Source: Nitratidesulfovibrio vulgaris str. Hildenborough (GTDB lineage Bacteria > Desulfobacterota > Desulfovibrionia > Desulfovibrionales > Desulfovibrionaceae). Taken from it: a stretch of 32,000 nt of DNA. The notes under the pieces were generated by a model. That model saw only the letters and a program-made list of their open reading frames with translations, had not been told where the DNA came from and ran no database searches. The stretch covers positions 510,001 through 542,000 of the forward strand of contig NC_002937.3 in assembly GCF_000195755.1 (NCBI RefSeq), read 5' to 3'. This document shows positions 1 to 32,000 of the stretch, piece by piece. Numbering within the stretch: position 1 is the first letter of the stretch; every line of letters begins with the position of its first letter. A program made the translations under genes and the position numbers.

Positions 1-3000
1 GGCCGAGTCCCAGTCCGCTGTGACGGCGTGTGTAAGAGCCGTCCAGTTGGGTGAAGGGCTGGAAGATGCTCTCGATTCTGTCTTCGGGGATGCCGGGACC
101 GGTGTCGCGTACGGTACAGAACAGGACGATGGCGTCGCCGCGCATGGAGGCTGTGGAAAACTCCACACGTACGCCACCCTTCTCCGTGAACTTGACCGCG
201 TTGCCGACAAGGTTGAACAGCGTCTGCCGCAAGCGCAGAGGGTCTGTCCGAACGTAGGTGGGGGTACCGGGGGCAATGGTCGTCTCCAGCGTGATGCCCT
301 TGCCTGTGGCGTCGAGGCTGAAGGTGGAGAACACCTCGTCCACCAGTTCCCTTATGTCGCAGGGGATGGCTTCGATGACAAGCTTGCCCGCCTCGATGCG
401 GGAAAGGTCGAGGATGTCGCTGAGCAGTCGCACGAGGTTCTGCCCGGAACGGATGGCGGTGGTCACATACTGCCTCTGTTCGGGAGAGAGGGACGACAGT
501 TCGAGCAGTTGTAACATGCCCAGCGCTCCGTTGAGCGGAGTGCGCAATTCGTGGCTGACGTTGGCAAGGAACTCGCTTTTGGTACGATTTGCCTCTTCGG
601 CGCGTTTGCTCGCCTCGCACATGGATTCCAGCGCGTTGACCGCATCGGTGATGTCATAGCAGTAGCCGATGAAACCGGAGAAGGTGCCGTCGAGGTCGGG
701 AAGGGGCTTGCCGCAGTCGACGAGCCAGCGGAATTGACCGTCGTGCCGCTTCAGGCGGTAGTTCATCTCGAATGCCTGCTGGAGTGCGAAGGCTTTCTGA
801 TAGATGCTGACGCAACGGTCGTAATCGTCGGGGTGCACTCCCCCGGCCCAGCCGTAGCCATACTCCTGTTCCATGGTCCGGCCCGTGAAGTCGAGCCATG
901 TGGTGTTGAACCAGTCGCATGCACCAGTGGTGTCGCTACGCCAGATGAGCATGGGGGCGTGGTCGAGGATGCGCAGATACCTGTCGGCGGCATTATGCAT
1001 GCGCGTCGCGTCGTATCGTCGTTCCGTGGCGTCCACGGCAACGCCGTACCATTCCGTGCCGCCCCCCCGTGCCGGAGTGGAGGTGGCCTGTACATGAACC
1101 CATTTTGTACCGCCTGTGCAATGCAGGGGGATTTCGACATCCACAGGCGTCCCTTCCCCGTCTGTCGCAGAGATGCCCGCAAGGATATGTGGCACGACAT
1201 CCGGGCCGAACAAGGCGACCAGCGCGTGCGGGTCGGCTTTGATCTCTTCCTGCGACAGCCCGCACAACTCGACCGTTCCGCCGCCGACGTACTCGACCCT
1301 GATGTTACCATCATGCGGGGCGCACAACTTGAACACCACGCCGGGAACGTTACGCGAGACCTCGTCAAGAGAACGTGCCTCCTGCCGCATGGCTTCGGCA
1401 TGTTTGACGTGGGTGATGTCCATGAAGGTGAGCAGCATATGCTCTGTCGCCCCTGTCTCATCACGGACGGCATGGATGCGTTGCTGGCACCACCTGCCAT
1501 CCGTGAGGCGTGCCTCGCTGTCGTGTGTTCCCCCTTCACTGAGGCCAAGAGCCAGCGATTTGAAGAGATTGTCAGGTTCCGCAAGGCACGAGGCGATCTG
1601 TTGCAGCGGCCTTCCCACATCGTGGGGTTGCAGGTGGAAGATTGCAGACATGCCCGCATTGAAACGCCGCACCCGTAGCGATTCGTCCAGCGAGGCGATG
1701 GCGATGGGAATCGTGTCGAAGAGTTGAGCGTAGTCTTCTCCAAGAATGCGTAGCTGGTCGTTCTTGCGCTCGAATTCGGCGTTGACGGTGTAGAGTTCCT
1801 CATTGATGGAATGAAGCTCTTCGTTCGTCGCCTGCAGTTCTTCATTGGCCGAGAGCAGTTCCTCGTTGGTGGCCTGCAATTCCTCGTTGGTGACGTGCAC
1901 CTGTTCGATACTGTCACGCAGGCTCGAACGTGTCTCGGCAAGTTCCGCTTCGAGTTCGGCGACCCGTGACGCCAGCAGTCCTGTGCCGTGCCCCGTCGCT
2001 GCGGGTTCGACAAGAGGCCGGATGAGCACAGGGTGCGATGACTGGAGCGCCACGTGGTAGTGCTTCCCGTCGGATGGCTTGTTACCGATGGGCATGACCT
2101 CGACATCCACGAGGCGGTCCCCGCCATTGCCCGGTACGCGGATGCTCTTGAAGCGGGCGGTCTCCCCGGTCGTAGAAGCCCGTTGCAGCGCGGAGGAGAG
2201 GGCAAGGCGCAAGTCGCCCTCGACCATGTCGGTGATGGGGCGGTCGGTGCGCCCGGTATGCTGCGTGAGATATGAGGCCCCGTTGCCGAAGAAATGCAGC
2301 ACGGCGAAACGGTCGTCCACAAGCATGCCGTCCGGGGCGAAACGTTGCAGAAGCGCGTCGTAGTCGCGCAGCAGTTGTCGTTCAGAGGGTTGTGGCGAGG
2401 ATGTGGCCAGACGGTGCGCGTCGATGACAGCCGGGTGCACCAGATGGGTTGCCGTCATGCCGAGGGTGTCGGGACGTTTCGTGAAGATGCGTAACCGCGG
2501 GTCGAGAGGTTCGAAGATGGGATGCAAGCGTCCTGTGGTCTCGCTCGCTCCCATGAACAGGACACCGCCGGGGCGCAGGGCCATATGCAACCGGGCGATG
2601 GCCCTCTCCTGTGCATCCACCCCGAAATAGATGAGGAGGTTTCTGCAACTGACGAGGTCGACACGGGTGAAGGGCGGGTCGGCGAGGATGTTGTGCTGCG
2701 TGAACAGCACCAGAGACCGCAACTCCGGGGCGACCCTGTAGGTCTCATCACCTTCGGGAATGAAGAATCGTTGCAGCCGTCGGGGTGAGAGGGCCTGCAG
2801 GCTGTCTTTCGTGTAGACCCCTGCCGAGGCGCGGTCGAGGGAGTGCCTGTGGACGTCGGTCGCGAAGATGGAGATGCGCCCCGTGAAATCGAACTGCGGG
2901 GCGGCTTCCAGCAACAGCATCCCGAGGGAATAGGCCTCTTCGCCGCTGGCGCATCCGGCGACCCACAGCCGGATTTCACCCCGGTCGCCCTGTTTCCTGA

Positions 3001-4033
3001 AAAGTTCCGGTATGACTGTGGCGGCGAGTGTGTCGAAGGCGGTTTCATCCCGGAAGAAGGTCGTCACCCCGATGAGCAGGTCGCGGAACAGGGTCTGCAC
3101 CGCTTGCGGGTCGTCACGAAGGTGCCGGGCATAACCTTCGATGTCGGCATGTTGTTCAAGCCGGATGCGGCGCATGATGCGCCGTGCGATGGTGGCCGGT
3201 TTGTAGTCGCGAAAGTCGAGCCCGCCATGGCGTTGCAGCAGCGTGAAGATGGTCTGCAGCGCGTCGGGGGCAGGGCCTCCGGAGGCGGGGTCGGCAGGCA
3301 GGCCGGGATGTTCGAACGGAAGTGGCGAGCCCGATATGAAGGCGGCGAGTATGTCCGGCATTTCGTCTGGAGTGGCAAGCACGGCAGCCCGGCAGGCCGC
3401 GGCTGCTGCTTTGGGCATGCCATCGAAAGCCGCGCTTTCGGGGAGTTGGACGAGAACCAGACCTCCGGCGGCGGAGATGGCCTCCAGCCCCGACGCCCCG
3501 TCGGTGCCGGTGCCGGAAAGGACGACCCCTGCGGCGTTCTCTCCATACCATGCGGCGAGGGAGGCGAAGAAGGTGTTGATGGGCATGGAGGGGCGGTTGT
3601 CATATGAAGACTTGTCGCGCAGGATGAAACCGTCCAGCGTTATCTCCATCTCCTTGCCGGGCGGCAACAGGTAGATGTGGTCGGGTGCCGGGCACATGCC
3701 ATCCTGCACAACGACGATGGTCATGACAGTCTGGCGGGCCAGCAGTTCATCCATGAAGCTTGGGAAATCGGGTGACAGATGCTGGATGACCACGAACGCG
3801 GCCCCGGTGGTGGTGGGCATATGCCTGAAGAGGCCCTCAAGGGCTTCCAATCCCCCCGCAGAGGCGCCTATGCCGACGACAAGGGGAAGATGCACGGCAT
3901 CATGTGTGGTGGGGTGGTGCCCGGCACGCCCCTTCGCGGCGCGATGGCTGTCGACCTGCCGAGGCACGGCATTCTCTTCCGGCAACGTGCCGGAAGGCGC
4001 TGTTGGGGGAATGTCGAGACGGGGTGCAGCCAT
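1..4033 (-). CDS. Multidomain sensor: CheB-like methylesterase + CheR-like methyltransferase + coiled coil + PAS-like repeats + HisKA/HATPase histidine kinase. The 3' end is truncated by the window edge.
   Basis: The minus-strand frame in phase with 4033 is the only frame with no ORF listed in the track across 1-4033, consistent with one ORF open to the window edge. My translation starts at ATG (complement of 4031-4033), with GGAGG 7 nt upstream: MAAPRLDIPPTAPSG. Motifs read: CheB-type PLVVGIGASAGGLEA (~3845-3885); CheR-type GEIRLWVAGCASGEEAYSLGMLLLE (~2900-2980); coiled coil VTNEELQATNEELLSANEELQATNEELHSIN (~1805-1900); H-box KSEFLANVSHELR (~545-585); G-box PFTQLDGSYTRRHSGLGLG (1-58). Confidence 0.85.
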   Translation of the reverse strand, partial: MAAPRLDIPPTAPSGTLPEENAVPRQVDSHRAAKGRAGHHPTTHDAVHLPLVVGIGASAGGLEALEGLFRHMPTTTGAAFVVIQHLSPDFPSFMDELLARQTVMTIVVVQDGMCPAPDHIYLLPPGKEMEITLDGFILRDKSSYDNRPSMPINTFFASLAAWYGENAAGVVLSGTGTDGASGLEAISAAGGLVLVQLPESAAFDGMPKAAAAACRAAVLATPDEMPDILAAFISGSPLPFEHPGLPADPASGGPAPDALQTIFTLLQRHGGLDFRDYKPATIARRIMRRIRLEQHADIEGYARHLRDDPQAVQTLFRDLLIGVTTFFRDETAFDTLAATVIPELFRKQGDRGEIRLWVAGCASGEEAYSLGMLLLEAAPQFDFTGRISIFATDVHRHSLDRASAGVYTKDSLQALSPRRLQRFFIPEGDETYRVAPELRSLVLFTQHNILADPPFTRVDLVSCRNLLIYFGVDAQERAIARLHMALRPGGVLFMGASETTGRLHPIFEPLDPRLRIFTKRPDTLGMTATHLVHPAVIDAHRLATSSPQPSERQLLRDYDALLQRFAPDGMLVDDRFAVLHFFGNGASYLTQHTGRTDRPITDMVEGDLRLALSSALQRASTTGETARFKSIRVPGNGGDRLVDVEVMPIGNKPSDGKHYHVALQSSHPVLIRPLVEPAATGHGTGLLASRVAELEAELAETRSSLRDSIEQVHVTNEELQATNEELLSANEELQATNEELHSINEELYTVNAEFERKNDQLRILGEDYAQLFDTIPIAIASLDESLRVRRFNAGMSAIFHLQPHDVGRPLQQIASCLAEPDNLFKSLALGLSEGGTHDSEARLTDGRWCQQRIHAVRDETGATEHMLLTFMDITHVKHAEAMRQEARSLDEVSRNVPGVVFKLCAPHDGNIRVEYVGGGTVELCGLSQEEIKADPHALVALFGPDVVPHILAGISATDGEGTPVDVEIPLHCTGGTKWVHVQATSTPARGGGTEWYGVAVDATERRYDATRMHNAADRYLRILDHAPMLIWRSDTTGACDWFNTTWLDFTGRTMEQEYGYGWAGGVHPDDYDRCVSIYQKAFALQQAFEMNYRLKRHDGQFRWLVDCGKPLPDLDGTFSGFIGYCYDITDAVNALESMCEASKRAEEANRTKSEFLANVSHELRTPLNGALGMLQLLELSSLSPEQRQYVTTAIRSGQNLVRLLSDILDLSRIEAGKLVIEAIPCDIRELVDEVFSTFSLDATGKGITLETTIAPGTPTYVRTDPLRLRQTLFNLVGNAVKFTEKGGVRVEFSTASMRGDAIVLFCTVRDTGPGIPEDRIESIFQPFTQLDGSYTRRHSGLGLG

Positions 4034-4198
4034 GAAAGGCCTCCGGTCGCATAGGTTGCGGCACAGAGACCAGACTAGCATGGAAGGAGGCTTGTATATC
4101 GCCGGACGGAAATTAATCATCGGCTCGGCGAAGTGCCGGACAGCCGATGCGTATCGACTGAAACGGGCTGTAACGAGGTAGGCAGAGCCTGTCGGCAT

Positions 4199-4238
4199 AC
4201 AAAACAGGAAAAGGGTCGCAACATGTGTTGCGACCCTT
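4199..4238 (-). terminator. Intrinsic terminator downstream of tRNA-Leu
   Basis: Perfect 12-bp inverted repeat AAGGGTCGCAAC (4211-4222) / GTTGCGACCCTT (4227-4238) with a 4-nt loop. On the minus strand it is followed by TTTTCCTGTTTT (complement of 4201-4212). Confidence 0.6.
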
Positions 4239-4246
4239 GCTTCCGA

Positions 4247-4335
4247 TGGTGCCGAAGGGGAGACTCGAACTCCCACTGGGGAACCCCAACTAGACCCTGA
4301 ACCTAGCGTGTCTACCAATTCCACCACTTCGGCGC
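4247..4335 (-). tRNA. tRNA-Leu (anticodon CAG), class II with long variable arm, encoded CCA
   Basis: The reverse complement reads GCGCCGAAGTGGTGGAATTGGTAGACACGCTAGGTTCAGGGTCTAGTTGGGGTTCCCCAGTGGGAGTTCGAGTCTCCCCTTCGGCACCA (89 nt). The acceptor stem GCGCCGA/TCGGC(A)C pairs. The anticodon stem is CTAGG/TCTAG with loop TTCAGGG (anticodon CAG). It has a GTTCGAGTC T-loop and a long extra arm typical of tRNA-Leu. Confidence 0.9.
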
Positions 4336-4343
4336 GAGGGGGA

Positions 4344-4372
4344 CGTATAGCCTGACATGGCATCGGGTGCAA
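4344..4372 (-). promoter_or_regulatory. Candidate sigma70-type promoter for tRNA-Leu
   Basis: On the minus strand: TTGCAC (complement of 4367-4372), a 17-nt spacer, then TATACG (complement of 4344-4349). The -10 element ends 8 nt before the mature tRNA 5' end. Confidence 0.35.
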
Positions 4373-4815
4373 GCGAAAAATGCGGCCTTGCCAAAAGAGC
4401 GGTGTCGCGGATGCCGGCAAGGGGCGTGAACGGCAGAGGCTACCCGCGCCATGGGCGTGGCCCCGTGTGCATCGGCAAAGGGGCGGTTGGCCTTGCCTGA
4501 AGTTCCCTGATGGCTTCACGGTGTACGGTGGACAGGATATCTCTCGCCGGAGACTCTGCCGCCCTGGGCTGCGGAGTCCTGCTGCCTGAAGCCTTCGGGG
4601 GCGGAAGCTGCAAGGATGTCGCAACGTCCAGTCCGGACCCCTCGCCCCGTAAGGGACATCCTCTGACAGGTATGCAAGATGTGCTGCCGGGAGAGGAGGC
4701 ACATGCATGGTCGTATGCCTTGAAGGCGCAAGCTTGAACCGCAGGGCCGTTTGGGGTAGCAAGAAAAGCCCGCACGGCCCGCCTGCGGGCGACGTCCCAC
4801 GCATACAGGAACCAC

Positions 4816-5760
4816 ATGGAAATCGCGCGCGAACTGCAAGAGATAACCCTCGACCTTTCACGGGGGACATGCGTCACCATCGGCAACTTCGACGGTGTCC
4901 ATCAGGGACACCGCAAGCTCATAGGCCGCACCCGACAGAAGGCTGCCCTGCGCGGCATGCCCTCGGTGGTGGTGACGTTCTGCCCGCATCCCCTCCGGGT
5001 TCTGGTCGGCCCGCATACGCCGCCGCTCATCACCGACTACGACAAGAAGCTAGACCTGCTTGAAGGACTCGGTGTCGACCTCGCGCTCATGCTGCGTTTC
5101 ACACGCGAACTCGCCGCCCTTGAGCCGGAGGACTTCGTCCGTACCGTGCTCGTCGAAGGGCTCAACGTCCGCGAACTGGTAGTGGGCTATGACTTCTCGC
5201 TCGGCAAGGGGCGCAAGGGCAACGCCGAAGTGCTGGCGCAGCTGGGCGCCCGCTACGGCTTCGAGGTCGAACAACTCGACCCTGTCATCGTCAACGACGC
5301 GGTGGTCAGTTCGACGCGTATCCGTGACCTCATCCGCGCCGGAGAGGTATGGGAGGTACGCCCCCTGCTGGACAGGTTCTACGTGGTGCGCGGCAAGGTC
5401 GTGCACGGCATGGGGCGCGGTGGCAGGCTGCTTGGCTTTCCCACCGCCAACATCGAACCGCGTGACGAACTCCTGCCCATGCCCGGCGTCTACGCCACGT
5501 GGGTGAACGTCGATGGCGCGTTGCACAGGGGGGTGACCAGCATCGGGCACAACCCCACCTTCGGCGACGAACGCCTCTCGGTCGAGACGCACATCCTCGA
5601 TTTCGACCGCGACATCTACGGCTGGGACATCAGCGTCGCCTTCGTGCAGCGCCTGCGCGAACCCAAGCGTTTTTCCGGCCCCGAAGAACTCGTGGCGCAC
5701 ATCCGCCACGACGTGAGCCTTGCACGGCAGATTCTCGACGCGCCAGAGGCGAGGCTGTAG
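4816..5760 (+). CDS. ribF: Bifunctional riboflavin kinase / FMN adenylyltransferase
   Basis: 314-aa ORF. N-terminal nucleotidyltransferase motif TIGNFDGVHQGHRKLI. C-terminal riboflavin kinase region GRGGRLLGFPTANI ... THILDFDRDIYG. AGGAA lies 4-5 nt before the ATG. Confidence 0.9.
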   Translation: MEIARELQEITLDLSRGTCVTIGNFDGVHQGHRKLIGRTRQKAALRGMPSVVVTFCPHPLRVLVGPHTPPLITDYDKKLDLLEGLGVDLALMLRFTRELAALEPEDFVRTVLVEGLNVRELVVGYDFSLGKGRKGNAEVLAQLGARYGFEVEQLDPVIVNDAVVSSTRIRDLIRAGEVWEVRPLLDRFYVVRGKVVHGMGRGGRLLGFPTANIEPRDELLPMPGVYATWVNVDGALHRGVTSIGHNPTFGDERLSVETHILDFDRDIYGWDISVAFVQRLREPKRFSGPEELVAHIRHDVSLARQILDAPEARL

Positions 5761-5764
5761 GCCC

Positions 5765-7576
5765 GTGTTACGCATCCTGGCCACCCCATGGCGCGAATTC
5801 GCGCGCCTGTATTCCTCGGTGGCCTTCGTGCGCCTTGCGGTACTCGGCATCGGCCTTGGCGTGGTGTCGGGGTGCGCGGCCATGCTCTTCTTCCTAGGCA
5901 TCGAGTACGCCAAGCATCTCATCCTCGTTGCATGGGCCGGTCTTTCGTTGCCAGCCCCCGCGGGCGAGGGGCTGTTCCATGACGCAGCGGCGGGCGGCGC
6001 GTATCGTCCGTGGGTCATTCCACTGGCCACCTGCGCCACGGGCCTTGTCACCGGCTGGCTGGTGCAGCGTTTCCTGCCGGACAGTCTCGCGGGCATGACG
6101 GACGGCACCGACGCCATGATTCGCGCCTTTCACAGGGGCAAGGGCGTCATCCGCAAGCGTGCCCCGTTCATCAAGGGGCTGACGTCCATCCTCACCATCG
6201 CATCCGGCGGTAGCGCCGGGCGCGAAGGGCCCATCTCGCAGATAGGCGCGGGGTTGGGGTCGTTCGTGGCCGACAGGCTGCACCTTTCCACCAAGGAACG
6301 GCGACTGCTCATGCTGGCGGGGGCCGCGGGCGGCCTCGGGGCCGTGTTCCGTGCGCCCCTCGGCGGTGCACTCACCGCGATAGAAGTGGTCTACCGCGAA
6401 GATTTCGAGGCAGAGGCCATGCTGCCCGCCATCCTCTCCTCGGTGGTGGCGTATACGCTCTTCGCCTACGTCTTCGGTACGGAACCCATGTTCGCCATCC
6501 CGCGATTCAGCTTCAGCGACATGCGCGAACTTCCGTTCTACCTCACCCTCGCGCTGGCATGTGCCTTCACCGGGTGGGCCTATGTGCGGACCTTCAGGTT
6601 CATGAAGTACGGCGTCTTCCTGCGCCTTGCCGAACGTGTCGGCATCATGTGGACGACGGCGCTGGGCGGCCTGCTGGTGGGCCTCTTCGGCATCATCTAC
6701 ACCCCCATGCTCTCCGACGGTTACGGCTGGGTGGAACAGGCCATTCTCGGGCATCTCACCGTCACCACCATGGTGACCATCATGGTCGCCAAGACGCTGG
6801 CAACCGCCATGACGCTGGGGTCGGGCATGAGCGGCGGCATGTTCGCGCCCGCCCTCTTCGTGGGCGGCATGACCGGGGGCGTCGTGGGCTATGCGGCGCA
6901 CGACCTCTTTCCGCACATCGTGCGTGAACCGGGCGGGTATGTGCTTGTGGGCATGGCGGCGTTCTTCGCGGGCGTGGCCCATGCCCCCGTGGGGCCGCTC
7001 ATCATGGTGTGCGAACTGACGCAGGGCTACGGCCTGTTGGCCCCGCTGATGCTGGCTTCAGCCGTGTGCATCCTGCTCAATCGCAAGGTGTCGCTGTATG
7101 AGAACCAGGTCGAGAACAAGTTCGAATCGCCCGCCCATGCCAGCGACGCCACGGTGAACCTTCTGGAGGGACTCACCGTGCGCGAGTGCTTCCACCGTGG
7201 CAGGGTGCCGACCCTCGAAGAGGGCACCACGCTGAAGGCCCTCACCGACGTCATCGCAGGTACGAGCGTGTTCACCTTCCCGGTGCGCGACGCCTCGGGA
7301 GCGCTGTCGGGCATTCTCGCCGTGCAGGACGTGCGCGCCCTGCTGTACGAGGAGAGTCTGTTCGACCTCGTGGTGGTGCGCGACCTCATGCGGCCGCTGC
7401 TGACGCTGGCCGAGAGTGACGACCTTTACGCGGCGCTGCTGCGCTTCGTGGACACCGACCTCAGCCATATCATCGTCGTCGATGATGACGACCGCGAGAA
7501 GGTGCTGGGGCTGCTGTACCGCGCCGACCTCTTCAAGGCCTACAGCGACGCGTTGCGTATCGCCCGCGAGGATTAG
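5765..7576 (+). CDS. ClC-family voltage-gated chloride channel/antiporter with a C-terminal CBS domain pair
   Basis: ClC signatures GSAGREGP, GAVFRAPLGG and GSGMSGGMFAP in a multi-TM protein. The C-terminal ~140 aa resemble tandem CBS domains. I prefer the GTG at 5765, directly after the ribF stop, over the track start at 5720, which overlaps ribF by 41 nt. The start is not certain. Confidence 0.85.
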   Translation: MLRILATPWREFARLYSSVAFVRLAVLGIGLGVVSGCAAMLFFLGIEYAKHLILVAWAGLSLPAPAGEGLFHDAAAGGAYRPWVIPLATCATGLVTGWLVQRFLPDSLAGMTDGTDAMIRAFHRGKGVIRKRAPFIKGLTSILTIASGGSAGREGPISQIGAGLGSFVADRLHLSTKERRLLMLAGAAGGLGAVFRAPLGGALTAIEVVYREDFEAEAMLPAILSSVVAYTLFAYVFGTEPMFAIPRFSFSDMRELPFYLTLALACAFTGWAYVRTFRFMKYGVFLRLAERVGIMWTTALGGLLVGLFGIIYTPMLSDGYGWVEQAILGHLTVTTMVTIMVAKTLATAMTLGSGMSGGMFAPALFVGGMTGGVVGYAAHDLFPHIVREPGGYVLVGMAAFFAGVAHAPVGPLIMVCELTQGYGLLAPLMLASAVCILLNRKVSLYENQVENKFESPAHASDATVNLLEGLTVRECFHRGRVPTLEEGTTLKALTDVIAGTSVFTFPVRDASGALSGILAVQDVRALLYEESLFDLVVVRDLMRPLLTLAESDDLYAALLRFVDTDLSHIIVVDDDDREKVLGLLYRADLFKAYSDALRIARED

Positions 7577-7715
7577 CCGCCACTGCGGGCGGCAGGCGAG
7601 AGCTTCCGCCCTTGTCACTCACTGCGGGAGAACCTGCCCCGGCGGGGCTGACTGCCCGTTGCGCGCCATGTCGCCTCTCCCCGCTGTCTTCTCCCCGTCT
7701 CTTTGTCCGCCTCCC

Positions 7716-8939
7716 TCATTTCATGCCGCGTGCGTTGCAGGCCAGCCACGGGCAGAAACGCAGGGCATCCGCCGTGAGCGTGGTCGTCTCGCCTTCGCCT
7801 TCGTACAGGATGAGCGGAGGTTCCACGACAAGGCCGGGTCTTGCCCCGCGCATCGCCTCCACCAGAACGAGAACGGCTGGCCCGGTAACGCGGCTGTGGA
7901 CGCAACGCAGCCGTTTCGCCTCAAGTCCGGCGTCGGCGAGTGCGGTCAACAAGGCTGATAGACGTGCCGCGCCGTAGACGCATGCGAAGCGTCCGCGTGT
8001 CCGCAGAAGAAGGGCCGCAGCCCCGATGAAGGCTGCAAGCGTGCCCTTCGTCTCGAACAGGGCGGCGTTGCGCGCGGGCGTGGCGGCAGGACGTCCCGTG
8101 CCGGGAATGCGGTATGGCGGATTGGCGACCACGAGGTCGCACGTCCCCCGGAGGCGGGCGGCGAGACCATCCCTTTCGAGAGGCGCGTCGGCATCGTCCG
8201 CCGGTCGGCTTGCGGCCGTGTCATCGTCCGGGTGTGCGCCATGGCGCAGTGTGATGTTCCCCGCTTGCGCCGGTGCGCCGTGGGTGGGCGATGCGAGGCT
8301 GGCGCCTCCCGTGTCGCGGCGAGTGCTGTCACATGCGTGGGCATCGCAGGGGGGGCGGGCGCAAAGGCGGGTCAGGTCGGCATGGTGCACGGTGAAACGT
8401 GTGCTGAGACCAAGGCGGTGAGCATTGGCGCGGGCGGCGTTCACCAGTGCGGCATCCTGTTCGATGCCCACGCCGGAAAGCCGCGAAGACCCGAGAAGCA
8501 GCGCCAGCCCCACCACGCCGCATCCTGTGCCGAGGTCGGCGAAGCTGCGGGCGGCTGTGCCACCCGCGAAGGATGCAAGCAACAGGGCGTCGGCGCTGAA
8601 GCGAAAGCTGCCCGCAGGCTGGTGCAGCCCCCGTGGAAAACGGGCGCGGGCCGCGGCCTCGTCTGGGCCATCGTCCGTGTCCTTGTCTGCGGAAGCCGGG
8701 GGGGCACCCTCCGCATCTTTCGGAGACGCTGCGACTCTCGCTGGCGTTGCGGGAGCCTCGGTGGACGGCGCACCTGCTGCGTCCTCCACGGCGTTGTCAC
8801 TCGCGTTGCCGGAGGGTTGCAGAGGGGAGGGGACGACGATGGTTCCGGCAACGTTACCAGCATCATCGCCGGCGGCGTTGCCGGTGCCGGCCATGTCGCA
8901 GGGACGTCCGGCGGGCGTGGGGTTGGAGGTGTCGTGCAT
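7716..8939 (-). CDS. SAM-dependent N6-adenine methyltransferase (NPPY motif, TrmN6/YfiC-like) with low-complexity N-terminus and insertion. Start uncertain.
   Basis: Core motifs: FRFSADALLLASF, motif I DLGTGCGVVGLAL, motif IV CDLVVANPPY. A ~70-aa insertion rich in A/D/P/T/H separates motif I region and NPPY. The track ORF (to 9401) would overlap the divergent helicase start, so I chose the ATG at 8937-8939 (MHDTSNP...). The recognisable core only begins near 8650, so the true start may be anywhere in 8650-8939. Confidence 0.7.
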   Translation of the reverse strand: MHDTSNPTPAGRPCDMAGTGNAAGDDAGNVAGTIVVPSPLQPSGNASDNAVEDAAGAPSTEAPATPARVAASPKDAEGAPPASADKDTDDGPDEAAARARFPRGLHQPAGSFRFSADALLLASFAGGTAARSFADLGTGCGVVGLALLLGSSRLSGVGIEQDAALVNAARANAHRLGLSTRFTVHHADLTRLCARPPCDAHACDSTRRDTGGASLASPTHGAPAQAGNITLRHGAHPDDDTAASRPADDADAPLERDGLAARLRGTCDLVVANPPYRIPGTGRPAATPARNAALFETKGTLAAFIGAAALLLRTRGRFACVYGAARLSALLTALADAGLEAKRLRCVHSRVTGPAVLVLVEAMRGARPGLVVEPPLILYEGEGETTTLTADALRFCPWLACNARGMK

Positions 8940-9368
8940 GGCTTCAGGGTAGGCGAGCCAGCATTGCGGTGCAAGACGTTGCCACGGCTTTTCGTGTGCC
9001 TGCGGCAACCGCACGGACGAGCGAGACCGCATGTCGGGTGCGAGACTGCCATCACGGTACGTGCCGACGGGCCCCTTGCCGCAGGGTATGGGGCGGCCGC
9101 CCTGCTTTCGTGCGGTGGCGCAGGGCATCATGCGGTAACCCGTGCGGTGCATCCCGAAGGTTCTTCTGCGGGGCGCAGGGAAGGGCCTCGGAATGGGGCG
9201 TTTGGCCGAATGTCGGTGCGGGTTTGCGCATGGCATGGTTTGCAGGTACAGGAAAGGGGCGAAGAGGTGGGGCACGGCTTGCGATGTCTTGCGGGGGATG
9301 TCCTTGCACGTGTCTGTAGCGACGCGACAACCGCCAACCTCCTCCGGGAGCCATCGCAAGGCCCGGTC

Positions 9369-12300
9369 ATGCAGCAGTTTAGAGCCGACCTTCATATCCA
9401 TTCGCGCTTCTCAAGGGCCACCAGCAGTCGCCTCAACGCCCGGCATCTGGCGGCGTGGGCCGCCGTGAAAGGGATCGATGTGCTGGGTACCGGCGACTTC
9501 ACCCACCCGCAGTGGCTTGCTGAACTTCGAGAGCAACTCGTGCGCGACGACGCTTCGGGCCTCTACAGGCTGCGTGACCCGCGCGGACTCTCCGACGAAC
9601 TGCCCGCCTTCGCCGACAGGGTGAAGCAGTCGCGGTGCCTGTTCGTGCCACAGGCCGAGATAAGCTCCATCTACAAGCGCGGCGGCAAGGTGCGGAAGGT
9701 GCACAACATCGTGTACATGCCCGACTTCGACGCCGTGGACCGCCTCAATCGCAAGCTTGCCGAGGTGGGCAACCTCGTGTCGGACGGGCGGCCCATCCTC
9801 GGGCTGGATGCCCGCGACCTGCTGGGCATGGTGCTCGATGCCGACCCGCGCGGGGTTCTCGTGCCCGCCCATATCTGGACGCCATGGTTCGCCGTGTTCG
9901 GTTCCAAGTCGGGCTTCGACACCCTCGACGATTGCTTCGGCGACCTCACGGGCGAGATTTTCGCTCTTGAGACGGGGCTCTCGTCCGACCCGGAGATGAA
10001 CTGGCTGTGGAGTCATCTCGACCGTTTCGCGCTCATCTCCAACTCGGACGCCCATTCCGGCGACAATCTCGGGCGCGAGGCCAACCTCTTCGAAGGCGAG
10101 ATGTCGTACGACGGCATCTTCCGCAGTCTGCGCGGTGACGCCGTGGATTGCCGCTTTCTCGGAACGCTGGAGTTCTTCCCCGAGGAGGGCAAGTACCACC
10201 TCGACGGGCATCGCGCCTGCAATGTGGTGTACGAACCGCGCGAGACCGTGGCGCGTGGCGGCCTGTGCCCTGTGTGCGGCAAGCCGCTGACGGTGGGGGT
10301 GCTTCACCGTGTGCTCGAACTCGCCGACCGCGACACCCCTGAACAGGTGGCGGGGCGGCAGGGCTTCCGGTCGCTGATACCGTTGCCCGAGATCCTCGGC
10401 GAGATTCTGGGGGTGGGGGCCAAGAGTCGCAAGGTCGCAGACTGGACGGGTCGACTGGTGCAGCGCTTCGGGCCTGAACTCGCCATCCTGCAGGATGTGT
10501 CGCTGGACGCCCTGCGCCGTTACTGGGAACCGCTGGGCGAGGGCATCGCCCGGATGCGCCGTGGCGAGGTGCTGCGACAGGGCGGCTACGATGGCGAGTA
10601 TGGCGTGGTGCGTGTGTTCACCGAACGGGAACGGGCGTCGCTGCGCGGTGGCGGCGGGTCGAAGGCCGCGCTGCCGTTGCTCGACCTCGGAGGGGCGGCA
10701 TCCGCACCGGCCGTGCATGACACTCCGGGCCGGAGGAATACCGGGACGAAGGATGCGGGCGCCGGGGGTATCATCTCACCCGCTGTCGCAGGGGCGGACG
10801 TGGCGACGTCTGCGAAGGCGTCCGGCGGCAGGGCCGCAAGCGCATCTGAAGCCGGGGGCGCGAACGCGTCTGCCGAGACGACCACCCCGCACGATACCAC
10901 TGCCGTCCGGCAGACCTCCGCAGATGGCGGGGGAGAGGGACCGGGACTGGCTTCGCTCTTCATTTCAGCGCGTCCGGCAGAACCGCCTGTGGATTTCAAT
11001 CCGGAACAGCGTTCCGCCATCGCAGGCGGGCCGGGGCCGGTACTGGTGCTGGCAGGTCCCGGCACGGGCAAGACCCGTACGCTGGTGGGGCGTGTGCAGC
11101 GGCTTGTGGCCGAGGGGGTCGCCGCACGGCGCATCGTGGCCGTCACATTCACACGGCGTGCCGCCACGGAGATGGACGAACGCCTGTCCGTCACACTGGG
11201 CGACGGTGCACCGTTGCCACGTACCGACACGCTTCATGCCCTTGCCTTCGAGTTCTGGCATCGGTCATCGGCGCAGCCGCCCGTGCTCCTTTCGGAAGAG
11301 GCCGCCCGCCGGGTCTTTGCCGAGGCCAACCCCGACGCCACGGCACAGACGCTACGCGAGGCATGGGACGAACTGGCCGTGTGCCGCGAGCGCATGCAGG
11401 TGTGTTCGCTTGCGCTGGCCCCTCTTCTCGACCGCTATGTCCAGCAGAAGGCCGCGTGGAATCTCGCCGACTATACGGATTTGCTGGAATTCTGGCTTGA
11501 ACAGATACACAACGGCCTCTATGTGCCCCCGTGGCGTCATGTGCTGGTGGACGAGATACAGGACCTCTCGCCGCTGCAACTCGCCCTCGTGCGTGCCTTG
11601 CTGCCGCCGGGAGGCGAAGGGTTCTTCGGCATCGGCGACCCCGACCAGTCCATCTACGGTTTCAGGGGGGCGCACGGCGACGTGAAGGGGGCACTGGATG
11701 AGGCATGGCCGGGCCTCTCGGTGGTGACGCTTCGCGCCAACTACCGTTCGTCGGCGAGCGTACTCGATGCCGCCGGGGCACTCATGGAGGGACGTTCGGC
11801 GTGCGGGCGTCTGCGGGCCGTACGTGACCTGCCCGCCGACATCAGACTGTTCGAGGCCCCGTCCGCAGAGAGTGAGGCCGCATGGATAGGCGACCGGATA
11901 CGGTCGCTCATCGGGTCCACGGCGCATACGCTGGTGGATGCCGCACCTGAGGGTGCGCTACCCGGAGAGGGAACGTTCGGCCCCGGCGACATCGCGGTGC
12001 TGGTGCGGGTGCGTGCGCTCATTCCCGTGCTGCAACGCACGTTGTCGCGGCTTGGCGTGCCCGTGGCAGCCCCTGAGACGGAGGCCTTCTGGGCCGACCA
12101 GCGGGTGTCTCTCATCCTCGCCGCCGCCGGACGTTTCGTGGGTATCGGCAGTGCGGTCGCCGGAGGGCCCGGCGACGAGGTGAATTGTCCTGACAAGATG
12201 CTGGCGCGTGGCCCGCTGGGCGTTGCGGCCTACCTGCGCGAGTCGCCTCCCTTCGATGAACTGTTCTGGCAATCCGCGGCATTCAAGGCGTTGAGCAAGG

Positions 12301-12752
12301 CGTATGACACGCACGGGGGATGGGTGGGGCTCATCAACTGGGTGAATCTGCAAAGCGAACTCGAGACCGTGCGCAGGCGTAGCGAGAAGGTGCAGGTCAT
12401 GAGCCTTCATGCCGCCAAGGGGCTCGAATTCCGTGCCGTTTTCCTGCCCGCGCTGGAAGACGGCATACTGCCCTTCGCCGGGGCGGCGACGCTTTCAGGA
12501 CACGCCGACCGGGAACACATGCGCACCGACCTTGAGGAGGAACGCCGCCTGTTCTACGTGGGTATCACCCGTGCGGCAGAGGGCCTCTACCTCAGCCGGG
12601 CGTCGCGTCGCACCCTCTACGGGCGCGAGGTGCGTCTCAAGGCGTCGCGTTTTCTCGATGATGTGCCGGTGGCGGGGGTCAAGCGTTCAGCGCTGGTGCG
12701 TCACAGCAAGCATAGCGTGAAGCAGTTGAGTCTGCTTGGGGGCGGCGACTGA
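9369..12752 (+). CDS. Fusion protein: N-terminal EndoQ-like PHP/Zn-ribbon endonuclease domain (COG1379/TIGR00375-type) + low-complexity linker + C-terminal UvrD/Rep SF1 helicase
   Basis: I start at the in-frame ATG 9369 (MQQFRADLHIHSRFSRATS), not the track start 8232. N-domain motifs follow the order known from archaeal Endonuclease Q: DLHIHS, GTGDFTHP, PAHIWTPW, LETGLSSD, SNSDAHS..LGRE, GKYHLDGH, Zn-ribbon CPVCGKPLTVGVLHRVLEL, GGYDGEYGVVRVF. The linker (~10640-10975) is A/G/S/T-rich. Helicase motifs: FNPEQRSAI, Walker A AGPGTGKT, VLVDEIQD, GDPDQSIYGFRGA, NYRS, VMSLHAAKGLEF, RRLFYVGITRA. Confidence 0.85.
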   Translation: MQQFRADLHIHSRFSRATSSRLNARHLAAWAAVKGIDVLGTGDFTHPQWLAELREQLVRDDASGLYRLRDPRGLSDELPAFADRVKQSRCLFVPQAEISSIYKRGGKVRKVHNIVYMPDFDAVDRLNRKLAEVGNLVSDGRPILGLDARDLLGMVLDADPRGVLVPAHIWTPWFAVFGSKSGFDTLDDCFGDLTGEIFALETGLSSDPEMNWLWSHLDRFALISNSDAHSGDNLGREANLFEGEMSYDGIFRSLRGDAVDCRFLGTLEFFPEEGKYHLDGHRACNVVYEPRETVARGGLCPVCGKPLTVGVLHRVLELADRDTPEQVAGRQGFRSLIPLPEILGEILGVGAKSRKVADWTGRLVQRFGPELAILQDVSLDALRRYWEPLGEGIARMRRGEVLRQGGYDGEYGVVRVFTERERASLRGGGGSKAALPLLDLGGAASAPAVHDTPGRRNTGTKDAGAGGIISPAVAGADVATSAKASGGRAASASEAGGANASAETTTPHDTTAVRQTSADGGGEGPGLASLFISARPAEPPVDFNPEQRSAIAGGPGPVLVLAGPGTGKTRTLVGRVQRLVAEGVAARRIVAVTFTRRAATEMDERLSVTLGDGAPLPRTDTLHALAFEFWHRSSAQPPVLLSEEAARRVFAEANPDATAQTLREAWDELAVCRERMQVCSLALAPLLDRYVQQKAAWNLADYTDLLEFWLEQIHNGLYVPPWRHVLVDEIQDLSPLQLALVRALLPPGGEGFFGIGDPDQSIYGFRGAHGDVKGALDEAWPGLSVVTLRANYRSSASVLDAAGALMEGRSACGRLRAVRDLPADIRLFEAPSAESEAAWIGDRIRSLIGSTAHTLVDAAPEGALPGEGTFGPGDIAVLVRVRALIPVLQRTLSRLGVPVAAPETEAFWADQRVSLILAAAGRFVGIGSAVAGGPGDEVNCPDKMLARGPLGVAAYLRESPPFDELFWQSAAFKALSKAYDTHGGWVGLINWVNLQSELETVRRRSEKVQVMSLHAAKGLEFRAVFLPALEDGILPFAGAATLSGHADREHMRTDLEEERRLFYVGITRAAEGLYLSRASRRTLYGREVRLKASRFLDDVPVAGVKRSALVRHSKHSVKQLSLLGGGD

Positions 12753-12862
12753 TACGTCAGAAATGCTAGCCTGCATTCCGGGTGATGTGCCGGGGTATGC
12801 CCCCGGTCATGGCGCAATCGTGCTGACAGGCCCGTGGGCGGCCGGGGTGCGCGGACTTGAAC

Positions 12863-13012
12863 CTAGTGCAGCCCGCAGACGCGGTAGACATACCGTTCGT
12901 ACAGGGTCGAGACCCTGCCTGCGGCGCGTTTGCTGAGTCCGGCCTCGCGCAGGCGACAGTATACATGAAGGGGGTTGAAACGGTGTTGCAGGAAATGGCG
13001 GACGTGACGCAT
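12863..13012 (-). CDS. Hypothetical small protein (49 aa)
   Basis: Internal ATG of the 82-aa track ORF (complement of 13010-13012), preceded by AGGAGA 6 nt upstream (GGGAGACAGGAGAGTACCATG). Product: MRHVRHFLQHRFNPLHVYCRLREAGLSKRAAGRVSTLYERYVYRVCGLH. I recognise no family. Confidence 0.35.
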   Translation of the reverse strand: MRHVRHFLQHRFNPLHVYCRLREAGLSKRAAGRVSTLYERYVYRVCGLH

Positions 13013-13160
13013 GGTACTCTCCTGTCTCCCGCATGGGAGACGCATCGGATTTTGCAAGGCCCGTGCCCTTTCGTCGACCCTCTGTCTCCATGCCCTGTTG
13101 CAGCGAAACACTTGTCGTCAGGAGCGGTACGGTGACGGATTATGGTCGCAGGGTGGAGGC

Positions 13161-13928
13161 ATGACCTGCAAGCGCGCCCTTACCGCATACCCTGAGCTTC
13201 TGTCCAGAACCGTGGCGGCCCCTTCTTGGGTAATGCCTGGAACTGTTCGGGATAATGCCATCTTTCTTTCAGGTGAAGTGGACGAGGTGGGGTTGTGCTT
13301 CTTCGAGACCGCAGCGTGTCTCGCCTACGGTGAGAACGACCTTCCGGAACATCTTGCCGACCTGCCACTGGGGTGGCATGTGCACCTGCCGGGCGACCTG
13401 CCATGGTGTGACGGAGGTGCAGAAGCTGCCGTCCCTGCCCTGCGGCTCATGGACAAGGTGGCCTTCCTCGGTGCACATCGCGCCGTCCTGCATCCGCCCG
13501 TGGGCTTTGCCGACGGTGCCGCACGCCTTGTCGCCTTCGTGCGTGCGTGGGAGGCTGCCGGACGCAATCCTGAAGACCTGTGCCTCGAGAACATCCGGGG
13601 CGAAGACCTGACAGGGTTGTGGCGCACCCTGTGCGACCTCGGCTGCAAGGTATGTCTGGACATGGGCCATGTGCTGTCCTACGGTCAATATGGCCTTCTG
13701 TCCCTGCCGGGCCTCTCCGGGAGAACGTCCATGTTGCATGCCAATGCTCCGGGGCCGGCGGGAAGGCATCTGTCGCTCGATACACTCGACGGGGCGGGAG
13801 GCGGCGTGGGGCGCGCCATGTGTGCGCTGCTGCCCGACGATGCCGTGGTCATGGTCGAGGTGTTCGACTGGGAGGGGGTGCGACGGTCGCTGCCCTTGCT
13901 CGAAACATGGTTCGCCGCGCAACGCTGA
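13161..13928 (+). CDS. Xylose-isomerase-like / AP-endonuclease-2 TIM-barrel protein, possibly a CbiR-type cobamide-remodelling phosphodiesterase
   Basis: ATG at 13161 with GGTGGAGG immediately upstream; this is in frame with the track ORF 13011..13928. The pattern PSWVMPGTVRDNAIFL..VDEVGLCFFE...WHVHLPGDLPW...LHPP...LENI resembles sugar-phosphate isomerase/epimerase-like TIM barrels. The CbiR assignment is from memory of family sequence patterns and is low confidence. Confidence 0.6.
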   Translation: MTCKRALTAYPELLSRTVAAPSWVMPGTVRDNAIFLSGEVDEVGLCFFETAACLAYGENDLPEHLADLPLGWHVHLPGDLPWCDGGAEAAVPALRLMDKVAFLGAHRAVLHPPVGFADGAARLVAFVRAWEAAGRNPEDLCLENIRGEDLTGLWRTLCDLGCKVCLDMGHVLSYGQYGLLSLPGLSGRTSMLHANAPGPAGRHLSLDTLDGAGGGVGRAMCALLPDDAVVMVEVFDWEGVRRSLPLLETWFAAQR

Positions 13929-13949
13929 CGGCGCGACACAGAGGTGGCA

Positions 13950-14957
13950 ATGTCGTATTTCCGCAAGCTGGATACGAAGCTTCCCCATCTGCTGGAGCTT
14001 CTCAACCGCGAAGAACGCTGGCTCATCGTCATCAATGCCGACCCCGATGCCATGGCGTCGGCCATGGCGCTGCGGCGCATCATGATCCATCGCGTGGCGG
14101 ATGTTGCCATCGCCCGTGTCAACGAGATCACCCGCCCCGACAACCTCGCCATGATCCGCTACCTGCGCATCCCCATGGTCAAGCTCACGCCTACCGTGGC
14201 AGCGCAGTTCGACCGCTTCGCGGTGGTCGATTCGCAACCGCATCACCATCCGCTCTTCCGTGACCTCAGCTTCTCGCTCGTCATCGACCACCACCCCCTC
14301 AGCGAGAAGAACCCCGTCATCGCCGACTTCAAGGAGATACGCACCGAGTACGGCTCCAACAGCACCATCATGACGGAGTTCCTGTACAACATGCACATCA
14401 GACCGGGGCAGTTGCTGGCCACGGCGCTGCAATTCGGCATCAAGACCGACACGGCAAGCTTCGAACGCGCAGCGTGCGATGTCGACCTGCGTGCCTACCG
14501 CTATCTTTCCAAGTTCTCGAATCCGGCGCTGCTTTCGCGCGTGGCCCGCAGCGAGTTCAGACTGCACTGGCTCGACTATTTCTCGAAGGCGTTCATCTCG
14601 ATGCACAAGTGCGGGTCGGGGCAGTACGTCTATGTGGGCGAGGTCGAGAATCCAGACATCCTCGTCGTCATCGCCGACTTCTTCATGCGCGTTCACGAGA
14701 TTCGCTGGACGGCCGTGTGCGGTGTGTATCAGGACACCATCGTTGTCATCTTCCGTGGTGACGGCGTCACCCGCGACCTCGGGCGCTACGCTTCGGCACA
14801 ATTCTCTGACATCGGTTCGGCAGGCGGGCACAAGGCCATGGCGCGTGCCGAGATCCCCCTCGAGAAGGCTGCGGGGCGCAACGTCGAGTTGTTCATCTTC
14901 AAGAAGTTGCTGGCACCGCGCAAGTCGGCGCGTCCTCGCGAGGAGGCGAAGCCGTGA
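13950..14957 (+). CDS. DHH/DHHA1-family phosphoesterase (NrnA-like)
   Basis: Motifs: INADPDAMASAMAL (DxD), VVDSQPHHH, LVIDHHP (DHH), GIKTDT, and DHHA1 motif GSAGGHKAMA. ATG at 13950 with GAGGTG 6 nt upstream. The track start 13944 is a GTG two codons earlier. Confidence 0.85.
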   Translation: MSYFRKLDTKLPHLLELLNREERWLIVINADPDAMASAMALRRIMIHRVADVAIARVNEITRPDNLAMIRYLRIPMVKLTPTVAAQFDRFAVVDSQPHHHPLFRDLSFSLVIDHHPLSEKNPVIADFKEIRTEYGSNSTIMTEFLYNMHIRPGQLLATALQFGIKTDTASFERAACDVDLRAYRYLSKFSNPALLSRVARSEFRLHWLDYFSKAFISMHKCGSGQYVYVGEVENPDILVVIADFFMRVHEIRWTAVCGVYQDTIVVIFRGDGVTRDLGRYASAQFSDIGSAGGHKAMARAEIPLEKAAGRNVELFIFKKLLAPRKSARPREEAKP

Positions 14958-15004
14958 GTCGTCTGCGGTACCCGTCATCCCGGTCGATACTGTGATGGAT
15001 GTTT

Positions 15005-15029
15005 CGGAGGCGGCCAATGGCCGCCTCCG
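15005..15029. terminator. GC-rich hairpin between convergent genes (possible bidirectional terminator; no U-tract)
   Basis: CGGAGGCGGCC (15005-15015) / GGCCGCCTCCG (15019-15029) is a perfect 11-nt inverted repeat. It lies between the DHH gene stop (14957) and the EAL gene stop (15113). There is no T-run on either strand, hence the low confidence. Confidence 0.4.
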
Positions 15030-15112
15030 TCGCGTATGCGCCATGTGAAGCGCTGCATGGCACATTGACGAGGCAGATGGCGGGGGCTCTTCCGGCTTCG
15101 GACCGTTTACTG

Positions 15113-16363
15113 TCAGGTCGCGGCACCGTCTCCGGTATGGCGGGCCGTGGCATCGACGCAGAGAATGTGGCTGCGGCCCCCCGCACAGTTGAAGCGCACC
15201 CCCACGGTGATGCACAGGCTACCTGTCGCGGCCGAGATGTAGGGTTGCGATACGCTGGCATCCACACCTCCGCGCAGGGGCTGGAACCATTCCTTGAGCG
15301 AGTGGTCGGTGCCGCGCGTGGCGGGACGATAGAGCACGACACGCTGCGGGATGCCTTCGCAGGGGCGGCACACGGAGTCGGTGGTCTGGCTGCCGAAGGC
15401 GTCGAGCACATAGAGGCATTCCATGTCGGGCATGTGCGGCAGGGCCTCTCGCAGGATGCGCCCGAAGCGGCGGGGCGACTGCCCGTCCAGCGCAAGGCGC
15501 AGCGGTCTCACAAGTTGCAGAAGCCGCTGGTGCTCCTGTTCCTCGGCCCGCAGGCGTTGCAGGGTCATGCCTGCATACAGGAGCATCGAACGGCGAAGTG
15601 CGGCAATGGGCTCGCGTGGTGCGGGAACGGGTTGCGGGTGTCCCATCAGGTAGCCCTGAAGCATGTCGACGCCGAGGTCGATCATGGTCGCCGCCTCCTC
15701 TTCGCGTTCGACCCCTTCCGCCACCGTCACGGCACCGATGCGCCGCGCCAGCGCCACCAGAGAGCGCATGACCTCGCGCCTGTGGAAGGTGGCGTCGCAG
15801 CCTGCCACGAGGTCGCGGTCGAGTTTGATGACGTCAGGGCGCAGGGCGGCGATGCGTGCGAGATTCGAATAGCCTGCCCCTACGTCGTCCAGTGCCAGCA
15901 GAAAGCCCGCTTGCCTGTGGCGTTCGCAGAACCGTGAGAGGGCCGCGTCATCGGGTACGGCCGATTCGATGATTTCGATGACCACGTTGTGCGGGGGAAT
16001 GCCCCAGCGCTTGGCGCATTGTTCGATGTGCCCCGAACCCACAGAGTTCTTGTCGAGAAGTGACGCGTCGATGTTGACGAAGAGCAGCAGGGCCGGGTGT
16101 GCCACATGGTGGTCCGAAAAGGCCGCGAAGGCCCTCTCGCGGCAGAGACGGTCGAGTGCGAGTCTTTCGGCAGGGGTCTTCGCCGCACCGAAGAGGCGCA
16201 GGGGGCTGATGCTGCCGGTGCCCGGCGGGTCGCCGGGGGCCATGCCGCGTGCCAGTGCCTCGAATCCTGCATGACGGCCCGTACGTATTGCCACAAGCGG
16301 CTGGAAGTAGGGTGTGACGTCGCCCTGTGTCAGGGCCTTGCGTGCGATGAGGGTGTCTTTCAT
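15113..16363 (-). CDS. EAL-domain cyclic-di-GMP phosphodiesterase with a C-terminal Cache/PAS-like (PDC-fold) sensory domain
   Basis: N-terminal EAL domain with its catalytic signature intact: YFQPLV, FEALARG, FVNID, EIIES, LDDVGAGYSNL, IKLDRDLV, AEGVEREEE, QGYLMGHPQP. The C-terminal ~150 aa contain SQPYISAATGSLCITVG, typical of Cache/PDC ligand-binding folds. Confidence 0.85.
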   Translation of the reverse strand: MKDTLIARKALTQGDVTPYFQPLVAIRTGRHAGFEALARGMAPGDPPGTGSISPLRLFGAAKTPAERLALDRLCRERAFAAFSDHHVAHPALLLFVNIDASLLDKNSVGSGHIEQCAKRWGIPPHNVVIEIIESAVPDDAALSRFCERHRQAGFLLALDDVGAGYSNLARIAALRPDVIKLDRDLVAGCDATFHRREVMRSLVALARRIGAVTVAEGVEREEEAATMIDLGVDMLQGYLMGHPQPVPAPREPIAALRRSMLLYAGMTLQRLRAEEQEHQRLLQLVRPLRLALDGQSPRRFGRILREALPHMPDMECLYVLDAFGSQTTDSVCRPCEGIPQRVVLYRPATRGTDHSLKEWFQPLRGGVDASVSQPYISAATGSLCITVGVRFNCAGGRSHILCVDATARHTGDGAAT

Positions 16364-16678
16364 ACGAGGTCCGGGATGCCGGGTCGGGATGGCGGGATGA
16401 CCCGACCCGGCGGCCCCGGCACGGGCCGGGGCAGATGTTGTGCGAAATGTGTCGGGCCATGTGCCGGGCTTTTCTGGTTCACTCCGAAGGCTTCGTCGCG
16501 CGCCTCCCCGTTGATGCGTGCAAGCCGTCCATGCCCTGTGGCACTTGGAGGTCGTGCCGGTGACGGGTGCGGGCTATCCGTTCTTTATCGGCGCGGTCGG
16601 GTGACCCTTCACTCGGTGATGTCATCCGCAGGCAGGGTGCTGGGGTGCGGGCCGAAGAGCCTTGCCCCTCGCAAACTG

Positions 16679-17065
16679 TCAGCTTCGAAGACGCACAAGG
16701 GGTAGGGGATGAACCCCGTGCCATGGCGTGAAGGACGTCGGACTCGGCTGTTGTCGCGAATCGCCATCCGCGGCCACAGTGCCTGTGGAGATGAACGCGA
16801 CGCCGCTGCCGGCGGTGTGTGGGGCGGCGGTGAGAAGAAGTCCCAGCATGAACCCGGCGAAGGCACAGGCGACGGTCGCTACGACACGGACGCGTCTGCC
16901 CGGAGGCAGGCGTCTGTCGGGGTGACGCGAAGGGGCGGCGTGCGAGCGCGACCTGTGGCGGTCTGTGATGGTAACGGGCGGCGTCAGCCCAGACATCAGC
17001 CCGGACTTTGACCCGGACGTGACGTGGCCGGAGTGGAACATGGGCGGTGCGTGGTGTCCTGACAT
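16679..17065 (-). CDS. Hypothetical single-pass membrane protein (128 aa)
   Basis: Internal ATG (complement of 17063-17065) preceded by GGGGGAG 4 nt upstream. There is one hydrophobic segment, VVATVACAFAGFMLGLLLTAA. The rest is R/S/P/H-rich and matches no family I recognise. It could be spurious. Confidence 0.3.
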   Translation of the reverse strand: MSGHHAPPMFHSGHVTSGSKSGLMSGLTPPVTITDRHRSRSHAAPSRHPDRRLPPGRRVRVVATVACAFAGFMLGLLLTAAPHTAGSGVAFISTGTVAADGDSRQQPSPTSFTPWHGVHPLPLVRLRS

Positions 17066-17279
17066 GGTCTCCCCCACTGTTGAGGTTCGACAGTACCCAA
17101 GCAATGGTCGGGCCTCATTGTCAGAGAAGGCATGATTTCAGTGTGTTAGGTGGTGATGTGGTTGGGTTTGAGATTCGATAGCACGATGAATTTAACATAA
17201 TGCGTATTTTTTCGACTTAAAAAATAGCATAATTGTAATTGTACGGCAGGCGACTTTCGCACCTTTTTCAATTTTCTAC

Positions 17280-17309
17280 TTGACAGCGCGAGGCGCGGGT
17301 TCGTATGAT
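17280..17309 (+). promoter_or_regulatory. Sigma70-type promoter of the aromatic amino acid superoperon
   Basis: TTGACA (17280-17285), an 18-nt spacer, then TATGAT (17304-17309). An A/T-rich UP-like tract (CACCTTTTTCAATTTTCTAC) lies immediately upstream. The element sits in an AT-rich island of an otherwise GC-rich window. Confidence 0.55.
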
Positions 17310-17354
17310 TCACATCAGCTACAAGAAAAAGGATATTGAAAGGTCAAGGGCAAC

Positions 17355-17456
17355 ATGCTTACCATCAACGCCACGTACTTCCCCACTTCCGGTGCCAGCT
17401 ATTACTGGTACTTTTTTAGCTATGGAGAAGCCCGTGGCCTGGTGGGTCGCGCCTAG
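17355..17456 (+). CDS. Leader peptide (33 aa) rich in aromatic codons; candidate attenuation sensor for Tyr/Phe/Trp
   Basis: Too short for the ORF track. ATG 17355 to TAG 17454-17456 encodes MLTINATYFPTSGASYYWYFFSYGEARGLVGRA. Nine of 33 residues are aromatic. Codons 16-23 (17400-17423: TAT TAC TGG TAC TTT TTT AGC TAT) read YYWYFFSY. AAGGG lies 5 nt upstream of the ATG. The ORF lies between the promoter and an intrinsic terminator. Confidence 0.6.
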   Translation: MLTINATYFPTSGASYYWYFFSYGEARGLVGRA

Positions 17457-17491
17457 ACCTCATTAAAGGATCAGGTGCACCGAGACAACAG

Positions 17492-17526
17492 GGGCCGCGG
17501 GCGAAAGCCAGCGGCCCTTTTCTTGT
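17492..17526 (+). terminator. Intrinsic terminator (attenuator) in the superoperon leader
   Basis: Stem GGGCCGC (17492-17498) / GCGGCCC (17511-17517), plus an inner stem GGC/GCC closed by a GAAA tetraloop (17503-17506), followed by TTTTCTTGT. Alternative pairing: GCCCGTGGCC (17430-17439, leader codons 26-28) can pair with GGCCGCGGGC (17493-17502) over 10 bp with one G-U. That would sequester the terminator 5' arm. Confidence 0.7.
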
Positions 17527-17670
17527 ATCCGGCGTCGGAGCGCGCACTGCCGCCGGAAAGGAACGAGGGGACGCCCGAACGTTCCATCAGCAGGGGATGA
17601 CACATGCGGCGGAACCGCCAATGAACGGGCGCAGCGCGCCGCAACAATGCTTCATGACGAGGATGGCATC

Positions 17671-18471
17671 ATGCACATAGGCAAGAAGATCAGAATGGAG
17701 CGGCTCTTCAACCGCACCACAGGGCGTTCGGTCATCGTTCCTCTCGATCATGGCGTGAGCGTCGGCCCCATCGACGGACTGGTGGACATGCGTGACACGG
17801 TCAATCAGGTAGCCGAAGGCGGCGCGGATGCTGTGCTCATGCACAAGGGCCTCGTGCGTTGCGGGCACCGCGAGGGCGGCCGCGACGTGGGCCTCATCGT
17901 ACATCTCTCGGCCAGCACGTCGCTGTCGCCGTTGCCCAATGCCAAGACCCTCACCGCGACGGTCGAAGACGCCATCAAGCACGGTGCTGACGGCGTGTCG
18001 GTGCACGTCAACCTCGGTGACGAGACCGAGCGCGACATGCTCGCCGACCTCGGCCGTGTGGCCACCATCGCCAACGACTGGGGTGTGCCCCTTCTGGCCA
18101 TGATGTACGCGCGCGGCCCGCGCATCCGCGACCAGTACGACCCGCAGGTGGTGGCGCATTGCGCCCGCGTGGGTGTTGAACTGGGGGCCGATGTGGTGAA
18201 GGTGCCCTACACCGGTGATATGGATACCTTCGCCCATGTGGTGCAGTCGTGCTGCGTCCCCGTGGTCATCGCAGGCGGGCCCAAGCTCGACTCCACCCGC
18301 GACTTCCTCCAGATGGTGCATGACGCCGTCCGTGCCGGGGGTTCCGGTCTTTCGGTGGGGCGCAACATCTTCCAGCATGCCCGCCCCTCGCAACTGGTCA
18401 AGGCCGTGCGCGGCCTCGTGCATGAGGACTGGGACGTGGAACAGGCCATCGCCATCGTGGGCGAGGACTAG
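17671..18471 (+). CDS. aroA': 2-amino-3,7-dideoxy-D-threo-hept-6-ulosonate (ADH) synthase, class I aldolase of the archaeal-type DHQ pathway
   Basis: [64 protein letters not shown] matches my recollection of the MJ0400-type AroA' N-terminus (RLERIFNR...VIVPMDHGVS.GP..GL). ATG at 17671 with GAGGA 8 nt upstream; the track start 17647 is 8 codons earlier. Confidence 0.85.
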
Positions 18472-18479
18472 GCGTCGCC

Positions 18480-19451
18480 ATGCGTACCATCCTTTTCAAG
18501 AGCGTCCCCTTCAGCAAGGAGGCTGTGACGCTGGCCCTCGAATCGGGCGTGGACGGCATCATCGTGCCTGAGAAACATGTGGCCCCGGTGCAGGCACTGG
18601 CCCGCTGCAAGGTGCTGTGCGACGATGCCGTCTGTACCCTCGAACTCACCGCCAAGGCGGATGAGGAGGAGGCGGCAAGCCGCCTCGCCGCCGGTGAGGA
18701 CGTGGTGCTGGCACGGGGCTGGGAAATCATCCCCGTCGAGAACCTGCTGGCACGGTCGGACAGGGTGACGGTGGAGGTGGCCTCGCTGGACGAGGCACGC
18801 CTCGCTGCTGGCATCCTCGAACGTGGCGTGTCCACCGTGGTGGTGCTGCCGCAGGCCGTGACGGAACTCAAGGCCATCGTGCAGGAACTCAAACTCTCGC
18901 AAGGGCGCATCGACCTCGCCCCCGCCGTGGTCACCGCCGTGCGGCCCGTGGGCCTCGGACACCGGGTGTGCGTCGACACCATGTCGCTGCTGCGCACGGG
19001 GCAGGGCATGCTCGTGGGCAATTCCAGCGCCTTCACCTTTCTGGTCAACGCCGAGACGGAGCACAACGAATACGTTGCGGCGCGGCCCTTCCGCATCAAC
19101 GCCGGGGCCGTCCATGCCTACGCCGTGATGCCGGGCGACCGTACCACCTACCTTGAAGAACTCCGTTCCGGCAGCGAGGTGCTCATCGTGGGGGCCGATG
19201 GCGCGACGACCATCGCCACCGTGGGCAGGCTCAAGGTCGAGGTGCGCCCCATGCTGCTGGTCGAGGCGCGCGTGGGCGACACCGTGGGGGCGGTCTTCCT
19301 GCAGAATGCCGAGACCATCCGCCTTGTGCGCGCTGACGGTACGCCCGTGAGCGTGGTGGCCCTGCGCGAGGGCGACGAGGTGCTGTGCCGTACCGACGTG
19401 GCGGGACGCCACTTCGGGATGCGCATCACCGAAGACATCAGGGAGGCCTAG
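18480..19451 (+). CDS. aroB': 3-dehydroquinate synthase II (archaeal type, MJ1249 family)
   Basis: 323-aa ORF immediately after aroA'. Its length and sequence character (MRTILFKSVPFSKEAVTLALESGVDGIIV... RPFRINAGAVHAY ...) fit the DHQ synthase II family. Assignment is strengthened by adjacency to the ADH synthase gene. Confidence 0.8.
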   Translation: MRTILFKSVPFSKEAVTLALESGVDGIIVPEKHVAPVQALARCKVLCDDAVCTLELTAKADEEEAASRLAAGEDVVLARGWEIIPVENLLARSDRVTVEVASLDEARLAAGILERGVSTVVVLPQAVTELKAIVQELKLSQGRIDLAPAVVTAVRPVGLGHRVCVDTMSLLRTGQGMLVGNSSAFTFLVNAETEHNEYVAARPFRINAGAVHAYAVMPGDRTTYLEELRSGSEVLIVGADGATTIATVGRLKVEVRPMLLVEARVGDTVGAVFLQNAETIRLVRADGTPVSVVALREGDEVLCRTDVAGRHFGMRITEDIREA

Positions 19452-19453
19452 CC

Positions 19454-20629
19454 GTGAGCGCACCCGAACCCGTGAACGGCACACCGCCTGATGTGGCGCA
19501 ACGGCTACAGGCCATCCGCGTGACCATCGACGGTCTCGACCGCGACCTGCTTGCGCTGCTCAATCGACGCGCCGCACTGAGTCTTGAGGTCGGCCGCATC
19601 AAGGCCACCGACCCCGGCATCGTCTTCCGCCCCTTCCGTGAGCGCGAGGTGTTCGACAACCTCGAAGCCGCCAATGAAGGGCCGTTGCCCGACGAACACC
19701 TGCGAGCCATCTGGCGCGAGATCATCTCCTCGTCGCGCAGCCTGCAACGCCCGCAGCGTGTGGCCTACCTCGGCCCTGAAGGCACCTTCTCGTATTTCGC
19801 AGGCATGGAGTTCCTCGGCAGGGCCATGGACTACAGGCCGCAGCCCGGTCTGCCCGACGTGTTCCGCGCCGTGCACGACCGCCAGTGCGAACTGGGCATC
19901 GTGCCGCTGGAGAACTCGTTGCAGGGTACGGTGGGGCAGAGTCTCGACCTCTTCCTGCAACACGAGGTGTTCATACAGGCCGAACTCTTCTGCCGCATCA
20001 GCCACTGCCTGCTTGGCACGGCGGCGGCACTGGCGGACATCGACACCGTGTACTCGCACCCGCAGCCGCTGGCCCAGTGCGGCGGGTGGCTGCGTGCGCA
20101 CCTGCCCAACGCCCGCATCATCCCCACCGAATCCACCGCCGCGGCAGCCCGCAGGGCGGCGGGCGAGGCGGGGGCCGCCGCCATCGGTCACCGCAGCCTC
20201 GCTGACCTTCTCGGGCTCAACGTGCTGGAACGGGGTATCGAAGACCAGCCAGACAACTGGACGCGCTTCGTGGTCATCGCCCCCGCCCCTGCCGACCAGC
20301 AGGGACGCGAGAAGACCTCCATGCTCTTCTCCCTGCCAGACAAGGCAGGTGCGCTGGCTGGAGTGCTCGAACTGCTGGCCCGCGAGGGCATCAACATGAA
20401 GAAGCTCGAATCGCGTCCCTTGCGGGGCGAGAAGTGGCAGTACGTCTTCTTCGTGGACGTGGAATGCGACCTCGGCACTGAACGGTACGCCCGTCTCGTC
20501 GAAGAACTGCGCACACTGTGCCACACGTTGCGCATTCTCGGCAGCTATCCTGTGGGGCCGCATTTCGACATGGCGGCGCATGAAGCGTTGCCCGGTCTGC
20601 CCGATCAGATAGGCCAGGGAGGCCTGTGA
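19454..20629 (+). CDS. pheA: Bifunctional chorismate mutase / prephenate dehydratase (P-protein)
   Basis: GTG at 19454 (GGGAGG 7 nt upstream), 2 nt after the aroB' stop. CM domain: LQAIRVTIDGLDRDLLALLNRRAALSLEVGRIK. PDT domain: VAYLGPEGTFSY. ACT domain: TSMLFSLPDKAGALAGVLELLAREGINMKKLESRP. Confidence 0.9.
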   Translation: MSAPEPVNGTPPDVAQRLQAIRVTIDGLDRDLLALLNRRAALSLEVGRIKATDPGIVFRPFREREVFDNLEAANEGPLPDEHLRAIWREIISSSRSLQRPQRVAYLGPEGTFSYFAGMEFLGRAMDYRPQPGLPDVFRAVHDRQCELGIVPLENSLQGTVGQSLDLFLQHEVFIQAELFCRISHCLLGTAAALADIDTVYSHPQPLAQCGGWLRAHLPNARIIPTESTAAAARRAAGEAGAAAIGHRSLADLLGLNVLERGIEDQPDNWTRFVVIAPAPADQQGREKTSMLFSLPDKAGALAGVLELLAREGINMKKLESRPLRGEKWQYVFFVDVECDLGTERYARLVEELRTLCHTLRILGSYPVGPHFDMAAHEALPGLPDQIGQGGL

Positions 20630-21948
20630 TGGAACCCGTAGTCGTCACCGCACCGCCGTCCAAGTCGCTCTCGCACCGCGCTCTCATCGGGGCGGCGCTG
20701 GCAGCAGGCGAGTCGACGGTGGAACATGTGCTCGAAAGCCGCGACCTGACCTGCACCGCCGACATCCTCCGGGCGGCGGGGGCGCACATCGAACGGCGCG
20801 CCCCCGGAAGCTACCTCGTACGCGGCGTGGCGGGCACCCCGGCAGGGGGCTTCGAGGCCCCCGTATCGTGCGATGTGCACGAGTCGGGCACCACCTGCCG
20901 TCTGCTCACGGCCGTGCTGGCGGCGGGCATGGGGCGTTTCCGCATCCATGGTGCTCCGCGCATGCACGAACGGCCCATCGGGGAACTCACCGACGCGCTG
21001 GCATCACTTGGCGTGCAGATAGCCTTCGAGGCGCGCGCGGGCTTTCCGCCGCTCGTCATCGACGCTGCCGGTATGCGCGGTGGCGAGGTCTCCATCGGCA
21101 TGGACGAGTCGAGCCAGTATCTTTCCGGCCTGTTGCTTGCCGCGCCGCTGACGCAGGGCATGACCGTGAACGTGGCTGGCAAGAGCGTCGTGTCATGGCC
21201 CTATGTGGGGCTCACCCTCCAGACCCTCGAGGATTTCGGCATCGACTTCACCGTGGAGACGCGTGACGCCGTCGACGCCCCGTGGGGCGCGGTGGACTGG
21301 CGTAGCCTGCACGAGGCCGTGCCGGGGCTGGTGCGCTTCAGGGTACGTCCCGGCATGTACCGCGCAGGCAGCTACAGGGTGGAGGGCGACTGGTCGGGCG
21401 CAAGCTACTTTCTCGCCGCAGGTGCCGTGGGCCCTCGCCCTGTGCGCGTGGAGGGGCTGCGCGTCGACTCCCTGCAGGGCGACCGGGCGTTGCTCGACAT
21501 CCTCACCGCCATGGGTGCCGACATCCGCCCCGGAGAGGGGCATGTGGTGGTGCATCCCGCCCCGTTGCATGGCGTCGAGGTGGACATGGGCCACTGCCCC
21601 GACCTTGTGCCCACGGTGGCGGCGGTGGCGGCATTCGCCACGGGGCGTACTGTCGTCCGTAACGTGGCCCACCTGCGTATCAAGGAAAGCGACCGCATCG
21701 CCGCCCCGGTGGGAGAATTGCGCAGGGCGGGCGTGAACGCCGAGGAACGCGCCGACGGGCTGGTGGTGCAGGGCGGTGCCCTCGCCACTGAACCGGGTAC
21801 GCTCTTCTCCGCCCACGGCGACCATCGCATGGCCATGAGTCTTGCCCTGCTTGGGCTTGGCGGGGTGGATGTGCGCCTTGACGACCCTTCGTGTGTGAGC
21901 AAGTCGTTCCCGCATTTCTGGGAACTATGGGAGAAGGTGAGGGCATGA
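20629..21948 (+). CDS. aroA: 3-phosphoshikimate 1-carboxyvinyltransferase (EPSP synthase)
   Basis: APPSKSLSHRALIGAAL N-terminal motif, with the HGAPRMHERPIGEL and KESDRIAA motifs. ATG 20629 overlaps the pheA TGA (GTGATGG). AGGGAGG lies 6 nt upstream. Confidence 0.9.
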   Translation: MEPVVVTAPPSKSLSHRALIGAALAAGESTVEHVLESRDLTCTADILRAAGAHIERRAPGSYLVRGVAGTPAGGFEAPVSCDVHESGTTCRLLTAVLAAGMGRFRIHGAPRMHERPIGELTDALASLGVQIAFEARAGFPPLVIDAAGMRGGEVSIGMDESSQYLSGLLLAAPLTQGMTVNVAGKSVVSWPYVGLTLQTLEDFGIDFTVETRDAVDAPWGAVDWRSLHEAVPGLVRFRVRPGMYRAGSYRVEGDWSGASYFLAAGAVGPRPVRVEGLRVDSLQGDRALLDILTAMGADIRPGEGHVVVHPAPLHGVEVDMGHCPDLVPTVAAVAAFATGRTVVRNVAHLRIKESDRIAAPVGELRRAGVNAEERADGLVVQGGALATEPGTLFSAHGDHRMAMSLALLGLGGVDVRLDDPSCVSKSFPHFWELWEKVRA

Positions 21949-22721
21949 GCGCCGTGAAGATAGCCCTCGTGGGTGACAAGGGACGCATGGGGCGTCTGCT
22001 GACGTCGCGCTTCTCCGCTGCCGGGTGCGAGGTCGCCGGTGTGGACAGGCCCCTGACGCCCGACACCGTGCGCCCGGCGGTGCAGGGGGCGGATGTGGTC
22101 ATCCTGTGTGTGCCCGTGGAGGTGCTGGCAGAGGTACTCTCGATTGTCGCACCGCTGCTTTCTCCCAAACAAGTGCTTGCGGACATCACGTCAGTTAAGG
22201 TACGACCAATGGAAGTGATGCAGGCGTTTCACGCCGGGCCGGTGGTGGGAACCCATCCCCTTTTCGGCCCGGACCCGCAGGACGACCATCTGCCTGTGGC
22301 TGTGACGCCCGGTTCATCCGCCCGTGACGCGGATGTAACACTCGTGGAGCAGTGTTTTCGCATGATCGGCTGTGACACCTTCCGTACCACGGCGCAAGAG
22401 CACGACCGTGCCGCCGCCATGATACAGGGGCTGAACTTCATCTCCAGCGTCGCCTATCTCGCTACGCTGGCCCACAATGAAGAGCTTCTGCCCTTCGTCA
22501 CGCCCTCCTTCCGCCGCCGTCTCGACGCGGCCCGCAAGATGCTCACCGAAGACGCAGCCCTGTTCGAGGGCATGTTCGAAGCCAATCCTGCCAGTCAGGA
22601 CGCCGTCCGTTCGTTCCGTTCCTTCCTGAACATCGCTTCCGCCGGCGATGTCGACGTGCTCGTCGACCGCGCACGCTGGTGGTGGCGCACGCATGATGAC
22701 AGGGGAGGAGCACGCCAGTAA
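21945..22721 (+). CDS. tyrA: Prephenate dehydrogenase
   Basis: ATG 21945 overlaps the aroA stop (ATGA). Rossmann N-terminus KIALVGDKGRMGRLL, plus ADITSVK and GTHPLFGP motifs. The C-terminal tail reads ...VDRARWWWRTHDDRGGARQ. Confidence 0.85.
   Translation: MSAVKIALVGDKGRMGRLLTSRFSAAGCEVAGVDRPLTPDTVRPAVQGADVVILCVPVEVLAEVLSIVAPLLSPKQVLADITSVKVRPMEVMQAFHAGPVVGTHPLFGPDPQDDHLPVAVTPGSSARDADVTLVEQCFRMIGCDTFRTTAQEHDRAAAMIQGLNFISSVAYLATLAHNEELLPFVTPSFRRRLDAARKMLTEDAALFEGMFEANPASQDAVRSFRSFLNIASAGDVDVLVDRARWWWRTHDDRGGARQ
22677..22711 (+). promoter_or_regulatory. Candidate Trp-sensing element inside the tyrA 3' end: three tandem Trp codons plus an antiterminator 5' segment
   Basis: TGG TGG TGG at 22677-22685, in the tyrA frame and 11 codons before TAA (22719-22721). 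GGGGAGG (22702-22708) pairs with CCTCCCC (22763-69). With C22762 bulged, AGC (22709-22711) pairs with GCT (22759-22761). These partners are the 5' arm and loop of the downstream terminator. Confidence 0.5.
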
Positions 22722-22752
22722 CAGGCGTACGGCACCGTCATATCGTTGTTGC

Positions 22753-22791
22753 AGCCGCGCTCCCTCCCCGGGGGCGCGGCTTTTTCTTTTT
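22753..22791 (+). terminator. Strong intrinsic terminator between tyrA and trpE (internal operon attenuator)
   Basis: GCCGCGCTCCC (22754-22764) / GGGGGCGCGGC (22770-22780): 11-bp stem with one G-U and a 5-nt loop TCCCC, followed by TTTTTCTTTTT (22781-22791). It lies 32 nt after the tyrA stop and 62 nt before the trpE ATG. Confidence 0.75.
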
Positions 22792-22852
22792 CGCCACAAA
22801 AGGGGCAAACGCCCGGGACGGCATCCCGGAAAGGCGACACGAGGAGAACGAC

Positions 22853-24451
22853 ATGGAGATGGACGACGCGAAAAGGCCCGCAGGCGCGAAACGGCGCACG
22901 GGCGGTGAAGAGGACGCAGGTCGTGTCGCCGGTCACGCCACGACGCAGGACAATGCTCATGCGATGCCCAGCACGCAAGCCGGCACGCAAGCCGGGGGCG
23001 CAGGTGCCCATGCGGATGCGAATCCGGCTGGATGCCCGGATGGGCGCATCGTGCTGCGGCAGTCGTGCAGCCTGCTTGAGGGCGATGTGGATACGCCCAT
23101 CAGTCTGTTTCTGGGCATGGTGGGGTCGGGGCAGGGCATCCTGCTCGAGAGTGCCGAGGTGGACGGACGCTGGGGGCGTTACAGCATCATCGGCTTCAAC
23201 TTCCTTCTGCGTCTCGGCTGTGCGGCAGGGCGGCTTGAGGTGGCAGTACGCGACCCGCGTCTTGCGGCACTGAAGGAGCTGGAGGGGATGCCCTTCATCG
23301 AGGGCGTGCGTGCCGTCATGCGGCGGCTGACCATCGAACCGGACCCCGACTTCGCCAACCAGCCGCCCATCACGCGAGCCCTGTACGGGTACATGGGCTA
23401 CGGCGTGGCAGGTCTGCTCGAACCCAAACTCGCCCCGGTGCTACGGGCGGAAGCGGCAGAGGCGTGTCTTGCCCTGCCGGGCACGGTGGTGGTCTTCGAC
23501 CATCTCTACAACCGCCTGACCATGCTCTCGCTCACCGACCGCAACGGTCTGCGCATCGACCGTTCGGTGCTCGACCGTGCGCCGCAGACGCCGGAGGTGG
23601 GGCCCACCCGCGCGGTGCCCGACGAGTCAGCCTACAAGCGCGCCGTGGAGCGCACCCGCGAGATGATCCGGCAGGGCGAGGCCATACAGGTGGTGCTCTC
23701 CACGCGGTTCCAGGCGTCCTTCAATGGCGACCCCTTCACGCTGTACCGCAGACTGCGACGCATCAACCCCTCGCCCTACATGTTCTTCATGCGCCTGCCG
23801 GGTGTCTCGCTGCTGGGTTCGTCGCCGGAGGTGATGGTGCGTTGCAGCAAGGGGCGGTTGCAGGTCAGCCCCATCGCCGGAACCCGTCCGCGCGGGGTCG
23901 ATGACGTCGAAGACGCGCGCCTCGCGGCGGAATTGCTCGATGACCCCAAGGAACGCGCCGAACATGTCATGCTGGTCGACCTCGGGCGCAACGACCTCGG
24001 GCGCATCGCCGCCCCCGGTACGGTGCAGGTCGAGCGGTTCATGGAGGTGGAGAAGTTCTCGCACGTCATGCACCTCACCTCGCGGGTGACCGCAGACCTC
24101 GCAGAGGGGCACGACGCACTGGACGTGCTGACGGCCACGTTTCCGGCAGGCACGGTGAGTGGTGCCCCCAAGGTGCGCGCCATGGAAATCATCGCCGAGG
24201 CCGAAGGACAGCCGCGCGGCCCCTATGCCGGGTGCATAGGCTGGTTCGGACTCGACCGTGACAGCGTGAGTCTCGACACCGGCATCACCATCCGCAGCAT
24301 GTGGGTGCGCGAGGGGCAGGTGCACTGGCAGGCGGGGGCGGGCATCGTGTTCGACTCGAAACCCGCCGCGGAATGGAAGGAGTGCTGCAACAAGGCGGCG
24401 GCCATGCGTGCCGCACTGGATGGAGGCTGTCATGTTCCTGCTCATCGATAA
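22853..24451 (+). CDS. trpE: Anthranilate synthase component I
   Basis: GAGGAG lies 6 nt upstream of ATG 22853. Conserved core: LLESAEVDGRWGRYSIIG, SPYMFFMRL, GSSPEVMVR, IAGTRPRG, DPKERAEHVMLVDLGRNDLGR, FPAGTVSGAPKVRAMEII, RGPYAGCIGW. The first ~55 aa are a low-complexity extension, so an alternative start at M38 (22964) is possible. Confidence 0.9.
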   Translation: MEMDDAKRPAGAKRRTGGEEDAGRVAGHATTQDNAHAMPSTQAGTQAGGAGAHADANPAGCPDGRIVLRQSCSLLEGDVDTPISLFLGMVGSGQGILLESAEVDGRWGRYSIIGFNFLLRLGCAAGRLEVAVRDPRLAALKELEGMPFIEGVRAVMRRLTIEPDPDFANQPPITRALYGYMGYGVAGLLEPKLAPVLRAEAAEACLALPGTVVVFDHLYNRLTMLSLTDRNGLRIDRSVLDRAPQTPEVGPTRAVPDESAYKRAVERTREMIRQGEAIQVVLSTRFQASFNGDPFTLYRRLRRINPSPYMFFMRLPGVSLLGSSPEVMVRCSKGRLQVSPIAGTRPRGVDDVEDARLAAELLDDPKERAEHVMLVDLGRNDLGRIAAPGTVQVERFMEVEKFSHVMHLTSRVTADLAEGHDALDVLTATFPAGTVSGAPKVRAMEIIAEAEGQPRGPYAGCIGWFGLDRDSVSLDTGITIRSMWVREGQVHWQAGAGIVFDSKPAAEWKECCNKAAAMRAALDGGCHVPAHR

Positions 24452-25061
24452 CTACGACTCGTTCACCTTCAATCTGGTGCAGGCGTTCTACGGTCTGGGC
24501 CTCGCCCCGGTGGTGGTGCGCAACGACGACCCCGCCCTTGTGGCATGCGCGACACGGCCCGACCTCGACATGGTGTGCATCTCGCCGGGGCCAAGCCATC
24601 CGCGCAACGCCGGTGGGTGCCTCGCCTTTCTCGACGTGCTGCCCCGTACGGTGCCTGTCCTCGGCGTGTGCCTCGGGCATCAGGTTCTGGGATTGTACGC
24701 GGGGGCCACGGTGGAGGTGGGGCCGCGCATCATGCACGGCAAGACCTCGGACATCACCCATGACGGCGCGGGACTCTTCGCGGGACTGCCGCAGCCCATG
24801 ACGGTGGGGCGGTACCATTCGCTCATCGTGCGGGCCGAAGAGAAGCCCGACCTTCTCGAGGTGACCGCCCGTACGCCCGAAGGCGAGGTCATGGCCATGC
24901 GCTACCGCGACAGGCCGTGGGTGGGCGTACAGTTCCATCCCGAATCGGTGCTCACGCCGGACGGTGTGCGGCTTCTGGGCAATTTCCCGGCAATGACGGG
25001 CGGCAGCTGCCCCCGCATGACGCCGCATGGTGCGACCGTGCGGCAGGAGGTGACGGCATGA
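24432..25061 (+). CDS. trpG: Anthranilate synthase component II (glutamine amidotransferase)
   Basis: MFLLIDNYDSFTFNLVQ N-terminus, catalytic GVCLGHQ, and HSL..., GVQFHPES. ATG 24432 with GGAGG 4-5 nt upstream. It overlaps the trpE 3' end by 20 nt. Confidence 0.9.
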   Translation: MFLLIDNYDSFTFNLVQAFYGLGLAPVVVRNDDPALVACATRPDLDMVCISPGPSHPRNAGGCLAFLDVLPRTVPVLGVCLGHQVLGLYAGATVEVGPRIMHGKTSDITHDGAGLFAGLPQPMTVGRYHSLIVRAEEKPDLLEVTARTPEGEVMAMRYRDRPWVGVQFHPESVLTPDGVRLLGNFPAMTGGSCPRMTPHGATVRQEVTA

Positions 25062-26056
25062 CCGCCATAGCGACCATCCTCGAGACGCTTGCCACCGGGT
25101 GCGACCTGCATCCCGAGATGGCGGGCGCAGGCTTCGCCAGTCTCATGGACGGCGACATGACACCGGCGCAGGCGGGCTCGTTCCTCATGGGACTGCGCAT
25201 GAAGGGCGAGACCGCCGACGAGATGACAGAGGCCGTGCGCGCGGCGCTGGCCCGTGCAGTGACGGTGCGCGGTGTCGATGCGCCAAGCATCGACATCGTG
25301 GGAACGGGCGGCGACGGCCGTTCGTCGTTCAATTGTTCCACCGCCACGGCACTCACGCTGGCGGGCATGGGCCACAAGGTGGTCAAGCACGGCAACCGGG
25401 CGGTCTCGTCCAGTTGCGGCAGCGCCGACGCCATCGAAGGGCTGGGCCTGCCGCTGGAGGTGGACGCTGCCGACGTGCCCGCCATGCTGCATGAGCGCGG
25501 TTTCGCCTTTCTCTTCGCGCCGCGCTTCCATCCCGCCTTCAGGCACGTGATGCCCATCCGCCGCGAACTGGGTGTGCGTACCCTCTTCAACCTGCTGGGG
25601 CCGCTTCTCAACCCGGCTCGGCCTACGCACATGCTGCTTGGCGTGGCGCGCGAGTCGCTCATGCCGCTCATGGCCGAGACACTGCGGCGTACCGGCGCGG
25701 CCCGCGCTGCCGTGGTGTTCGGGGCGGGCGGCTATGACGAGTTGACGCCGCTGGGCCCCGCGCGGGTGCTGTTCCTGCGTGACGGCATCGTGTCCGAACA
25801 TGAGGTCGATCCTGCTCGCTACGGTATCGCGCCATGCACCCCCGAAGACCTCGTGGTGCGTGACAGGGAGGAGGCCGTGCGGGTGCTGCGTGAACTCCTT
25901 TCGGGCGCAGGCCCGCAGGCCATGCGCGACATGCTGGTATTCAACGTGGGCATGGCCCTGCACCTGCTGCACGACGACAGGCCCCTTGAAGACTGCATGA
26001 ACGAGGCACGCCGCGCCGTGCACGCAGGCGCGGGAAGGAAGGTGCTCCATGCTTGA
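25058..26056 (+). CDS. trpD: Anthranilate phosphoribosyltransferase
   Basis: ATG 25058 overlaps the trpG stop (ATGA), with GGAGG upstream. Motifs: DIVGTGGDG, FNCSTA, KHGNRAVSS.CGSAD, FLFAP.FHPA, LGPLLNPA. Confidence 0.9.
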   Translation: MTAIATILETLATGCDLHPEMAGAGFASLMDGDMTPAQAGSFLMGLRMKGETADEMTEAVRAALARAVTVRGVDAPSIDIVGTGGDGRSSFNCSTATALTLAGMGHKVVKHGNRAVSSSCGSADAIEGLGLPLEVDAADVPAMLHERGFAFLFAPRFHPAFRHVMPIRRELGVRTLFNLLGPLLNPARPTHMLLGVARESLMPLMAETLRRTGAARAAVVFGAGGYDELTPLGPARVLFLRDGIVSEHEVDPARYGIAPCTPEDLVVRDREEAVRVLRELLSGAGPQAMRDMLVFNVGMALHLLHDDRPLEDCMNEARRAVHAGAGRKVLHA

Positions 26057-26822
26057 ACGTTTCCGCGCCGCCAAGCGGCATGAGGTGGACAAACTGGAGC
26101 AATGCGCCCGCCGTGGCGGTCTGCCTGCGCCTTTCGCAGGCCCGCGCCCCGCGTTCGGTACTGCCCTGCGCGGCGACGGTCTTGCCGTCATCGCCGAGTA
26201 CAAGCGGGCCTCGCCCTCATGCGGGGTCATCGACACGAAGCTGACTCCCGAAGAGGTGGCCACGGCCTATGAGGCGGGCGGGGCCACCGCCATCTCGGTA
26301 CTCACCGAGGAAGTGCACTTCAGGGGTGAGCTTTCATACCTCGGCCGCATGACCGCGCCGGGTCTGCCCCTGCTGCGCAAGGACTTCATCATGCACCCCT
26401 TGCAGGTGACGGCCACGGCCGCCACACCCGCCTCGGCCCTGCTGCTCATCGTGCGCCTCACGCCCGACGCGGCCCTGTTGCGCGACCTGCGTGAACAGGC
26501 AGAGGCGCAAGGCATGGACGCCGTGGTGGAGGTCTTCGACACCGACGACCTCGACATCGCAAGGGCATCGGGGGCGCGCATCATTCAGGTCAACGCCCGC
26601 GACCTCGACACGCTCAAGGTGAGCATGCCTGCCTGCCTTGGCATGGGCGTCTTGCGCGATGCGGCGGAGACGTGGGTGGCGGCCAGCGGGATGTCTGCCC
26701 CGGAACACCTCGCCGCCGCAGCCACCGCCGGGTACGACGCGGCACTGGTGGGCACGGCCCTGATGCGCGGGGGCGACCCCGGTGCGGCCCTGCGTGCACT
26801 GCTGGGGCGGGAGGCGGCGTGA
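26049..26822 (+). CDS. trpC: Indole-3-glycerol phosphate synthase
   Basis: Motifs: AVIAEYKRASPS.G, AISVLTEE..F.G, LLRKDFI, GMDAVVEV, IIQVNARDL. It overlaps trpD by 8 nt. GGAAGGAAGG lies upstream. Confidence 0.9.
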   Translation: MLERFRAAKRHEVDKLEQCARRGGLPAPFAGPRPAFGTALRGDGLAVIAEYKRASPSCGVIDTKLTPEEVATAYEAGGATAISVLTEEVHFRGELSYLGRMTAPGLPLLRKDFIMHPLQVTATAATPASALLLIVRLTPDAALLRDLREQAEAQGMDAVVEVFDTDDLDIARASGARIIQVNARDLDTLKVSMPACLGMGVLRDAAETWVAASGMSAPEHLAAAATAGYDAALVGTALMRGGDPGAALRALLGREAA

Positions 26823-27724
26823 CGTCCCGGACGGATGTTTCGCCTCTGCTGCCCGCCCTGCCGGGGGGGATGGCGTCCCCGGCGCTGTCGCCGGATGAAC
26901 CTGATGAACCGGGTGTATCGGGGGAATCGGGTGCATCGGGTGAACCGGGTGCCAGCACGTCTCGCCAGACCCGCCTGCGGGTCAAGGTGTGCGGACTCAC
27001 CCGGCAAGAGGATGCCGCCAGCTGCGCACGTCTTGGCGTACACCTTGGCGGGTTCATCTTCCACGCGTCGAGTCCCCGAAACGTCGACCCGGCGTGCGTG
27101 GCGGACATGGACACGGGGAGGATGCTGCGGGTGGGCGTGTTCGTGCGTCAGTCCGTGGATGAGGTGGTGCGCACGATGCGCGTGGCGCGTCTGCACATGG
27201 CCCAGCTGCATGGCGGGCAGGATGTGGCGTTCTGCAAGGAACTTGTCGCGGCACTGGCAGACATCCTGCCCGAGGTGCTCTCGGGGATGTCGCCCTCGTC
27301 GGGCGGTGAACACGCCGACTCGCCGCACGACATGGCCCGTGGCCGCCTTCTGCGTGCCGTGTGGCCCGCAAGACATGCCACCACAGTGTCGTTTGAGCAT
27401 GAACTTGCGACGCTGGCCCCGTATGTCGGGCACTTCGTGTTCGATGCGGGCACTGCGGGCGGCGGTCATGGCGCGACACTGCCGTGGGATGCGCTGGAGG
27501 GGATGTCCTGCCCGCGCCCGTGGCTGCTGGCCGGGGGCCTCGGGCCGGATAACGTGGAAAGGGCCGTGCGGGCCTGTCACCCGTGGGGGGTCGATCTCAA
27601 TTCCGGCGTCGAATCGGCCCCCGGCATCAAGGACATGCAACGAATCGAAAACGCCCTCGTCGCCCTTGCGGCGTGCGGCGATGTCAGCGGGCCTGAAGCC
27701 CGCATCGGAGATGCAAGGTCATGA
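26819..27724 (+). CDS. trpF: Phosphoribosylanthranilate isomerase, unusually long (301 aa) with an N-terminal repeat extension and an internal insertion
   Basis: GTG 26819 overlaps the trpC stop (GTGA), with GGGAGG upstream. The TrpF core begins at [13 protein letters not shown] (~26975). Further motifs: [60 protein letters not shown] 26870 (MASPALS...) is another possible start. No in-frame start lies closer to the core. Confidence 0.8.
26894..26956 (+). repeat. Seven tandem imperfect 9-bp repeats, codon-aligned within the trpF 5' extension
   Basis: GATGAACCT GATGAACCG GGTGTATCG GGGGAATCG GGTGCATCG GGTGAACCG GGTGCCAGC encodes [21 protein letters not shown]. Confidence 0.7.
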
Positions 27725-28908
27725 AGAAAGGTTACTTCGGCGATTTCGGCGGCAGGTTCGTGCCTGAACTGCTGATGCCGCCCCTGATGGAGATTGAGGC
27801 GGCCATGCGCGACATCATGCCCACGCAGGCATTCCGCCATGAGCTTGACGACCTGCTGCACAACTTCGCAGGGCGTGAGACCCCCCTCACCCGGTGCGAC
27901 ACCCTGTCGCGTGAACTCGGCTGCACCCTGTGGCTGAAACGTGAAGACCTGCTGCACACCGGGGCGCACAAGGTGAACAACACCCTCGGGCAGGCGTTGC
28001 TGGCCCGGCGCATGGGCAAGACGCGTCTCGTGGCGGAGACCGGCGCGGGGCAGCATGGCGTGGCCACCGCAGCGGCGGCGGCACGGCTGGGGCTGTCGTG
28101 CATCGTCTTCATGGGGGCGGTGGATGTGGAACGCCAGTCCGCCAACGTCATGCGCATGAAGCTGCTGGGGGCGGAGGTCGTGCCCGTGGAAAGCGGCACG
28201 CGCACCCTCAAGGACGCCATCAACGAGACCCTGCGCTACTGGATAGCGGAACAGGGCAGTACGCACTACTGCTTCGGCACGGCGGCGGGGCCGCACCCCT
28301 TCCCCACGCTGGTGCGCGACTTTCAGGCTGTCATCGGTCACGAGACCCGGCGGCAGATGCTGGAACGCACGGGTGCGCTGCCCGACATGGTGGTGGCGTG
28401 CGTGGGCGGCGGTTCCAATGCCATCGGCATGTTCCACGCCTTCGTGGACGATGCGGACGTGCGCATCGTGGGTGTCGAGGCCGCAGGCACGGGCGAACCG
28501 GGGTGCTACAACTCCGCACCCATCAACCTTGGGTCGCCGGGGGTGCTGCATGGCAACCGTACCATGCTGCTACAGGACGGCGACGGACAGATACTGCCGT
28601 CGCACTCCGTCTCGGCGGGACTCGACTACCCCGGTGTGGGGCCGGAACATGCCCATCTCGGGGCCACGGGGCGCGTGGTCTACGGCATGGTCACCGACAC
28701 GCAGGCGCTTGCCGCATTCAAGGCACTCACCCGCGCCGAGGGCATCATCCCCGCGCTGGAATCGTCGCACGCGGTGGCATGGGTGCTTGAGAACCCGCAT
28801 CTGCTGCCGCAGGGCGGCAATGTGGTGGTGAACCTTTCGGGACGTGGCGACAAGGATATGGACATCGTGCGGGAACACCTGTTCCCCAGCTTGGGAGGCA
28901 AGGCATGA
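27721..28908 (+). CDS. trpB: Tryptophan synthase beta chain
   Basis: [14 protein letters not shown]., [16 protein letters not shown] (PLP lysine), [10 protein letters not shown] and GGGSNAIG motifs. The ATG overlaps the trpF stop (ATGA). Confidence 0.95.
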
Positions 28909-29678
28909 GCGCGTCACGTCTCGAACGGCGCATTCGCGAGGCACAGGCGGCGGGGCGTCCCGCCCTCATCCCCTTTCTGACGGCGGGCTTCCCGACGAAA
29001 GAACGCTTCTGGGATGAACTCGAGGCCCTCGACGCGGCAGGGGCCGACATCATCGAAGTGGGCGTGCCCTTCTCCGACCCCGTGGCGGACGGCCCGGTGG
29101 TGGCGGCCGCCTCGCAGCGCGCGCTGGAGTCCGGTGTGACGCTGCGCTGGATCATGGACGGACTGGCGGCCCGCAAGGGCAGGCTGCGTGCAGGGCTTGT
29201 GCTGATGGGGTACCTCAACCCGTTCATGCAGTACGGCTTCGAGCGTTTCGTGAGCGATGCGGCGGACGCAGGCGTGGCGGGGTGCATCATCCCCGACCTG
29301 CCACTGGATGAGGACGCCGACCTGCGGGCACTGCTTGCCGCGCGGGACATGGACCTCATAGCGCTGGTGGGGCCCAACACGGGCGAAGGGCGTATGCGCG
29401 AGTATGCCGCCGTCGCCTCGGGCTACGTCTATGTGGTGTCGGTCATGGGCACCACGGGCGTGCGGGACGGCCTGCCCGTGGAGGTGGCGGACACGCTGGC
29501 GCGGGCACGTCAGTGCTTCTCCATCCCCGTGGCGCTCGGTTTCGGCATCAGCCGTCCAGCGCAACTGGAGGGGCTGTCACATCCGCCCGACGCCGTCATC
29601 TTCGGTTCTGCCCTGTTGCGTCATCTCGACGCGGGCGGCGACGCCGCCTCGTTCATGAAGGCGTGGGCGGAGAGATAA
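28905..29678 (+). CDS. trpA: Tryptophan synthase alpha chain
   Basis: [39 protein letters not shown] and GFGIS motifs. The ATG overlaps the trpB stop (ATGA). Confidence 0.95.
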
Positions 29679-29688
29679 GGGTGACTGA

Positions 29689-29722
29689 GGGCGGCCTTCG
29701 GGCCGCCCGTTTCTGTGTTGTT
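29689..29722 (+). terminator. Intrinsic terminator of the superoperon
   Basis: GGGCGGCC (29689-29696), TTCG loop, GGCCGCCC (29701-29708), followed by GTTTCTGTGTTGTT. It lies 10 nt after the trpA stop. Confidence 0.75.
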
Positions 29723-29865
29723 CCCGTTTCTTGGCCACATGGACGGGGGGCACGTCGCTGTACTGCAAGGTCGGTGCGCCATGGCGCGCGGCCTCAAGGC
29801 AGATTGAGCGTGAAGATGACCATGCCCACGCATTATCTGGGTGGATGAAGCCTTTTACAGTCACC

Positions 29866-30405
29866 TTATGCCAAGCCACCGGGGCGTGCCCTCTTGGTGA
29901 TGAATCGGGTGGCGATGCTTAAAAGAACACTGATACACAAACAAAGTATGAAGGTGACAGGCGTGGTCACGAAGATACTGCCAGCAAGGCCGTGGAGTGT
30001 GATTGAGGGAAAAGCAAGAAATGAGAAAGGTTTAAGGAAAAAGGCAGCATGCAGAAGGTATATATTGAACGTGTGCTTTGAAAGCGTTGTCAATATGCTG
30101 CATTGATGGTTGCATGTCTGCTTTATGAGCAAAAAGGCAATCGATGTGAGAGCGAATATAAGTATAGAATCTTTTGTAAGGAATTTTGCAAGATACAGTG
30201 TGTCATCATATGATGAAATGGTTGCTGTAGCGTATGTTGCGATATATGTGATTGAAAACCATTTCAATAAGGTAATGCTCTTAAATCGATTGGGGCTGAC
30301 GGCGAGATGATGTCCGGTGACAAAGTATAATCCATATACCGTGAATATGATATTCTTGACAGGAAATATAATACCTAACCACTGAGCAATGTACAGAGAT
30401 AGTAT
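29866..30405 (-). pseudogene. C-terminal fragment of an acyltransferase-3 family (OafA-like) membrane protein gene, separated from its 5' part by the IS
   Basis: The minus-strand frame is open from 30405 (directly after the TGA formed at the IS junction, complement of 30406-30408) to the stop at 29866. Product: ILSLYIAQWLGIIFPVKNIIFTVYGLYFVTGHHL...SKHTFNIYLLHAAFF.... It is multi-TM and carries acyltransferase-3-like motifs. The DNA is AT-rich. Confidence 0.65.
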
Positions 30406-31599
30406 TCACCTGACACTTGCCGTACCCGGCTGGGGCGCTGATCAGGCTGCGTAGTGTCCTTCGTTGTCTTCTTTCGGCTGCCCTTCGGGACGGCTATCAA
30501 GGAAGGCTTGATAGGGTGTCCGGCCGCTCATGTTTCTGCCTTGGTGTGCCCGCTCGTGGTTATAGTGGCGCAAGTAGGCGTCAAGGTCTGCCTGCATTTC
30601 ATCCAGAGACTCATACCAGTTTTTTCGCCCCTGAATCCTGAAATGCTCGTCGAGCAATGTCCTGTGCAGCCGCTCCACAAAGCCGTTGCTTTGCGGACGT
30701 CTGACGCGGGTTGTCCGGTGCTCGATATTTTCCAGTTGCAGGAATAGTTCGTAGGGGTGTCTGTCAGGACGCCCGCAGAATTCCCGGCCATTATCCGAAA
30801 GCACTGTGACGACCGGCGTGTCGTGCTCCTCGAAAAAGGGCAGCACGGACTCGTTGAGCATGTGTACCGCCGTAACCGGCAGCTTGCTGGTGTACAGTCT
30901 GCCGAAGGCGTAGCGGCTGTGGCAGTCGATGGCCGATTGCAGATAGATTTTCCCCACGCCCTTCAGCGTGCCTACGAAAAACGTATCCACGGCCACCAGA
31001 TCGCCGCTGCACCGGGTTTCGATATGGCGCTCCCGGAATTCCGGGCTGAATCGCTCCAAGGTGCGAACCTGGTCGTCATTCAGGGCGATTCCGGTATCAC
31101 GCACATGCCGCTCCAGGCGCAGCAGCCGTTCATGTCGGGTCAGCATCCCGTTGCGGCTCCAGACACCCCGCACGCCCCCGGAACTGACCTGAACACCTTG
31201 CAAAACCAACTGTTGGGCCACGCGGACGGGGCCATGCGTCGGAAATTCAAGGCTGTACGCCAAAATCCTATCCTCTGTCGCCTCGTCCACCCGGTTCGGG
31301 TGTGGTTCTCGTGGCCCCGGCAGGCGGTCCACAAGCCCTTCTGCGCCAAACGTCTGGTAATTACGGCGGATTTCATAGAACTGCTGCCGCGAATACCCCA
31401 TGATGCGGCACGCCTTGCTCACGTTGTCGAGTTCGCTTGCAAGCTCTAGCAGGCTCAACTTCCTTCGTGCTACCTTCTTGCCTGTGGTCATGTCGGATTC
31501 CTTGCTGGTGGTTGATGAAGCTTCGCAACCTCATCGCTACCCCAGTCGGGAACGGCATGACCACTTCCTTTTGAAGGGCCTACTGTCAGGTAATAACTA
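30400..31599 (-). mobile_element. IS481-family-like insertion sequence (~1.2 kb); boundaries approximate
   Basis: Single transposase ORF. Imperfect terminal inverted repeats TAGTATTCACCTGACA (30400-30415) and TGTCAGGTAATAACTA (31584-31599) match at 13 of 16 positions. A sub-terminal repeat, GCCGTACCCGGCTGGGG (left) versus the reverse complement of CCCCAGTCGGGAACGGC (right), is also present. GC content is clearly higher than in the flanking AT-rich gene. Both acyltransferase fragments are in the same phase, so removing 30400-31599 (1200 bp) rejoins them in frame. Confidence 0.75.
30442..31491 (-). CDS. IS481-family transposase (N-terminal HTH + DDE/integrase core domain)
   Basis: 349-aa ORF. 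N-terminal HTH region LSLLELASELDNVSKACRIMGYSRQQFYEIRRNY. The integrase-core region has D..DT...G and SDNGREF motifs, plus a ...RPQSNGFVERLHRTLLDE... segment typical of rve-domain IS481/IS3-type transposases. Confidence 0.9.
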   Translation of the reverse strand: MTTGKKVARRKLSLLELASELDNVSKACRIMGYSRQQFYEIRRNYQTFGAEGLVDRLPGPREPHPNRVDEATEDRILAYSLEFPTHGPVRVAQQLVLQGVQVSSGGVRGVWSRNGMLTRHERLLRLERHVRDTGIALNDDQVRTLERFSPEFRERHIETRCSGDLVAVDTFFVGTLKGVGKIYLQSAIDCHSRYAFGRLYTSKLPVTAVHMLNESVLPFFEEHDTPVVTVLSDNGREFCGRPDRHPYELFLQLENIEHRTTRVRRPQSNGFVERLHRTLLDEHFRIQGRKNWYESLDEMQADLDAYLRHYNHERAHQGRNMSGRTPYQAFLDSRPEGQPKEDNEGHYAA

Positions 31600-32000
31600 G
31601 CTCAGCACATCTCTCGCAATAACGACGAGCACGGGAAGAACGACCATATAGCCAATGTAAATCCACATGAACCATAAGTGGAATCCTGGGTTGCTTCCAA
31701 TATTGTAAAATACTCCAGCGAGATAATCCCGCTGATCGAGAAGAAGTATACCCAGTATTTTGTAAAGAACTAGAGAAAGTAGGGTTGGCACAACATAGCG
31801 CCAAAGCGTTTTTCTGTAGTGTTGACCGATGTCGTCGATGCGTTCAGGTATGACTGCACCGGCAAGCATGAAGAACATGGGGACTGCGAGATGGGTGATG
31901 ACGGCATTTCCCATGGCTACGAACCATAATGGTGAACCCAGAAAATTAGATACCCATGGAGAAGTGCAGTGCAAATTGATGACAGCGAAGCACGCGATAA
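31597..32000 (-). pseudogene. N-proximal fragment of the same acyltransferase-3 gene; continues beyond the right window edge and ends at a stop created at the IS junction
   Basis: The minus-strand frame is open from the window edge. Product: IACFAVINLHCTSPWVSNFLGSPLWFVAMGNAVITHLAVPMFFMLAG...NPGFHLWFMWIYIGYMVVLPVLVVIARDVLS, then TAG (complement of 31597-31599) inside the IS terminal repeat. AVPMFFM.AG and HLWFM are acyltransferase-3 hallmarks. Confidence 0.65.

What the first reader, a model, noticed from the sequence alone, without database searches (positions are those of the whole stretch)
9369..12752. EndoQ-like PHP/Zn-ribbon endonuclease fused to a UvrD/Rep helicase in one 1127-aa polypeptide
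The N-terminal ~420 aa carry, in order, the motifs I associate with archaeal Endonuclease Q (COG1379/TIGR00375). That enzyme nicks DNA 5' of deaminated or abasic lesions. The motifs are DLHIHS, GTGD, PAHIWTPW, LETGLSSD, SNSDAHS..LGRE, GKYHL, a CPVCG Zn-ribbon and GGYDGEYG.

After an A/G/S/T-rich linker of about 110 aa, a complete SF1 UvrD-type helicase follows, with motifs Q, I, II, III, IV, V and VI all readable.

A covalent fusion of a lesion-specific nicking enzyme to a 3'-5' unwinding motor suggests a self-contained nick-and-unwind excision repair module. EndoQ is mainly an archaeal enzyme with sparse bacterial homologues. As far as I know, this fusion has not been characterised biochemically.
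Basis: partly seen in the sequence, partly recalled or inferred. Interest (0 to 1): 0.65.

Follow-up and report, generated by a model that had tools for sequence, protein, structure and literature searches.

The report
EndoQ nuclease fused to UvrD-like helicase
This gene really does encode a DNA-damage-specific nicking enzyme (Endonuclease Q type) joined to a UvrD-like DNA-unwinding motor, but the fusion is a common, already catalogued bacterial protein family whose mechanism has not been tested in any paper I could search.

Summary
Window 9369-12752 (+) is one uninterrupted 1127-aa ORF with four parts:
- A complete Endonuclease Q module (aa 1-427). All catalytic, zinc-site and lesion-pocket residues are conserved, and the AF2 model matches PfuEndoQ at TM 0.81-0.89.
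- A disordered 111-aa linker.
- A UvrD/PcrA-like SF1A helicase (aa 541-1111) with every motif invariant.
- A disordered tail carrying QLSLL, a beta-clamp-binding-type peptide.

The fusion is neither rare nor new to the record. At least 600 GTDB species genomes encode close EndoQ homologues. Of the best 80, at least 58 are fused in frame, across a dozen or more phyla. Shiraishi et al. (2015, 2016) already listed Desulfovibrio and other roughly 1000-1250-aa bacterial "EndoQ homologs" with their C-terminal clamp motifs. No searchable paper characterises the fusion or discusses its helicase.

My best reading is inferred, not shown. It is a chromosomal, clamp-recruited repair enzyme that nicks 5' of dU, dI or AP sites and then unwinds the lesion-bearing strand from that nick.

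This is a new member of a known but uncharacterised family. Interest is moderate.

The parts
9369..12752 (+). Complete CDS, 1127 aa plus stop: EndoQ module, linker, UvrD-like helicase and clamp-binding tail.
   Evidence: Uninterrupted ORF. Full-length homologues at 100% coverage in more than 100 clusters. P0001 is 99% identical and the same length.
9369..10649 (+). Endonuclease Q module (aa 1-427): PHP catalytic domain, Zn-binding domain and C-terminal helical domain.
   Evidence: PDB PfuEndoQ at E = 1.8e-48 by phmmer and 6e-70 by profile. AF2 pLDDT 90.5, pTM 0.91. Foldseek to 5zb8/7k30 at E about 1e-35, TM 0.81-0.89 over about 430 columns. H9, H11, E97, H112, H168, D227 and H229 are invariant in 59 and in 47 homologues. 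They align to Pfu H8, H10, E76, H84, H139, D193 and H195 (residue roles from PMC5961232).
10209..10277 (+). Zn-binding site ligands H281, C284, C300 and C303. The first Cys of the archaeal C4 site is His in this bacterial clade.
   Evidence: All four are invariant in A1 and A2. They align to Pfu C249, C252, C268 and C271.
10650..10982 (+). Low-complexity A/G/S/T-rich linker (aa 428-538), predicted disordered, variable in length and sequence among homologues.
   Evidence: pLDDT below 50 for 428-538. No conserved columns in A2. The segment between the two folded modules measures 53-199 aa in relatives.
10989..12701 (+). UvrD/PcrA/Rep-like SF1A helicase module (aa 541-1111). The Walker A motif G563-T569 lies at nt 11055-11075.
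   Evidence: Pfam UvrD-helicase, AAA_19 and UvrD_C. PDB UvrD, PcrA and Rep at about 1e-44. Foldseek to 3pjr/2is6/4c30 at E about 1e-37, TMt about 0.7. The motif residues checked are invariant in 47 homologues: G563/G565/G567/K568/T569, D728/E729/Q731/D732, G756/D757/P758/Q760/Y763/R766, Y792/R793, H1014/A1015/K1017-E1020 and Y1063/V1064/T1067/R1068. The module scores below the equivalog cut-offs of PcrA, UvrD and Rep.
12723..12737 (+). QLSLL (aa 1119-1123) in a disordered C-terminal tail: a beta-sliding-clamp-binding-type motif (consensus QL[S/D]LF).
   Evidence: The tail 1112-1127 has pLDDT below 50. Q[LM]xL[FL] occurs in the last 15 residues of 144/244 long homologues, 81/124 50%-identity representatives and 43/55 fused GTDB loci. 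It occurs in 25/17409 control windows. The same motif class was tabulated for bacterial EndoQ homologues in PMC4858679 Suppl. Fig. S1.

Best explanation
The gene encodes a chromosomal, housekeeping DNA-repair enzyme made of three functional parts on one chain.

(1) The EndoQ module flips out a deaminated or missing base (dU, dI, dX or an AP site). It cuts the phosphodiester bond immediately 5' of it with a Zn-dependent PHP active site, leaving a 3'-OH and a 5'-phosphate that carries the lesion.

(2) A flexible tether of about 110 aa keeps a UvrD-like 3'-5' SF1A helicase at that nick. The motor most likely loads on the intact complementary strand and moves past the lesion. This peels off the 5'-P lesion-bearing strand, as PcrA does behind RepD and as UvrD does from a 5' nick in mismatch repair. 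A polymerase then extends the 3'-OH, and a 5' nuclease or flap endonuclease plus ligase finish the job.

(3) The extreme C-terminal QLSLL peptide docks the enzyme on the beta sliding clamp. That would recruit and perhaps stimulate it on newly replicated DNA and hand the nick to a clamp-bound polymerase. This is the bacterial counterpart of the PIP-box/PCNA stimulation shown for archaeal EndoQ.

Shown here: domain identities, intact catalytic residues, the disordered tether and tail, and conservation of the whole arrangement.

Inferred: substrate range, order of events, which strand the helicase tracks, and clamp binding.
For: - EndoQ identity and an intact active site and lesion pocket (H168, G203 and S205 correspond to Pfu H139, G169 and S171): with residue roles from PMC5961232 and PMC8307549.
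- The helicase motifs are invariant, and the fold matches DNA-bound PcrA and UvrD.
- The two modules stay together in at least 58 of the best 80 species genomes, across many phyla. About 127 of the best 150 representatives at 50% identity are at least 950 aa long.
- Geobacter anodireducens has the same two modules as overlapping adjacent genes, and its helicase still ends in EQLDLF.
- The C-terminal clamp-type motif is enriched roughly 400-fold over background. It sits in a disordered tail.
- Archaeal EndoQ binds PCNA through a C-terminal PIP box and is stimulated by it (PMC4858679).
- The original EndoQ paper proposed removal of the damaged segment by a helicase activity as one downstream route (PMC4357722).
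- The genomic context is housekeeping: ribF, ClC, CbiR-like, DHH, and an aromatic and tryptophan biosynthesis cluster.
- The domain is absent from 50,697 phage records and present on only one of 72,556 plasmids.
Against: - There is no experimental data for any member of the fused family.
- AF2 gives no fixed orientation between the modules (pTM 0.55), so nothing structural shows a hand-off.
- 13 of the best 80 close homologues are standalone with no helicase within 6 kb, so EndoQ does not strictly need a dedicated helicase.
- The helicase domains of different phyla are no more similar to each other than to E. coli UvrD. A dedicated, co-evolved helicase lineage is therefore not demonstrated.
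- The window protein's motif ends in L-L rather than L-F and is followed by GGGD, so its clamp affinity could be weak.
- A 3'-5' helicase loading on the nicked strand itself would move away from the lesion and would not remove it.
Confidence: 0.6

Rival explanations
1. The helicase is not an excision motor. It is a translocase or turnover device. It either carries the EndoQ domain along single-stranded DNA to scan for deaminated bases (at forks or transcription bubbles), or it strips the tightly product-bound EndoQ domain off the nick so that other enzymes can finish repair.
For: - PfuEndoQ stays bound to its nicked product and cleaves ssDNA as well as dsDNA (PMC5961232; PMC4357722).
- The long disordered tether and the lack of a predicted fixed interface fit loosely coupled activities.
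- The EndoQ domain is far better conserved than the helicase. It keeps 50-57% identity across phyla, while the summed tblastn helicase score falls from 871 bits to about 150-250 bits outside Desulfovibrionales.
Against: - Cutting ssDNA at forks would make double-strand breaks.
- Every helicase motif, including those that couple ATP hydrolysis to DNA movement, is invariant. That fits real unwinding equally well.
- No data discriminate this reading from the main one.
Confidence: 0.2
2. The C-terminal module is simply the cell's general UvrD/PcrA helicase (nucleotide excision repair, mismatch repair, replication-transcription conflicts) that happens to carry an EndoQ domain. The fusion would then reflect shared regulation or clamp recruitment rather than a sequential nick-then-unwind reaction.
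For: - The fused helicase domains score about the same against E. coli UvrD (150-310 bits) as against each other.
- The best structural matches are UvrD, PcrA and Rep.
- I could not check whether the source genome has a separate uvrD or pcrA gene.
Against: - The scores lie far below the NCBIfam equivalog cut-offs: PcrA 221 against 911, UvrD 196 against 1144, Rep 200 against 951.
- The module is about 590 aa against 720 aa for UvrD. In place of the UvrD C-terminal extension it carries a clamp-binding peptide.
- The helicase has been lost several times from within fused clades while EndoQ was kept, which is unlikely for an essential general helicase.
Confidence: 0.12
3. It is an anti-phage or anti-foreign-DNA nuclease-helicase, for example against uracil-containing phage DNA. 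The arrangement would be analogous to nuclease plus UvrD-like helicase defence systems such as Gabija.
For: - The helicase part hits PADLOC GajB models at up to 8e-55.
- A review (PMC8307549) reports the suggestion that bacterial EndoQ may take part in antiviral defence. [quoted passage not shown]
Against: - The GajB hits are generic SF1 similarity and are weaker than the PcrA hit.
- The EndoQ domain hits no PADLOC model.
- There is no GajA-like partner or defence-island context.
- Gene order is conserved across Desulfovibrionales.
- The EndoQ-domain tree largely follows taxonomy.
- The domain is absent from phages and almost absent from plasmids.
- A clamp-binding tail points to replication-coupled repair.
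Confidence: 0.05
4. The fusion is an artefact: a frameshift, misassembly or read-through of two adjacent genes.
For: One relative (Geobacter anodireducens, L001) has the two modules as separate ORFs that overlap by 80 nt in different frames.
Against: - The ORF in the window is continuous.
- The identical in-frame architecture occurs in at least 58 independent genomes and in hundreds of clusters.
- Both halves are under strong purifying selection.
Confidence: 0.01

Closest known systems
Archaeal Endonuclease Q (PfuEndoQ PF1551, TkoEndoQ TK0887; PDB 5ZB8, 7K30)
   Same: - The same three-domain fold, TM 0.81-0.89.
- All metal ligands, and the H139/G169/S171 pocket residues that the review PMC8307549 says exclude T and A, are conserved. 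So is the putative wedge residue Trp (Pfu W144 corresponds to W173).
- A clamp-interaction peptide sits at the extreme C-terminus. It is a PIP box in archaea and a QLxLF type here.
   Different: - Sequence identity is only about 28%.
- The first Zn ligand is His rather than Cys.
- There is a 7-residue insertion (SSIYKRG, with invariant Y102 and K103) between E97 and H112.
- About 700 extra residues are added: a linker plus a helicase.
- The partner clamp would be bacterial DnaN, not PCNA.
Bacterial 'EndoQ homologs' tabulated by Shiraishi et al. 2015/2016 (for example D. vulgaris Miyazaki WP_012612878 at 1244 aa, G. metallireducens at 1075 aa, Sorangium, Rhodothermus, Saccharopolyspora), and the short B. 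pumilus EndoQ
   Same: - It is the same family and the same long architecture. P0005, the D. vulgaris Miyazaki protein of 1244 aa, is 68% identical.
- It has the same C-terminal beta-clamp-type motif.
- According to papers I could read, the short B. pumilus enzyme nicks 5' of dU, dI and AP sites.
   Different: - The window protein is a new species-level member. Its closest named relatives, Nitratidesulfovibrio, are 67-69% identical.
- The accessible texts never mention the helicase half, and no long form has been assayed.
UvrD / PcrA / Rep SF1A helicases
   Same: - All SF1A motifs are present, and the fold matches at TMt about 0.7 to DNA-bound PcrA and UvrD.
- The module acts, by inference, from a nick made by a partner endonuclease. 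Known parallels are UvrABC-UvrD, MutH/MutL-UvrD and RepD-PcrA (established knowledge).
   Different: - It scores below every equivalog cut-off.
- It is about 130 aa shorter than E. coli UvrD.
- The C-terminal partner-binding extension is replaced by a clamp-binding peptide.
- The nicking partner is covalently attached.
Fused nuclease-helicases of the AddA/RecB/AdnB type
   Same: A UvrD-like SF1A motor and a nuclease lie on one chain. They appear as weaker structural and sequence hits.
   Different: In those enzymes the nuclease is a C-terminal PD-(D/E)xK domain that degrades DNA ends. Here it is an N-terminal, lesion-specific PHP/Zn nicking enzyme, and no end-processing partner subunit is evident.

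Membership tests
Endonuclease Q family (PfuEndoQ-like; TIGR00375 / Pfam PF27218 MJ0043_C) | PHP-fold catalytic domain with two-metal ligands H8, H10, E76, H84, H139 and D193, plus H195 | tested here: met
   H9, H11, E97, H112, H168, D227 and H229 align to these residues and are invariant in 59 and in 47 homologues. Roles are from PMC5961232.
Endonuclease Q family (PfuEndoQ-like; TIGR00375 / Pfam PF27218 MJ0043_C) | [quoted passage not shown] | tested here: met
   The H281/C284/C300/C303 site is invariant, with His replacing the first Cys. The AF2 model superposes on 5zb8/7k30 over about 430 columns at TM 0.81-0.89, while generic PHP enzymes reach only TM about 0.3.
Endonuclease Q family (PfuEndoQ-like; TIGR00375 / Pfam PF27218 MJ0043_C) | Lesion pocket residues said to exclude T and A (H139, G169, S171) and the putative wedge residue Trp144 | tested here: met
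   H168, G203, S205 and W173 are invariant. The mapping comes, and the roles from PMC8307549 and PMC5961232.
Endonuclease Q family (PfuEndoQ-like; TIGR00375 / Pfam PF27218 MJ0043_C) | Score at or above the curated cut-off of the family HMM | tested here: not met
   TIGR00375 scores 135 bits against a cut-off of 326.6, so the protein is not an equivalog by NCBI's archaeal-centred model. However, PF27218 is precomputed on the 99%-identical P0001 and on all listed relatives, and NCBI names close relatives 'endonuclease Q family protein'. PF27218 is not in the local Pfam copy, so I could not score it directly.
Endonuclease Q family (PfuEndoQ-like; TIGR00375 / Pfam PF27218 MJ0043_C) | Clamp-interaction peptide at the C-terminus | tested here: met
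   QLSLL at 1119-1123 lies in a disordered tail, and the motif class is strongly enriched at the C-termini of the family. Actual binding was not tested.
Endonuclease Q family (PfuEndoQ-like; TIGR00375 / Pfam PF27218 MJ0043_C) | Endonuclease activity 5' of dU, dI, dX and AP sites | not testable with these tools
   This needs purified protein and lesion-containing oligonucleotides.
UvrD/PcrA/Rep (SF1A helicases) | SF1 motifs Q, I, Ia, II, III, IV, V and VI intact | tested here: met
   The motif residues of I, II, III, IV, V and VI that I checked are invariant across 47 homologues. Pfam UvrD-helicase and UvrD_C score above their cut-offs.
UvrD/PcrA/Rep (SF1A helicases) | Four-subdomain 1A/1B/2A/2B fold | tested here: inconclusive
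   Foldseek gives TMt about 0.7 to PcrA and UvrD over about 650-680 columns. The region of about 895-1000, which would be the 2B equivalent, is shorter and partly of low confidence. I did not resolve subdomain boundaries.
UvrD/PcrA/Rep (SF1A helicases) | Orthology to UvrD, PcrA or Rep (equivalog HMM cut-offs) | tested here: not met
   PcrA 221 against 911 bits, Rep 200 against 951, UvrD 196 against 1144 and 199 against 965. The module is UvrD-like but not an orthologue of any of the three by these models.
UvrD/PcrA/Rep (SF1A helicases) | ATP-dependent 3'-5' unwinding | not testable with these tools
   This needs biochemical assay. The polarity is inferred from family membership only.
Gabija-type defence (GajA nuclease plus GajB UvrD-like helicase) | A GajB-specific helicase paired with an adjacent GajA OLD-family (ATPase-TOPRIM) nuclease in a defence locus. 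This definition is from my own knowledge of the system. | tested here: not met
   There are only generic GajB hits, weaker than the PcrA hit. The nuclease domain has no PADLOC hit. The neighbours are housekeeping genes.

The most novel reading that the evidence does not exclude
The EndoQ-linker-helicase-clamp-peptide polypeptide is a self-contained, clamp-guided nick-and-unwind excision pathway, and it is the main way bacteria use EndoQ. If so, it would be a widespread bacterial repair route for deaminated and abasic DNA. It would run parallel to UDG/AP-endonuclease base excision repair and to EndoV, and it has never been reconstituted. In many phyla the protein carries two clamp-binding peptides, one after each module. 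That could let one beta-clamp dimer hold both ends of the enzyme, or let the nuclease and the motor take turns on the clamp.
Probability: 0.45. Interest if true: 0.6.

Novelty: new member of a known kind. Interest (0 to 1): 0.4.

Why it matters
EndoQ is usually presented as an archaeal peculiarity. These data show that its closest bacterial relatives are abundant and mostly come welded to a UvrD-like motor and a clamp-docking peptide.

That architecture makes a clear, testable prediction for a question left open since EndoQ and EndoV were described: what happens after a lesion-adjacent nick in alternative excision repair. The prediction is that the same protein opens the nick, the clamp brings in the polymerase, and no glycosylase is needed.

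Several members come from organisms that are commonly cultured, by my own knowledge (Desulfovibrio, Geobacter, Sorangium; Streptomyces and Zymomonas also appear in the lists). The experiment should therefore be feasible.

For this particular window, the gene is an ordinary, conserved member of that family. It is not a unique invention.

Tried and rejected
- Literature. Searches for 'endonuclease Q' + UvrD, EndoQ + helicase + fusion, TIGR00375, and 'PHP domain' + UvrD + fused found nothing on the fusion. The PNAS 2021 structure paper and the 2017 B. pumilus paper are not held, so I cannot exclude that they mention the helicase.
- Defence hypothesis. PADLOC gave only generic UvrD/GajB hits. The EndoQ domain is absent from phage records and present on one megaplasmid only. 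I rejected this as the main reading.
- Dedicated helicase lineage. All-against-all BLASTP showed that fused helicases from different phyla are no closer to each other than to E. coli UvrD. I could therefore not show a single co-evolving helicase clade. A proper phylogeny with many canonical UvrD and PcrA sequences is needed.
- Repair-gene neighbourhood. The window neighbours are ribF, ClC, a methyltransferase, CbiR-like, DHH and EAL genes. Only the DHH gene is conserved next to the fusion within Desulfovibrionales, and it did not match RecJ or NrnA models. I treat this as a weak lead only.
- Inter-domain docking. The full-length AF2 model has pTM 0.55, with the linker disordered, so there is no usable prediction of a nuclease-helicase interface.

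Full report
**1. Is it there?**

Yes. Window 9369-12752 (+) is a single open reading frame of 1127 codons plus a stop, starting ATG (MQQFRADLHIHS). The frame stays open upstream to 8232 only because the DNA is 65-70% G+C. A 99%-identical database protein (P0001) has the same length, so the start at 9369 is the one gene callers use.

**2. The N-terminal module is a bona fide EndoQ.**

- phmmer of aa 1-430 against all PDB chains returns only Pyrococcus furiosus EndoQ (5zb8, 7k30-33) at E = 1.8e-48.
- A profile built from 59 homologues aligns to it end to end (residues 5-417 against 5-386) at E = 6e-70.
- An AlphaFold2 model (pLDDT 90.5, pTM 0.91) superposes on 5zb8 and 7k30 at TM 0.81-0.89 over about 430 columns. 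It covers the PHP, Zn-binding and helical domains. Ordinary PHP phosphoesterases reach only TM about 0.3.
- The residues shown by mutagenesis to be catalytic in PfuEndoQ are H8, H10, E76, H84, H139 and D193, plus H195 (PMC5961232). They correspond to H9, H11, E97, H112, H168, D227 and H229. All are invariant in 59 EndoQ-domain sequences and in 47 full-length homologues.
- The pocket residues said to exclude thymine and adenine are H139, G169 and S171 (PMC8307549). Together with the putative wedge residue Trp144, they correspond to invariant H168, G203, S205 and W173.
- The zinc site is H281/C284/C300/C303, so the first cysteine of the archaeal C4 site is a histidine throughout this bacterial clade.
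- A 7-residue insertion containing invariant Y102 and K103 separates E97 from H112.
- The NCBIfam model TIGR00375 matches at E = 4e-39 but at 135 bits, below its cut-off of 326.6. By that archaeal-centred model the protein is a relative, not an equivalog.
- The newer Pfam family PF27218 (MJ0043_C) is recorded on all close homologues. NCBI calls related proteins 'endonuclease Q family protein'.

**3. The C-terminal module is a UvrD-like SF1A helicase.**

- Pfam UvrD-helicase scores 7e-40, AAA_19 8e-23 and UvrD_C 2.5e-30.
- PDB UvrD, PcrA, Rep and M. tuberculosis UvrD1 score about 1e-42 to 1e-44.
- The full-length AF2 model matches DNA-bound PcrA and UvrD at E about 1e-37, TMt about 0.7.
- The catalytic motif residues I checked are invariant in 47 homologues: Walker A (G563/G565/G567/K568/T569), motif II (D728/E729/Q731/D732), III (G756/D757/P758/Q760/Y763/R766), IV (Y792/R793), V (H1014/A1015/K1017-E1020) and VI (Y1063/V1064/T1067/R1068).
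- The module is not an orthologue of UvrD, PcrA or Rep by NCBI's models. It scores 196-221 bits against cut-offs of 911-1144.
- It is about 130 aa shorter than E. coli UvrD (720 aa).

**4. Linker and tail.**

The full-length model (pLDDT 80.6, pTM 0.55) has two confident bodies, aa 1-427 and 541-1111. It also has two disordered stretches: the linker 428-538 and the last 16 residues 1112-1127. The segment between the two folded modules is not conserved in sequence and measures 53-199 aa among relatives.

The tail reads ...VKQLSLLGGGD. Across the family the extreme C-terminus almost always carries QLxLF, QLSLL or QMxLF. The strict pattern Q[LM]xL[FL] lies in the last 15 residues as follows:

| Set | With motif |
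|---|---|
| Long homologues | 144 of 244 |
| Representatives at 50% identity | 81 of 124 |
| Fused loci from GTDB species genomes | 43 of 55 |
| Control windows | 25 of 17,409 |

Most exceptions are near-variants such as KKLSLF, QPSLF and QLELW. This is the consensus bacterial beta-clamp-binding motif QL[S/D]LF.

**5. How common is the fusion?**

Very common.

- The best 80 loci are 50-77% identical to the window's EndoQ domain. They come from Desulfovibrionales, Desulfobulbales, Geobacter, Sorangium and Myxococcales, actinomycetes (Saccharopolyspora, Streptomyces, Kutzneria), Bacteroidota, Rhodothermaceae, Fodinibius, Verrucomicrobiota, Acidobacteriota, Gemmatimonadota, Binatia, Latescibacterota, Fibrobacterota, Chloroflexota and Gastranaerophilales.
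- My ORF and tblastn classification found 58 clearly fused in frame. Several more were fused but cut by contig ends. 13 were standalone with no helicase within 6 kb, and 5 were too short to judge.
- An exhaustive HMMER search of 1.84 billion representative proteins found 1025 clusters at E <= 1e-30. About 127 of the best 150 are at least 950 aa long.
- A rough neighbour-joining tree of EndoQ domains groups sequences largely by taxonomy. It scatters the standalone forms among fused clades, for example Streptosporangium next to the fused actinomycete clade and Luteolibacter next to Opitutaceae. This suggests that the fusion is old in this bacterial clade and that the helicase was lost or split off repeatedly. 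The tree is crude, so this is a suggestion, not a result.
- Geobacter anodireducens shows a split form. A 492-aa EndoQ gene overlaps by 80 nt a separate 601-aa UvrD-like gene that still ends in EQLDLF.

**6. What was already known.**

- Shiraishi et al. [quoted passage not shown] They also propose, as one downstream route, removal of the damaged segment 'by helicase activity'.
- Shiraishi et al. 2016 (PMC4858679) show that archaeal EndoQ binds PCNA through a C-terminal PIP box and is stimulated by it. They note beta-clamp motifs in bacterial homologues.
- Their Supplementary Fig. S1 lists more than 30 bacterial proteins whose motif lies at positions of about 941-1244. These include D. vulgaris WP_012612878 (QLSLM, 1240-1244), G. 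metallireducens, Sorangium, Rhodothermus and Saccharopolyspora. The word 'helicase' does not occur in that supplement.
- According to papers I could read, the short B. pumilus EndoQ was shown to be active.
- I found no paper that analyses or assays the helicase fusion. Two relevant papers are not held.
- Public annotation already labels these proteins 'UvrD-helicase domain-containing protein' or 'TIGR00375 family'.

**7. Context.**

The gene sits in ordinary chromosomal surroundings:

- tRNA-Leu, ribF and a ClC channel upstream.
- A divergently transcribed methyltransferase.
- Downstream, a CbiR-like phosphodiesterase, a DHH phosphoesterase and an EAL protein.
- Further on, an aromatic amino-acid and tryptophan biosynthesis cluster.

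The downstream DHH gene, and often the CbiR-like gene, stay next to the fusion across Desulfovibrionales. The EndoQ domain has no hit in 50,697 phage records and one hit in 72,556 plasmids. It has none in PADLOC. This is a core repair gene, not a mobile or defence gene.

**8. Mechanism.**

The following are shown:

- A catalytically intact EndoQ.
- A catalytically intact SF1A motor.
- A flexible tether.
- A clamp-type peptide in a disordered tail.
- Conservation of the whole arrangement.

The following is inferred. The clamp recruits the protein to recently replicated DNA. EndoQ flips out the lesion and nicks 5' of it. The tethered helicase is a 3'-5' translocase by family. It loads on the intact strand and displaces the 5'-P lesion-bearing strand while a clamp-bound polymerase extends the 3'-OH. 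A 5' nuclease and ligase then finish.

The strand choice is the least secure step. If the motor instead tracked the nicked strand, it would move away from the lesion. The rivals are a scanning or turnover motor, a general UvrD with a passenger domain, a defence system, and an artefact. They are listed separately with their evidence.

**9. Verdict.**

Both domain calls and the lack of published biochemistry hold, but the rarity claim is wrong and the family was already catalogued. The window's protein is a new member of a known, experimentally untouched family. The open mechanistic question gives it moderate interest (0.4).

Noticed in passing
Related loci L027-L083, about 15-35 aa after the GYDGEYG motif. 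In the window protein the equivalent is aa about 435-441 (LPLLDL, nt about 10671-10691).: Outside Desulfovibrionales, most fused proteins carry a second clamp-binding-like motif right after the EndoQ module (GQLNLFG, GQISLFT, PALFDD and similar), in addition to the C-terminal one. Of 36 such proteins, 34 have [LFM]F and 20 have Q..[LFM]F, against 17% and 1% of control windows. The Desulfovibrionales clade, which includes this window, has lost it (0/17 strict). Only a weak [LM]PLL remnant is shared with its closest relatives.
   Followed up: partly
L001 (Geobacter anodireducens JXBL01000001.1) 8001-9479 and 9400-11205; uvrB at 13887-15881 (-): Here the EndoQ and UvrD-like modules are separate ORFs that overlap by 80 nt in different frames. 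The helicase still ends in EQLDLF. This could be a real gene fission, a conserved frameshift or a sequencing error; I did not resolve which. A uvrB gene lies 2.7 kb away on the other strand.
   Followed up: partly
window 13011-13928 (+) and 13944-14957 (+): A CbiR-like cobamide-remodelling phosphodiesterase (NF041277, 168 bits, above its cut-off) and a 337-aa DHH-family phosphoesterase follow the fusion gene. The DHH gene stays adjacent across Desulfovibrionales (52-82% identity in 10 loci). It does not match RecJ or NrnA models, so any link to processing of the displaced strand is speculative.
   Followed up: partly
window 7716-9401 (-): This is a divergent ORF with a small-methyltransferase domain (PF05175; weak PrmC/TrmN-like hits). 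It has a long, low-complexity, poorly supported N-terminal extension whose nominal start overlaps the start of the EndoQ gene. The true start is probably much further downstream, which would leave a divergent promoter region.
   Followed up: no
window 30442-31491 (-), within 30001-32000: A DDE (rve) transposase with HTH domains lies in a patch where G+C drops from about 0.66 to 0.49-0.54. It is probably an insertion sequence of foreign origin.
   Followed up: no
window 4247-4333 (-); 4816-7576 (+); 17647-24451 (+): tRNA-Leu(CAG); ribF (FAD synthetase/riboflavin kinase) and a ClC channel with a CBS domain; then a DeoC-family aldolase, chorismate mutase/prephenate dehydratase, EPSP synthase and anthranilate synthase component I. 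This is ordinary core-genome content of a Desulfovibrionaceae chromosome.
   Followed up: no
window 9369-12752 compared with the best 80 GTDB loci: The EndoQ half is much more conserved than the helicase half. It keeps 50-57% identity across phyla. The summed tblastn helicase score drops from 871 bits in the nearest relative (L004) to about 150-250 bits outside Desulfovibrionales, which is no better than the blastp similarity to E. coli UvrD.
   Followed up: partly

Follow-up and report, generated by a model that had tools for sequence, protein, structure and literature searches.

The window analysed here, a 32,000-nucleotide stretch of the Nitratidesulfovibrio vulgaris str. Hildenborough genome (NC_002937.3, positions 510,001 to 542,000), carries a 12-gene operon, aroA'-aroB'-pheA-aroA-tyrA-trpEGDCFBA, which encodes the phenylalanine, tyrosine and tryptophan branches of aromatic amino acid biosynthesis (Table 1). 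Ten of these genes were identified by search; trpF and trpA are putative, assigned from the positions of their open reading frames and the gene order of relatives. The sequence-only reading that preceded this work had taken the region for an aro-trp operon opening with archaeal-type DHQ pathway genes, and the searches agree with it. The aroA' coding sequence probably starts at ATG 17671 (MHIGKK...), preceded by GAGGA at 17659-17663, rather than at 17647 where the ORF opens, and its homologues begin with MHIGK, MHLGK or MLLGK. In D. hydrothermalis, the orthologous 10-gene cluster shifts its expression as a block. According to a large comparative study of proteobacterial regulators, orthologues of only five of the studied regulators occur in Deltaproteobacteria, and TrpR and TyrR are absent outside Gammaproteobacteria. 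The element upstream of aroA' described below offers a testable regulatory logic for aromatic biosynthesis in the Desulfovibrionales, which include model sulfate reducers and gut Desulfovibrio.

Table 1. Features of the aro-trp operon, its leader and the tyrA-trpE junction (positions within the 32,000-nucleotide window)
Feature	Position	Strand	Details
Sigma-70-type promoter	17280..17309	+	-35 TTGACA 17280-17285, 18-nt spacer, -10 TATGAT 17304-17309
Shine-Dalgarno-like AAGGG (putative, read from the sequence)	17347..17351	+	3 nt (CAA) before leader ATG
Leader ORF, 33 codons, MLTINATYFPTSGASYYWYFFSYGEARGLVGRA	17355..17456	+	ATG 17355, stop TAG 17454-17456
Regulatory codon run Tyr-Tyr-Trp-Tyr-Phe-Phe-Ser-Tyr	17400..17423	+	Proposed ribosome stall site
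1:2 hairpin (anti-antiterminator)	17362..17445	+	17362-17367/17440-17445, 17370-17375/17433-17438, 17378-17381/17427-17430
Region 2, GCCCGUGGCCU, codons Ala-Arg-Gly-Leu	17430..17440	+	5' strand of antiterminator
Spacer hairpin spanning leader stop codon	17445..17481	+	Within antiterminator loop; lineage-specific
Region 3, 5' arm of terminator	17490..17502	+	17492-17502 doubles as antiterminator 3' strand
Region 4 and U-tract UUUUCUUGU	17507..17526	+	Terminator 3' arm 17507-17519; U-tract 17518-17526
aroA' (2-amino-3,7-dideoxy-D-threo-hept-6-ulosonate synthase), first regulated gene	17671..18471	+	TIGR01949, 5e-135
aroB' (DHQ synthase II), pheA (CM/PDT), aroA (EPSPS), tyrA, trpE, trpG, trpD, trpC, (trpF), trpB, (trpA)	18480..29678	+	
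Three consecutive Trp codons TGG TGG TGG, TyrA C-terminal tail (...RARWWWRTHDDRGGARQ*)	22677..22685	+	
Candidate antiterminator strand GGGGAGGAGCACGCC, last tyrA codons	22702..22716	+	Pairs with 22759-22769
Intrinsic terminator between tyrA and trpE	22753..22791	+	Stem 22753-22781, then TTTTCTTTTT; 12 pairs, 10 G-C

The promoter noted in the earlier reading as near-consensus matches 11 of the 12 consensus positions, and the 2-kb region around it holds three promoter-like sites against 0.3 expected from shuffled sequences. Transcription is predicted to start near 17316, about 7 nt 3' of TATGAT, which would leave a 5' UTR of about 39 nt. Between this promoter and aroA', on the same strand as both, lies the leader ORF, whose Shine-Dalgarno sequence is weak (AAGGG, 3-nt spacing). 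Its coordinates, like those of the other elements noted earlier, are as first described; it had also been called unannotated, which holds only in part, since GenBank lists it (AAS94942.1, identical to UniProt Q72EV9), as a hypothetical or uncharacterized protein of Nitratidesulfovibrio (Desulfovibrio) vulgaris Hildenborough and not as a leader. The run reads TAT TAC TGG TAC TTT TTT AGC TAT, with seven aromatic codons in eight. It is the sole stretch with at least six aromatic codons in eight when the six frames of the 32-kb window are scanned, and a seven-in-eight stretch arose in none of 200 dinucleotide-preserving shuffles.

A perfect TTGACA precedes the leader ORF in 55 of 56 distinct relatives, and in 42 of these 55 the distance from its end to the leader ATG is 29-32 nt. 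Such a distance places the start of transcription at the leader ATG in those 42 relatives and fixes that ATG as the start codon. Judging from this spacing, the leader mRNA seems to begin at its own ATG in most relatives, which would make them naturally suited to work on how leaderless translation and attenuation are coupled.

Folding of the leader RNA, which has a z-score of -5.47 as a whole, gave three competing helices, each much more stable than in shuffled sequences. The 1:2 hairpin encloses the aromatic codons and sequesters region 2 (-35.4 kcal/mol, z = -4.69). The antiterminator (2:3) joins GCCCGUGGCC(U) at 17430-17440 to GGGGCCGCGGGC at 17492-17502 in an 11-bp helix that contains G-U pairs, one base pair more than the 10 bp first proposed between leader codons and the 5' arm of the terminator, and 17424-17506 takes this form in its minimum-free-energy fold (-42.1 kcal/mol, z = -4.10). 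The terminator (3:4), recognised earlier as a GC hairpin with a GAAA tetraloop and a T-tract, consists of a stem 17490-17498/17511-17519 and an inner stem 17500-17502/17507-17509 closed by the GAAA loop, with a 1x1 mismatch between G17499 and A17510 (-24.8 kcal/mol, z = -4.35); because of this internal mismatch, a simple terminator scan misses the hairpin at 17490-17526. In the window, antiterminator pairing and terminator hairpin are mutually exclusive. The spacer hairpin is missing from most relatives, in which the spacers are shorter. An entry for a putative attenuator before the D. vulgaris supraoperon, drawn from Merino's attenuator database, had been published by 2005 (BMC Biol 3:13, Table 7); it concerns the same locus and organism and very probably the same terminator/antiterminator pair. 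That listing is structure-based, and the passages available of the paper do not mention a leader peptide, regulatory codons, an effector or conservation. In the literature on the locus tags and on Desulfovibrio leader peptides we found no description of the leader, and an earlier description elsewhere is possible.

Taken together, the segment 17280-17526 is very likely a classical leader-peptide (ribosome-mediated) transcription attenuator of the whole operon. In the classical trpL/pheL model, region 2 is set free by a ribosome stalled at the regulatory codons and covered by one that has advanced beyond them. By the same logic, the 33-codon leader would be translated while RNA polymerase moves ahead. 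With ample charged tRNA-Tyr, tRNA-Trp and tRNA-Phe, the ribosome would cross the run and region 2 to the stop codon, region 3 could then pair with region 4 only, and transcription would end at the terminator, at about 17520-17526. If any one of the three charged tRNAs became scarce, the ribosome would stall within the run, opening the 1:2 hairpin and leaving region 2 free; the nascent region 3 would pair with it, no terminator would form and the polymerase would enter the operon. Without translation, 1:2 and 3:4 could both form, and termination would be expected.

A short ORF with an aromatic run and the same terminator are present upstream of the aroA' relative at 64 of 64 bacterial loci, always directly 5' of aroA' and on the same strand; the one archaeal locus compared lacks the element. 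The loci are labelled, among others, as Nitratidesulfovibrio, Solidesulfovibrio, Halodesulfovibrio, Oleidesulfovibrio, Desulfonatronovibrio, Desulfonatronum, Desulfonauticus, Desulfocurvus and Mailhella, and further ones only as Desulfomicrobiaceae or Desulfohalobiaceae. Conservation of the arrangement thereby spans the sulfate-reducing Desulfovibrionales. The terminator they share is GGGCCGC(G/A)GGC...GCC(G/A)GCGGCCC followed by a T-run. In an alignment of 53 distinct sequences, the antiterminator cells are paired in 97.5% of cases, as opposed to 37-46% when the partner columns are slid. At its column pair 151-221, 33 sequences have C-G, 18 have U-A and two have U-G. Column 221 is a non-pairing 1x1 mismatch of the terminator in 48 of the 53 sequences, thus the terminator cannot account for the complementarity of 151 and 221. 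The terminator cells are paired in 98.8% of cases, with four pairs changed on both sides. Family-wide support for the 1:2 helix is modest, its mean pairing probability being 0.69 versus 0.55 in shuffled sequences, with 17 of the 53 individually significant.

The leaders conserve the class of the encoded residue. At codon positions -9 to -3 before region 2, 77-100% of the codons are aromatic, with Phe, Tyr and Trp interchangeable (position -6 is F in 19, W in 18 and Y in 16 leaders), and both TTT/TTC and TAT/TAC are used. The aromatic share is 83% in frame 0, which has no stop codons; the other two frames are 24% aromatic, and frame +2 contains 41 stops. All three aromatic residues occur in 51 of the 53 distinct leaders, and Trp codons average 1.5 per run, often two. 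Folding, conservation, covariation and codon class all support the proposal of the sequence-only reading that this is a leader-peptide attenuator, which would sense Tyr, Trp and Phe.

These patterns also bear on whether the terminator and antiterminator could instead answer to a trans-acting factor, such as an RNA-binding protein, an uncharged tRNA or a small molecule, with the aromatic ORF merely incidental to a U-rich motif. The U-rich run UUUUAUUUUUGGU is indeed conserved at the nucleotide level too, translation of the leader is deduced from its sequence, and the 2005 database prediction, as far as the available passages tell, reached an attenuator from structure alone. Conservation nevertheless tracks the frame and the amino acid class and not the nucleotides, the leader ATG always lies at a fixed distance from the promoter, and the aromatic run always ends exactly where a ribosome would start covering region 2. 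A T-box or riboswitch had been suspected from a GGUGG-like motif near 17440, and the Rfam scans gave nothing: Trp_leader (RF00513), the His, Thr and Leu leaders and T-box (RF00230) had no match in the window at gathering thresholds or in 17150-17700 at E-values up to 10, where the sole Rfam matches were weak and driven by the terminator hairpin. Control by a trans-acting factor is therefore very unlikely.

Another explanation would be that the product of the ORF is itself functional, a small aromatic or hydrophobic peptide acting in the membrane, as a toxin or in trans, and that the hairpin is simply the terminator of this ORF. The ORF is conserved and annotated as a protein, and some leader peptides, such as peTrpL of Sinorhizobium, are reported to have trans functions. 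However, the N-terminus of the leader is very variable in length and sequence, the run keeps only its aromatic class, and RNA pairing of GCC-YGY-GGY with the terminator arm accounts for the conserved tail A-(R/C)-G. Five diverse leaders compared with Pfam and NCBIfam at E-values up to 10 matched no relevant family, and the invariable position of the element directly before aroA' also argues against an independent peptide, which we consider extremely improbable. The attenuator reading also bears on annotation: the peptide and one relative are named only hypothetical or uncharacterized protein in the sources looked up. These two could receive a new name, and the 53-sequence alignment could serve as the basis of an RNA or peptide family model.

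The switch was also followed by placing a ribosome on the leader codon by codon, assuming a footprint reaching 12 or 13 nt beyond the A site, an edge that is uncertain by about 3 nt. A first version, in which the full RNA was folded at equilibrium with a ribosome-sized unpaired block, allowed pairs spanning the ribosome and gave the terminator everywhere; it was judged physically meaningless and replaced by folding only the part of the RNA that lies 3' of the ribosome. For the leader in the window, the 1:2 hairpin and the terminator together make up the minimum-free-energy structure in the absence of a ribosome. Once the RNA is available for pairing from 17421-17430 onwards (A site at 17409-17418), the antiterminator of 10-11 bp becomes the minimum-free-energy structure, with a probability of 0.45-0.91, and with the ribosome at or beyond 17421 or on the stop codon the probability of the terminator returns to 0.89-0.99. 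Across species, full-length equilibrium folding was inconsistent, and in some, e.g. Desulfonatronovibrio, the terminator was favoured wherever the ribosome was placed, so that the switch would have to be a kinetic, co-transcriptional one. To approximate folding during transcription, the RNA was ended after region 3; in 52 of the 53 sequences the antiterminator then had a probability of 0.8-0.9 for every ribosome position until the last one or two aromatic codons and zero afterwards.

With the assumed footprint, a ribosome stalled on any of the first three aromatic codons of the window's leader (17400-17406, among them its only Trp codon) left a small local hairpin 17419-17425/17432-17438 and kept the terminator at equilibrium, so Trp sensing is the least secure of the three. 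The attenuator might thus be real and respond effectively to only one or two aromatics, such as Phe and Tyr, the single Trp codon being tolerated and Trp control lying elsewhere, for example at the tyrA-trpE junction. In keeping with this, no antiterminator forms at equilibrium for a stall at Trp codon 17406 under the assumed footprint, a separate element with Trp codons lies before trpE, and Trp codons are absent from the leaders of four loci. For AroR of C. glutamicum, a leader with Phe-Tyr-Phe, the reported response is to limitation of Phe and not to the supply of Tyr (PMC11802643). On the other hand, at least one Trp codon is kept in those 51 of 53 distinct leaders, and even in operons that now lack trp genes, in agreement with a sensor that serves the common pathway; moreover, in RNA ended after region 3, stalls anywhere in the run permit the antiterminator, and the uncertainty of about 3 nt in the footprint edge applies here too. 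We consider a response restricted to one or two of the amino acids rather unlikely, and sensing of all three by the leader remains the preferred reading. The idea that the leader Trp codon tracks the presence of trp genes in the operon was discarded as a general rule, as two operons ending at tyrA still hold one. The four leaders lacking Trp codons precede non-canonical operons or stand-alone aroA' paralogues.

Downstream of the T-tract, a copy-like segment complementary to region 4 ("region 5") was considered and rejected, its complementarity being significant in 19 of 60 loci and not in the window. A role for free region 5 in hiding the aroA' ribosome-binding site was likewise unsupported, with a mean accessibility of 0.49 versus 0.52.

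Like trpL and pheL of E. coli, the N. vulgaris element has a promoter-proximal short ORF, a run of codons for the end product and three competing helices (1:2, 2:3 and 3:4) with a U-tract, with no sequence or Rfam relationship to them. It differs from them in that its run mixes Phe, Tyr and Trp where trpL and pheL each use a single amino acid, in that region 2 is part of the ORF and precedes its stop codon by 14-24 nt, and in that it governs a 12-gene fused aro-phe-tyr-trp operon starting with archaeal-type aroA'/aroB'. Integration of several amino acids by one leader of one operon occurs in enterobacteria in thrL (Thr and Ile) and in ilvL/ivbL (Ile, Leu and Val). In thrL and ilvL the regulatory codons are interspersed, as opposed to the nearly unbroken block found here; the amino acids differ and there is no homology.

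A parallel in amino acids is the AroR leader that precedes aroF, the DAHP synthase gene of Corynebacterium glutamicum (Neshat et al. 2014, through the summary in PMC11802643). According to that summary, AroR also uses mixed aromatic codons to attenuate the first committed gene of the common aromatic pathway, with three regulatory codons and no Trp, compared with seven to eight codons here and all three residues in nearly every leader. The first enzymes are not homologous (DAHP synthase in the AroR system, ADH synthase here), the host phyla differ, and sequence similarity between the two leaders is not expected. The description of the N. vulgaris element as an unusual form of attenuation did not hold, since the mechanism is classical and a mixed Phe-Tyr-Phe leader was already known; the uncommon part is the three-aromatic specificity in one run. 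Classical attenuation would reach operons with the archaeal-type aroA'/aroB' entry to the shikimate pathway, and where such a pathway branches, codons for its three end products can be combined in one leader.

The sequence between tyrA and trpE suggests a second element, probably a Trp-specific attenuator, which we treat as a candidate. The tyrA stop codon is at 22719-22721 and the trpE ATG at 22853; the three consecutive Trp codons in the TyrA tail lie 17 nt upstream of the candidate antiterminator strand. The arrangement recalls rph-pyrE of E. coli, in which translation of a full-length upstream gene, and not of a mini-ORF, decides whether an intercistronic terminator forms and UTP is sensed through polymerase-ribosome coupling. 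At tyrA-trpE a full-length upstream gene would likewise serve as the leader, with the difference that three TyrA Trp codons would give amino acid specificity. In the aro supraoperon of B. subtilis, the trp genes are embedded in a larger aromatic operon and a second, Trp-specific termination point just before trpE depends on TRAP binding to (G/U)AG repeats. The N. vulgaris operon resembles it in these two respects, its terminator before trpE being a candidate for Trp specificity. B. subtilis uses the TRAP protein, and the N. vulgaris element has no Rfam match.

Two attenuators could thus act in series, the Phe/Tyr/Trp leader opening the operon and a Trp sensor in the tyrA tail gating trpEGDCFBA on Trp shortage, a scheme whose chances we put at about even. 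If true, it would explain how one long operon serves three amino acids without overproduction of Trp, and an attenuator embedded in the coding end of an enzyme gene would be a new variant of attenuation; we found no description of an amino-acid-specific attenuator within the coding end of a biosynthetic enzyme gene. Column-wise covariation was abandoned as a measure for the tyrA-trpE antiterminator, as the pairing register shifts between species (alignment A2), and the pairing was judged by a matrix of same-species versus cross-species duplex energies. The ribosome-position scan at this junction was clean in some species only, a metagenome scan with TyrA yielded three loci only, and the solved structures do not cover the TyrA C-terminus. 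The terminator is present in all seven loci with trpE after tyrA, and an 11-14 bp pairing between it and the end of tyrA is found in the same seven (six relatives tested, all positive). The three Trp codons occur in 114 of 120 TyrA homologues and are also kept in all five loci without trpE after tyrA. The combination of G-rich tail and terminator is present in seven of seven loci with trpE after tyrA versus none of the five without it.

From its sequence, the element upstream of the aro-trp operon is very probably a classical leader-peptide transcription attenuator, whose sequence-level defining features are found, with the 1:2 helix less consistent across the family. The sequence-only reading was correct in this interpretation and the finding is real; however, it had called the case an unusual form of attenuation, whereas the mechanism is ordinary. 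The attenuator is well supported, broadly conserved and improperly annotated.

The promoter, the short ORF with its aromatic run and the terminator described for 17280-17527 were all confirmed in place (Table). No other site in the six frames of the 32-kb window has at least six aromatic codons in eight, and a seven-of-eight stretch appeared in 0 of 200 dinucleotide-preserving shuffles of the window. The proposed antiterminator pairing, 17430-17439 with 17493-17502, also holds and extends to 11 bp, being the minimum-free-energy structure of 17424-17506 (-42.1 kcal/mol, z = -4.10). The ORF had been described as unannotated, which is true only of its role: its product is identical to GenBank AAS94942.1 / UniProt Q72EV9 of Nitratidesulfovibrio (Desulfovibrio) vulgaris Hildenborough, and it is therefore annotated, as a hypothetical or uncharacterized protein, though not as a leader peptide. 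Pfam and NCBIfam hold no model for this peptide, and Rfam gave no family at threshold in the leader, with no T-box or riboswitch even at E = 10. A sub-threshold match to the Bradyrhizobiaceae sRNA BjrC80 on the minus strand (17487-17624; 30.5 bits, gathering score 80) most likely stems from the GC hairpins around the terminator as seen from the opposite strand.

Table. Features of the leader, the operon and the tyrA-trpE junction in the window, with a tRNA gene elsewhere in it
Feature	Position	Details
Promoter	17280-17309	TTGACA, 18 nt, TATGAT; 11/12 consensus positions
1:2 structure (anti-antiterminator)	17362-17445	-35.4 kcal/mol, z = -4.69
Leader ORF	17355-17456	MLTINATYFPTSGASYYWYFFSYGEARGLVGRA
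Aromatic run	17400-17423	Tyr-Tyr-Trp-Tyr-Phe-Phe-Ser-Tyr
Region 2	17430-17440	
Region 3	17490-17502	
Region 4	17507-17519	
Terminator hairpin (3:4)	17490-17519	GAAA loop, then UUUUCUUGU; -24.8 kcal/mol, z = -4.35
Ribosome A site	17400-17406	local hairpin 17419-17425 with 17432-17438; terminator kept at equilibrium
Ribosome A site	17409-17418	antiterminator is minimum-free-energy structure, probability 0.45-0.91
Ribosome A site	at least 17421, or stop codon	terminator probability 0.89-0.99
aroA'		2-amino-3,7-dideoxy-D-threo-hept-6-ulosonate synthase; TIGR01949, 5e-135
aroB'		dehydroquinate synthase II; downstream of aroA' in operon
pheA		chorismate mutase / prephenate dehydratase; operon gene
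aroA		EPSP synthase; operon gene
tyrA		operon gene downstream of leader
trpE, trpG, trpD, trpC, trpB		operon genes downstream of leader
Candidate antiterminator strand, G-rich	22702-22716	last tyrA codons; GGGGAGGAGC = 22702-22711
Intrinsic terminator, tyrA-trpE	22753-22791	stem 22753-22781 + TTTTCTTTTT; 60 nt before trpE ATG (22853)
tRNA gene	4250-4333 (-)	84 nt, long variable arm; Rfam RF00005, 50.7 bits

Folding of the leader, one of the checks proposed with the sequence-only reading, gave three mutually exclusive structures, each far more stable than shuffled sequence. The 1:2 structure contains the aromatic codons and ties up region 2, and together with the terminator it makes up the fold predicted without a ribosome. 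The ribosome was then moved codon by codon with only the RNA 3' of it folded. The first base left free lay 12 nt 3' of the A-site codon's first position; this footprint boundary may be off by a few nucleotides, and the actual decision is kinetic. Since the terminator is kept at equilibrium with the A site at 17400-17406, sensing at the single Trp codon would be the least certain part of this model.

A second check, comparison with relatives, showed that a short aromatic-run ORF and a terminator recur upstream of aroA'. An aroA' protein search with one genome per species returned 65 loci, 57 of which have a short ORF with at least five aromatic residues in eight within ~400 nt upstream of aroA'; in seven more the matching ORF and terminator lie ~1 kb upstream, a tandem duplication of aroA' accounting for the distance. 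The run is weaker in one locus (L040), and among the 65 loci the element was absent only from the archaeal one. Carriers are labelled Nitratidesulfovibrio, Solidesulfovibrio, Halodesulfovibrio, Oleidesulfovibrio, Desulfonatronovibrio, Desulfonatronum, Desulfonauticus, Desulfocurvus, Mailhella, Desulfomicrobiaceae and Desulfohalobiaceae, and the terminator is near-identical across loci (GGGCCGC(G/A)GGC, loop, GCC(G/A)GCGGCCC, T-run). In an alignment of 53 distinct leader sequences, which are related, so that independent changes are fewer than the counts imply, 98.8% of terminator cells are paired, with four pairs changed on both sides, and 97.5% of antiterminator cells are paired versus 37-46% after shifting the partner columns by 1-3 positions. 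The most informative pair joins columns 151 and 221 (C-G 33, U-A 18, U-G 2). As column 221 stands opposite a non-pairing base in the terminator in 48 of the 53 sequences, its match to the leader codon (Arg CGY or Cys UGY) can only serve the antiterminator. Mean energies are balanced, at -24.0 kcal/mol for the terminator hairpin and -22.8 kcal/mol for the 2:3 duplex.

The reading frame was compared with codons numbered relative to the one that opens region 2, and the pattern is evidence for reading of the ORF as codons. At positions -9 to -3, 77-100% of residues are aromatic, their identity being free (position -6, F19/W18/Y16; position -8, F21/Y20/W11), aromatic codons almost never occur at -2 and -1, and synonymous codons are both used (TTT 173, TTC 34; TAT 87, TAC 33). 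Frame 0 is 83% aromatic and has no stops, compared with 24% aromatic in the other frames and 41 stops in frame +2. The conserved tail Ala-(Arg/Cys)-Gly is a mere translation of region 2 (GCC-YGY-GGY), and the N-terminus of the peptide varies in length and sequence. That the ORF encodes a functional small protein is poorly supported and extremely improbable.

The attenuator geometry also recurs across the family. With an RNA ending just 3' of region 3, a proxy for the moment before region 4 is synthesized, antiterminator probability is 0.8-0.9 for ribosome positions through the last one or two aromatic codons and then falls to 0 within two codons in 52 of the 53 sequences, the exception being a misaligned Mailhella sequence; the run therefore always ends where the ribosome starts covering region 2. 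Two points are weaker: at full-length equilibrium the terminator is favoured at all ribosome positions in some lineages, as expected if the switch is kinetic, and across the family the 1:2 helix is only modestly above shuffled controls (0.69 versus 0.55). Regulation of the leader by a trans-acting factor, likewise poorly supported, is very unlikely.

Of 56 distinct relatives, 55 have a perfect TTGACA ahead of the leader. Its end lies 29-32 nt from the leader ATG in 42 of the 56 (L016-L065; 17-18 nt spacer, 6-nt -10 box, then 6-8 nt), so that transcription would start at or beside the ATG and the leader mRNA would be leaderless. The distance is 67-69 nt in the window, other Nitratidesulfovibrio, Halodesulfovibrio and L015, implying a 5' UTR of roughly 37-39 nt, and 91 nt in L002; the window's lineage and Halodesulfovibrio have a Shine-Dalgarno-like sequence. 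This arrangement fixes both the promoter and the leader start codon.

Phe, Tyr and Trp are all present in 51 of the 53 distinct leaders (means per run 3.9, 2.3 and 1.5, respectively). It is nevertheless conceivable, if unlikely, that not all three are truly sensed, as the mixed Phe-Tyr-Phe leader AroR of C. glutamicum is reported to respond to Phe and not to Tyr. Against a Phe/Tyr-only reading, Trp codons are kept not only in these 51 leaders but also in two tyrA-terminated operons devoid of trp genes (L070, L075), which fits sensing for the common pathway.

The attenuator was partly anticipated in the literature. Russian-language comparative work on attenuation may cover delta-proteobacteria. 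Published comparisons of cis-regulatory RNAs and of proteobacterial regulons leave the element undescribed, and full-text searches gave no account of a leader peptide or an attenuator in Desulfovibrio and no mention of the locus tags. Song et al. (2005) listed a putative attenuator at the D. vulgaris supraoperon, which they called novel; the accessible text of that paper does not mention a leader peptide.

Downstream of the leader, the aroA' ORF opens at ATG 17647. Homologues begin where ATG 17671 would place the N-terminus (MHIGK...), and GAGGA lies ahead of this ATG at 17659-17663; 17671 is therefore probably the true start. Between the terminator and that codon, 145 nt contain more hairpins (e.g. 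17531-17558), with no conservation outside Nitratidesulfovibrio. The presence of trpF and trpA in the operon is inferred from ORF positions and gene order in relatives.

Tandem aroA' duplication behind a single leader occurs in L006, L008, L010, L011, L012, L043 and L052 (about 2100-3800), and tandem duplication also in L069 and L072. L057 and L064 each have an additional, stand-alone aroA' paralogue equipped with a separate promoter, terminator and leader, whose run has Phe and Tyr and no Trp codons (VFFAGFYY, NFFGFYYF); this is reminiscent of isoenzyme-specific control of DAHP synthases. A "region 5" similar to region 3, with complementarity to terminator arm 4 (e.g. GGGTCGCCGGC), lies 10-30 nt 3' of the T-tract in loci such as L025 (318-328), L036, L051, L059, L018 and L056, its T/C matching the A/G variation of region 4. 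This complementarity exceeds chance expectation in 19 of 60 loci, the window not among them, and a role as gate of the aroA' ribosome-binding site was unsupported by the test.

A more surprising lead than the leader attenuator is a possible in-gene Trp sensor ahead of trpE. In the window, TyrA ends in ...RARWWWRTHDDRGGARQ*, with TGG TGG TGG (WWW) at 22677-22685 and the stop codon at 22719-22721, and with the terminator 3' arm omitted GGGGAGGAGC pairs with the 5' arm and loop (GCUCCCUCCCC, 22759-22769; z = -2.1). A ribosome stalled at WWW would leave the antiterminator strand free and one at the tyrA stop codon would cover it, a geometry that matches E. coli trpL. We give roughly even chances to a two-tier reading, the leader plus a Trp-specific attenuator at tyrA-trpE. 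A strong terminator and a G-rich tail strand forming an 11-14 bp duplex with its 5' arm are found in 7/7 loci where trpE follows tyrA (window, L068, D. mangrovi, Oleidesulfovibrio, Halodesulfovibrio, Desulfocurvus and L077); where tyrA is last, the terminator and the complementary, G-rich tail are absent in 5/5. In the two most diverged species duplex energies are far stronger with the own arm than with other species' arms (-19.0 versus -11.7 to -16.0, and -23.2 versus -12.4 to -16.4 kcal/mol). Scanning ribosome positions gave a clean result in three species and a noisy one in the window. In RNA-seq of D. hydrothermalis, all 10 genes of the cluster shift in concert in one comparison and only trpE, trpG and trpD pass the threshold in another, the latter being compatible with a second control point.

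Also in favour, 114 of 120 TyrA homologues (53-98% identity) end in WWW plus a hypervariable tail. Against a Trp attenuator, WWW is retained in 5/5 tyrA-last loci; WWW itself may thus be structural or a relic. Solved structures leave the TyrA C-terminus with WWW uncovered. In L070, a Logan metagenome contig with tyrA as last gene (6793-6870, tail WWWKK*), the terminator just 3' of the stop (GGGGAAGGGAGCG...CGCTTCCCTTCCCC + TTTT) is similar to the region 2 / region 3 pair that would form the tyrA-trpE antiterminator in other species and, speculatively, may be an old antiterminator turned operon terminator after loss of the trp genes.

Follow-up and report, generated by a model that had tools for sequence, protein, structure and literature searches.

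A likely ribosome-mediated tryptophan attenuator in the 3' end of tyrA, ahead of trpE, in Nitratidesulfovibrio vulgaris and related sulfate-reducing bacteria

The tyrA-trpE junction and its alternative folds

The aromatic supraoperon of Nitratidesulfovibrio vulgaris str. Hildenborough raises the question of whether its trp genes are subject to a control point of their own, located between tyrA and trpE. A ribosome-mediated, Trp-sensing transcription attenuator probably occupies this position, with the 3' end of tyrA serving as the sensing ORF, a reading for which there are no transcript or reporter data. NCBIfam gene calls in the window (the whole 32,000-nucleotide stretch of DNA that was analysed, whose numbering is used throughout) comprise ADH synthase, DHQ synthase II, pheA, aroA, tyrA, trpE, trpG, trpD, and trpC. 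The last three of these follow trpE and precede more co-oriented ORFs in the ORF list. The features of the junction are as follows.

21945..22721, + strand: tyrA, prephenate dehydrogenase, 258 aa, with its ATG at 21945 (translation and NCBIfam prephenate dehydrogenase matches); its last 14 codons are the proposed translated leader of the attenuator
22677..22685, + strand: three consecutive Trp codons, TGG TGG TGG, in the tyrA frame (W245-W247 of TyrA), the proposed regulatory codons
22702..22716, + strand: antiterminator 5' strand, with core GGGGAGGAGC at 22702-22711, lying within the tyrA coding tail and encoding RGGAR
22719..22721, + strand: tyrA stop codon TAA (read from the sequence)
22722..22752, + strand: spacer inside the antiterminator helix, forming local stem-loops and differing in length and sequence among lineages (folds and alignment)
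22753..22781, + strand: intrinsic terminator hairpin of 12 pairs, 10 of them G-C, with a loop of 5 (terminator scan and fold)
22754-22769, + strand: antiterminator 3' strand, which is the terminator 5' arm plus loop (nascent-RNA fold)
22781..22791, + strand: terminator U-tract TTTTTCTTTTT (sequence and terminator scan)
22841..22846, + strand: trpE Shine-Dalgarno sequence GAGGAG (read directly from the sequence)
22853..24451, + strand: trpE, anthranilate synthase component I, the proposed first regulated gene (NCBIfam and ORF list)

The C-terminal end of the tyrA product reads ...RARWWWRTHDDRGGARQ, followed by the stop, and 11 codons separate TGG TGG TGG from the TAA. The sequence elements and their two alternative folds are shown by the analysis. 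The terminator hairpin has an energy of about -26 kcal/mol (-26.5 by fold) and begins 31 nt after the tyrA stop when measured to its base at 22753, or 32 nt when measured to 22754. When the nascent RNA is folded from 22686 to 22769, with the 3' arm of the hairpin not yet made, the minimum-energy structure (-31 kcal/mol) pairs 22702-22708 with 22763-22769, 22709-22711 with 22759-22761, and 22713-14 with 22756-57. The minimum-energy state of the full-length RNA is the terminator, so antitermination must be kinetic.

A preliminary description, made from the sequence alone, had reported the Trp codons at 22677-22685 in the tyrA frame, 11 codons before the TAA; a GC hairpin with a U-tract 32 nt past the stop; and pairing of 22702-22711 with 22759-22769 as a mutually exclusive antiterminator. 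All three observations held, the third in the nascent-RNA fold and the second with a small revision, from 11 bp at 22754-22780 to 12 pairs at 22753-22781.

The junction lacks several components that might be expected of a leader. A 1:2 hairpin would require the Trp-codon region to pair with the antiterminator strand, and across 18 loci this pairing is no better than in shuffled sequences (mean z = 0.0). No + strand ORF with Trp codons other than tyrA is found within 22640-22855. The distance from the U-tract to the trpE ATG is 61 nt in the window and about 20 nt in one group of related loci (group 2), which leaves no room for a promoter, so trpE must be reached there by read-through. In two further junctions, L090 and L091, about 200 nt lie between terminator and trpE, enough room for a promoter.

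Conservation and co-variation among related junctions

A search of genome contigs with a single protein query yielded eight loci, mostly from Nitratidesulfovibrio; breadth came from a metagenome search with an alignment. The resulting set holds 25 distinct junctions of the form tyrA(WWW/LWW)-spacer-trpE, in which TyrA is 42-99% identical to the TyrA of the window, forming 18 clusters at 80%. The arrangement is confirmed in the named species Pseudodesulfovibrio tunisiensis, in Desulfocurvus sp., and in Nitratidesulfovibrio spp., and other homologs bear Oleidesulfovibrio-, Halodesulfovibrio-, and Humidesulfovibrio-type names.

Conservation of both folds across this set is shown. A terminator with a U-tract is present in 24 of the 25 junctions, scoring from -17 to -30 kcal/mol and, with the hairpin of the remaining junction (L061, where the U-tract is weak) included, starting 21-45 nt past the tyrA stop. 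Among 23 sequences, both partners have changed in six of the ten pairs of the terminator helix, with pairing kept in 96% of cells. Every junction (25/25) also carries a strand complementary to the terminator 5' arm or loop, with energies from -14.5 to -28.7 kcal/mol. The two strands of this antiterminator helix change together between lineages, as the following pairs (5' strand / 3' strand) illustrate.

Window: GGGGAGG / CCUCCCC
L030: AGAAGUGC / GCACUUCU
L056 group: GGGACGCGGC / GCCGCGUCCC
L058: GGGUGCGGC / GCCGCACCC
Desulfocurvus L091: GGGGAGACGUG / CGCGUCUCCCC

The register of the helix varies between lineage groups (arm plus loop in some, arm only in others). Since these differences ruled out a single column-wise count of covariation, duplex energies of cognate and non-cognate strand pairs were compared by permutation. 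The cognate mean is -22.5 kcal/mol, compared with -17.6 kcal/mol for non-cognate pairs, and the observed cognate mean was not reached in any of 20,000 permutations. Against shuffled sequences the mean duplex z-score is -3.1. Significance at single loci is modest in places (z = -1.85 for the D. vulgaris-type junction and -0.99 for L037). A Shine-Dalgarno-like role for the G-rich strand was considered and rejected, since the corresponding strand of other lineages reads GGGACGCGGC or GGGUGCGGC.

These data bear on the simplest rival explanation, that an ordinary terminator happens to follow an unrelated G-rich coding tail. In favor of coincidence, G-rich and C-rich runs pair easily, and, at the DNA level, the 9-mer TGGTGGTGG is not rare in a window as GC-rich as this one, occurring 3 times against 0.49 expected (the other copies lie at 3808 and at 28388, the latter out of frame with its own ORF). 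Against it, 18 clusters, with TyrA identity as low as 42%, share the arrangement and show co-variation, and the permutation and shuffle controls speak against chance. Coincidence is thus all but excluded. The evidence that exceeds chance is that the arrangement as a whole is conserved in related loci; it is not the rarity of TGGTGGTGG.

Trp codons, ribosome position, and rival explanations

The geometry of the junctions is likewise shown, and it ties the antiterminator strand to the Trp codons. The first paired nucleotide of the strand lies a median of 17 nt past the last Trp codon, and its core at about 15-23 nt, in the 25 junctions. The stop codon, in contrast, moves over a 24-nt range, from 13 to 37 nt past the Trp codons, while the distance to the strand stays fixed; depending on the junction, the stop sits after, inside, or before the strand. 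The strand falls outside the CDS in the eight group-2 loci and in L058, L064, L080, and L090. L011 and L078 share the 13-nt GGAGGGGTGCGTC in different reading frames, encoding GGVR in one and EGCVR in the other. A strand that is coding in some lineages, lies past the stop in others, and is read in two frames in this pair indicates a constraint at the RNA level.

Ribosome footprints extend roughly 12-15 nt downstream of the A-site codon. In a coverage model built on this value, 93% of the strand's paired nucleotides (14 of 16 in the D. vulgaris-type junction) fall under a ribosome at the stop, compared with 2% under one whose A site holds the third Trp codon. The footprint sizes themselves are inferred, as are ribosome stalling, transcription-translation coupling, and the response to tryptophan.

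In the proposed mechanism, RNA polymerase would transcribe, in order, the three Trp codons, the strand at 22702-22716, the tyrA stop, the spacer, and the terminator at 22753-22791. With abundant charged tRNA-Trp, the lead ribosome would reach the tyrA stop and cover the complementary strand, the terminator hairpin would form, and most transcripts would end before trpE. When charged tRNA-Trp is scarce, the ribosome would stall at W245-W247 with its footprint short of that strand, which would then be free to pair with the terminator 5' arm once made; the terminator would be blocked, and transcription would read through into trpEGDC and beyond. Because there is neither a dedicated leader ORF nor a 1:2 hairpin, an untranslated transcript would default to read-through.

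The Trp run itself calls for caution. WWW is present in 234 of 240 TyrA homologs and in 17 of the 18 attenuator-bearing clusters, the exception having LWW. It is also kept in about a dozen lineages without trpE or an attenuator 3' of tyrA, such as D. legallii, so the run has, or also has, a role at the protein level or elsewhere. Matches from a sequence search of solved structures stop short of the WWW region, so an AlphaFold model was used (mean pLDDT 93.4). In this model, WWW forms the end of the last helix (residues 236-247), and the scores of residues 252-258 fall below 50. The tail past WWW is thus predicted to be disordered and free to carry RNA information. In five lineages, trpE abuts or overlaps tyrA; in these the terminator is absent, and the first Trp is missing from all of them (AWW, TWW, or LWW). 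The association between the first Trp and the attenuator has a Fisher p of about 0.011 (ingroup only, uncorrected for phylogeny).

The analysis also bears on further claims of the preliminary description. The argument that a WWW run is very unlikely by chance is weakened by the TGGTGGTGG counts, and the remark that WWW was not known as a conserved feature of TyrA is corrected by its presence in nearly all homologs. As WWW is conserved in TyrA of this family, even without an attenuator, its improbability is not the evidence. The proposal that a stalled ribosome frees the strand and a ribosome at the stop masks it is supported by the comparative data and the modelled coverage, with stalling still inferred. 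Across the related junctions, tandem Trp codons are kept, both helices are kept with matching changes in their strands, and the spacing to the stop varies.

A second rival takes the hairpin to be a partial terminator that works constitutively and sets a lower, constant ratio of trp to aro/phe/tyr expression, with the strand only tuning its efficiency and WWW being structural and unrelated to regulation. Partial terminators within operons are common, and WWW both persists in lineages without the attenuator and ends the last TyrA helix. This rival leaves unexplained the fixed distance from strand to Trp codons while the stop moves 24 nt, the placement of the stop always where a terminating ribosome masks the strand, and the loss of the first Trp where trpE abuts tyrA. 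It is therefore considered unlikely.

A third rival assigns the choice of fold to a trans-acting factor, whether a TRAP- or PyrR-type RNA-binding protein, uncharged tRNA (as in a T-box), or a small RNA. Alternative helices by themselves do not reveal the sensor, and TRAP acts on an attenuator before trpE in B. subtilis (PMC3064811), where the attenuator is internal to the aro supraoperon. However, a search of the whole window against Rfam at gathering score returned a tRNA as its sole match, with no Trp_leader (RF00513), T-box, riboswitch, or other leader family, and a search of 22560-22900 at E up to 10 returned only sub-threshold chance matches. TRAP would need about 11 (G/U)AG repeats spaced 2-3 nt apart; 22700-22780 contains two GAG triplets only. 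The spacer, where such a factor could bind, is variable in both sequence and length, and the conserved spacing to the Trp codons is left unexplained. A trans-acting sensor is thus very improbable, and ribosome position on the tyrA Trp codons remains the preferred reading.

Relation to known attenuators and implications

The element was compared with classical attenuators (E. coli trpL, Rfam RF00513 Trp_leader, and S. meliloti trpL; PMC6614838). Like these, it has tandem Trp codons in a translated stretch 5' of trpE, with similar spacing to the antiterminator strand, and a terminator and a mutually exclusive antiterminator chosen by the position of the ribosome, stalled or at the stop (here inferred). 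Unlike them, its Trp codons encode residues 245-247 within a 258-aa enzyme rather than being part of a dedicated short leader ORF with its own start, it has no 1:2 (anti-antiterminator or pause) hairpin, it lies inside an operon rather than behind a promoter, and it matches no Rfam model.

The expectation that a full-length enzyme gene would be an unusual leader held, with two partial precedents. In E. coli rph-pyrE (PMC2784333), the leader is likewise a full-length enzyme gene, rph, and how strongly the biosynthetic gene after it is expressed depends on transcription-translation coupling and on where the rph stop lies with respect to an intercistronic terminator. That system responds to pyrimidine supply by way of polymerase pausing. 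In contrast to tyrA-trpE, the rph-pyrE ribosome suppresses the terminator by following closely, without regulatory codons or an antiterminator helix. The tyrA stop precedes the hairpin by 21-45 nt in all junctions, so the ribosome cannot reach the hairpin as it does in rph-pyrE. In Chlamydia trachomatis YtgCR (PMC7755916), a WWW motif within a functional full-length protein senses Trp via ribosome stalling and ultimately controls trp genes. There, stalling leads to termination downstream in the same gene and less repressor, with an indirect effect on trpBA via a promoter, whereas stalling in tyrA is proposed to prevent termination directly in cis. The TRAP attenuator of B. subtilis (PMC3064811) similarly sits right before trpE in a larger aromatic cluster, where Trp gates transcripts from upstream genes, but its sensor is a protein binding (G/U)AG repeats, and ribosome position on Trp codons is irrelevant.

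For D. vulgaris, Song et al. describe one attenuator only, ahead of aroA' (Song et al., 2005; PMC1173090), and Rodionov et al. make no mention of tryptophan (Rodionov et al., 2004; PMC545781). No prior description of the tyrA-embedded element was found in the full-text literature searched; subscription journals were outside this search, so one is not excluded. The element is probably a variant of ribosome-mediated attenuation not described in the literature searched, and there is no experimental test of it.

A bolder reading, which is doubtful at present, gives WWW two jobs: stalling would release the trp genes and also hold back completion of TyrA. Less TyrA, the enzyme of the competing tyrosine branch, under Trp shortage would shift chorismate towards tryptophan. 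If true, this hold-back would account for the retention of WWW in about a dozen lineages, of gut Desulfovibrio types, where the downstream trp genes and the attenuator have been lost, and the enzyme C-terminus would be a family-wide dual-coding element under protein, RNA-structure, and codon-sensing constraints.

The attenuator reading, which remains favored, would itself carry several implications. Textbook amino-acid attenuators use a dedicated mini-ORF behind a promoter; here the same logic apparently resides in the end of an enzyme gene, mid-operon, suggesting that neither a leader gene nor a 1:2 hairpin is required for attenuation to evolve. RNA-structure and codon-choice constraints would shape a protein's C-terminal tail, with the same 13-nt strand occurring in two frames, or the strand lying outside the CDS, depending on lineage. 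Elements of this kind would escape genome-wide attenuator searches that are limited to short leader ORFs in 5' regions. In Desulfovibrio physiology and engineering, altered trp operon expression is predicted when the tyrA 3' end is edited, a C-terminal tag is added, or the stop codon is changed. The 12-gene aromatic cluster would gain a second, tryptophan-specific control point, in a design that the comparative data show to be conserved across a whole family of sulfate-reducing bacteria.

The tyrA-trpE junction and its alternative folds

The tyrA-trpE junction sits inside a co-oriented cluster of aromatic amino-acid genes. Calls are from NCBIfam and the ORF list unless stated otherwise.

17647-18471, 2-amino-3,7-dideoxy-D-threo-hept-6-ulosonate synthase
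18480-19451, 3-dehydroquinate synthase II
19385-20629, chorismate mutase/prephenate dehydratase
20626-21948, aroA
21945-22721, tyrA
22853-24451, trpE
3' of trpE, trpG, trpD and trpC (called by NCBIfam)
3' of trpC, up to about 29678, further co-oriented ORFs (ORF list)

The same gene order is given for Desulfovibrio vulgaris (Song et al., 2005; PMC1173090), and a later transcriptome paper handles the 12 cluster genes as one operon (PMC3431258). Minus-strand ORFs over the junction, which overlap tyrA and trpE, were rejected as mechanical ORFs arising from high GC content.

TyrA ends in ...VDRARWWWRTHDDRGGARQ and a stop; three consecutive Trp codons (WWW, residues 245-247 of 258) occupy 22677-22685, and the stop is a TAA (22719-22721). 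In a terminator scan, the junction terminator is one strong site within 14 kb; its stem (22753-22781) has 12 pairs, 10 of them G-C, closes on a 5-nt loop and runs on into TTTTTCTTTTT. From this U-tract to the trpE ATG, which is preceded by GAGGAG, is 61 nt, and no sigma-70-like site was found in that interval. The preliminary description had placed a Trp attenuator here, and its coordinates all held against sequence, translation and terminator scan.

When nascent RNA is folded from 22686 to 22769, before the terminator 3' arm is made, the minimum-energy fold reaches -31 kcal/mol; for 22698-22769, none of 200 shuffles folds equally well. The resulting antiterminator pairs 22702-22708 (GGGGAGG) with 22763-22769 (CCUCCCC), 22709-22711 with 22759-22761, and 22713-14 with 22756-57. 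Because its downstream strand is the terminator 5' arm and loop, the two structures are mutually exclusive. Folding from 22736 onward, which mimics a ribosome on the stop codon, gives the terminator at -26.5 kcal/mol. The terminator is also the minimum-energy state of the full-length RNA, so antitermination would be a kinetic, co-transcriptional choice, like that of classical attenuators.

No Rfam family matches the junction, either with the whole window at gathering score or with the junction region at a relaxed cut-off. Within the 32-kb window, only a tRNA gene (4250-4333, minus strand; 50.7 bits) reaches the gathering score. The junction contains no other Trp-codon ORF, and a TRAP-type repeat array is ruled out by the presence of only two GAG triplets.

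Separately, an aromatic leader lies upstream of the whole cluster, at 17280-17527.

17280-17309, sigma-70-like promoter (TTGACA, 18-nt spacer, TATGAT)
17355-17456, 33-codon ORF rich in Tyr, Phe and Trp, encoding MLTINATYFPTSGASYYWYFFSYGEARGLVGRA
about 17491-17524, terminator, GGGGCCGCGGGCGAAAGCCAGCGGCCCC plus UUUUCUUG

This leader folds much more strongly than shuffled sequence (z = -5.2). Table 7 of Song et al. (2005; PMC1173090) includes a D. vulgaris attenuator in front of aroA', so this leader is apparently known already, as a prediction.

Conservation and co-variation across related loci

Related tyrA loci (L-numbers; n = 92) were gathered from genomes (8), metagenomes (80) and protein look-up (4), and local tblastn was used to place the tyrA gene with its stop codon, and trpE where it follows. 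They include 25 distinct tyrA-spacer-trpE junctions, with TyrA 42-99% identical to that of the window and 18 clusters at 80% identity. A terminator with a U-tract is present in 24 of the 25 (-17 to -30 kcal/mol), starting 21-45 nt past the stop; L061 has the hairpin with a weak U-tract (TTGCTGC). Both sides change in 6 of 10 pairs of the terminator helix, and 96% of cells are paired versus 43-49% with the partner slid.

A strand complementary to the terminator 5' arm or loop occurs in every junction (25/25), with pairing energies from -14.5 to -28.7 kcal/mol; the pairing begins a median of 17 nt past the final Trp codon (about 15-23 nt for the core). This antiterminator 5' strand and the terminator arm/loop co-vary between loci. 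A constitutive partial terminator is an unlikely rival reading.

Antiterminator 5' strand and terminator arm/loop in individual loci
Locus; 5' strand; arm/loop
window; GGGGAGG; CCUCCCC
L040; GGGGAGGAA; UUCCUCCCC
L030; AGAAGUGC; GCACUUCU
eight group-2 loci (Humidesulfovibrio-like); GGGACGCGGC; GCCGCGUCCC
L058; GGGUGCGGC; GCCGCACCC
L078; GGGGUGCG; CGCACCCC
Desulfocurvus sp. (L091); GGGGAGACGUG; CGCGUCUCCCC

Across 18 loci, the strand-arm duplex has a mean z-score of -3.1 against dinucleotide shuffles, and energies average -22.5 kcal/mol for cognate pairs versus -17.6 kcal/mol for non-cognate ones. The observed cognate mean was not matched in any of 20,000 permutations, and a chance arrangement of these segments is all but excluded.

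The chromosome of Nitratidesulfovibrio sp. HK-II carries the junction twice (L002 and L007), near 3.66 Mb and near 0.83 Mb, and the two copies run in opposite directions on the record. Such distant copies suggest duplication of the aromatic cluster in this genome.

RNA-level constraint and ribosome geometry

In the window and Nitratidesulfovibrio, the stop codon follows the complementary strand. It falls inside the strand in L032, L037 and L040, and directly precedes it in group 2 (WWWRDKA and stop, taG-GGACGCGGC), L058, L064, L080 and L090. A 13-mer common to L011 and L078, GGAGGGGTGCGTC, is read in differing frames as GGVR and EGCVR. Comparative evidence strongly supports constraint on this strand at the RNA level. 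Because its frame and its position relative to the stop codon vary, the "GG" conserved in the tail of many TyrA proteins is read as a by-product of that need.

Ribosome footprint size is established. A ribosome was modelled as spanning -15 to +14 nt relative to the A-site codon's first base. At the stop it would cover 93% of the strand's paired bases, against 2% when the A site holds the third Trp codon and 0% when it holds the first. As no junction has its stop closer than 21 nt to the hairpin, a terminating ribosome would be unable to block the terminator itself. The geometry inferred from this model is compatible with ribosome sensing, and the rival that a trans-acting factor sets the choice between terminator and antiterminator is very unlikely. 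Pairing of the Trp-codon region with the antiterminator strand is not above shuffled sequence (mean z = 0.0, 18 loci), so a 1:2 element, the anti-antiterminator/pause hairpin of classical attenuators, is absent.

The best-supported reading, and a likely one, is a two-structure ribosome-mediated Trp attenuator with the tyrA 3' end as leader. The analysis shows its elements and alternative folds, together with their conservation, co-variation and geometry. When Trp is plentiful, the ribosome would get to the tyrA stop and mask the strand, and the terminator would form; a ribosome stalled on WWW would leave the strand free for the antiterminator, with read-through into trpE. Stalling, coupling and a response to tryptophan are inferences. 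The observation first made from sequence alone held, and its interpretation as an attenuator is supported by strong comparative evidence, without experimental data.

WWW in TyrA and the relation to known attenuators

Homolog searches add information beyond the preliminary description: WWW occupies this position in 114 of the 120 best TyrA homologs (55-98% identity) and in 120/120 best matches when deeper relatives were used to seed a second search. Among closer relatives (the ingroup), the motif never varies at its second Trp and has Trp or Phe at the third position, and its first position is variable (A, T, L, S, R, P, G, V); some distant outgroup loci (<40% identity) carry G in place of the second Trp or lack the motif. 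An AlphaFold model (mean pLDDT 93.4) predicts that the last helix, 236-247, ends in WWW, with pLDDT below 50 for residues 252-258. Homologs carry from 1 to more than 30 residues past WWW.

WWW is present in 17 of 18 attenuator clusters; the exception, L030 (LWW), keeps two Trp codons, the same number as E. coli trpL. In five lineages trpE adjoins or overlaps tyrA without a terminator, and the first Trp is missing in all (L045, LWW; L047, AWW; L060, TWW; L062/69, AWW; L065, AWW). About 12 of 22 ingroup lineages without the attenuator have WWW (Fisher p about 0.011 for the association, uncorrected for phylogeny). About a dozen lineages, human-gut Desulfovibrio types including D. legallii, retain WWW with tyrA as the last cluster gene and unrelated genes or a convergent gene downstream. 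Retention of WWW there without a downstream trpE counts against a purely regulatory origin of the motif.

Several loci show further variation. In gut-type L018-L023 and L072, tyrA ends in WWWKK and a stop, trpE is absent downstream, and a terminator begins 13 nt past the Trp codons (region about 13-50 nt after WWW) with a 5' arm (GGGGAAGGGAGCG) similar to the attenuator's antiterminator strand; it is possibly a relic, a former antiterminator helix turned operon-end terminator. In one clade (L035, L038, L049, L077), also without trpE downstream of tyrA, WWW is followed by a roughly 30-residue Lys/Glu-rich extension (e.g. WWWKEGEEKKKIHEEARKVALQSARMGLKKGQK), and in L038 an unidentified ORF seems to begin at the tyrA stop (TAATG). 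L058, L061 and L064 share a conserved mini-ORF, ATGAA(T/C)GG(T/C)ACGTGA (MNGT and stop), with its own GGAG, directly 3' of the terminator and with a further 150-250 nt to trpE; close TyrA homologs include named Pseudodesulfovibrio species. In L090 and L091 the distance from U-tract to trpE is about 200 nt, whereas the window has 61 nt and group 2 about 20 nt; an extra promoter or other regulatory element could fit in the longer gap.

The tyrA-trpE element shares its working logic with trpL attenuation but lacks two features generally regarded as defining that type, a dedicated leader ORF and the 1:2 hairpin. Partial precedents exist. In E. coli rph-pyrE, a full-length enzyme ORF is the leader of an intercistronic attenuator, although without regulatory codons or an antiterminator, and the ribosome acts directly on the terminator (PMC2784333). 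In Chlamydia YtgCR, WWW within a functional protein is the Trp sensor, but stalling there leads to termination, and trpBA is affected indirectly, via a repressor (PMC7755916). In the B. subtilis aro supraoperon, trpE is preceded by an internal attenuator that depends on TRAP (PMC3064811, for the TRAP mechanism). The sole attenuator given for the D. vulgaris cluster by Song et al. (2005; PMC1173090) is ahead of the first gene, and no description of a tyrA-embedded attenuator was found in the literature searched, which left out most subscription journals. With no experiment in hand and a prior description not excluded, the tyrA-embedded attenuator would represent a new variation on known ribosome-mediated attenuation.
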